DNA from: a virus
Lineage: Duplodnaviria; Caudoviricetes
IMG/VR virus record: IMGVR_UViG_3300028030_000038
Coordinates: 1-34,440 of that record
Strand: one strand, 5' to 3'
Length of the DNA: 34,440 nt
Shown here: piece after piece, positions 1-34,440 of the stretch
Layout of the letters: every line of letters begins with the position of its first letter
How positions within the stretch are numbered: the first letter of the stretch is position 1
The notes under the pieces: generated by a model
What the model was told of the DNA's origin: nothing
The model's input: the letters and a program-made list of their open reading frames with translations, nothing else
The model's database searches: none
Program-made: the position numbers and the translations under genes

Positions 1-2
1 AT

Positions 3-185
3 GTTGTCGGTAAAGGCGATCTACGTTTTGTTGCCGATTCAATAGCGTATGACAAATGCAGTCAGTCAAAAGCTGAAAAAATATACGACAAGCTGCTTGA
101 TGTCGTAGCAGAGCTGCTTGCTAATAGTGGTTATAATAGGAAAAAGCTGGAGAAGCTATCAGAAGAATGGAGTGGGTTTGTTTGA
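3..185 (+). CDS. 3' end of a DUF1367-like phage protein (truncated by window edge)
   Basis: Frame 3 is open from the edge: VVGKGDLRFVADSIAYDKCSQSKAEKIYDKLLDVV...WSGFV*. It resembles the DUF1367 C-terminus and precedes a DUF1364 gene, a common nin-region pairing. Confidence 0.55.
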   Translation, partial: VVGKGDLRFVADSIAYDKCSQSKAEKIYDKLLDVVAELLANSGYNRKKLEKLSEEWSGFV

Positions 186-325
186 TGAGCATTCAAACAG
201 TTTTAGCAAAAAATATGCTAAAAAACAAAGAAGCTATTGCACGGCACAAGTCCCAACTTAAAAAAATGCGAGACGAGGAAAAAAATGGCAAAACAAACAA
301 AAATAACAGCAGCAGCAAAAGGTAA
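185..325 (+). CDS. small hypothetical protein (46 aa)
   Basis: ATG overlaps the upstream stop (TGATG); MSIQTVLAKNMLKNKEAIARHKSQLKKMRDEEK...; fills the gap before the next gene. Confidence 0.5.
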   Translation: MSIQTVLAKNMLKNKEAIARHKSQLKKMRDEEKNGKTNKNNSSSKR

Positions 326-584
326 GAATTGCACCGTCAGAATAACAGGTGTTTGTAACCATAATCCTGAGACAACAGTTTTTGCACATCTTAATGGTGC
401 CGGCATGGGTATAAAGCATAATGATATTCATGGCTGTTTTGCTTGTTCAGATTGCCATGCCTGGTTAGACGGCGGATATGTTAAAGTTCCCAATATGCAA
501 AGAGACAAGAGAGATTTAATTCACCTGCAAGCGATGGTTGAAACACAATTAATTTTGGTTAAAGAAGGGTTAATTAAAACGTGA
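285..584 (+). CDS. DUF1364/YbcO-like zinc-binding nuclease-fold protein
   Basis: AKGKNCTVRITGVCNHNPETTVFAH...GMGIK...GCFACSDCHAWLDG signature; ATG at 285 follows a GAGG RBS. Confidence 0.85.
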   Translation: MAKQTKITAAAKGKNCTVRITGVCNHNPETTVFAHLNGAGMGIKHNDIHGCFACSDCHAWLDGGYVKVPNMQRDKRDLIHLQAMVETQLILVKEGLIKT

Positions 585-922
585 AACACCGTAGAGCTGC
601 AAAGGTTGACGACAACCAGCAGGGCATCGTTGATGATCTTAGAAAGCTAGGCTACAGCGTAGAAACGGGACATGACGATATTTTGGTAGGAATTAACGGA
701 CGCACCTACTGGGTTGAACTAAAAGACCCTGCCAAAACTTTAAAAAAGGATGGCAGTTTGAAATCAGGTGCGCTTAAAGATAGCCAGAAAAAATTGATTA
801 AAGAATGGAAAGGCAACTATTTTATAGCTTTTTCGACAGAAGATATTATTCAAGCTATTCGTGAGGATAGTTTTACTGAGTTGATCAAGCTTTTTGCGTA
901 TGATAGAATACAAAAAGAGTAG
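581..922 (+). CDS. PD-(D/E)xK nuclease (VRR-NUC/resolvase-like)
   Basis: RRAAKVDDNQ..IVDDLRKLG...DILVG...WVELK...Q...W motif pattern; GTGA overlap with the upstream stop. Confidence 0.75.
   Translation: MKHRRAAKVDDNQQGIVDDLRKLGYSVETGHDDILVGINGRTYWVELKDPAKTLKKDGSLKSGALKDSQKKLIKEWKGNYFIAFSTEDIIQAIREDSFTELIKLFAYDRIQKE
881..909 (+). promoter_or_regulatory. sigma70-type promoter (pR'-like position)
   Basis: TTGATC (881-886), 17-bp spacer, TAGAAT (904-909), with an extended -10 TG at 901-902. Confidence 0.6.
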
Positions 923-981
923 GAGTCATCACCCACTCAACTAAAGTTAAACTTGTTTGAAATGGCAAGAACTTTCTAGGC

Positions 982-1029
982 ATGAAGCCTGCAAATGATT
1001 CATCTTTCGAGATGGCTCTTGTAGCGTAG
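982..1029 (+). CDS. 15-aa peptide resembling an ssrA degradation tag
   Basis: MKPANDSSFEMALVA*; compare the tmRNA tag (A)ANDENYALAA. No clear RBS. Confidence 0.35.
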   Translation: MKPANDSSFEMALVA

Positions 1030-1071
1030 CTTCAAGAAGGTAGCACTACCTTCTTACCCAATGTGCAAACT

Positions 1072-1107
1072 AAGCCTGTCAAGCTTAAGTAACTTGATGG
1101 GCTTTTT
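1072..1107 (+). terminator. intrinsic terminator
   Basis: AAGCCTGTCAAG / CTTGATGGGCTT 12-bp stem (2 G-U pairs) followed by a T-run. Confidence 0.7.
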
Positions 1108-1132
1108 AGTGGGTTTTTGATATACTCATTCA

Positions 1133-2407
1133 ATGTGTGAAAAATACTTACTAAGATCAAATCAAACACTATCCAACAAACACATCAATGACGTTACTAC
1201 TGGCGCATCACAAGATGCAATCAAAGCGATTGGATCAAACATCACAATATCAGACGTGCATTGTGTTGATATGATAGGGCGTACTGAAGCTCATTGTGAC
1301 TTTATTCAACTAATCCCATCAAATAATTACCTGCGCTATTTTGGAGAGATAGCAGAAAATATAAAAATAACAGACTGCTCGCTTGATAGTGATGGCTCAA
1401 TGCAAGGAATATTCTCCAGCGATGGGGCTCTGAGAAACCCCACAATTAAAGACTTCACCGTTACAACTCAATCAGAGCATGACGTTAGCCTTTGCGGTGT
1501 TCTGGATAACTGCACTATTCTTGATGTTACTGATATTTTCGGCAACCCTGCACGGGTTATGCTAGACAATCTTAGAATTGGCGGCGGGGCGAAAGGAAAT
1601 TTTTACGTTTCTTCATTTAAGCCGGGAACTTATGAATACGGTGTAGTAGAGACTTGCCAGGCAATAGATGACAGGCGCGGTAAGAAATGGCGTGATGCTG
1701 AGTATGTGGATAATTTTGATTTGGACTTGTGGTATAATATTGCAAAATCAATTAAATATGATTCAGTAGAAAGGCATTTAGACGCTTGCGATGCAGAATA
1801 TCACAAACAAACAAGTGTTAAATTGAGAGATTACAAACTATCAGACCAAGGTCTTAATGACCTACTACATGAGGAAGGCTATAGAGACACAATGTATCAG
1901 GATACAAAAGGACTTGATACTATTGGTGTTGGTCACTTAATCACGCCAGAAGAACATGCAACGGGGGTCATTCGTTTATCAACTGGTGAAAAGTTAGGCA
2001 TTCATACCAAGTGGACAAAAAAACAGGTAATGCAATTATTGCGTGACGATCTTTACCGCTTCAGAAAATCTGTAAACAAGCTAAAAAATAATATAAATCA
2101 AGGACAATTCGATGCCCTTTTAAGCTTCGCTTTTAATATTGGCGTAAGTGGGTTTGAACGATCTACAGCATTTAGGAGAGTATCACAAAAACGGCATGAT
2201 AAAGTTCCAGACGCTATGATGCTATGGAAAAAACCTGTTTCTATAATAAATCGCAGGAAAAGAGAGGCTATGCGGTATAGAATGGCAACTCAAGGAAACA
2301 GAATAAAAAACGCTCACTTCGAACCAAAGCATAAAAAAGCCATTCTTGCTGGTAATAAATTATCATTTGCCGAACTTAAAACAGCACTGGAGATACTAAA
2401 CTCGTGA
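1133..2407 (+). CDS. endolysin: N-terminal beta-helix-like domain fused to a GH24 (T4-type) lysozyme
   Basis: C-half has EEGYRDTMYQDTKGLDTIGVGH (E-X8-D-X5-T triad), NQGQFDALLSFAFNIG and RRKRE. N-half has HCDFIQ and repeated I.I.D strands typical of parallel beta-helices. Confidence 0.85.
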   Translation: MCEKYLLRSNQTLSNKHINDVTTGASQDAIKAIGSNITISDVHCVDMIGRTEAHCDFIQLIPSNNYLRYFGEIAENIKITDCSLDSDGSMQGIFSSDGALRNPTIKDFTVTTQSEHDVSLCGVLDNCTILDVTDIFGNPARVMLDNLRIGGGAKGNFYVSSFKPGTYEYGVVETCQAIDDRRGKKWRDAEYVDNFDLDLWYNIAKSIKYDSVERHLDACDAEYHKQTSVKLRDYKLSDQGLNDLLHEEGYRDTMYQDTKGLDTIGVGHLITPEEHATGVIRLSTGEKLGIHTKWTKKQVMQLLRDDLYRFRKSVNKLKNNINQGQFDALLSFAFNIGVSGFERSTAFRRVSQKRHDKVPDAMMLWKKPVSIINRRKREAMRYRMATQGNRIKNAHFEPKHKKAILAGNKLSFAELKTALEILNS

Positions 2408-2526
2408 GACACACAGAAGCAGAAATGCAAGCATACAAGCAGCTATATAACGAGCTTCTAACAGAATTGAGTGGCTATGCCTCACCTCACCATATCGCTG
2501 TTATAGCAGGGTATTTGATGCGATGA
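2404..2526 (+). CDS. small hypothetical protein (40 aa)
   Basis: GTGA and ATGA overlaps couple it to both neighbours; MRHTEAEMQAYKQLYNELLTELSGYASPHHIAVIAGYLMR*. Confidence 0.55.
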   Translation: MRHTEAEMQAYKQLYNELLTELSGYASPHHIAVIAGYLMR

Positions 2527-2990
2527 ACACTCTTATTAATAAAATCATTACGGTTATCATTTTAATACTCGTACTCTGGTATTTAAAAACATGGCTATTT
2601 CCAGAAAAAAAAGACGTTCAGCCAGTACTTAACGATTCAAAGACATTACTCAAAGATACAAAAGGAAAAGAAGATGAAAAACTGGACAAAAATATGGATG
2701 ATGGCTTTATTGTTCATAAGCTTGACAGCTTGCAGCCAGACGGACAACAAGCAGACTCAAACGCTGGAGAACCAGCAGAAGGTACTCCAGAGCTTCAATA
2801 CCCGCCTGGCGGATACGAAGCAGGGAGTGGCAGCGAATCAGAAAGCAATCAAGCGGTGCCAGGCGAATATCCGTCAATTATCGAAGAATCAGGAAAAGAT
2901 AATTGCTCGCTTGAAAAATTGAGATTGTTAGAAATCGCATACCCTGATACAGACTTTGTTTGTGAAACAGACGATTTTGGCACTGAATAG
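2523..2990 (+). CDS. putative inner-membrane spanin (Rz-like)
   Basis: Single N-terminal TM helix (IITVIILILVLWYL), located after the endolysin, with an embedded lipoprotein gene. Confidence 0.65.
   Translation: MNTLINKIITVIILILVLWYLKTWLFPEKKDVQPVLNDSKTLLKDTKGKEDEKLDKNMDDGFIVHKLDSLQPDGQQADSNAGEPAEGTPELQYPPGGYEAGSGSESESNQAVPGEYPSIIEESGKDNCSLEKLRLLEIAYPDTDFVCETDDFGTE
2674..2922 (+). CDS. putative outer-membrane spanin lipoprotein (Rz1-like), nested in the +1 frame
   Basis: Signal peptide with lipobox LTA-C followed by S-Q; AAGGA RBS; heptad-rich mature part. Confidence 0.7.
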   Translation: MKNWTKIWMMALLFISLTACSQTDNKQTQTLENQQKVLQSFNTRLADTKQGVAANQKAIKRCQANIRQLSKNQEKIIARLKN

Positions 2991-3230
2991 CCATGTTAGC
3001 CTATGTTTTAAGAGCTTATGTTTAACGGGACCAATCTAAAAACAAAGAGGATGAATAACCGAGACAACGGCTCGGAAACCAAATAAAGGAGGTTTGCCAG
3101 CCACCCACTTTGGTATTAGTATATCACCCGTTCCATTTCTTTGACCAAAAATATGAGGTAGTGAAGCTCAAGCATTGAGTCCTTGCTTAATCTTGCAGCT
3201 TAACACCTGCTTAACCACCAAAGCAATTTC

Positions 3231-3239
3231 TGATATAAT
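3231..3239 (+). promoter_or_regulatory. extended -10 promoter element
   Basis: TGATATAAT (TGn-TATAAT) ends 22 bp upstream of ATG 3262. Confidence 0.4.
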
Positions 3240-3261
3240 CATTTTATTTCGGGCTGAAACA

Positions 3262-3540
3262 ATGAAAGATTTAATAAAAGCCAGAATATTCGGGGTATTT
3301 TCTATTATTCTGGTAATTGTATTCTCGCTATACACGGGAAACGAACAGCGCAAGATTAAGCGCATCACAGACGGGCAATCTCAAGGAATCGCCATGCTAA
3401 AAAAAATAATAAATGACAAAAAGAAAGGGCGTAGAAAAAACCCATTCAGATGCTCAGACGCAAAATATTACTTCTCACAACTAAATATTGACGTTGATTG
3501 TGCGCGCATAGAGGCAGAAGTAAATGGAAAACTTAAATAA
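3262..3540 (+). CDS. single-TM membrane protein
   Basis: MKDLIKARIFGVFSIILVIVFSLY TM segment; basic C-domain with two Cys. Confidence 0.65.
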   Translation: MKDLIKARIFGVFSIILVIVFSLYTGNEQRKIKRITDGQSQGIAMLKKIINDKKKGRRKNPFRCSDAKYYFSQLNIDVDCARIEAEVNGKLK

Positions 3541-3865
3541 GATGGAAATAATAAGCTTCTTTATTTCTCACCCTATACTGTGGGCTAAGATTATCGGTGC
3601 AAGTGTGGGCTCCAGTATAGCTGTCGTGTTTCAGCCGAACGGTGATAATAACAGGCGGTTGCTTGCTAGATTTATTATCGGCGCTGTGCTGGGCATAATA
3701 TTCTCCCCTCTTTTGCTTGACACGCTTAAAATGCCCCATACCTGGGATTATTGGCTGGCAGCAAGTTCTTTCATCGGCGCTGTGGGGGTGCTGGTCTTAC
3801 AAGTCATATTTAGCCGGAAAATTCACCAGGCGCTAGAAGAAAACGTGGCGGATAAACTAAAATGA
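3524..3865 (+). CDS. holin-like protein (3 TM)
   Basis: Three hydrophobic segments, charged C-tail, lysis-region context. Confidence 0.6.
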   Translation: MENLNKMEIISFFISHPILWAKIIGASVGSSIAVVFQPNGDNNRRLLARFIIGAVLGIIFSPLLLDTLKMPHTWDYWLAASSFIGAVGVLVLQVIFSRKIHQALEENVADKLK

Positions 3866-4071
3866 CAGCAGAAGAATTTAAAAAAAAGGTAACGAGTAAA
3901 AAGTTTTTTGCTTTTTTACTTGTGTTATTAAGCAGCAGCGTCCTGGTGTGGTTTGAGAAGATTAACACAGGATCGTATCAGGCTATTATTATGATGGTAA
4001 CACCGCTTTATTTTGCTTCTGATGTTGGGGCAGAATGGGTGAAAAAAGACAATCAAGAGGAAAAAACATGA
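3862..4071 (+). CDS. holin-like protein (2 TM)
   Basis: KVTSKKFFAFLLVLL...; two TM segments and a charged C-terminus; ATGA coupling. Confidence 0.55.
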   Translation: MTAEEFKKKVTSKKFFAFLLVLLSSSVLVWFEKINTGSYQAIIMMVTPLYFASDVGAEWVKKDNQEEKT

Positions 4072-4376
4072 GAAACCTATTACTAATATTCTTACTATCA
4101 ATATCAATCACTGCATTTACACTTGAAACAGCAACTAAAGACTGGGTATTAGTTGCGAATAAAGGTGAATATCGGGTTATAACGCCCACTGATAATGGTG
4201 ACTATTATACAACCATGAGTGCTGGTATTCCCCAAATAAGATGTATTGATGGAAATTCAACAAAAAAAGATAACCCGGCAATATTCCTACCAGCCATCGA
4301 GGATGTTTATTTCTGTCAATGGGTTGGTTCTGGTGGAAAATACACAATCACAGGGCAAGGAATTCAAGCGCAATGA
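4068..4376 (+). CDS. secreted hypothetical protein
   Basis: MRNLLLIFLLSISITA-F Sec-type signal peptide; GAGG RBS; two Cys in the mature part. Confidence 0.7.
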   Translation: MRNLLLIFLLSISITAFTLETATKDWVLVANKGEYRVITPTDNGDYYTTMSAGIPQIRCIDGNSTKKDNPAIFLPAIEDVYFCQWVGSGGKYTITGQGIQAQ

Positions 4377-6877
4377 AAAAGCTAATTTTATTAAGTTTAT
4401 TTTTATCTTCATTAGTTTATGCAGATAATTTCAGCCCTAGCGGCGGTGGTGGTGGTGGCACAACTGACACAGTAGCAAGATCAACAGCTACAACAGCCAA
4501 AAACACAGCCGACACGACAAAAACAGAGCTTGATACGCATAAAGCGGATAATACGGTTCATGTGACTTCAGCGGAAAAAGCAAAGTTTCACGACAAAGTA
4601 AAGCTTGACCCAACAAGCAACCCTGCCCTAACGATTACAAGCCCGCAAACATTAAAACTAACACTGCCCAACGCGGCGACCATTGATAGCTCGTTAAGCA
4701 CAACAAGCACCAATGCGCTTGAGAATAAAGCGATTAAAACGGCGCTTGATGCCAAGCAAAATAAAGCCGATATTGTTACAACAATTCGGGATTTAGCTAC
4801 TGCAACCGACACTAATTACACGTCTGAAAAATCAGTGCGCACCGAGCTTGACAACATCAAGAACATTATCCCAGTTTCAACCGTAGCAGAAATGACCAAA
4901 AACAATCAGTGGTACGAGCTTACCGCTGATGATTTACCCGCAGAAAAGGGGACGTACTGGACAGATAGCGCGGGAACTCCCAGTGCGATTATTACTGATA
5001 ATAAAATCACTGGTGAAATGCTATCGCCATTCTCGAATACGTTTGCTGGATTGCCCGCTATTCCAGCAGGAACGGGAAAATACAGCACCATATTACTGCA
5101 AGACGATGTTGGCACAGGCACAGCGCAAGCACCGCAGTATCCAGAAGGCATTTATTTATCCAGTGGTGGTAATTGGGTATTTTCTGGTAAGTCTCTCGAT
5201 ACCTCTATTGCCACACTAACCGACCAGCAAATTCAGGACAAAACCGACACGACATCTGGTGTTATTGTTGGCGGTAAGATGATGTTTGACTGGCATCAAT
5301 CAACAAAAGCAGCGGTCGGTGATATTGTTGCGGGTACGGATGCAACAGTAAAGGGTCACACATCAGAGCAACTAAACAAAGAAATAGTCACTTTAATACG
5401 GCAAACATCCTTACCGTTTTGGGATCAAAACTACGCCGCTTACGGTGATTTATCAGTAACCGTTGGCAATCTAAGCTCAAAATATGTGATTGGCTCAAAT
5501 GGTGTGGTCTACGTTGCACAAATAGATCAAGTCCCCGCTGGAACAGACCCAACAACTGACAACGGCTCTAACTGGAAGCCGCTCAATACCAGCAATAGCC
5601 ATACACTGCTGTACAACAGCACAATGACGGTTGACATTAAACAGATCGGGCTAAAAAAAGAACAGCGCGCATTCCTATACCCGTTCGATGGTCAAAAAGC
5701 AGGCTATAAAATCAAGCCCAATAATACCTTTGGCAAAACCACCGTTGTTAATGGCACACTCGCCACACCAGACGGTACAGGCAGTATTGCCATACCAGCT
5801 AGTGACTACTCATACATCTGGCAAAACTTTGAAGATCCTGATGCGACCAGCGGAACAACCTACGTGGTCACCGCATCCAGCGGCGCAAAAGAAAAATCAA
5901 TAACAGTAAATTACCCCACATTGCAGGCAACGCTTGATTCAACACTAGACGATGGCAATACAGTAAGAAGCTTTATATCAACCCCGCTTACCGTCGGCGT
6001 GGCTCACAATAGCCTGGAAACTCGTATACTAACCGATATGACGCTTGCAGATGTTAAAACAGCGCTGGGATCGACAGCACAGATTGAACTTAGGAACATT
6101 GACGGCATCTCATCACAAGACCCTGCAACGATACCAGCGGGTATTTATTTAATAATGAATCAATCGACCACGGCGCAAAGCTGGTTGTTCGATCAAAAAT
6201 ACGCAGGTGGGGAAAAAACCGTTTTAGGTGTTGTTCATAAAGTCGCTGAAAAAATCCTTAATTGGGATATAGGTGGTGGCAATACAACTTACACACTTTC
6301 TAAAAGTGAATTTGATATTTCTGCTTGTTCTTCGATTAAATTCTTAATTAGAGATGTTGACAACCCCTCTAGGAGGTGGGCATTACACGAGTTACATCTA
6401 CTAAGTAGTACTAATGATTTCTTATTTGATACATACAACACAGGATATATAGCTGGCACAGTATCAAAAACCAATAACTCAATAGTAGCAGCAGAACACA
6501 ATAGAAATATTATTTTAGAAAAAATATGGTGCTACGCCGAAACAACCGTTTCATCCGATCACATCGTCTACTCATTATTAGAGAAAGATACGGGTGATAA
6601 ATGGGTAGATGGCAAAAAGATTTACCGCCGATCATTTACAGATACTATTTCTAACGGTGGCACTGTGCTTGACATTAATATAGGTTTTTATGAGGTTATA
6701 AAATCAGACGTTATGATAAAAGCCGCTAACGGCACACAAATACCCGCACTCTACAAAGACGATAGCGCAACTGATAGGGCTTATTACTGGACAAGTGGCG
6801 GTCATGTTTACCTGAAGAATTTCTGGGCGGGCGGTGGCGCGACCAATTTAATTGCAACGTTTGAGTACACAAAATAA
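4373..6877 (+). CDS. large signal-peptide-bearing, tail-fibre/adhesin-like protein
   Basis: Start at ATG 4373 (AAGGA RBS, ATGA overlap); MKKLILLSLFLSSLVYA-D signal peptide. Fibre-type motifs: HKADNTVHVTSAEK, IDSSLSTTSTNALENKAI, a CBM5/12-like GSNGVVYVA...GTDPTTDNGSNW, and C-terminal YSLLEKDTGDKWVDGKKIYRR. Confidence 0.7.
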   Translation: MKKLILLSLFLSSLVYADNFSPSGGGGGGTTDTVARSTATTAKNTADTTKTELDTHKADNTVHVTSAEKAKFHDKVKLDPTSNPALTITSPQTLKLTLPNAATIDSSLSTTSTNALENKAIKTALDAKQNKADIVTTIRDLATATDTNYTSEKSVRTELDNIKNIIPVSTVAEMTKNNQWYELTADDLPAEKGTYWTDSAGTPSAIITDNKITGEMLSPFSNTFAGLPAIPAGTGKYSTILLQDDVGTGTAQAPQYPEGIYLSSGGNWVFSGKSLDTSIATLTDQQIQDKTDTTSGVIVGGKMMFDWHQSTKAAVGDIVAGTDATVKGHTSEQLNKEIVTLIRQTSLPFWDQNYAAYGDLSVTVGNLSSKYVIGSNGVVYVAQIDQVPAGTDPTTDNGSNWKPLNTSNSHTLLYNSTMTVDIKQIGLKKEQRAFLYPFDGQKAGYKIKPNNTFGKTTVVNGTLATPDGTGSIAIPASDYSYIWQNFEDPDATSGTTYVVTASSGAKEKSITVNYPTLQATLDSTLDDGNTVRSFISTPLTVGVAHNSLETRILTDMTLADVKTALGSTAQIELRNIDGISSQDPATIPAGIYLIMNQSTTAQSWLFDQKYAGGEKTVLGVVHKVAEKILNWDIGGGNTTYTLSKSEFDISACSSIKFLIRDVDNPSRRWALHELHLLSSTNDFLFDTYNTGYIAGTVSKTNNSIVAAEHNRNIILEKIWCYAETTVSSDHIVYSLLEKDTGDKWVDGKKIYRRSFTDTISNGGTVLDINIGFYEVIKSDVMIKAANGTQIPALYKDDSATDRAYYWTSGGHVYLKNFWAGGGATNLIATFEYTK

Positions 6878-6894
6878 AAGGAAAGGAAGGCAAA

Positions 6895-7704
6895 TTGAAA
6901 AAACTAATAACACTTTTACTACTAATCACATCACCCTTATTGGCGGTGCAGTACGACACACTCACCTCGGCTTCAGGGGCTACATTTAGAAAGCCTAAAC
7001 CCGCACTCACTGAAACCAGCGCCTATAATTTGCTAAAATCAAATAACTGGCTGGCGATTAAGAATGAGGGAAATGTGAATGGTATGGCAATTCCTGATTC
7101 ACTATTAATCTACGGGCAGGCTATTTCCAATGCTAACAGGCAAGTGTCACAGTCAACGCTGACACAGATTAATGAAACCTTTAAAGGGCGGTACTTTAGC
7201 TCTTATTATTCGTCACTAAAAGGGATTCATATTGCGGGTGTAAATGTTAAATATGTGTATTTTTATTACACCCGGTTTGATCTTGACCTTGACCTGCCCA
7301 CAATAGAAGTGAACAGTAAGCTTGAGTACCTTTATATTCAGGGGCATAGCTCGTCTGCTTCGCTGGGTGCTTATGCCTTTGGCGCTAATTCGACCAATAA
7401 CATTACTGTTCCGCCTAGCTGGAAAGAATTGCGTATGCTAACCAGACTTTTAATGCAGTATCAGAAGCTAACGGCAGCACAACAGACAGACCTTGTGACA
7501 CAGCTTGAAGCGCTACAGGCACAGGGCTTTATGGCTGACAATGCAAGCTCGGCAAGGTATTTATATTTTAATGCGGGCGCAGCCAATAAAAACCTGCCCG
7601 TGGATAAAACAATCTACACGGGCAATGGTTGGACAGATTCGGGTAGCTATGTTAAAAAGACCGTTGGCGGTAAGGAATGGCGACTTTATATGAACTGGAT
7701 TTAA
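6895..7704 (+). CDS. secreted hypothetical protein with LRR-like segments
   Basis: TTG start with GGAAGG RBS; MKKLITLLLLITSPLLA signal peptide; KLEYLYIQG and VPPSWKELRMLTRLLMQYQKLT resemble leucine-rich repeats. Confidence 0.65.
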   Translation: MKKLITLLLLITSPLLAVQYDTLTSASGATFRKPKPALTETSAYNLLKSNNWLAIKNEGNVNGMAIPDSLLIYGQAISNANRQVSQSTLTQINETFKGRYFSSYYSSLKGIHIAGVNVKYVYFYYTRFDLDLDLPTIEVNSKLEYLYIQGHSSSASLGAYAFGANSTNNITVPPSWKELRMLTRLLMQYQKLTAAQQTDLVTQLEALQAQGFMADNASSARYLYFNAGAANKNLPVDKTIYTGNGWTDSGSYVKKTVGGKEWRLYMNWI

Positions 7705-7713
7705 AGATAAACA

Positions 7714-8118
7714 ATGAGAGAAGAAGAAAAGCCTATAATTTACAGGCATGACCGTGCGGAAAAAATTAAGTTATTATCTTATGCGTTCGGTATGGGAATG
7801 ACGGTAACCGATGCTTGTATTCATGCAGGGATTGGCCTGAGGACTTATTATGATTGGTGCGAAGATGACGAAAAGCTGGCGCATACTTTCGCTCAACAAA
7901 GAGAGAAGCAAGCGCTTAAAGCTCGCGCACTGATAGATAAGGCACTTGATGATGGCGATCTTAATACAGCTAAATGGTATTTAGAGCGCAAAAAGTCTGC
8001 TGAATTTAGTGTGACGGTCAATCAAGACGTAGATATGAAAGCTAAGGTTGTTACAGAGGTAAGGAAAACTGTAGTAAGCCCGAAAAAGCAAAAAAATAAA
8101 TCTGATAATAAACAGTAG
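7714..8118 (+). CDS. terminase small subunit
   Basis: HTH (GMTVTDACIHAGIGLRTYYDW), AKWYLERK motif, directly before the large subunit. Confidence 0.75.
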   Translation: MREEEKPIIYRHDRAEKIKLLSYAFGMGMTVTDACIHAGIGLRTYYDWCEDDEKLAHTFAQQREKQALKARALIDKALDDGDLNTAKWYLERKKSAEFSVTVNQDVDMKAKVVTEVRKTVVSPKKQKNKSDNKQ

Positions 8119-8161
8119 CTTAGTTACAGGTTGTCACCGTTGGGATAAAACCATAAATTAA

Positions 8162-9460
8162 ATGATTTTAGAGATAGATATACCGGAATGGGCTGAACCG
8201 CTGGAAGAAGAGGCGCGTTATTTAGGCGCATGGGGTGGTCGTGGTTCTGGCAAATCTCATTATTTCGCTGAAAAGCTTATTGAGACGTGCGTAAGAAAAA
8301 AAACAGAAGCCGTTTGTATTCGTGAAATACAAAAATCGCTTAGTAAGTCTGCCAAGAAACTACTAGAAAATAAGATTGAATCGCTTGGTGTGTCGCATTT
8401 ATTTGAAGTTCAGAATGATTTAATTAAATGCCATCACGGTGGCGTAATCCTGTTTCAGGGTATGCAAGACCATACTGCAGACTCAATAAAATCACTAGAG
8501 GGAATGGATATTGCCTGGGTTGAAGAAGCACAATCACTATCTGAAAGATCATTAGAGTTATTACGACCAACTATTCGAGGTGAGAACTCGCAAATATGGT
8601 TTAGCTGGAATCCATTTAGGCGCACTGATGCAGTTGATAAGTTCCTGCGTGGCACAAAACCAAAAAACTCAATAGTTGTTAGAGCCAATTTTAGTGATAA
8701 TCCATGGTTGCCAAAGGTTTTGTTGGAAGAGCAGGAGCTAGATAAATCACGAATAACTGACCAAACATCACAAGATAAGTACAATCATGTGTGGTTAGGT
8801 CACTATGTTTCAATGACTGCAACACAATTCATACCGACATACATGATTGAGGAAGCAAGCGGAAGGCATTTAAGACCTGATCAATACAATTTTGCCCCTG
8901 TAATTATCAGTTGTGATCCAGCATGGGAAGGTGATGATGATCTTGTTATTGGGAAAAGACAGGGTTTAACATTCAAAGTATTAGAGCGGTTAGAAAAAAA
9001 CGATAACGATTTTGTGGTAGCAAACAAAATAGCCAGATATGAAGATGAATACAAAGCGGATGCAGTGTTTATTGACGGCGGTTATGGTACAGGGATTATA
9101 TCAGGCGGTCGCACAATGGGTAGGAATTGGCAGATAGTGTGGTTCAATGGCAAATCATCAAGAAAAGACTGTGTTAATAAACGCGCTGAAATGATAGCGA
9201 ATATTAAAGATTGGATTGAAGCTGGCGGAAGTTTTGAGGAAAATAGTAAGCTAGAGGAAGAATTAATATCATTGGAAACACTGCCAGATGAAGGCGGACG
9301 AATAAAATTCCCAAAAAAACAGAAGCAAAAAGAAGATTTAGGCAGAAGCCCTAACGATATGGATGCGCTAGGCTTAACATTTGCATTCCCTGTGCATAAA
9401 AAGCTACCAAAGCACATGCAAAACAACAAGAAGTTTGACCCATTGGCGCGCTTAAGGTGA
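8162..9460 (+). CDS. terL: terminase large subunit (PBSX-like ATPase plus RNase H-like nuclease)
   Basis: Walker A GGRGSGKS, CIREIQKSL, Walker B AWVEEAQ, LRPTIR; nuclease motifs SCDPA...GDD and RSPNDMDAL. Confidence 0.95.
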   Translation: MILEIDIPEWAEPLEEEARYLGAWGGRGSGKSHYFAEKLIETCVRKKTEAVCIREIQKSLSKSAKKLLENKIESLGVSHLFEVQNDLIKCHHGGVILFQGMQDHTADSIKSLEGMDIAWVEEAQSLSERSLELLRPTIRGENSQIWFSWNPFRRTDAVDKFLRGTKPKNSIVVRANFSDNPWLPKVLLEEQELDKSRITDQTSQDKYNHVWLGHYVSMTATQFIPTYMIEEASGRHLRPDQYNFAPVIISCDPAWEGDDDLVIGKRQGLTFKVLERLEKNDNDFVVANKIARYEDEYKADAVFIDGGYGTGIISGGRTMGRNWQIVWFNGKSSRKDCVNKRAEMIANIKDWIEAGGSFEENSKLEEELISLETLPDEGGRIKFPKKQKQKEDLGRSPNDMDALGLTFAFPVHKKLPKHMQNNKKFDPLARLR

Positions 9461-9464
9461 TTAA

Positions 9465-9493
9465 TTGTAATAAAATTGTAATATCGGTATAAT
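9465..9493 (+). promoter_or_regulatory. sigma70-type promoter
   Basis: TTGTAA (9465-9470), 17-bp spacer, TATAAT (9488-9493). Confidence 0.65.
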
Positions 9494-9529
9494 TGAATCG
9501 TTGGCCAGTGGAGACACGGCTAATAATGT

Positions 9530-9670
9530 GTTGGTTAGTAGCATGATAGTTAAAGCGATAAATAGTTCGCTAGGTCATGTGATAGCTCAGGTAGGAGAGC
9601 AAGTAATATTTTTTGTCCAAGGAGATATTATAGTGGGGTGGTGCAAGTCCACCGAAAACTACTAACCAAC
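9530..9670 (+). ncRNA. tRNA-like structured RNA (non-canonical)
   Basis: Perfect 12-bp closing stem (9530-9541/9659-9670), D-arm-like TAGCTCAGGTAGGAGAGC, T-arm GGTGG-TGCAAGT-CCACC, an elongated middle arm and an extra hairpin. Confidence 0.6.
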
Positions 9671-9727
9671 TATTTAATTTAAACGTGAATGTCGTGATGA
9701 CATACACTATCCCATTGAAGGATTTTT

Positions 9728-9904
9728 ATGTGTTCAACACCTAAAGCACCGCCACCACCTGCACCATTAGCTGCTGCACCTCGTTTGCCGAATGAGGTAA
9801 ACAGAGGACTATCCAAAAAGCCTAATGGTCAGCAACAATCAATCATAACATCCGCCCGCGGAATCTATCAGCCACTAGGCGGTAAGGACTTGCTCGGTCA
9901 ATGA
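9728..9904 (+). CDS. small Pro-rich pre-portal virion protein (58 aa)
   Basis: MCSTPKAPPPPAP...SIITSARG...GKDLLGQ*, the typical small gene ahead of BPP-1-like portals; AAGGA RBS; ATGA overlap. Confidence 0.8.
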   Translation: MCSTPKAPPPPAPLAAAPRLPNEVNRGLSKKPNGQQQSIITSARGIYQPLGGKDLLGQ

Positions 9905-11568
9905 GCGAGAAGCTAATAAAAACCTCCAACATGACTGCAAGCTCATTAGAAAATGAGTTTAGCCGCATGCGCTCGTGGTTTGTTGATTTATCGGAGTTTC
10001 ATCTTGGCTACCGTGGCAGATTTCTAGGCGAAGGAAAGAAACACGGCAGAATAAGTCGCTCAAAAAGAGTGTTAAATAAGCGCTCACGAAAAGCCGCGCA
10101 GACTATGCAAGGCGGCTTTCAAGCGGGTATCACCTCACCCTCACGACCATGGTTCCGACTAAAGACGCATAATACTATCCTCATGGACTCGCCGGATGTA
10201 TCTATATGGCTGCACGAGGTAGAAACATTAATGCGTGAGGTGTTTGCACAATCAAATACTTATAACAGTTTGTTGGCTATGTACCTGGAGCTGGGTGTAT
10301 TTGGAACCGCAGCTGTTGGAATATACGAAGATTATGAGAATGTAATACGGTTAGAGACTTTTACAATCGGTCAGTATAGAATAGGGCGAAATGCAAAAGG
10401 AGAGATTGATACATTCGTACATGATTACCAACTAACAGTAAATGAGTTGGTGAAGGAGTTTGGTAAGGAAAGCGTGTCGCCAAAAGTAATGAACGCATGG
10501 AAAGCTGGAAGAACGGACGAATTAATCAGTATCAGGCACATTGTAGAGCCTAATAATGATAGAAATTCTGTTAGCCCATTGGCTAAACACAAGAAATTCA
10601 GGTCTCTTTATTATGAAAAGACATCAAAAAATAAGCTTCTAAGGGAAAGTGGCTTTGATTCATTCCCGTATATATGCCCTCGCTGGGAGGTTGTAGGGCA
10701 AGATACATACGCGACAAACTGCCCCGGCATGGCTTCTTTAGACTATGCAATGGCATTGCAGGTAGATGAAAATAAACTTGCGCTATCTACTGAACACTCC
10801 AGCGACCCCGCATATCAAATACCTTCATCGCTAGTGGCACAATTACCAGATGGATCGTTGCATCCAGGCACACAAATACCAGTTGATGATATGGGCTACG
10901 GAGCGAAGGCGATATTTGACGGGACATTTTTTAGGACAGATGGCCTGGAAAAAAGCATCGACCGGAAAGAAAGGCAGATTTCAGAAATGTTTTTTGAAAA
11001 TCTTTTTTTGATGCTCATAAATTCAGACAGAACACAGATAACAGCAACAGAGATTAACGCAAAGAACTCTGAAAAGATAATGGCAATAGGGCCTGTACTG
11101 GAGCGACTAAATCAGGAGGCATTAACGCCTTTAATCCGTAGAACATTCGAAATAATGAGCAAGGCAGGTATTCTGCCAGAACCACCAGAAGAGTTACAAA
11201 ATGAGGAGGTCAAGGTAGACTACATATCTGTGCTTGCACAAGCGCAGAAATTAACGCAGCTAAGCGAGATACAGCAATTCTCGGCTTATGTAGCTCAGAT
11301 GTCTGAACTAAATCCAGAGGCTTTGATGAAGTTTGATATTAAAGAAGCGATAGACTCATACGGTGAAGCACTGGGAATAGAGCCAAAACTGATTCGATCA
11401 AATGAAGATGTACAAGCATTGATAGAGCAACAACAGCAAGCGCAACAGGCGCAACAAATGCAAGAGCAAGCTGCACAGATGGCGCAAACAGCAAAAACTA
11501 TCAGCGAAGTTGATACGAGTGGTGACAATGCGATGAACAGATTATTGAGTGGGACATTAGGTGGATAA
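9901..11568 (+). CDS. portal (head-tail connector), T7/BPP-1-like
   Basis: GITSPSRPWFRL, SNTY...YLELGVFGTA, TATEI...IGPVLERLNQE.L.PLI.R.F, Gln-rich crown. Confidence 0.93.
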   Translation: MSEKLIKTSNMTASSLENEFSRMRSWFVDLSEFHLGYRGRFLGEGKKHGRISRSKRVLNKRSRKAAQTMQGGFQAGITSPSRPWFRLKTHNTILMDSPDVSIWLHEVETLMREVFAQSNTYNSLLAMYLELGVFGTAAVGIYEDYENVIRLETFTIGQYRIGRNAKGEIDTFVHDYQLTVNELVKEFGKESVSPKVMNAWKAGRTDELISIRHIVEPNNDRNSVSPLAKHKKFRSLYYEKTSKNKLLRESGFDSFPYICPRWEVVGQDTYATNCPGMASLDYAMALQVDENKLALSTEHSSDPAYQIPSSLVAQLPDGSLHPGTQIPVDDMGYGAKAIFDGTFFRTDGLEKSIDRKERQISEMFFENLFLMLINSDRTQITATEINAKNSEKIMAIGPVLERLNQEALTPLIRRTFEIMSKAGILPEPPEELQNEEVKVDYISVLAQAQKLTQLSEIQQFSAYVAQMSELNPEALMKFDIKEAIDSYGEALGIEPKLIRSNEDVQALIEQQQQAQQAQQMQEQAAQMAQTAKTISEVDTSGDNAMNRLLSGTLGG

Positions 11569-11869
11569 GGATTTAGTAAAACAGCGTGAGGAAGAAACAA
11601 GGGCGCGCGAAGTAAGACTGGAAAATTTAAACGCCGCATATAAACACGTAATGGATGATCCTCAAGGACGGATGGTTATAATGGATATTATAGGCATGTC
11701 GGGAATGCTGGCAAACTCTGCATCTAATGCAGGATTTAAAACAAATGAAACTTTTTACCACGAGGGTAAAAGGTTTGTAGGCGTTGTACTGACAGGGCGG
11801 ATTAAAACTTTATGCCCTGGCAGTTACATCAAAATGGAGCAAGAAGCTCTGAAACGTAATAGTGAATAA
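11561..11869 (+). CDS. Bbp19-like protein
   Basis: VMDDPQGRMVI...TFYHEGKRFVG; lies between portal and scaffold. Confidence 0.75.
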   Translation: MDKDLVKQREEETRAREVRLENLNAAYKHVMDDPQGRMVIMDIIGMSGMLANSASNAGFKTNETFYHEGKRFVGVVLTGRIKTLCPGSYIKMEQEALKRNSE

Positions 11870-11882
11870 CGGTGTATTAACT

Positions 11883-12578
11883 ATGAAATTTATGAATTAT
11901 GGAAACTGGGGCCGGACTTACCGCGAAGAAAACGGTGGTGATGGTTCTGATTTAGGCGCTGGCGGTGAAGATAATACCGATGGTGGCGACGATGCCACTA
12001 AAACAGATTTAACCCTTGGCGGTGACGACAAAAAGGATGATTTAAAACTTGGCGATGAAAACAAGGATGATGCTGATAAGGATAAAACCGAAGGCGCGCC
12101 AGAAACATACGCTGATTTTGAAGTTCCTGAGGGTGTAGAACTCGACAAGGATTTGATAGGCAAAGCAAGTGAGCTATTCAAAGAGGCGAATATGTCTCAA
12201 GAAACAGCTCAGAAGTTTGTTGATTTGTACGCAGGGGCGCAACAAGAAGCCACTGATGCAATGGTTAAGATGCACACTGATCAAGTAGCAGATTGGGAGA
12301 CTAATCTACGCGCTGATAAAGATATTGGTGGCGACAATCTTAATCAATCATTAGCAAACGCAAAACTTGCTTTACAAACTCATGGTACACCTGAATTAAC
12401 AAAGTATCTCGATGAAACAGGGTTAGGGAAGCACCCTGAAATAATCCGATTGCTGAATAATTTTGGCGCAACTTTACAAGAAGATAACCCGGGTGCAGGA
12501 AAGCCGAGCGGTGGCGATGGTATGACGCCAGAAGAAGAACGCCTGGCAAGAATGTACCCTGAACAACAAAGGAATTAA
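11883..12578 (+). CDS. capsid assembly scaffolding protein
   Basis: Acidic N-terminus, GAPETYADFEVPEG, SQETAQK, LDETGLGKHPE.IR; immediately before the capsid gene. Confidence 0.85.
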   Translation: MKFMNYGNWGRTYREENGGDGSDLGAGGEDNTDGGDDATKTDLTLGGDDKKDDLKLGDENKDDADKDKTEGAPETYADFEVPEGVELDKDLIGKASELFKEANMSQETAQKFVDLYAGAQQEATDAMVKMHTDQVADWETNLRADKDIGGDNLNQSLANAKLALQTHGTPELTKYLDETGLGKHPEIIRLLNNFGATLQEDNPGAGKPSGGDGMTPEEERLARMYPEQQRN

Positions 12579-12581
12579 ATT

Positions 12582-13592
12582 ATGTCTATTTTAGGCGGAA
12601 CATATTTAGATTTAGCGGACGAGTGCAAACGCACGAATCCAGATGGCTCAATGGCAGATGTCATTGAAATGCTTACGGCTCTTAACCCAATCATGGAAGA
12701 TGCTAATGTGATGGAGTGTAACCAGGGGACAACACACTTGCACACTGTTAGAACAGGCTTACCAGAAGTTGCATGGGGTCGTTTGTATAAGGGTATCAAG
12801 CAAGGAAAGGGTTCTTATGCCCAGGTCACAGATACTACGGGGTTTGTTGAGGGGCTATCGACAGTCGATGAACGCTTGCTGAAACTATCGAAAAACCCTG
12901 CTGCATTGCGACTGCAAGAAGCACAGGGATTTTTGGAAGCTATTGCACAGGAAGTACAACGTAAGTTCTTTTATGGTTCTACAGCAAGCGATCCAGATCA
13001 AATCCGTGGTTTGGCAGATAGATACAGTAAGTTATCCGGTGCTAAAAACTCCTCACAGATTGTAGATGCAGGTGGCACAGGAAATGATAATACGTCAGTT
13101 TGGTTTATTACGTGGGGCAACAAGAATACATCATTGTTATATCCGCGTGGGACACAGGCTGGTATTACCCGCGAGGATAAAGGCTCGCAACGTGTTACAG
13201 ATGCAGATGGAAACGCCTTCTACGTGAAAGAGGAGTTATTTACGCAGCATTGTGGCGTATCTGATGAAGATTGGAGATTTACAGCGCGTATCGCCAACAT
13301 AGATGTTTCTGATTTGCGAGACGGGAATGTTCAAATGTATAACTTAATGCGTAAAGCATATTACAAGTTGCACAACCGCCGTCCTGGTGAAGGCAGAAAC
13401 TTCAAGATATACATGAACCGCGAAGTTCTGGAAGCGCTAGACGCAGAAGCCTCTAATGCTACAGCGGGAGACAATGCTGTACGCTTAACCCGTGAAACGG
13501 TAGAGGGTAAGGAAGTATTGACATACAGAGGTATGGAAATCCGAGAGCTTGATACATCAGTTCTTCTCAATACTGAAGCCCGTGTCGTATAA
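12582..13592 (+). CDS. major capsid protein (BPP-1-like, HK97 fold)
   Basis: VIEMLTALNPIMED...ECNQGTTH..TVRTGLP, FFYG, IVDAGGTGNDNTSVW, RIANID, LLNTEARVV. Confidence 0.95.
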   Translation: MSILGGTYLDLADECKRTNPDGSMADVIEMLTALNPIMEDANVMECNQGTTHLHTVRTGLPEVAWGRLYKGIKQGKGSYAQVTDTTGFVEGLSTVDERLLKLSKNPAALRLQEAQGFLEAIAQEVQRKFFYGSTASDPDQIRGLADRYSKLSGAKNSSQIVDAGGTGNDNTSVWFITWGNKNTSLLYPRGTQAGITREDKGSQRVTDADGNAFYVKEELFTQHCGVSDEDWRFTARIANIDVSDLRDGNVQMYNLMRKAYYKLHNRRPGEGRNFKIYMNREVLEALDAEASNATAGDNAVRLTRETVEGKEVLTYRGMEIRELDTSVLLNTEARVV

Positions 13593-13599
13593 TCCAGTT

Positions 13600-13621
13600 C
13601 TGCCCTTCGGGGCAGTTCTCT
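13600..13621 (+). terminator. hairpin/terminator after the capsid gene
   Basis: CTGCCC-TTCG-GGGCAG followed by TTCTCT. Confidence 0.6.
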
Positions 13622-13641
13622 AATTTAAAGGTAAATTTAAA

Positions 13642-14082
13642 ATGAGTATTTTTTCACAAGAGCTGCTTTTTTCAGACAAGCAAGCGGTGACCGCCACAGC
13701 GGTTTCTGATAACGTAATTGACCTTGGCAAAAAGTCAGTTATCCCATCGACCGGAACCCAAATGCAAGGTGATGCTGGCGCAGGCAACGACATTCCCGTG
13801 GCGATCCATGTTGTTGAAGATTTTGCAGGTAATACAGACTTGCAAGTGGTATTTCAAACATCCGATACAGTAGATGCAACCGGAGCATTAACTAACGCAA
13901 AGGATATTGCACAAACAGTAGCCGTGCCGGTAGCGGACTTAAAAGCTGGGTATCGCTTTAATTTGAGCGAGATCCCAGAGCAGACAACTGGCCGTTACAT
14001 TGGCCTTAATTATGTCGTAGGTGGTACAGCCACGGCCGGAAAGATTATGGCAGGTGTTACCGCTGGCAATGCGGAGGGATAA
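13642..14082 (+). CDS. capsid cement/decoration protein (Bbp16-like)
   Basis: LLFSDKQAVTATAVSDNVIDLG...RYIGLNYVV.GTATAGKI.AG. Confidence 0.85.
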   Translation: MSIFSQELLFSDKQAVTATAVSDNVIDLGKKSVIPSTGTQMQGDAGAGNDIPVAIHVVEDFAGNTDLQVVFQTSDTVDATGALTNAKDIAQTVAVPVADLKAGYRFNLSEIPEQTTGRYIGLNYVVGGTATAGKIMAGVTAGNAEG

Positions 14083-14086
14083 GAAA

Positions 14087-14482
14087 ATGGAGTATATTGT
14101 ACTTAATAGAGGTTATATCAATGGTCGCATCTATGAGGCTGGAGAGACATTTAACGCCGACGATGCGCCAGAATCAACCTGGTATGAACCAGCCGATGGG
14201 GAGAAGGCTAAGAAGCCAAAGAAGCCAAAGAAGGCAAAGGCCAATAGCCCTGTTAAACCTATTAGCGAGATTGGCGATGCTGAGCAAAAACAAGCACGCC
14301 TTGATGCTCTACAAGCTGCCTATGAGAGCCTTGATCCAACCAATGATGATGACTGGACGAAGAAAGGGCTGGTTGATTTAAATGCATTAAACAGTAAGCA
14401 TGAAGGTGATGACTTTTCTCGGGGAGATGTGCCAGACACAATGAACCGAGAGGCACTTCTGGAACAGCTAACGAATGGCTAA
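14087..14482 (+). CDS. hypothetical head-associated protein
   Basis: ATG 14087 with GGAGG RBS; GYINGRIYEAGETF and LDPTNDDDWTKKG motifs. Confidence 0.75.
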   Translation: MEYIVLNRGYINGRIYEAGETFNADDAPESTWYEPADGEKAKKPKKPKKAKANSPVKPISEIGDAEQKQARLDALQAAYESLDPTNDDDWTKKGLVDLNALNSKHEGDDFSRGDVPDTMNREALLEQLTNG

Positions 14483-15179
14483 CCAAGTTCAAATATGCAA
14501 TATGGCATTGGCATCTATTGGTGCCGACCCTATTGATTCGATAACAGAGCCATCTAACGAGGCTGAGAAGTGCAAGTTGTTCTTTGATGCCTCGTTAGAG
14601 TTTATTCTGTCCGCATATCGGTGGCGGTTTATATCAAGAACGCAAAGGCTAACCGTCATCAATCAAGAGGAGGTTGTTGTAGATGCAACTAAGACACCTC
14701 CGACCAAACAAATAAAACGGCCAGTTGATTGGTCGTTTATGTACGCATATCCTGCTGATGCGCTACGCATCGATGGCATTATTGGGGGTTTCTCTACTCC
14801 ACGAGAGCGCCAAGATACAAGCATGGAAATGCTATACAATCTTTATTGTAAAGACTATCAAATAGAGTACCAACTAGCGCAAGGCAAGAATGACAAGGTT
14901 ATTCTATGCGATTATGAAAACGCCATTGTGCGTTATTCGCATAGGATAGAAGATATAACTCAACTCTCTGCACCACTGGTAGAGGCATTAGTAGCGTATC
15001 TTGCTAGTAAGCTGGCGCTGCCATTAATCGGAGGTAGAGAGGGGCGCTCGTATCAGCAACAGGCATATAATGAATATGCTATAAAGATAAAAACAGCGCT
15101 AACGCACGATGTAAGCCAGCAAAATAGGGAAACAAGAACAACACGCGCAAAGGGGCTGGTAAATGGCGGAATTTACTAA
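14475..15179 (+). CDS. tail tubular protein A / adaptor (T7 gp11-like)
   Basis: VQICNMALASIG, W.F, YAYPADALRI, EALVAYLASKLA. Confidence 0.88.
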   Translation: MANQVQICNMALASIGADPIDSITEPSNEAEKCKLFFDASLEFILSAYRWRFISRTQRLTVINQEEVVVDATKTPPTKQIKRPVDWSFMYAYPADALRIDGIIGGFSTPRERQDTSMEMLYNLYCKDYQIEYQLAQGKNDKVILCDYENAIVRYSHRIEDITQLSAPLVEALVAYLASKLALPLIGGREGRSYQQQAYNEYAIKIKTALTHDVSQQNRETRTTRAKGLVNGGIY

Positions 15180-17958
15180 AAGAAGCTTCACAGGCGGGGA
15201 AATAGCGCATTCGCTACGCTCTCGTGTAGACCTAAACAAATATCAAGTAGCCCTGGCTAAGTGCAAAAACTTCATGGTTCTACCTGAAGGTGGTGTTATA
15301 AACCGCCCGGGGTTTAAATATCTTGGAGAAGTATCAAAGTCTTTTATCATTCCCTTTCAATTCAATGAAAAGGATAGTTATTCCCTGTATTTCTCTGATA
15401 AGAGATTTGATATTTATCGTTATGGTGTCCATGTGCATAGTACAAAGTCACCTTATAGCTACGAAGATATGAAACAGGCGCAGTATGTGCAAAGCGCGGA
15501 TGTTATTACCATAGCCCATATTAACCACCCATTAAGAACACTAAAGCGGTATGCACATGATAATTGGGTTTTTGATGAGGTGTCGTTCTCATACAATATC
15601 TCACCACCAGTTGGATTAACAGTTGAAAGTGTAGGAAAAGATAGCAAGTCTGATCCAAAGACGTATGATTATGTTGTTACTCAAGTGATTGATGGTAAGG
15701 AATCGCTTCAGTCCTTTACTGCAACAATAACTACAAGCGCATTAAGTGAAACATGGGGTAACAGATTACATTGGCAAGGCGCAGGTGAGAGCTACAATAT
15801 CTATAAAAGCGTATCACCTTCGACGAATGTATTTGGCTGGATTGGAAATTCAAGAACAAATGAGTTCACTGACTACAACATCGCACCAGTTTCATCCGAG
15901 GGTGTTGTTAAGAATAGCAATCCTTTTAATAAACATGAGATAAAAGTAACCAATGAACAAGGGGAAATAAAACAGGGTGATGCGGTAAAAAGTAACTCAT
16001 TTACCGCAGTTGTTACCCGAAAAAATAATGATTCTCTGGTTATTGAGGTGACAGGAGACAAGCCTTTACCGGGTAACAGCATACAATCGTCAAGGACGGT
16101 CTTTAATTTAGCATCCACAACTGGTATTCAACCAGGGATGCTAATTGAAACAGGTGCAGCAAGGGGGAGAGTAATAAGCGTTTCAGGAAATTCCTTAGTC
16201 GTAGAAACGGAAGTAGGAAACTTTGCTAATGGTGATGCGGTAGTAGTAAAGGGTGCAACAGAGGTAACTTATAAGGTTGCCCTTCCTGTGCAGGCTAGCA
16301 AAACAGTAAATACAGTAGTAAATGCAGATGATTCTAAAACTACAACCACAGTATTTATAGACACAGATGGTGTTAAAACAACCACTGTCACAACAGTACA
16401 ACCAGACGGAACTAAGGTAACAACAACGGCAACAGGCGAGGATAGAGTAAGTGTATTCTCTGATGAAAACTCCAATGTGACCTATGAAAAAGTTGCAGGA
16501 ACGCCATTGTCTGTAGGTGATACTCTAACATCAACGAGTGGGGCAACAGGAACAGTAAAAAGTACCAATATTCCTATAGATAATGAGCAGTTAATATCAT
16601 TAACAGAGGGTGATATTCTAAAGCAAAATGATAGGTTTGTGTCTGGTGGTAAGTCCTATATTGTTTTAGGACGTTATATAATTGATGTAGACCTCAACAG
16701 AACAATAACAACGGCACCAGCCCCATCTTATTCCGCAAAAATTGTTAGTATTGAGGATGTATCTAATCCGTCTGTAATCAATTATTACCAACAAAGGCTA
16801 ATGCTGGCAAACACAAAAGAGCAGCCACAGACCACCTTTGCTTCTAAAACATCAGACTATTACGACTTCAGAAAATCAGAGCCAGCAGGAGACAGTGATT
16901 CGTTAGAGTTTACAATCGCATCAGGTCAGATTAATGAGATACGGCATATCATTTCAATGAAGGATTTGCTCTTGCTTACTTCTGGTGGTGTGTGGAAAGT
17001 TACAGAAGGTCAGAATGAAGTATTAACTCCATCGACAGTCGGCGTAAGAAAGTTATCACATTTCGGGAGTTCCAAAACAACACCGTTAAATGTTGGTGAC
17101 TCAACTCTTTTTCTTGAATCGAAAGAGACACGAGTTCGTGATTTGTACGACCTTCAGCAATACCAAAGCGATGACCTGTCTATCTTGTCACAACACCTTT
17201 TCCACGGACATAAAATACTAGACTGGTGCTATCAAGAAGAGCCACACGGCATAGTATGGGCGGTTCGCGATGATGGCGTGTTGTTGGGTATGACCTATCA
17301 CAAAGCACATCAGGTATGGGGATGGCATCAACACCACACGCAAGGCAAATTCATATCGGTAACTTGTGTCACTGAAACAGATAAGGACGTGGTATATGCC
17401 TGTATTGAACGTGATGGTAGATATTATGCCGAACAATTATCAGTGCGTGATGATTCCGATTATGCAAAATTCAGTTTTATGGATTCATTCGTGCGTGGCA
17501 CTGGTAAAACGGTTACTGCTAATCATTTAATCGGTAAAGATGTTGTAATTCTTGCGGATGGGTTTGTTTATAAAGGAAAACTACCGTTCACCCTGCCAAA
17601 ACCTGCCACTAACTGGATTGTTGGACTTGCGTACACTTGTGATATTGAGACATTACCACTTGATGCAAACGAGATTAATAGTACAGGCAAACAGATTGCA
17701 ATGCCGAGCTTAGCGGTTAGATTTGATGATACCGTGGGTGGTGACTTTGGGCAAAGTTTTGATAAATTAACAAAGGGTAAATGGCGCGCACCCTCTGATG
17801 GTTATAATCCTATTGCTAAATACTCAGGTGATTACACTATAAACACGGCTACCAACTGGAAAGCGAAGGGTAAGGTTTGTATTAGGCAGGACAATCCATT
17901 GCCTATGAGTATTTTATCAATAACTCCGAAGGTTATTATTGGAGGAAAAGTGTCGTGA
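15163..17958 (+). CDS. tail tubular protein B / nozzle (T7 gp12-like) with an internal insertion
   Basis: SFTGGEI...R.D..KY...NFMVLPEGG..NRPG, YVQSADV, YYQQRL, WGWHQH.T.G, GLAY, IRQDNPLPMSILSI. Confidence 0.9.
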   Translation: MAEFTKRSFTGGEIAHSLRSRVDLNKYQVALAKCKNFMVLPEGGVINRPGFKYLGEVSKSFIIPFQFNEKDSYSLYFSDKRFDIYRYGVHVHSTKSPYSYEDMKQAQYVQSADVITIAHINHPLRTLKRYAHDNWVFDEVSFSYNISPPVGLTVESVGKDSKSDPKTYDYVVTQVIDGKESLQSFTATITTSALSETWGNRLHWQGAGESYNIYKSVSPSTNVFGWIGNSRTNEFTDYNIAPVSSEGVVKNSNPFNKHEIKVTNEQGEIKQGDAVKSNSFTAVVTRKNNDSLVIEVTGDKPLPGNSIQSSRTVFNLASTTGIQPGMLIETGAARGRVISVSGNSLVVETEVGNFANGDAVVVKGATEVTYKVALPVQASKTVNTVVNADDSKTTTTVFIDTDGVKTTTVTTVQPDGTKVTTTATGEDRVSVFSDENSNVTYEKVAGTPLSVGDTLTSTSGATGTVKSTNIPIDNEQLISLTEGDILKQNDRFVSGGKSYIVLGRYIIDVDLNRTITTAPAPSYSAKIVSIEDVSNPSVINYYQQRLMLANTKEQPQTTFASKTSDYYDFRKSEPAGDSDSLEFTIASGQINEIRHIISMKDLLLLTSGGVWKVTEGQNEVLTPSTVGVRKLSHFGSSKTTPLNVGDSTLFLESKETRVRDLYDLQQYQSDDLSILSQHLFHGHKILDWCYQEEPHGIVWAVRDDGVLLGMTYHKAHQVWGWHQHHTQGKFISVTCVTETDKDVVYACIERDGRYYAEQLSVRDDSDYAKFSFMDSFVRGTGKTVTANHLIGKDVVILADGFVYKGKLPFTLPKPATNWIVGLAYTCDIETLPLDANEINSTGKQIAMPSLAVRFDDTVGGDFGQSFDKLTKGKWRAPSDGYNPIAKYSGDYTINTATNWKAKGKVCIRQDNPLPMSILSITPKVIIGGKVS

Positions 17959-18389
17959 AGATAATTAAGTCCATTCAAGACCACATAAAGCCAATTGCAG
18001 AGAATATGCGCTCGCAGGATATTGAAGAGCTATCAAAAGTAGATCAAACACCAGAAGATGCGCTGAATGCTGGGCTTGCATGTGCAGAGTGTTATACTGT
18101 GATTCACAATGATAAGCCTGTAATGATGTTTGGATTGCAGGGCATGGGACTATCTACTGCCATTGTTTGGGCGTTGGGTACAGACGATATTTTAACCATG
18201 AAGAAACAATTTATTAATGAATCAAAATTATGGCGTGATGCTTTTTTACGAGAGTGGCAAACCTTATACAACTATGTTGATGTTGATAATTCTGAGTCTA
18301 TTAAGTGGCTTAAATATCTAGGTGCTACTTTCAATAAACCACAGCCACGCGGAACAGGTGTATTTATGAGGTTTGAATTTAATGTGTGA
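17955..18389 (+). CDS. T7 gp13-like protein (GNAT-like fold)
   Basis: NMRSQDIEE, VWALGT, LYNYVDVDNSESIKWLKYLG.F. Confidence 0.8.
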   Translation: MKIIKSIQDHIKPIAENMRSQDIEELSKVDQTPEDALNAGLACAECYTVIHNDKPVMMFGLQGMGLSTAIVWALGTDDILTMKKQFINESKLWRDAFLREWQTLYNYVDVDNSESIKWLKYLGATFNKPQPRGTGVFMRFEFNV

Positions 18390-18861
18390 GCCAACAACAC
18401 TAATGACCATTGCAGGCGTAGCAGGTACGGCTATGACTGCTTACGGGCAAATACAGCAAGGTAAAAGCGCACAAGCTCAAGGTGAGTATAACGCTCGTGT
18501 AACTGAGAATAATGCTATTAAGGCGCGTAACCAGGGCACTGAGAAAGAGAATCAATTTAGATTACAAACTCAGCAATTAAGAAAACAACAAGAAGCACAA
18601 TTTGGGGCAAATAATGTTCAATTAGGTAGTGGTAGTGCTGCTGATATTCTCGCTCAAACTGATATGTATGGTGAGGTTGATGCTTTAAACATTCGCAATA
18701 ATACAGATGATTCAGTAGATAATTTCAATATTGATGCACAGAATGAGCGTATTAAGGGTAATAATGCTAGAAGTGCTGCCAATGTTGGTGCATTTAGTTC
18801 ATTGCTTAGTGGTGCTGGTGCAGTTAGTTCTAAGTGGTACTCGAACAGGAAACTACAATGA
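18382..18861 (+). CDS. internal virion/ejection protein (gp14-like)
   Basis: MCEPTT start with GAGG RBS; hydrophobic N-terminus, Gln/Ala-rich, GANNVQLGSGSAADI. Confidence 0.8.
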   Translation: MCEPTTLMTIAGVAGTAMTAYGQIQQGKSAQAQGEYNARVTENNAIKARNQGTEKENQFRLQTQQLRKQQEAQFGANNVQLGSGSAADILAQTDMYGEVDALNIRNNTDDSVDNFNIDAQNERIKGNNARSAANVGAFSSLLSGAGAVSSKWYSNRKLQ

Positions 18862-21218
18862 AAGTACCTCAATACCAGCAAGGTCGTGTAGCACCTGATT
18901 CAGTTAATCAGCAAAAGATTAGCGGTTTTGTTGGTGATGGTGGTTTAGGTCAACTCGGCAATGCCGTATCTGGTGTTGCTAAACAGTTTGAACAGGCACA
19001 ATTTGAAGTAGATCAAACTATTGCACAAGAAAGAATAAATCTTTTAGAGCGTGATTACCTAACAATCAAGCATGATCCTGAACATGGCTATTTTAATAAG
19101 TCTGGCAAAGATGCTTACGATGGGCGCGGTGACACCTTAAAAGCTTTAGAAATTGCCCGTAAAAATCATTTAAAAGGCCTAACCCCTGCACAGCAAAGAA
19201 TGTTTAACCGTGTTGCTGATAAAATGGATATATCTACACGACAACAAGTAGAAGTTCACGCCTCAAGAGGTATGAAAGCATGGCAAGTGGCAACCGAAGA
19301 AGCAACACGCGAAAATGCTCTTGAAAATGGTATGGTTAATTATCAGAATGATAAAGAATTAGCCGTACAACTAGCCACCATGCGAAATTCAGTAGTTAAT
19401 TCAGCAAAGATGCAGGGCATAGGCGCAGAAGCAACCAATGAACGCTTGCAGACAATGACAAGCAAGTTCTATTCAGGTGTTATCAGTCGGGCATTGGAAG
19501 ATGATACAGGGCGCGCTAAAGAACTATTTAAGCGTGTCGAAAAGCTACTGGAGCCAGCGGATAGATCGGTTGTGAAAAAAGCCATAAAAGGCACAATACA
19601 AAAACAATCCGCTATACAAATGGCAGATTCATGGATGGATAAAGGTTATTCTATCTCTAGGGGAATGGAAGAAGCTAGAAAAATCTCTGACCCATACCTA
19701 AGAGAAGCAACAGAGCAGCGCTTTAGGCAGATAAAGGGCATTGAAGAACAAGAAACAAAAAAGCGTGAGATAGAAAGCGCAGATATAGTTTGGGATGCTT
19801 ATTCAAAAGGCGAAATACCAGATAATAAATACATCGAGAATATGTCGGGACGTGCGCGTATTGCTTATAAAAATGCTGTACGGGCAGATAATGAGAGAAA
19901 GCTCAGAGAACAGGAAAAAGCAGAGAAAGAAAAAGAAACAGAAAAATACCAGCTTTATGCAGGCCAGGTCTTTGATGGTGCGTCATGGGATTCAGTCAAG
20001 GATTCAGTCAAAGATTTACCTGTAGAAAAACGGAAAAGCATTAAAGCTATTGCCATAGCCAATACTAATTATAAAAAAGCAATAGATTCAGCTAATGAGA
20101 AACAGGCTAAGGACGCTCAAAAACAATACTTTGAAGTATTAAGAAAAAGTATGCTAACTGGTGGATTAAGGTATGACACCATAGCAAAGATGCCAGAGGC
20201 ACTAAAACGACTTGATAGCACACAGATTGCAAGTTTGATGAAGGTCAGTGCTGCAATGGATAAGCCAAAAGTAGATGCCCAGGAAGCACTACGCAAGAAA
20301 CAGGCCATTTCAAGGCAATGGCAGATAGAGCAGCAGCTTTACCAGATACAAGATTACGACGAAGCAAAACGTGTCTTTATGGAAAATATTGATAAGTTTG
20401 AAACAATCGGTGAGCGCAACCGTGTATTGAATAAATTAAACTCACTTAATAAAGAGCGCGCTAAAGCAGGTCATGTCGATACCGTTATACCGATAATGAA
20501 GCGTATTAAGGCCGTTGCTGGCAAAGACGAAGCAAAGCAAATGGCTTTATGGCAAGAATGGGATGCGTTTCAAATGGCCGTTGCTTCTACTGGTCAAAAA
20601 GTTGACGCGAAACAAACAGACAAATTTTTTCGTGATGCTATTGCCAACAAAGAAAATAGCTCATGGGGTACATCTTTTGAGGAAAGTATTAGTGGATTGG
20701 GGGTGCAGGAATCAAAGAACTTCTTACAGGGAGAAATGGCAAAACAAAGAGATAAATCAAATGCTAACTATGTAAGAGGTTTCCGAGAAAGGTTTATACA
20801 GGACGCTGCGAAAACGTCAGGAATACCAGATTTTGTAATAAAGAAACAAGTAGGTCAGGAGAGCGGATACAACCGCAACGCCAAAAGCCCGACAGGTGTC
20901 AAAGGGCTTCACCAGATTACAACCTCAACAGCCAAAGCCTATGGGTTCGACCCTAAGCGGGTGAGAAGTAATCGCAAAGAAGATGAAGCATACCAATGGA
21001 ACGCCTATGCAACCATTATGCGCGACATGAAAAAGCAAATGGGTGGGAGTGTAAAATGGGCGTTGGTTGCCTATAATGCAGGGCCAGGCAACGCAAAACG
21101 GATGCGAGCAGGAAAAATGCCACTCCCTATTAAGAAAAAAGGCAAGGTAATTAAGACGGCAAAGCAGGTAAAAGCTGAGGCATTAGGATACATTAGACAC
21201 ATTTTAGGCTCTGAATAA
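18858..21218 (+). CDS. internal virion/ejection protein (gp15-like) with a C-terminal lytic transglycosylase
   Basis: MKVPQY start (ATGA overlap); helical body; SLT motifs QESGYNRNAKS, GVKGLHQI, ALVAYNAGPG. Confidence 0.85.
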   Translation: MKVPQYQQGRVAPDSVNQQKISGFVGDGGLGQLGNAVSGVAKQFEQAQFEVDQTIAQERINLLERDYLTIKHDPEHGYFNKSGKDAYDGRGDTLKALEIARKNHLKGLTPAQQRMFNRVADKMDISTRQQVEVHASRGMKAWQVATEEATRENALENGMVNYQNDKELAVQLATMRNSVVNSAKMQGIGAEATNERLQTMTSKFYSGVISRALEDDTGRAKELFKRVEKLLEPADRSVVKKAIKGTIQKQSAIQMADSWMDKGYSISRGMEEARKISDPYLREATEQRFRQIKGIEEQETKKREIESADIVWDAYSKGEIPDNKYIENMSGRARIAYKNAVRADNERKLREQEKAEKEKETEKYQLYAGQVFDGASWDSVKDSVKDLPVEKRKSIKAIAIANTNYKKAIDSANEKQAKDAQKQYFEVLRKSMLTGGLRYDTIAKMPEALKRLDSTQIASLMKVSAAMDKPKVDAQEALRKKQAISRQWQIEQQLYQIQDYDEAKRVFMENIDKFETIGERNRVLNKLNSLNKERAKAGHVDTVIPIMKRIKAVAGKDEAKQMALWQEWDAFQMAVASTGQKVDAKQTDKFFRDAIANKENSSWGTSFEESISGLGVQESKNFLQGEMAKQRDKSNANYVRGFRERFIQDAAKTSGIPDFVIKKQVGQESGYNRNAKSPTGVKGLHQITTSTAKAYGFDPKRVRSNRKEDEAYQWNAYATIMRDMKKQMGGSVKWALVAYNAGPGNAKRMRAGKMPLPIKKKGKVIKTAKQVKAEALGYIRHILGSE

Positions 21219-24200
21219 TGAGTGAATTTGATTTGATACCAGAACCAAAAGAAGTAGATGGGGATTTTAACCTTGGTCTTACTCCTGAAATTACTTTTGA
21301 TGATATTCCAGAGCCAGACGCGATGCAGTCACCGCAAAGCACACCTGATATTCTTGATGAAATACTTTACCAAAGTGCAGATGTAAACCCAAAAGATGCA
21401 GCTGATTTTACTCGCCTGTCAAAAAAATATGACCTACCCGTGCCTGAAGCAAAAAACGCATTGCCAGAACTTCGTAAAAAGGAAAAGGTAGAAAGTTTTA
21501 ATATCGAAGAAATGCGCCAGAACTACCCTGGACTTAAAAAAATGATAGAGGGTAATCCTACTTTAGCATGGGTGTTTAGAGACCATATTGATAACTTGAA
21601 AGGGTTGGAGGACTTGGCTCAGGGTAATAACAAAAATTCAGCAGTAGGCAATATGCTAAGAAATGCTGGTGAGCGTGTAACTACTCTTGCTGGTAATGCA
21701 GTTGGTTTCGTTGATACCGTATCAAACAGCATTGAAGAAACTCTGCAAGAACACAATATGGGGTTGGGTGAAATCACCTATCGGCAGCCCAAAGACTGGA
21801 AGGAAGTATTTACCTTTGGGAATATTGGCTATCGAAGCGGTGCCGAGGCGCAAAAGCTCAAAGATGAAGGCAATTACCCCAAAAGCCTAACAACACAACT
21901 GGCGGATACGATAAAAGATACGAAGTTTGGTTATGTTCCAGATGCCACATGGGAAAGCGTCAAAAAGAAATTTAAAGACGGTGGCGCTTTAAGTGCCGAC
22001 TCATGGGGTGAATTAATCGCTTATTCCTTTGAAACAGGTGGTGCATCACTTGTTGATATGGGCGCGATGGTAGCCAATCTCCCTGTTTATATCGCCTCAC
22101 GTGCTAAAGAAATGGGCGACGTGAGGTCTAAAAATAAAGGGTTAAAAGAAACTACAGGACAAGAAATAGCAGAAGCTACACCGTTCGTTATTGGTTCAGT
22201 TCTACTTGACAAGCTTTCATTGGGCAAAATGCTAGGTGTTGGCAAGGCTGCAAACGAAACAGCCGAAAAAATAGGCAAAGATGCCCTTGAATACACCTAT
22301 AAGAAAGCAGTGAAGGAAGCTGGAAAAGCAACTGGCTTTGAAATGACCACTGAGTTTGTTCAAGAAGGCTTGATTGAATACGTTGGTGAGAAGTTTGGAA
22401 CAAAGGCAAAAATGCGGGCGCAGGAAGCCTTTGACAGGGGTTTAGGTGGGGCAGTTGCAGCAGGGCCATTGTCAGCTTCAATAAGTACGGCTTCAGGTGT
22501 CGTAAACACAAGAGAGGCAGCAAAACAAAAAGCGTTAAAAGTAGAAACTGAAATAGCTCAAAAAACAGTACAGGGTGCTACCGATCAAGACAAGCTCGAT
22601 CAATACACAAGCCTAGCACAATCACTCATAGAGCAAAGCCCCGAATCAGCCAATGAAGTTCTTGAATCAATGCAAGAGCAATACCCTGATATGCCCTCTC
22701 ATGTCACCATCCAGGCGCGAGATTTAAAAGAGGGAATATCAGAGGTAGAAATAACGCCAGAGGTAGAAAAATACTACTCTGAAATATTAGAAGGTATGCC
22801 AACCAATGAAGATATTGAAATACCTTTAACCGAATATGCTCAATACTTTGCGGAAAGTGGTACGATACGCGAGAACGTGCGCCTATCCCCTGATGGTATG
22901 TCAATCCTTGATATAAAGAACGCTGAACCAGCGATGAATGCCATTACTGAGCGCATGATGAAAGAAGCTGACCTGAGTATCAAAGAGCATGAAAAATCAG
23001 TAGAGATTTACAATTCCATTGCCGACCAGCTTTATGACACTGGAAAACTATCAAGCCGTGAAGCTAAACTAGCAGCTAGTCTTTATCCTGCTTATATGGC
23101 CCGCGCTGCCAAAGAGCATGGCATAACCATTGAGGAAGCTTACAACACAATACCTGGTATTAATATCACGGCTAAGGATGAAGTCGCGCCAGAGAAAGCA
23201 TTGGAGCAAGCTAAGACTGAAACAATCGGAGAATTAACAGCAAGGCTGAGTGCAAACTACCCTATAAAGTCATTATCATTACAAGATGGTGATGTGCTTA
23301 CGCTATCAGATATTGAGATTGAAAAAGACAGTAGAAAATCTGGCGAAGGTTCAAAAGTAATACAAGAAATTATTGATTATGCTGATTCAGTTGGAAAACG
23401 TATTGAGCTTACGCCTGATAAAAAAGAAGGTGCTGGAACTACATCTATAAACCGTTTAAAGAAGTTTTATAAATCTCATGGTTTTATTGAGAATAAAGGT
23501 AAAAATAAAGACTTCTCTACAACTCATGGCATGTACAGAGAGCCAGCAAAAGGCTTAAAAAAAGACAGTGCCAACCTACTTGCTCAATCAAAACAGGCAG
23601 AAAGTGGGGGGGTGTCACAAACAGAAACGCCAGAGTTTAAAGCATGGTTTGGTAACTCAGAAGTGGTAGACAAAAAAGGCGAACCATTAATTGTTTATCA
23701 TGGTTCGCCTTCTGAATTTGATGTATTTGACCAAAAAAGAATAGGTGCTTCAGCAACTGCGGAGGGGTACGGATTCTATTTTACTGACAATAAAGATATA
23801 GCCAAAGGTTACACAGGTAAGGATGGTAACTTGATGAAAGTATATCTTTCCATGAAAAAACCAATAGATACTAAGAATAAAAGATTTTCTGTTAGTGAAT
23901 TGAAAAAGATAATCAATACGGCTATTGATAACGAGATAAAAAAGTATGATGGTGAAATAGAGGACTACAAAGACAGCTTTATCTCTAATTATGTTGATAC
24001 CTATGGTATGTCTAGGGATGCGGCTGTTTCAGAAGTTGCTCAAATACTCTATGATAATAATGATAACGCAGTGGATCAAATTTCAGAGCTTGTGAATGTC
24101 TATGGTGATAAGGAAGATGTAGCAAGAGCGGTAACTGAATCAACGGGCTATGACGGTTATCACGTAAAAGACTTTCAAGATGGAGAGGGTGATGTTTATA

Positions 24201-27200
24201 TCGCATGGTTCCCTGAGCAAATAAAATCAGCAACAGACAATTCAGGCGCGTTTGACCCTAACGATCCAAGCATTCTAAAGCAAGAAAACCGCGCCTCAAT
24301 CCAGCGCACAAAGAGCGAATACCTGATTAACTTAGGTAAACAATCAGACCGTAGCTCGTTCCTGCATGAATCAGGACACTTATTTCTTGACCTAGAGAAA
24401 ACCTTTGCAGAAAAGTACGGCTTAACAGATAACCAAAAAGCAATACTCGCATATCTCGAAGTAGATAGTTTTGATGATATTGATTTCTTCAAATACGTTG
24501 ATATGGAAACCCGCCTAAAAGCTGGTGAAGATATTGGCATGAGCAATAAAGAGCTTAAATCAAAGCTTGATACTGCCAGGGCTGCACATGAAAAGTTTGC
24601 TGAATCGTTTGAGGCTTATCTACACACAGGAAAAGCCCCATCGGTAGAGTTACGCAATGCGTTTAGGGCTTTTCGTGATTGGTTAATAGGCGTTTATAAA
24701 TCACTCGTTCCACACGGCATTACGCTATCTAAAGACACCACAGATATGTTTGACAGTTTACTTGCCACTGAAGAGCAGATAGCGGAAATGGAGGCGACCT
24801 ATCACTATGAAGAAGATGTAAAGGCAACGACTAAGGCAAAGGAAATTTTACAGACACAGTTGTTTAAGGAGCTTTACAAGCGCGCCTCTGATGATTGGAA
24901 GTACGAAAAAGCCAAAATAGCCAACGAAATTAAAAAGGACTTAGAGGAAAGCGATTTATACAAAGCTGAGGACTTTATATCTAAAAAAGAGAATCGCCTT
25001 GATGAACAGCAAGTAGGTGAGGCATTAGGTTATAGAGAACCTAAAAGCACGAGAAAGAAAGAACTTGATCCTAGTCAAGATAGTTTACTTGTAGCTATTG
25101 CTAAATTGGGCGGTATTGACCGCGAACACGCAGAACAGCATGGTATTAACCCTGCCTATTGGTCTGGTAAACGTAACCTTTCTAATTCATTAGTTCCCAC
25201 CAAGCCAGTGTTTCGTGCTAAAAATGGATTATTTCTGTCTGATTTAATGGAAAAGTTGGGTGATGAAGGATATGTTGATTATAACAATCAGTCAGAAAAT
25301 GATTTATTGAATATGATCGACGATGAACTACGTGGTGTCGAGCATTATTCTAACAGGTATGAGCCTGATTTATCAGAATACACAGAAGAAGATGCAAACG
25401 CTGAATATCCAAGAAAGCCAAAGCGTTTATACGGCACCACGGCTAAAAATGGGCTTGATATTGATCTTGTTGCAGAACAGTTTGGTTATTCATCTGGTGA
25501 AACTATGCTGCGCGATCTGGCAGAATCCAATCCTATTGATGTTGAGGCATCTAACCAGGCGCAAGAAATAATGCTCGAAAGGCATGGAGACATTTTAAAC
25601 GATGGCTCTCTTGAAGAACTTGCAAAAGAAGAAGCGTTTAGTGAGGAACGAGGTCGCGCATTAATCCGTGAACTTAAAAAGCTAAACAAAAAACAAACGT
25701 CTGGCATAAACCGTGAAATGCTACAGCGTTCAGCAGAAAATATCATTGCTAATACGCCATTAAATAAACTACGCCCTGAGCAGTATCACAGAAAAGAAGT
25801 AAAAGCCTCACAAGAATACCAGCAGTACAAAGCTAATGATGATAAAGATATGATGGTCCAGGCTAAAATGGATCAGCTTATTAACTTCTATTTGTACCGT
25901 GAAGCGCGCAAGGCTAAAGAACAATCAGAGAAATACCGCGATTATTTGCAGAAAGTAAAAACACGCAAGTACAGTGCTGGAACGGTTGATTCTGAATACA
26001 TTAATCATGTTAAAAAGTACGTTGCATTGTTTGAGTTTAGAAAGAATCCCGATAAAACAAATGCACTTACTGAACTGCAAAACTTATCAAATTGGGTGCA
26101 ACAGCAGAACTTAACCAATCCAGAAGGATATAAACCACAATTTTATCATCCACTACTTGCTGAACTCGCCGATCCAGAAGTAGATAGTTCTCAATTAAAA
26201 ATTAAGAGCTATAAGGAAATGACACCAGATGAACTACGGCAGATAAACGAAATGACAAAACACTTGTTATTTATTGGTCGTAAATTATCGAATGACAGCA
26301 AGATGGAGGCTAAGCAGGTTGTTTATGATCTTGAAAAAGCAGCAGAAAAAAACCTGACAAAAAAGAACAATCCAAAACGTAAAAAAGATGAGAGCTGGCG
26401 TGATACGTTTAGTTTTTGGGCGCAAGCCAGCACCATGCTACATATACGAGAACTTGATGGAACATTAAATAAGCGCGCAAAAATGGCAGACGGTGCGTTC
26501 TATAAGAACATCTGGACACCTATCCTTGAATCATCGAATGTTCATGTTGAGCTTGAAGAAGAACTGGACAATGCAATTAAAGAGCAAATACGCCCATACT
26601 TTGATAGGTTGAAAGGAAAGTCAAAAGACTTTGATACTGAGGGCGGAACTCTAACGCTTGATGGTGAGCAAAGGATTATGTTTGCGGTGTATTATGGCTC
26701 TGAAGAATCTCGCCAGGCATTGCTTGAAAATGGAGGTGCCAATAGTGGTTCAATACTAGAGCATCAGGCACAGACTATTCTTGATTCATTAAGCGATGAA
26801 GATATCAAGATTGTTGAAGCAATTTGGAAGATAAACGAATCTCTACGCAGCCGTGTATTCCAAACTGAAAGAGATATTAACGGTATCGCACCTAAAGCGG
26901 TTGAAGCCGTGCCATTTACAGTAAATGGCAAAGAACTGAAAGGTGGATACCAGCGGATCAAATATGAGAGTCATGCTAAAGATGAATTAGGTCGTGATGA
27001 TCCAATGACTGCTGCCATGAATAGTATTGGTCGTGCTGGTATTAGCATGAGCAAAACAGGCTCAACTATTGAGCGTAAAGGCTCTGGCGGACGTACATTA
27101 GCTCTTGAATTTAATAATTTCACTGGATCGTTACAAGAAAACGTACAATTTATTGCTTATGCAAAAACCTCCAGACAGGTACACCAGATATTATCTAATC

Positions 27201-28360
27201 CTGATTTAAAAGCAACACTGCAAGAGCGGTTAGGTGATGATAGATACAGGGCAATGATTGATAGTATCAATGGTACGTTTGTTGGTGAAACCATAGGTAA
27301 TTTTGGAAGAAGTAAAGCGGTAAACTTTTTCAGAAATGCTAGGCAAAAAATGTCAGTCGCCATGCTCATGTATTCGTTCAGAAACATAGTACAGCAGGTT
27401 ATTGGTGGAACTAACCTAATGGTCAATTTAAAAACTGCGGATTATTCAAAAGCCGCCTTTGATTTCATGGGTGATACAAAAGAATGGACTGATTTTGTTG
27501 AATCACGCTCACCCATGATGCGTAACCGGATGAAGTTTACCAATCGTGAAGTAAACGAAATGGTTGGAAGCCTGGCTAATTCTGCTGATAATAGCTTTAT
27601 AGCTGGTGCAAAACGCTACGGATTCGCGCCACAAACGGCGATTGATAAAGCAATGGGTATGCCAGCATGGTTAGCTGCCTATCGTGATGGCATGGCGATG
27701 TATGGCAACGAGGAGCAAGCGATACAACATGCAGACCAGTTGATTGTTGATGCTCTCGGTTCTGGACAGTCAAAAGACCTACCGCCATTATTTACGGGTG
27801 CCGGGCAAGGAGGCAACCCATTAGCTATCGAAGCAATGAAGCAATTTAGCTTTATGGGTTCGTTCTTCAATATGGTGGGCCAGCAGTATTATAGAACCAT
27901 TAAAGGTAATAAACTATCCACAGTTAAAGGAGCAACAACAGCAGCACGTGATATGGCCTGGACACTGGTAATTCCTGCAATACTATCTGCATTAGTAGTA
28001 GATGATATTCCAGATGAAGAAGAATGGTGGAAATGGTCGCTTAGAAAAATAGGTGGATACGGGTTATCATCTATCATTGGGATCAGAGAAATATACTCAT
28101 TATCAGTAGAAGGGTTTGCGCCTAGTTCACCTGCTGCTAACACTTATAAGGCAATGGATAGGATATTCAAATCCACTAACTCAGTGGTTGTCGGTGATAA
28201 AGAGTTTAGCGCTGAGTATATAGCAAAGATGCTAAAAGCAACGGCACCATTTTTGGGGATTCCAGGTCAATATCAAGCGGCGCGAATGATTGAAGGCGCA
28301 GTAGATGATAATCAGGATATATACGGTGCTTTAACAGAAGGAAAGGAACGTAATAAATGA
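21218..28360 (+). CDS. large ejection / polyvalent protein (gp16 position) with GNAT, ART-like and zincin domains
   Basis: 2380 aa. GNAT: SRKSGEGSKVI...RLKKFYKSHGF. ART-PolyVal-like: FKAWFG.S.VVD..GEPLIVYHGS...GFYFT...QIKSATDNSGAFD. Zincin: FLHESGH...HEKFAESFE. Confidence 0.85.
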   Translation: MSEFDLIPEPKEVDGDFNLGLTPEITFDDIPEPDAMQSPQSTPDILDEILYQSADVNPKDAADFTRLSKKYDLPVPEAKNALPELRKKEKVESFNIEEMRQNYPGLKKMIEGNPTLAWVFRDHIDNLKGLEDLAQGNNKNSAVGNMLRNAGERVTTLAGNAVGFVDTVSNSIEETLQEHNMGLGEITYRQPKDWKEVFTFGNIGYRSGAEAQKLKDEGNYPKSLTTQLADTIKDTKFGYVPDATWESVKKKFKDGGALSADSWGELIAYSFETGGASLVDMGAMVANLPVYIASRAKEMGDVRSKNKGLKETTGQEIAEATPFVIGSVLLDKLSLGKMLGVGKAANETAEKIGKDALEYTYKKAVKEAGKATGFEMTTEFVQEGLIEYVGEKFGTKAKMRAQEAFDRGLGGAVAAGPLSASISTASGVVNTREAAKQKALKVETEIAQKTVQGATDQDKLDQYTSLAQSLIEQSPESANEVLESMQEQYPDMPSHVTIQARDLKEGISEVEITPEVEKYYSEILEGMPTNEDIEIPLTEYAQYFAESGTIRENVRLSPDGMSILDIKNAEPAMNAITERMMKEADLSIKEHEKSVEIYNSIADQLYDTGKLSSREAKLAASLYPAYMARAAKEHGITIEEAYNTIPGINITAKDEVAPEKALEQAKTETIGELTARLSANYPIKSLSLQDGDVLTLSDIEIEKDSRKSGEGSKVIQEIIDYADSVGKRIELTPDKKEGAGTTSINRLKKFYKSHGFIENKGKNKDFSTTHGMYREPAKGLKKDSANLLAQSKQAESGGVSQTETPEFKAWFGNSEVVDKKGEPLIVYHGSPSEFDVFDQKRIGASATAEGYGFYFTDNKDIAKGYTGKDGNLMKVYLSMKKPIDTKNKRFSVSELKKIINTAIDNEIKKYDGEIEDYKDSFISNYVDTYGMSRDAAVSEVAQILYDNNDNAVDQISELVNVYGDKEDVARAVTESTGYDGYHVKDFQDGEGDVYIAWFPEQIKSATDNSGAFDPNDPSILKQENRASIQRTKSEYLINLGKQSDRSSFLHESGHLFLDLEKTFAEKYGLTDNQKAILAYLEVDSFDDIDFFKYVDMETRLKAGEDIGMSNKELKSKLDTARAAHEKFAESFEAYLHTGKAPSVELRNAFRAFRDWLIGVYKSLVPHGITLSKDTTDMFDSLLATEEQIAEMEATYHYEEDVKATTKAKEILQTQLFKELYKRASDDWKYEKAKIANEIKKDLEESDLYKAEDFISKKENRLDEQQVGEALGYREPKSTRKKELDPSQDSLLVAIAKLGGIDREHAEQHGINPAYWSGKRNLSNSLVPTKPVFRAKNGLFLSDLMEKLGDEGYVDYNNQSENDLLNMIDDELRGVEHYSNRYEPDLSEYTEEDANAEYPRKPKRLYGTTAKNGLDIDLVAEQFGYSSGETMLRDLAESNPIDVEASNQAQEIMLERHGDILNDGSLEELAKEEAFSEERGRALIRELKKLNKKQTSGINREMLQRSAENIIANTPLNKLRPEQYHRKEVKASQEYQQYKANDDKDMMVQAKMDQLINFYLYREARKAKEQSEKYRDYLQKVKTRKYSAGTVDSEYINHVKKYVALFEFRKNPDKTNALTELQNLSNWVQQQNLTNPEGYKPQFYHPLLAELADPEVDSSQLKIKSYKEMTPDELRQINEMTKHLLFIGRKLSNDSKMEAKQVVYDLEKAAEKNLTKKNNPKRKKDESWRDTFSFWAQASTMLHIRELDGTLNKRAKMADGAFYKNIWTPILESSNVHVELEEELDNAIKEQIRPYFDRLKGKSKDFDTEGGTLTLDGEQRIMFAVYYGSEESRQALLENGGANSGSILEHQAQTILDSLSDEDIKIVEAIWKINESLRSRVFQTERDINGIAPKAVEAVPFTVNGKELKGGYQRIKYESHAKDELGRDDPMTAAMNSIGRAGISMSKTGSTIERKGSGGRTLALEFNNFTGSLQENVQFIAYAKTSRQVHQILSNPDLKATLQERLGDDRYRAMIDSINGTFVGETIGNFGRSKAVNFFRNARQKMSVAMLMYSFRNIVQQVIGGTNLMVNLKTADYSKAAFDFMGDTKEWTDFVESRSPMMRNRMKFTNREVNEMVGSLANSADNSFIAGAKRYGFAPQTAIDKAMGMPAWLAAYRDGMAMYGNEEQAIQHADQLIVDALGSGQSKDLPPLFTGAGQGGNPLAIEAMKQFSFMGSFFNMVGQQYYRTIKGNKLSTVKGATTAARDMAWTLVIPAILSALVVDDIPDEEEWWKWSLRKIGGYGLSSIIGIREIYSLSVEGFAPSSPAANTYKAMDRIFKSTNSVVVGDKEFSAEYIAKMLKATAPFLGIPGQYQAARMIEGAVDDNQDIYGALTEGKERNK

Positions 28361-30573
28361 CAGTATCAACTCAAATAATTGAATCACCGGAATTTGTAGG
28401 TGATGGCGTAATAACAGAATTACCATTTAATTTTTACTATGATGATGAAAAACATGTAAAGATTTATGAAAAGGTCGGGGATAAGTGGATTATTTCTAAT
28501 ATTACCTACATAGTATCGAGAGATAGTTCTATTTCTGAATCAGGAAAGGTCGTTTTGTCATCGCCACTTCCACTTAACACTATTGTTAAAATTGTTCGAG
28601 ATACAGAACGCTTGCAAAAAGAAGAAATAAGGACACATCAAAGGTTTTTTTCTGAGGTTTTAGAAAAAGCATATGATAAAATAGTTTGTGCATTGCAAGA
28701 GATTGATAATTTGTCAATGAAGCTTCCAATCGGGAATAAAGCAAATAATGAATTCCCTTTTCCTTTTAAATCTGGAAGTGTGTTAAGTACAAATGGTAGT
28801 AAATTGATGTGGGCCGAAAATGTAGGTGATCCAAATGATTTAACGAATGTGCAAATAATGAATGCCTACCAAAGCAATGCTAATGTGCTAGGTGCAATAG
28901 ATTTTTTAGATGAAACAGAAATAGCAAGCCATGGTGTGCCAAAATTCAAGACGGCTCGAAGGGTACCAGATGGCGCCCTATACCACTTTAAGAATCCAAC
29001 CACATTCCCTGCTGGCAATAATGGAAAAATACCAAACTTTAACGCAGCTGGGCATACAGGTTTGAAACGGTGGGAGAGAGACAACCCATTTCACATAGAG
29101 CTTGCTAAATACGGCATAAAATCAGATGGTGTATCTGATAATAAAGCTGATATGGATCATATTATAACTCACATGAAAGATATTATCGGTGGGGAGCGTA
29201 TGCAACAAAATGTTGCTTTAGTTGTTCCTGATGGTATTGGAGCTGCTTTTTCGTCTGGAATAACTATTGATGAAAGTAATGTAAGAATTATAGGAGCTAG
29301 TACAGGTGCATCATTGATTTTTGAAGATGCTGATTATGATCTTATTAAGTTTAACGGTGATCCTGCAAAGTCTTTATACGGAAATGGAATACACGATCTT
29401 AATATCTTGTGTCGTGGAAATGCATCTGCTGGTACAGCTCTTACTATTAAAAATGCAATAAACTTTCAATCTAGCAACTTGAATATTTTAGGAGCTTTTA
29501 AAGGAATAGAGTTTGATGAGGTTAGCAGGGCACAATTAGTTAATATTGCGCTAGGCCAGCAAGCTTTTGGAATAAGAACATCAGGAACACCAGATAGGGC
29601 AATGACATTTAAAGGTACTGGTAAAGTGAATGGTACAATCTTAATTAGTAACTTTGATATATCTTATAATATTGGCAATGCTCCTAATTATTCTATTGAT
29701 ATACAAGCATGTGATGGTTTGTGGTTCAATAATGGTCACATTCATGGTGGTGTACTATTTAACCCAGCAGGAAAGGGAACAGATTTATTAGCATCTGTGT
29801 TCTTCGGTAGTACCTACTTTGATGTATCTAATCTTGAAAACATTATATTCCAAGGTGCTAGTAATGCTTACAGAAACTTTTTTTTTGATAATTGTTATGC
29901 TGCTGGTGGGTTCACTGGTATTCATATCAAAGATGCGACAGCAGCAGAAAAGGCAGCCTTTGGTGGTGCACCAATAAACAAAATAAAATGGTCTGGCGGT
30001 AAAATATACGGTCAAGAGATAAGGGGGGTAGATGTACATCGAGAAAGCGTTAGCGATATGGGATTTGTTAATACCACTTTTGATACGAATAACACAACAA
30101 ACAATTCATTAGGCGGTGATATTTATTACAATGGAAAAGGCTTAAAATTGATTGCACCTGAGTTTGTTTCTGGCGGCACTAGTGGTACTGCCTTAAAATT
30201 AGACCCTGTTTCGAGAAATTGTCAGGTGATCGGAGGAAGTACCCTAGATTCCAAGGCAGGAACAAAAGTCAAACGTGGTCATTCATCCAATACTATTAAC
30301 AACCTAAAAGGCTATATTAATAAAATAAGGGGCGCAAATGGGAGTATAGTAGCGGGGGCAACATCAACAACAATAAACAGTGGTATAGATATTGATGCAA
30401 TAGAAGGGTCATCCCATTATAATATACAAATAAGTCCAAGAAGCTCATTGAACGGAGCAGGTAATATATATTCTTCGGGTGTAGTTGACCCAACAACAGG
30501 TAACTTCACTGTAAGAGCAGATGCAGCACCAACGTCAACTGTTTATTTTAATTGGTCGATTGATTTAGAGTGA
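28357..30573 (+). CDS. tailspike / tail fibre with a T7 gp17-like anchor and beta-helix depolymerase-like domain
   Basis: N-terminal F.GDGVITELPFNF...IVRDT...LEKAYDKIVCALQE; YGIKSDGVSDNKA entry motif, then Gly/Asn/Ile-rich beta-helix repeats. Confidence 0.88.
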   Translation: MTVSTQIIESPEFVGDGVITELPFNFYYDDEKHVKIYEKVGDKWIISNITYIVSRDSSISESGKVVLSSPLPLNTIVKIVRDTERLQKEEIRTHQRFFSEVLEKAYDKIVCALQEIDNLSMKLPIGNKANNEFPFPFKSGSVLSTNGSKLMWAENVGDPNDLTNVQIMNAYQSNANVLGAIDFLDETEIASHGVPKFKTARRVPDGALYHFKNPTTFPAGNNGKIPNFNAAGHTGLKRWERDNPFHIELAKYGIKSDGVSDNKADMDHIITHMKDIIGGERMQQNVALVVPDGIGAAFSSGITIDESNVRIIGASTGASLIFEDADYDLIKFNGDPAKSLYGNGIHDLNILCRGNASAGTALTIKNAINFQSSNLNILGAFKGIEFDEVSRAQLVNIALGQQAFGIRTSGTPDRAMTFKGTGKVNGTILISNFDISYNIGNAPNYSIDIQACDGLWFNNGHIHGGVLFNPAGKGTDLLASVFFGSTYFDVSNLENIIFQGASNAYRNFFFDNCYAAGGFTGIHIKDATAAEKAAFGGAPINKIKWSGGKIYGQEIRGVDVHRESVSDMGFVNTTFDTNNTTNNSLGGDIYYNGKGLKLIAPEFVSGGTSGTALKLDPVSRNCQVIGGSTLDSKAGTKVKRGHSSNTINNLKGYINKIRGANGSIVAGATSTTINSGIDIDAIEGSSHYNIQISPRSSLNGAGNIYSSGVVDPTTGNFTVRADAAPTSTVYFNWSIDLE

Positions 30574-30605
30574 CTAGTACAAAACGCAAGGTTCATCATC
30601 AAGTC

Positions 30606-30765
30606 CGTTGTGGTAGCTTAACAACAGTGATAGCGCCAAGCACACTGTATGTGCAATTCGCTACAAAGATGGCAAGGCTGCAAACGAAACAGCCGAAAAA
30701 ATAGGCAAAGATGCCCTCATTCTGAGTATTAGAAAAGTCTGTGGTGAGCCATCTTGTCTTTTTTT
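30606..30765. ncRNA. putative multi-hairpin RNA/terminator after the tailspike gene
   Basis: GTTGT/ACAAC hairpin; TAGCG..GCACA/TGTGC..CGCTA hairpin; AAGATGGC/GCCATCTT stem followed by a T-run. Confidence 0.45.
30670..30717 (+). repeat. exact 48-bp copy of 22240-22287
   Basis: TGGCAAGGCTGCAAACGAAACAGCCGAAAAAATAGGCAAAGATGCCCT is identical at both positions; the flanking bases differ. Confidence 0.95.
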
Positions 30766-30800
30766 AGATTGATAATTCTTTGATTGGAGAATTGCACAAA

Positions 30801-30875
30801 ATGATCTGGTACAAATTCTATATAGGCGATTACACCGCCGACACTAAAACCAGGGCTTCTGCTCTAAGTTTTTAA
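30801..30875 (+). pseudogene. 5' remnant of a DUF1376/YdaU-type replication gene
   Basis: GGAG RBS, then MIWYKFYIGDYTADT (the family's N-terminal signature); stops after 24 codons. Confidence 0.65.
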
Positions 30876-30933
30876 TGGCTTTTTTTGTTTCTGCGATGTC
30901 CTGATTAATTCTAATCGACAAAAGGGTTTAAAA

Positions 30934-31059
30934 ATGAAATATCCAAAAGATATACTTCTTAGTGAAACAGACGAAGAATTCATGAAGCTTGTTTCCAGTG
31001 TTATCATAGAATATCCAGCGTCAAAAGATGCAATAGTCGCTCTGTTAGAAAAAATATAA
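30934..31059 (+). CDS. small hypothetical protein (41 aa, possibly truncated)
   Basis: MKYPKDILLSETDEEFMKLV...LLEKI*; the frame continues KEGYTIEDNKDIKK* past the stop. Confidence 0.4.
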   Translation: MKYPKDILLSETDEEFMKLVSSVIIEYPASKDAIVALLEKI

Positions 31060-31112
31060 AAAGAAGGCTATACGATAGAAGACAACAAGGACATTAAGAA
31101 ATAAACTATTAA

Positions 31113-31141
31113 TTGTTTTTCTATGGAATTTAAATTAAAAT
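31113..31141 (+). promoter_or_regulatory. promoter of the replication operon
   Basis: TTGTTT, 17-bp spacer, TAAAAT, ending just before the structured leader. Confidence 0.45.
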
Positions 31142-31147
31142 ATTAAT

Positions 31148-31202
31148 CGCGGTTAAGGCTTGATCACCTGAATCCACATCCTAGTTCGGAGCCGCGTTTT
31201 TT
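31148..31202 (+). ncRNA. C4/CI-like branched antisense RNA or leader
   Basis: Closing stem CGCGGTT/AGCCGCG, two inner hairpins and a T-run; loop TCCTAGT is complementary to downstream ACTAGG(A) repeats. Confidence 0.55.
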
Positions 31203-31241
31203 ATTTCTTTAATACTAGGTCATAAATACTAGGAGTCAATA

Positions 31242-31352
31242 ATGTCTACTCAAGACAGTAAAAAATCAAAAAGAAAAGGAATACCAAAGAAAGTAAGATT
31301 TGAAGTTCTCAAAAGAGACTCATTCATAATTGATCTTGGAGGTTATACCTAA
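31242..31352 (+). pseudogene. 5' remnant of an HNH endonuclease, coupled to the initiator gene
   Basis: RKGIPKKVRFEVLKRDSF matches HNH N-termini, but the CxxC and HNH core are absent; AGGAG RBS; TAATG overlap. Confidence 0.65.
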
Positions 31353-32230
31353 TGCCAAGAGCAAGAAACCTAAAGTATCAATTCTTTACTAATGATGAAG
31401 TTGCAGAACTTGAGCCAATAGAAAGATTATTTTTTATGGCGCTATGGTGCTTAGCAGACTACAAAGGTGACATAGAATGGAGGGAAAAGAAAATAAAAAT
31501 ATTAACACTTCCTTATGATGATGTTGATGTAAAAAAAATCGCGATTAATCTGGATAAATCTGGACTCGTTCGAATGTACGTTGAAAATGGTAAAATGTAC
31601 TTAAACATAACAAATTTCATTAAGCATCAGAATCCCCATAAAAACGAAAGAGACAAAGGAAGCGATATTCCTTGTTTCAATGAAAAATCTCGCCAACTCA
31701 TTGATTTTAATACACTCACGATTAATCCAGACAAAAACGGAACTACTCAAGATAAAGACGAAACCAATCGTGCTGATTCCTTATCCCTGAATCCTGATTC
31801 CCTTAACCCTATCCCTGAATCCTGTATCCTGAAACCTGATATCCGAGATAAAGAAAAAAAACAAGATAGTTCAAAAAACGAACTATCAGTCGATAAGAAA
31901 AAAACAAAAGTTGATCAAGTATTCGAGTATTGGAAAAAAATATTAAACCATCCGAGAGCTGTGCTTGACGATAAAAGAAAAAGAATAATAACCAAAGCAT
32001 TGAAAAACTATTCAGTAAACGATTGTAAGTCTGCAATAAAGGGATGTTTATTAACACCGCATAACATGGGAAAGAATGACAATCATAAAATATACGATGG
32101 AATACATATAATCTTCAGGGATGCAGATAATATTGAAAGATTTATTTCAAGCAGCAACCCTAACCAACAATACGAAACCCACATAAACGAAACAGAAAAA
32201 CTGGTAGCACGATTAACAGGAGGCGCATAA
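31352..32230 (+). CDS. phage replication initiator (lambda O-like role)
   Basis: MPRARNLK..FFTNDE.AEL...RLFF.ALWCLAD..G, NF.KHQNPH; repeat-coded linker; C-terminal VFEYWK..LNHPRA domain. Confidence 0.85.
   Translation: MPRARNLKYQFFTNDEVAELEPIERLFFMALWCLADYKGDIEWREKKIKILTLPYDDVDVKKIAINLDKSGLVRMYVENGKMYLNITNFIKHQNPHKNERDKGSDIPCFNEKSRQLIDFNTLTINPDKNGTTQDKDETNRADSLSLNPDSLNPIPESCILKPDIRDKEKKQDSSKNELSVDKKKTKVDQVFEYWKKILNHPRAVLDDKRKRIITKALKNYSVNDCKSAIKGCLLTPHNMGKNDNHKIYDGIHIIFRDADNIERFISSSNPNQQYETHINETEKLVARLTGGA
31782..31838 (+). repeat. iteron-like repeats inside the initiator gene (candidate origin)
   Basis: TATCCCTGAATCCTG at 31782 and 31810; CCTG recurs with 7-bp periodicity; an A-rich tract follows. 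Confidence 0.5.
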
Positions 32231-32231
32231 C

Positions 32232-33128
32232 ATGACAAGCAGCGCAGATATAATCAGGTTAATTAAACTAACAGCAGATGAATATGGCAAAAACCTATCA
32301 GATGCCCAATATTCATTATATGTAAAAGTTCTAACACGATTTAGTATAGAGCAACTAAAGAAAGCTATTGATGCTCATCAATTCGACCCTGAAAACGGTC
32401 AATGGATGCCTATGCCAGCGCATCTGATAAAACACATCAACATTAACGATGGCAGACCAACAGCAGATGAAGCATGGTTAAACACGCCAAAATCAGAGCA
32501 TGAATCAATTTCATGGACAGAAGAAGCTAGGCAAGCATTTTTAGAGCTTGAAAGCCAAAATCCTAATGCCACAGATATTGAAATGAAAATGGCGTTTAGA
32601 CCTCTCTATGATAGACTGGTTAGTGAGGCGCGCTCTAATGGCGTTCCTATGAAATGGGTTAATACATACGGCTTTGACTCAGAAGGGCGCGAGGAATGCA
32701 AAAAATTAACGGACAGGCGCAATTATGATTGTGGTCAACTTTTAGAATTGCCTAAACCAAAAGATCACGAGCCATTAGAAGGTATTGCCTATAAGCCTAC
32801 AAAATCAAACGGTGAAAAAATACTTTCTGAGTTGATTGGTGAGCTTGATCACAAAATAGCCGAAGAAAAAACAGCGCTAGTCAAAAAAATAATACTTGAT
32901 GTTGAGCGTGATAATTCGCCATATATTGGTCATTTCAAGCCAACAAAAATAAACATGACCAAAAAACAGGAAGGGATAAATAAAATGCTTGTTGGTATTG
33001 GTGATAATGAAATTCTTGAAATAGAAATTGATGGCGGATTGAATCAATTTTTTGCGAAATGTGGAGCAAGACTGACGCCCAATTGGATAGAAAATAGTTT
33101 TTTATATACTGAAATTAAAGCCAGATAG
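32232..33128 (+). CDS. replication accessory / helicase loader-like protein
   Basis: Follows the initiator; WMPMPAHLI, GRPTADEAW, SISWTEE, MAFR.LY.RLV..AR motifs. Confidence 0.7.
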   Translation: MTSSADIIRLIKLTADEYGKNLSDAQYSLYVKVLTRFSIEQLKKAIDAHQFDPENGQWMPMPAHLIKHININDGRPTADEAWLNTPKSEHESISWTEEARQAFLELESQNPNATDIEMKMAFRPLYDRLVSEARSNGVPMKWVNTYGFDSEGREECKKLTDRRNYDCGQLLELPKPKDHEPLEGIAYKPTKSNGEKILSELIGELDHKIAEEKTALVKKIILDVERDNSPYIGHFKPTKINMTKKQEGINKMLVGIGDNEILEIEIDGGLNQFFAKCGARLTPNWIENSFLYTEIKAR

Positions 33129-33307
33129 AAATAGCTAAAAAGAAAGTGGCTTTCACAGAGTCGACCAAAGGTGGTATCTACACTGGAACAGTCGAAGAAG
33201 TTTGCAAAGTAAAAATAAGAATCAAGGCAGATAGGGAGTTTTCCCATAATTTCAGACGCGGCTTGGCTTGGAGAAGACTAGAACACTTGCTGAAAATACC
33301 AGTGTAA
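33125..33307 (+). CDS. 60-codon open frame without a standard start, ending in attC-like site 1
   Basis: IEIAKKKVAFTESTKGGIYTGTVEEVCKVKIRI...KIPV*; first codon ATA; its TAA is part of GTGTAAC. Confidence 0.35.
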   Translation: MEIAKKKVAFTESTKGGIYTGTVEEVCKVKIRIKADREFSHNFRRGLAWRRLEHLLKIPV

Positions 33308-33388
33308 CCTTTGAGAACAGCGGGCGGCGGTTTGCAGTTTGAGAAAGAAGCCATGACTATGACCGTCCGCTGATTTGAGTTGTTAGTT
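33302..33388 (-). mobile_element. attC-like recombination site 1 (87 bp)
   Basis: GTGTAAC-6nt-GAACAGC(GGGCGG)...(CCGTCC)GCTGaTTT-5nt-GTTAGTT. Confidence 0.75.
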
Positions 33389-33411
33389 TTGAATAAATGA
33401 GAATGTAAATT

Positions 33412-33672
33412 ATGAAATGCGAACAAAGAGATAAAGTAAACAAGCTAAGTTTAGAAGATGTTTCAGGGTTTTTCAGAGAAGAAACGAACTTCAAATATAA
33501 TTATGCTGAGATATATGAAAAGTACATGGCTGGTAACCTGGATATTCCAGAATATATATGGAGGGAAGTCACAAAATATATTGATGCGAAAAAGGGGACG
33601 AAAGAGTTAAATACTGCTATTTGTAATTTGCAGAGGCTCCTGCGCACATCTAGCAGAAAACCAGCCCGGTAG
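33412..33672 (+). CDS. hypothetical protein, cassette A
   Basis: 86-aa ORF that fills the interval between attC-like sites 1 and 2. Confidence 0.7.
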   Translation: MKCEQRDKVNKLSLEDVSGFFREETNFKYNYAEIYEKYMAGNLDIPEYIWREVTKYIDAKKGTKELNTAICNLQRLLRTSSRKPAR

Positions 33673-33676
33673 GGCA

Positions 33677-33808
33677 AACTAACCTCAAGCACAAAGCGAC
33701 AAGCGAACAACAAAACAGAATTTAAATTAACACAAGGAGCGAAAACAAAAGCACTGAATTATGAAACAAGTCCTGCTTAGCGCGGTCGCTTTAGTGCCTT
33801 TGTTAGGT
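33677..33808 (-). mobile_element. attC-like recombination site 2 (132 bp)
   Basis: AACTAAC-6nt-CACAAAG(CGAC)...(GTCG)CTTTaGTG-5nt-GTTAGGT. Confidence 0.8.
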
Positions 33809-33816
33809 TTTGATTT

Positions 33817-34257
33817 ATGCAAGACGCAACAAAAGATGGTGATGCTGTATATTCAACTGACGGCGAACGATTTGAATATACAGAATATGATGACGCTGTT
33901 GAAATGGCGTTTGATTTCGAAGATTTAACAATAGGGTCTACTGCATCAGTATTTAAAGGCAATGCGAAATTAAAAAAAGCATCTGATTATTTGCCGAGTT
34001 TCATAGACGAAATGATTGAATCATCTTACGAGGATTTAGGCGAACATGCTGAATTTTGGCTCTATGAGATGAAGCCAGAAGATGGCAAGGAGCTAGAATC
34101 TATTCTTAAAAATACTGTTGATAAATGGATGGACGAAAAAGGATTATCACCAACATTTTTTGGGGTTGACAATATTCAAGAAATTAAACTTGAATATTGT
34201 GTAACTGAAGACGGAAAAGGAACGGAATACAAGCCGTGCGCTACTAGCACAACCTAA
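33817..34257 (+). CDS. acidic phage hypothetical protein, cassette B
   Basis: 146 aa; starts 8 nt after GTTAGGT and its stop codon is the TAA of ACCTAAC. Confidence 0.85.
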   Translation: MQDATKDGDAVYSTDGERFEYTEYDDAVEMAFDFEDLTIGSTASVFKGNAKLKKASDYLPSFIDEMIESSYEDLGEHAEFWLYEMKPEDGKELESILKNTVDKWMDEKGLSPTFFGVDNIQEIKLEYCVTEDGKGTEYKPCATSTT

Positions 34258-34383
34258 CCTTTTACTTAAAACGACTGCGGGTTTGGACAGATGATTTCTA
34301 TTCCAGGAAGAATTTAATAAAACTTGCTAACTCGGAAAAGCCGCTTGAGTTAGCAAGTCCATGTTTTGAAGCGGTTGTTATAT
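34252..34383 (-). mobile_element. attC-like recombination site 3 (132 bp)
   Basis: ACCTAAC-6nt-CTTAAAA(C)...(G)TTTTgAAG-5nt-GTTATAT; extrahelical G at the canonical position. Confidence 0.8.
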
Positions 34384-34410
34384 TGTGTTCAAAAAAACTG
34401 AATTCTTTTC

Positions 34411-34438
34411 TTGACAGTTACCGATAACATTGTATTAT
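34411..34438 (+). promoter_or_regulatory. sigma70 promoter with an operator-like palindrome
   Basis: TTGACA (34411-34416), 16-bp spacer, TATTAT (34433-34438); GTTA-CCGA-TAAC palindrome in the spacer. Confidence 0.6.
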
Positions 34439-34440
34439 TA

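Follow-up and report, generated by a model that had tools for sequence, protein, structure and literature searches.

The right end of the viral DNA analysed here carries a row of integron-type cassettes, in which the genes are reversed with respect to their attC sites, and which are probably cut out and swapped by an integron integrase absent from the contig. The window (the whole stretch of DNA analysed, 34,440 nt) is an entire viral record, linear and about 79% complete, and three attC-type sites alternate with short genes near its right end (Table 1). By the orientation of its genes, the array is not made of canonical cassettes. As far as the contig reaches, it fits the definition of a CALIN (at least two attC on one strand within 3–4 kb), its three sites being spread over 1.1 kb and all lying on minus. 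To the left, the array is bordered by the left core of site 1, with no partner core nearby upstream, and site 3 is predicted to be the beginning of a third cassette running off the contig.

Table 1. Features of the array and its surroundings in the window, and published phage arrays with the same layout
Feature	Coordinates	Size	Strand	Basis or remark
O-like replication initiator (lambdoid)	31352-32230		+	directly upstream of array; family match
Following gene, P-like by position	32232-33128		+	between initiator and array
Possible ORF	33146-33307	53 aa	+	stop is TAA of site 1 left core; weak coding signal
attC-type site 1	33302-33388	87 bp	top strand minus	strict geometry scan; covariance model 18.4 bits on minus
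Site 1 elements on plus	R' 33302-33308; L' 33315-33321; L'' 33369-33376; R'' 33382-33388			unpaired A 33373
Cassette A, predicted	33308-33682	375 bp		site 1 body and gene A; bounds inferred from polarity
Gene A	33412-33672	86 aa	+	called by codon model; stop 4 nt ahead of site 2 left core
attC-type site 2	33677-33808	132 bp	top strand minus	geometry scan; covariance model 17.2 bits on minus
Site 2 elements on plus	R' 33677-33683; L' 33690-33696; L'' 33789-33796; R'' 33802-33808			unpaired A 33793
Cassette B	33683-34257	575 bp		site 2 body and gene B; both ends are joints in other samples
Gene B	33817-34257	146 aa	+	PHROG 1672 (function unassigned)
attC-type site 3	34252-34383	132 bp	top strand minus	geometry scan; covariance model 11.8 bits, E 1.1, on minus
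Site 3 elements on plus	R' 34252-34258; L' 34265-34271; L'' 34364-34371; R'' 34377-34383			unpaired G 34368
Sigma-70-like promoter match, 11/12	34411-34438		+	just past site 3, towards contig end; consensus only
Published phage CALIN, L254 (NC_029094)	3920-5988		reversed vs annotated genes	
Published phage CALIN, L255 (MW202573)	2069-3738		reversed vs annotated genes	

Both strands of the whole window were scanned under a strict rule for the order R'', 5 nt, an 8-nt L'' whose fourth base is the extra one, a centre, a 7-nt L', 6 nt and R', with at least 6 of 7 box pairs and with TAAC and GTTA cores. Exactly three sites were found, against a mean of 0.17 and a maximum of 1 in dinucleotide shuffles (n = 30), and a looser scan gave 12 matches versus 3.8 in shuffles. 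The original prediction had described three palindromes of 87, 132 and 132 bp sharing one register and read them as attC-type sites; all three lie where it had placed them, and the strict scan bears out the reading. Their L'' and L' boxes pair at 6/7, 7/7 and 7/7 positions in sites 1, 2 and 3, with spacers of 5 and 6 nt, and all three have inverted R''/R' cores with the conserved AAC/GTT, although site 1 and site 2 both have a left core that is one position off RYYYAAC. Their lengths fall inside the range given for attC, 57–141 bp with a variable centre (PMC5027507). A covariance model trained on 28 bacterial sites, each co-oriented with its gene, ranks the same three sites top in the window at their exact coordinates, all on the minus strand, with E-values of 0.033, 0.062 and 1.1 for sites 1, 2 and 3 and with the next match at 10.9 bits; this model is our own, not that of IntegronFinder, and is not fully independent, its training sites having been chosen by our geometric rule from loci found with the site-1 pattern (1 of the 28 carries the hexamer of that search pattern). 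Sites of Qi et al. (2023) that are proven to recombine score 16.4–32.7 bits with it.

The cores also match across each gene, 33382–33388 with 33677–33683 and 33802–33808 with 34252–34258, both at 7/7 and the sole two to do so among nine left/right comparisons, while the two cores of one and the same site pair at 4/7, 6/7 and 5/7 in sites 1, 2 and 3; exact complementarity around each gene and the poorer match between the ends of a single site had both been anticipated. In other arrays, adjacent cores match at 7/7 in 43 of 63 viral gaps and 29 of 49 bacterial gaps, and within-site cores in 23 of 148 viral and 23 of 141 bacterial sites. Since random core pairs reach 7/7 in about 9–12% of cases, the two-of-two match across genes would be expected by chance at about 1%. 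Core complementarity is symmetric, however, and hence polarity is not readable from the core match alone.

The position of the first unpaired base sets which strand is recombined, and the cut falls in the AAC of R' (PMC2727003, PMC5027507). Both the strict scan and the covariance model place the top strand of all three sites on minus, and genes A and B are on plus. The register first proposed, xxxTAAC, 6 nt, 7-nt box and then 8-nt box, 5 nt, GTTAxxx, is correct as written, but it is that of an attC bottom strand, so that the sites point against the genes; the bottom-strand oligonucleotide of aadA7 in the supplement of Qi et al. (PMC9892861) has the same 6, 7 ... 8, 5 register. From established attC biology, IntI recombines the strand that has the unpaired base on its 3' arm, which here would be the plus (coding) strand. 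Each site begins on the left with R', where the cut is made, so that the joint is expected at the left AA|C rather than the right G|TT, and under the reversed polarity the unit consists of a hairpin plus the gene downstream of it, cut at the left TAA|C. Cassette A, thus delimited, is flanked by a 7/7 core match, and no exchange of it was seen.

For cassette B, such exchange was found in natural samples. Parts of the region are present in five public runs (X1–X5), of which X1, possibly the source of the window, was excluded as support. A 274-nt contig from X2 is unrelated to the window until it reaches the TAAC at 33680; from there to 33907 it matches site 2 and the start of gene B with 2 differences, and it runs through the right GTT core of site 2 without a break. 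In X3, which belongs to a different study, a 466-nt contig matches gene B over 33874–34258 apart from 1 difference and a 3-nt gap. This match ends on the C of the site 3 left core (34258), beyond which comes another arm whose spacing is attC-like. Both joints fall at the TAAC core and have no longer homology on the far side. Of the breakpoints originally proposed, AA|C or G|TT, the left AA|C is therefore the one found at both ends of cassette B, and the right G|TT is the one left intact in X2. Cassette B is about 99% identical between samples and its neighbours differ, which argues for recent movement and agrees with the earlier proposal that these genes moved as cassettes. The joint contigs are one each, short and of depth 5–6, and, being unplaced in any genome, they are not necessarily from phage. 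One left arm like that of site 3 is common to X1, X4 and X5, where it follows three different upstream sequences, and bodies like that of site 1 occur with other flanks in two X3 contigs. Neither a circle nor a clean excision joint was seen in assembled contigs. Motif scans of viral contigs for sites 2 and 3 gave 46 matches, none of which proved on reading to be in an attC context, and BLAST of the array against the loci collected in this analysis gave no match.

The same joints bear on the possibility that the array is a captured piece of an ordinary host integron with normal polarity, each gene being followed by its own attC and joined at the right G|TT. The layout on plus does look textbook, the stop codon of gene B being the TAA within the left core of site 3 and the cores cross-matching; moreover, Vibrio phages that have captured host arrays are on record (PMC9892861), and the array of phage TJE1 (L249) has normal polarity, with a methyltransferase gene that runs into its second site. 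However, unpaired base and spacers put the top strand on minus in 3/3 sites, in agreement with the model, and normal polarity would bind gene B to site 3, which the X2 and X3 joints contradict: gene B neither shares the attC top strand nor precedes an attC of its own, but travels with site 2, which lies upstream of it. Inverting an entire normal cassette would flip the gene along with its site, and so could not yield the reversed layout. The family of gene B is, furthermore, a phage family: 418 relatives were found at E ≤ 0.001, look-alike clusters are mostly viral, and members in four cultured phages have no attC match next to the gene, lying in two of them within a few bases of their neighbours. 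We regard capture as highly improbable, the least likely of the readings weighed.

The cassettes with reversed genes are formed by sites that depart from the best-known substrates. An efficient IntI1 substrate would typically have G as the first unpaired base of its bottom strand; at this position sites 1 and 2 have A and site 3 has G, compared with G in 92, C in 73, A in 20 and T in 3 of 188 bacterial sites, and with A in 4 of 175 viral sites. A typical attC has a second unpaired base following a 6-bp stem (PMC5027507), and such a second bulge is present in none of the three sites here, versus 127 of 188 bacterial and 101 of 175 viral sites in the same test. The lowest-energy fold is not the attC shape in site 1 (−10.0 free versus −5.1 forced) or site 3 (−16.7 versus −10.8), while the plus strand of site 2, the best of the three, folds near it (−12.6 forced versus −14.0 free); when the attC shape is imposed on both strands, plus comes out as the more stable one in just 1/3 sites. 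Judged from their sequence, the three sites are thus predicted to be imperfect IntI1 substrates, because two have A as first unpaired base, none has a second bulge, and sites 1 and 3 favour other folds. Site 3 also contains a strong inner hairpin (34321–34358) with a CTAAC/GTTAG pair of its own, which competes with the attC fold and gives a model match of 10.9 bits on plus at 34325–34355.

Sites of this kind might be relics that IntI no longer recombines, swaps being made instead by a phage recombinase through homology-based or illegitimate recombination at short conserved linkers. Such an origin would suit the non-ideal unpaired bases, the poor predicted folding of sites 1 and 3, the low model scores, the record without IntI, and two deletions that have no core endpoint (33762–33847 in X4 and 33756–33789 in X5). 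It is nevertheless unlikely, as both joints of cassette B lie exactly at the TAAC core with no longer homology beyond, the 7/7 core matches are intact, and cassette B remains about 99% identical amid differing neighbours.

No integron integrase (TIGR02249) was found in the record, as the original prediction had noted for the window, and no attI was recognised in it. The contig ends 57 nt beyond site 3, on the side of the array where intI would lie. In run X1, a 203-nt contig extends 108 nt beyond this end. In those last 57 nt, a 5/7 core match at about 34422–34428 was considered as attI and rejected as within chance. Among viral records with reversed sites, 2 of 43 hold IntI above cut-off, and none of the 8 near-complete ones does. 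In one of them, G007 (L264, G007:C1), a viral record with baseplate genes, 13 reversed sites (13 model matches, minus) lie at 153–7131 among genes that are mostly on plus and include two for DNA methyltransferases. Its intI (6154–7131) stands at the 5' end of the attC top strand, pointing away from it and co-directional with the cassette genes; G007 therefore has normal intI/attC geometry with the genes reversed, and the place equivalent to its intI lies past the right end of our window.

Some further observations concern these integrase-bearing records. A candidate attI core in G007 at about 6095–6101 is 7/7 complementary to the end of the last attC and precedes the start of intI by about 50 nt, from which it follows that intI may be read from a phage transcript through the array. 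The same record contains a duplicated unit (494–865 and 3633–4006, 86% identical), which begins at a site's left core and consists of a hairpin and the gene downstream. Another viral record, L263 (G038:C1), with portal and tail-fibre genes and a phage-type integrase at 7799–9211 (region 7799–12911), has an integron integrase at 11904–12911 on the 3' side of the attC top strand, unlike G007.

That 41 of the 43 viral records have no IntI, together with a polarity unlike that of bacterial integrons, could also mean that a different phage-encoded recombinase acts on the hairpins, or that they are RNA or regulatory hairpins merely resembling attC. Rfam returned no match for the region, and none of the three sites resembles a terminator. 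IntI-linked bacterial arrays are marked by the same pattern, reversed sites of PH101 work with IntI1, and G007 pairs a reversed array with a true IntI, all of which render this reading very unlikely. In the loci surveyed with the site-1 pattern, 9 tyrosine recombinases were found by motif, all in bacterial loci and all matching TIGR02249 (8 above cut-off and 1 cut by the locus end). All nine being integron integrases, the pattern evidently picks real integron sites.

The survey itself, carried out with one strand-symmetric pattern derived from site 1, yielded 115 viral and 124 bacterial loci, the bacterial genome scan covering 4 of 64 parts. For the count of orientations, genes were called by a codon model and sites by the strict scan, in loci of at least 1.5 kb (80 viral and 79 bacterial), which left out 35 of the 115 viral and 45 of the 124 bacterial loci. 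Among 144 viral sites, 120 were reversed, 12 normal, 11 mixed and 1 uncalled; among 141 bacterial sites, 9 were reversed, 110 normal, 17 mixed and 5 uncalled. Counted per locus, 59 viral loci were reversed, 10 normal and 11 tied, compared with 3, 64 and 12 bacterial ones. Fisher's test on viral versus bacterial site orientation gives p = 2e-45, a value that overstates the contrast because sites are non-independent and some loci are near-duplicates; the contrast is large despite this. A cruder ORF-rule count agrees, with 56 reversed, 22 normal and 31 unclear on the viral side (n = 109), and 9, 101 and 24 on the bacterial side (n = 134). In an all-against-all comparison of the other viral loci, 5 breakpoints ended at R', 3 at R'', 1 within a site and 74 elsewhere.

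Phage attC clusters without an integrase, with IntI1 activity, are already published: Qi et al. (2023) reported 17 CALINs in 10,705 phage genomes and recombination by IntI1 for 5 of 6 sites (PMC9892861). The present array resembles them in having several attC on one strand between short phage genes with no integrase seen, and differs in that cassette B occurs here with other neighbours, no natural cassette exchange being reported in the text of that paper. That text is silent on reversed genes and calls the layout of PH101 typical. On re-reading, however, four model matches in PH101 are opposite to the annotated genes, including both assayed sites, and the PH101 sites recombine with IntI1 (PMC9892861). 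MW202573 has the reversed layout with five model matches, and P12002L has one weak match, likewise reversed. A literature search, outside whose reach most subscription journals lay, found no paper on reversed genes as a trait of phage arrays.

With bacterial integron attC, the sites have in common the order R''-5-L''(8)-centre-L'(7)-6-R', the AAC/GTT cores, the length and the cross-complementary cores around each gene. Bacterial cassettes, both class 1 and sedentary chromosomal, differ in that the gene here is on the bottom strand, downstream of its own hairpin. The array also differs from bacterial integrons in that no intI, attI or Pc was recognised in the 79%-complete record, in having A unpaired in two sites, and in its lack of the 6-bp second bulge. 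Integrons with an inverted integrase, described in Treponema and others (PMC4889954), likewise depart from textbook orientation; there, intI is turned relative to attC, whereas here the genes are turned and the intI of G007 is normal.

The phage setting of the array is that of a lambdoid early region. An O-like initiator lies upstream and the opposite contig end begins with nin-type nucleases and lysozyme, which places the array in the early (nin-like) region, the rest of which is missing. The virion module is that of a podovirus of the BPP-1/epsilon15 kind, a label drawn from family matches. The nearest cultured phages infect Vibrio and Ralstonia, with the capsid about 60% and the initiator up to 47% identical, and the host is not fixed thereby. 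In 8 stretches of these phages (220 kb) no array was found, with no model match at E ≤ 1; one stretch (L246) has 2 lone 6/7 rule matches. No family was found for gene A, neither gene has a Pfam, PDB or fold match, and gene B in particular has no fold match in the PDB. Close relatives of the P-like gene and gene B were absent from viral contigs, and a metagenome scan gave only the window's own contig. The gene B family was found in none of the 43 viral records with reversed sites, in a search that had no positive control. The possible ORF ahead of gene A was not called by the codon model and has no family match. The window contains 16 promoter-like sites compared with 12.7 by chance. The spacer of the promoter match past site 3 holds a GTTA/TAAC inverted repeat (34417–34428), which could be an operator. 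In run X1, depth is 27.9 past site 3 versus 16.3 before it, as if the flank were common to two genotypes.

Taken with the attC biology cited above, these features suggest how integron-type cassettes with reversed genes might work in a phage. The plus strand would fold once it becomes single-stranded in replication, and IntI would join two hairpins at AA|C and free a hairpin with its gene as a circle, which may then enter another array or an attI-like site. The genes could be read by run-through from the rightward early transcript of the phage, in which case no Pc is needed. The integrase may be that of the host, or a phage copy in the missing part beyond 34383, the side on which intI is expected from normal intI/attC geometry. 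If replication proceeds rightward from the O-like gene, as we assume, the recombining strand would be the lagging-strand template, favouring folding and excision; this placement is the opposite of that in large chromosomal integrons (PMC8946536). If a reversed cassette were to enter a host attI through the usual strand, it would face Pc and hence stay silent, and phage and host pools may be kept apart in this way.

It is possible, and we put it forward tentatively, that phages maintain a cassette pool of their own on integron machinery: early genes would gain an attC on the mirror side, be transcribed by the phage and swapped by IntI, and stay silent in host integrons, so that the two pools share an enzyme and are set apart by polarity, phages being one birthplace of cassettes. 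Correct orientation of the gene relative to attC is taken as the basis of integron function (PMC5027507), and a phage-wide reversal would amount to a second use of the same recombination chemistry, namely modular exchange of accessory genes by site-specific recombination. Such exchange would account for part of early-region mosaicism. As the gene B family is plain and tightly packed elsewhere and forms a cassette here, the gain of an attC should be traceable in related genomes, which makes this family a handle on how cassettes originate; cassette B, both joints of which have been seen in nature, is a ready substrate for direct test.

Several other observations were made along the window. Between the tail gene and the initiator (30570–31352), only short ORFs are present, with no recognisable repressor, Cro or integrase; one of these ORFs (31242–31352) is possibly a broken HNH start. 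In run X1, two contigs meet at about 30670–30717, suggesting a repeat or a genome junction. An 852-aa ORF (4319–6877) without Pfam or PHROG match lies between the lysis and terminase genes. In a 2380-aa virion protein (21218–28360), an ADP-ribosyltransferase domain of the polyvalent-protein type (PF18760) is recognised, together with a weak match to LPD22; the protein likely enters the cell with the DNA to act on the host.

Follow-up and report, generated by a model that had tools for sequence, protein, structure and literature searches.

Reversed attC-like sites and a likely site-then-gene cassette variant in a tailed phage

Background

Strand selection by the integron integrase (IntI) is thought to serve the readable orientation of promoterless genes. 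Classical attC sites, such as aadA7 and VCR, contain R and L boxes, 5- and 6-nt spacers, and a first extra base (Bouvier 2009, PMC2727003; Nivina 2016, PMC5027507). On the bottom strand, the extra bases sit on the arm opposite the AAC triplet, and promoter-facing cassettes are reported never to have been seen in bacterial integrons (PMC5027507).

The closest described systems are the phage CALINs of Qi et al. 2023 (PMC9892861), especially that of Pseudoalteromonas phage H101 (PH101). According to that paper, five of six phage sites recombined with IntI1, the bottom strand better than the top and with correct junctions. Two H101 sites belong to these five, and P12002L_attC1 was the sole failure (PMC9892861). 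The available text of the paper is silent on genes carried by the bottom strand; TJE1 and PH101 are called typical, and only P12002L divergent. SALINs, formed by GWT insertion, could provide a further, attI-free seeding route (bioRxiv 10.1101/2022.09.11.507474).

The window analyzed here is a whole linear record of 34,440 nt from a tailed phage. Its three attC-like sites, S1, S2, and S3, form a short array with small genes and an integrase not found, as in the phage CALINs. The array shares its reversed polarity with H101, where one site also has an extra base A, unlike the array of TJE1, which is classical. R and L boxes, spacers of 5 and 6 nt, and the first extra base resemble those of classical attC sites, as do the variable loop, the total length of 81-126 nt, and the predicted cleavage in the bottom-strand AAC. 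Unlike in classical cassettes, the gene in the window lies on the bottom strand after its site, and the stop codon can be the crossover core; unlike in a classical integron, the contig has no visible attI, Pc, or intI. The left core of S1 reads GTT on the minus strand, in common with the SALIN route, whereas SALINs were described for bacterial chromosomes and classical cassettes, as far as the preprint was available.

The current work suggests that S1-S3 are probably integron attC sites with the coding strand as their bottom strand, and that they belong to a site-then-gene cassette variant likely moved by IntI in trans.

Results

Location of the array

The record is 79% complete (CheckV) and ends 60 nt past S3. 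The sequencing run that covers it best carries the label hydrothermal vent metagenome and is a possible source. PHROG matches identify a tailed phage, with almost every gene on the + strand. The contig starts with ninB-, ninG-, and resolvase-like genes (PHROG matches). Terminase, head-tail, internal virion, and tail genes are followed by the replication initiator, a second replication-region gene, and the array. By this PHROG gene order, the array is part of the variable region that follows the replication genes. The features of the region are:

31352..32230, + strand: replication initiator in a lambda O-like position (PHROG 16167, E 2.7e-62)
32232..33128, + strand: gene after the initiator, in a P-like position (PHROG 6028, E 5.8e-25)
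33146..33307, + strand: 53-aa ORF of uncertain reality; its TAA stop is the S1 left core
33305-33385 (feature span 33302..33388), + as bottom strand: attC-like site S1, 81 nt, extra base A
33308..33682, + strand: predicted cassette A, 375 bp, S1 then gene A, from site polarity; right end at the 33680 break (run X2)
33412..33672, + strand: gene A, 86 aa, an ORF only; starts 26 nt past the S1 right core
33680-33805 (feature span 33677..33808), + as bottom strand: attC-like site S2, 126 nt, extra base A
33683..34257, + strand: predicted cassette B, 575 bp, S2 then gene B, ending in the gene B TAA; both ends backed by contigs
33817..34257, + strand: gene B, 146 aa (PHROG 1672, E 1.1e-17); its stop codon is the S3 left core
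34255-34380 (feature span 34252..34383), + as bottom strand: attC-like site S3, the weakest, 126 nt, extra base G
34411..34438, + strand: near-consensus sigma-70 promoter-like site (11/12), directly past S3 and pointing out of the contig

Direct repeats with a period of 14 nt (family D1) occupy 31779-31848, inside the initiator gene, and may be origin iterons, a role that we assume from lambdoid biology by analogy with lambda. No family matched the 53-aa ORF at 33146..33307. A search for tyrosine recombinases gave 0 PF00589 matches in this contig, a linear fragment that is 79% complete. Neither attI, Pc, nor intI was seen on the contig; an attI would fall beyond its right end. No terminators were called within the array. 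The nearest replication module among viral contigs (L368) is without an array, and blastn of the region against phages, and of S1 against plasmids, gave chance matches only. Searches of Rfam (gathering thresholds), PADLOC, and PDB gave no match, and no RNA runs carrying the window sequence were listed.

Elsewhere in the record, a 2380-aa virion-region protein (21218-28360) contains the ADP-ribosyltransferase domain of polyvalent proteins (PF18760, E 1.5e-25). The same protein has a weak methyltransferase-like PHROG match. At 1133-2407, a phage lysozyme domain (residues 247-378) is joined to a 240-aa N-terminal part without known family. About 780 nt (30574-31351) separate the tail fibre gene from the initiator, and neither a repressor nor an integrase was recognized there.

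Polarity of the sites

On the + strand, the left arm of each site consists of the TAAC core, a 6-nt spacer, three outer L-box bases, and the inner stem. The right arm consists of one unpaired base (A, A, and G in S1, S2, and S3), three outer bases, a 5-nt spacer, and GTTA. All three sites therefore show inverted R boxes with AAC/GTT cores, being bounded by TAAC and GTTA, and their spacers of 5 and 6 nt agree with the 5 nt on the R'' side and 5-8 nt on the R' side that attC sites have. In an attC bottom strand, the extra base of the L box comes after the three outer pairs, on the arm across from AAC; it takes this place in S1-S3 when + is read as the bottom strand. The outer Watson-Crick pairs number 2 in the bottom register versus 1 in the top register for S1 (two of three plus a G-T), 3 versus 1 for S2, and, read from the sequence, 3 versus 0 for S3. 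The aadA7 bottom strand is printed in Table S3 of PMC9892861 in a layout that matches S1-S3. The original prediction had placed the unpaired base in the downstream arm, with spacers of 6 and then 5 nt, and had recognized in the + strand the bottom-strand pattern of classical attC sites; the first is seen in all three sites, and the second agrees with the printed aadA7 strand.

In the window, a geometric scanner assigned a polarity to S1 and S2 and to no other site, both with the bottom strand on plus. S3 fails the stem threshold of the scanner, having 5 inner pairs followed by a 3-nt bulge. Among 200 second-order Markov simulations, 150 contained no site, 48 contained one, 2 contained two, and none contained a cluster of three. 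S1, S2, and S3 are mutually too divergent to register as direct repeats, yet the unpaired-base geometry is kept. Compared with shuffled sequences, their hairpins in isolation show no striking stability (z -1.0 to -2.5). With three sites in 1.1 kb and no integrase found on the sequenced part, the array constitutes a CALIN, for which at least two attC sites within a few kb and no intI are expected.

A strong hairpin with its own TAAC and GTTAG cores is located in the S3 loop, at about 34320-34359. This hairpin might be a nested site or a competitor of the recombinogenic fold, and S3-like right halves are found again in sequencing runs X1-X4. A two-arm S2 pattern gave 0 viral matches and a one-arm S2 pattern 120 loci with no arrays; a scan for the S3 inner hairpin gave 3 loci, which are unrelated.

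The strand was also called independently, with training sites from bacteria that were collected in a GTDB scan and oriented by their genes. An end-sequence profile was built from 35 of 44 bacterial sites, pairing information not being used, and covariance models were built from 27 short and 15 long bacterial sites. When each locus was left out in turn, the profile called the coding orientation correctly in 35/35 bacterial sites. In the window, it scored minus as the top strand above + as the top strand at every site (S1 11.5 versus 3.6, S2 10.0 versus 4.3, S3 14.3 versus 10.5). Covariance model R1 found S1 on the minus strand only (24.6 bits, E 0.0019); in a control, it found 3/3 TJE1 sites on the coding strand. 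Model R2 ranked S1 first and S2 third (9.5 bits, E 1.7), both on minus, and S3 was recovered by neither model. Scoring both strands with attC models had been proposed as a check on the predicted inversion. Minus was called the top strand by the profile for S1-S3, by R1 for S1, and by R2 for S1 and S2; the opposite call, with + as the top strand, which would have spoken against the inversion, was not obtained.

Under crude constraints, the probabilities of the recombinogenic fold for S1, S2, and S3 were 0.013, 0.10, and 0.003 on + versus 0.016, 0.17, and 0.004 on minus. These estimates are low and give + no advantage over minus. Base skew was uninformative, the GC skew of the top strand being negative in just 20/35 bacterial sites.

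Units and cargo genes

Contigs of four runs were compared with positions 30600-34440, with 14 loose ends and 8 pieces lying outside the display. In run X2 (study P2), record 9 matches 33680-33907 with 2 differences, and 46 unlike letters precede the S2 TAAC. The break at this core indicates that S2 moves with gene B. In run X3 (study P3), record 17 matches 33874-34258 through the S3 TAAC, after which the final 84 letters fail to align; S3 is thus not carried by gene B. Each of these junction contigs is a single low-depth record (4.8 and 5.9) that shows one cassette end. The breaks locate the crossover only to the 4-nt TAAC core, and its exact position at the A-C bond is taken from PMC2727003. 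Cassette B is therefore a core-to-core unit in varied neighbourhoods, with ends at 33680 and 34258 observed in two other studies; the boundary evidence covers both of its ends and only the right end of cassette A. The site-then-gene units that had been predicted, cut at TAA/C, hold in that the breaks fall at the left cores of S2 and S3, at a resolution of 4 nt and not of the A-C bond.

Further contigs show related arrangements. In X2 record 11, the right part of an S3-like site is immediately followed by a ribosome-binding motif and an ATG on +. In the second genome of run X1, a different gene precedes an S3-like site in which the left arm differs and the right part is the same. Among the contigs of the four runs, no clean excision joint and no joint skipping a whole cassette are listed. 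The only joint listed is in one low-depth X4 contig, which skips 33762-33847 (86 nt; the S2 right arm and the start of gene B). In run X1, several contigs branch at 30670-30745.

A search for relatives of gene A returned gene A itself only, and no usable Atlas match was obtained. Gene B belongs to a family that is widespread in phages, with 418 relatives at E<=1e-3 among 50%-identity representatives, and its nearest Atlas clusters are mostly viral. The right core of S2 provides AGG shortly before the gene B ATG. The flanks of the family were inspected in 4 of 9 records, the family having no sufficiently conserved block for an alignment-based locus search. In all four of these cultured phages, the relatives are tightly packed operon genes with no space for a site, and the scanner found no attC-like site beside them. 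Close relatives of gene B were not found in viral contigs; in metagenome contigs the search returned its own contig only (L123), and a word search returned gene B itself only. In a classical cassette, the gene precedes its attC and is encoded on the top strand of the site, whereas genes A and B are on the bottom strand.

Survey of arrays

One S1-derived pattern, run through the same pipeline, gave 121 loci in viral contigs and 124 in bacterial and archaeal genomes. The unit counted was the non-redundant segment between sites of the same polarity, and the strand of its longer ORF was recorded. The bottom strand carries this ORF in 26 of the 38 viral segments (the top strand in 11, neither in 1) versus 2 of 27 bacterial segments. 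By locus, a bottom-strand majority is found in 11 of 16 viral arrays (4 top, 1 tie) versus 1 of 16 bacterial arrays. The Fisher p values, with ties left out, are 4.5e-7 for segments and 1.7e-4 for loci. Judging by the longer ORF is a crude method where DNA is GC-rich, and each of the 68 viral candidate ORFs was therefore compared with PHROGs; 11 matched, 10 of them on the bottom strand and 1 on the top. The polarities given by R1 and the scanner agree at the array loci save for one site (L061 1942-2023), which is absent from the segment counts.

Such a survey of attC orientation in phage genomes had been suggested together with the idea of a phage-specific architecture. The counts (26/38 versus 2/27) establish an enrichment in phages; specificity or universality does not follow, TJE1 being classical. 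An extra base A, present in S1 and S2, had also been pointed out; it is rare in both sets, in 5/91 viral and 6/82 bacterial sites, and the idea that it is a special, phage-specific trait was rejected. A stop codon in the next core is found in 12/26 reversed viral versus 5/25 classical bacterial segments, which is not significant (p 0.075).

IntI above the TIGR02249 cut-off was detected in 2 of the 22 records searched, both phage-like and both with the gene next to reversed cassettes. In both records, intI and the reversed cassette genes share a strand. In one of them (G013; L388 12211-15089), intI shares 4 nt with the beginning of the gene for the terminase large subunit, and intI, terminase, and reversed cassettes are apparently in one operon. 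Measured against the attC top strand, both IntI-bearing platforms are conventional, and the flip is confined to the genes.

Three contigs have a near-identical site in common: L089 carries the left-half site variants of L018, with the same upstream gene, and the right-half variants of L067, with the same downstream gene. Here the crossover is within the site, not at the core. A homology break at the 4-nt core is also found in the pair L005/L066. In L005, at about 1670-1690, a collapsed site with cores only 5 nt apart stands before a gene to which L066 gives a full attC; the arms look as though they had been lost between two GTT triplets.

Published phage arrays

In H101, every annotated gene of the array region is on minus, and both bottom strands cloned by Qi et al. 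are on minus as well. R1 finds four sites, all with the top strand on plus, so that 4/4 are reversed. Given the recombination by IntI1, the strand-specific assay that had been proposed as a check has already been passed by one reversed array, that of a lytic phage in culture. Two H101 cassettes share an 85-nt stretch whose end is at TAAC, with different sites behind it, and two units have in common 108 nt (61 exact) that start at TAAC after different sequence. The 85-nt trailer (L390 1974-3985) is identical in its two cassettes, and an apparent antisense leader and short opposite-strand ORFs are also seen there.

In ctTUS972, 5/5 model hits are reversed. It is the only one of five further phages from Table S1 of PMC9892861, as available, in which R1 found sites, the other four being without a polarity call; the scanner found no sites in jenny 12G5 and 3/49. 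TJE1 is classical at 3/3 sites, with its array downstream of the replication genes. The scanner places the three TJE1 sites with the bottom strand on minus, in agreement with the two that are given in Table S3 of PMC9892861. P12002L is mixed, with a reversed attC1, the site that failed with IntI1, and a classical attC2.

Discussion

Four things are observed: the geometry of the sites, their strand, the boundaries of the units as far as the TAAC core resolves them, and the enrichment in phages. Other explanations of them have to be weighed against movement by IntI. Homologous exchange at common sites, seen in L089, L067, and L018, is the main rival. The sites may descend from reversed attC sites and now be mainly short common linkers for phage homologous recombination, with IntI acting on them rarely or not at all. 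The contig yielded no integrase, the crossover in these three loci is inside the site, the second genome of run X1 has an S3-like site with another left arm and the same right part, the fold probabilities are low, and S3 is degenerate, all of which fit such linkers. We nevertheless regard this explanation as unlikely: S1-S3 are divergent yet keep an unpaired-base geometry that is relevant to IntI and not to homologous recombination, and homology breaks at the 4-nt core in X2, X3, L005/L066, and H101.

Bacterial cassettes of a rare kind, with the gene against the array, might have been captured from a host integron. Capture of host integron parts by phages does occur (PMC9892861), and the longer ORF is on the bottom strand in 2 of 27 bacterial segments. 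Genes A and B, however, are co-oriented with the phage operon, the gene B family is an ordinary phage operon gene elsewhere, the reversed layout is the majority in viral arrays, and promoter-facing cassettes were never observed in mobile or chromosomal integrons (PMC5027507), which makes such a capture very improbable. Slightly less credible still is a classical register, in which the sites would function as gene then site, with crossover at the right-hand GTT, despite their geometry. Top-strand recombination occurs at low frequency (PMC5027507), and the outer-pair margin of S1 is one pair; against this, gene B occurs in other samples with S2 upstream and without S3 downstream, and the H101 repeats end and begin at the left core. 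The lowest probability of all is assigned to palindromes that mimic attC by chance or act at the RNA level as terminators or processing hairpins. The folding z-scores are modest, and the model score is weak for S2 and missing for S3, whereas simulations rarely give two sites (2/200) and never a three-site cluster, the array contains no Rfam match at gathering thresholds and no terminator call, and homology breaks precisely at the cores.

If S1-S3 are attC sites moved in trans, IntI would come from the host, from another phage infecting the same cell, or from the fifth of the genome that the record lacks. It would cut the folded + strand at TAA/C and excise or insert 33308-33682 and 33683-34257. 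The cassette genes would probably be expressed by read-through from the phage early operon that spans the replication genes. A bottom strand on the lagging-strand template is reported to fold and excise more (PMC5371416, PMC11023631). With a rightward fork from the putative origin in the initiator gene, the + strand would be the lagging-strand template, and its folding would be favoured; the reversed build could thereby preserve both an active array and a gene direction that agrees with that of the fork. This rationale is no rule, because the classical array of TJE1 lies downstream of its replication genes. The target rule of GWT insertion (bioRxiv 10.1101/2022.09.11.507474) suggests that the array may have started at a TAAC stop without attI. 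At a host attI, these cassettes would presumably face the promoter and be silent, and such silence would separate the phage pool from the bacterial one.

The reversed layout likely marks a phage-adapted pool of swappable genes for a borrowed integron integrase. More tentatively, and with some doubt, phages may build and trade their own mirror-image cassettes from ordinary phage genes, with a hairpin before the gene and a TAA stop as the crossover core, these cassettes remaining separate since they would be silent at the host attI.

Conclusions

In the full-text literature searched, most subscription papers being outside its scope, no paper was found that describes a phage layout with genes on the bottom strand of attC. 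That a majority class of cassettes in phages bears its gene on the opposite strand means that a second architecture is served by the same chemistry. By implication, tools that assign genes to the downstream attC misplace the boundaries of phage cassettes. Since H101 is cultured and its reversed sites have already been recombined by IntI1, the idea of reversed cassettes is directly testable. Cargo from ordinary phage gene families offers a handle on cassette genesis, to which the reversed layout may be linked. If phages do build a mirror-image pool of their own, the cassette and non-cassette forms of gene B would catch the birth of a cassette.
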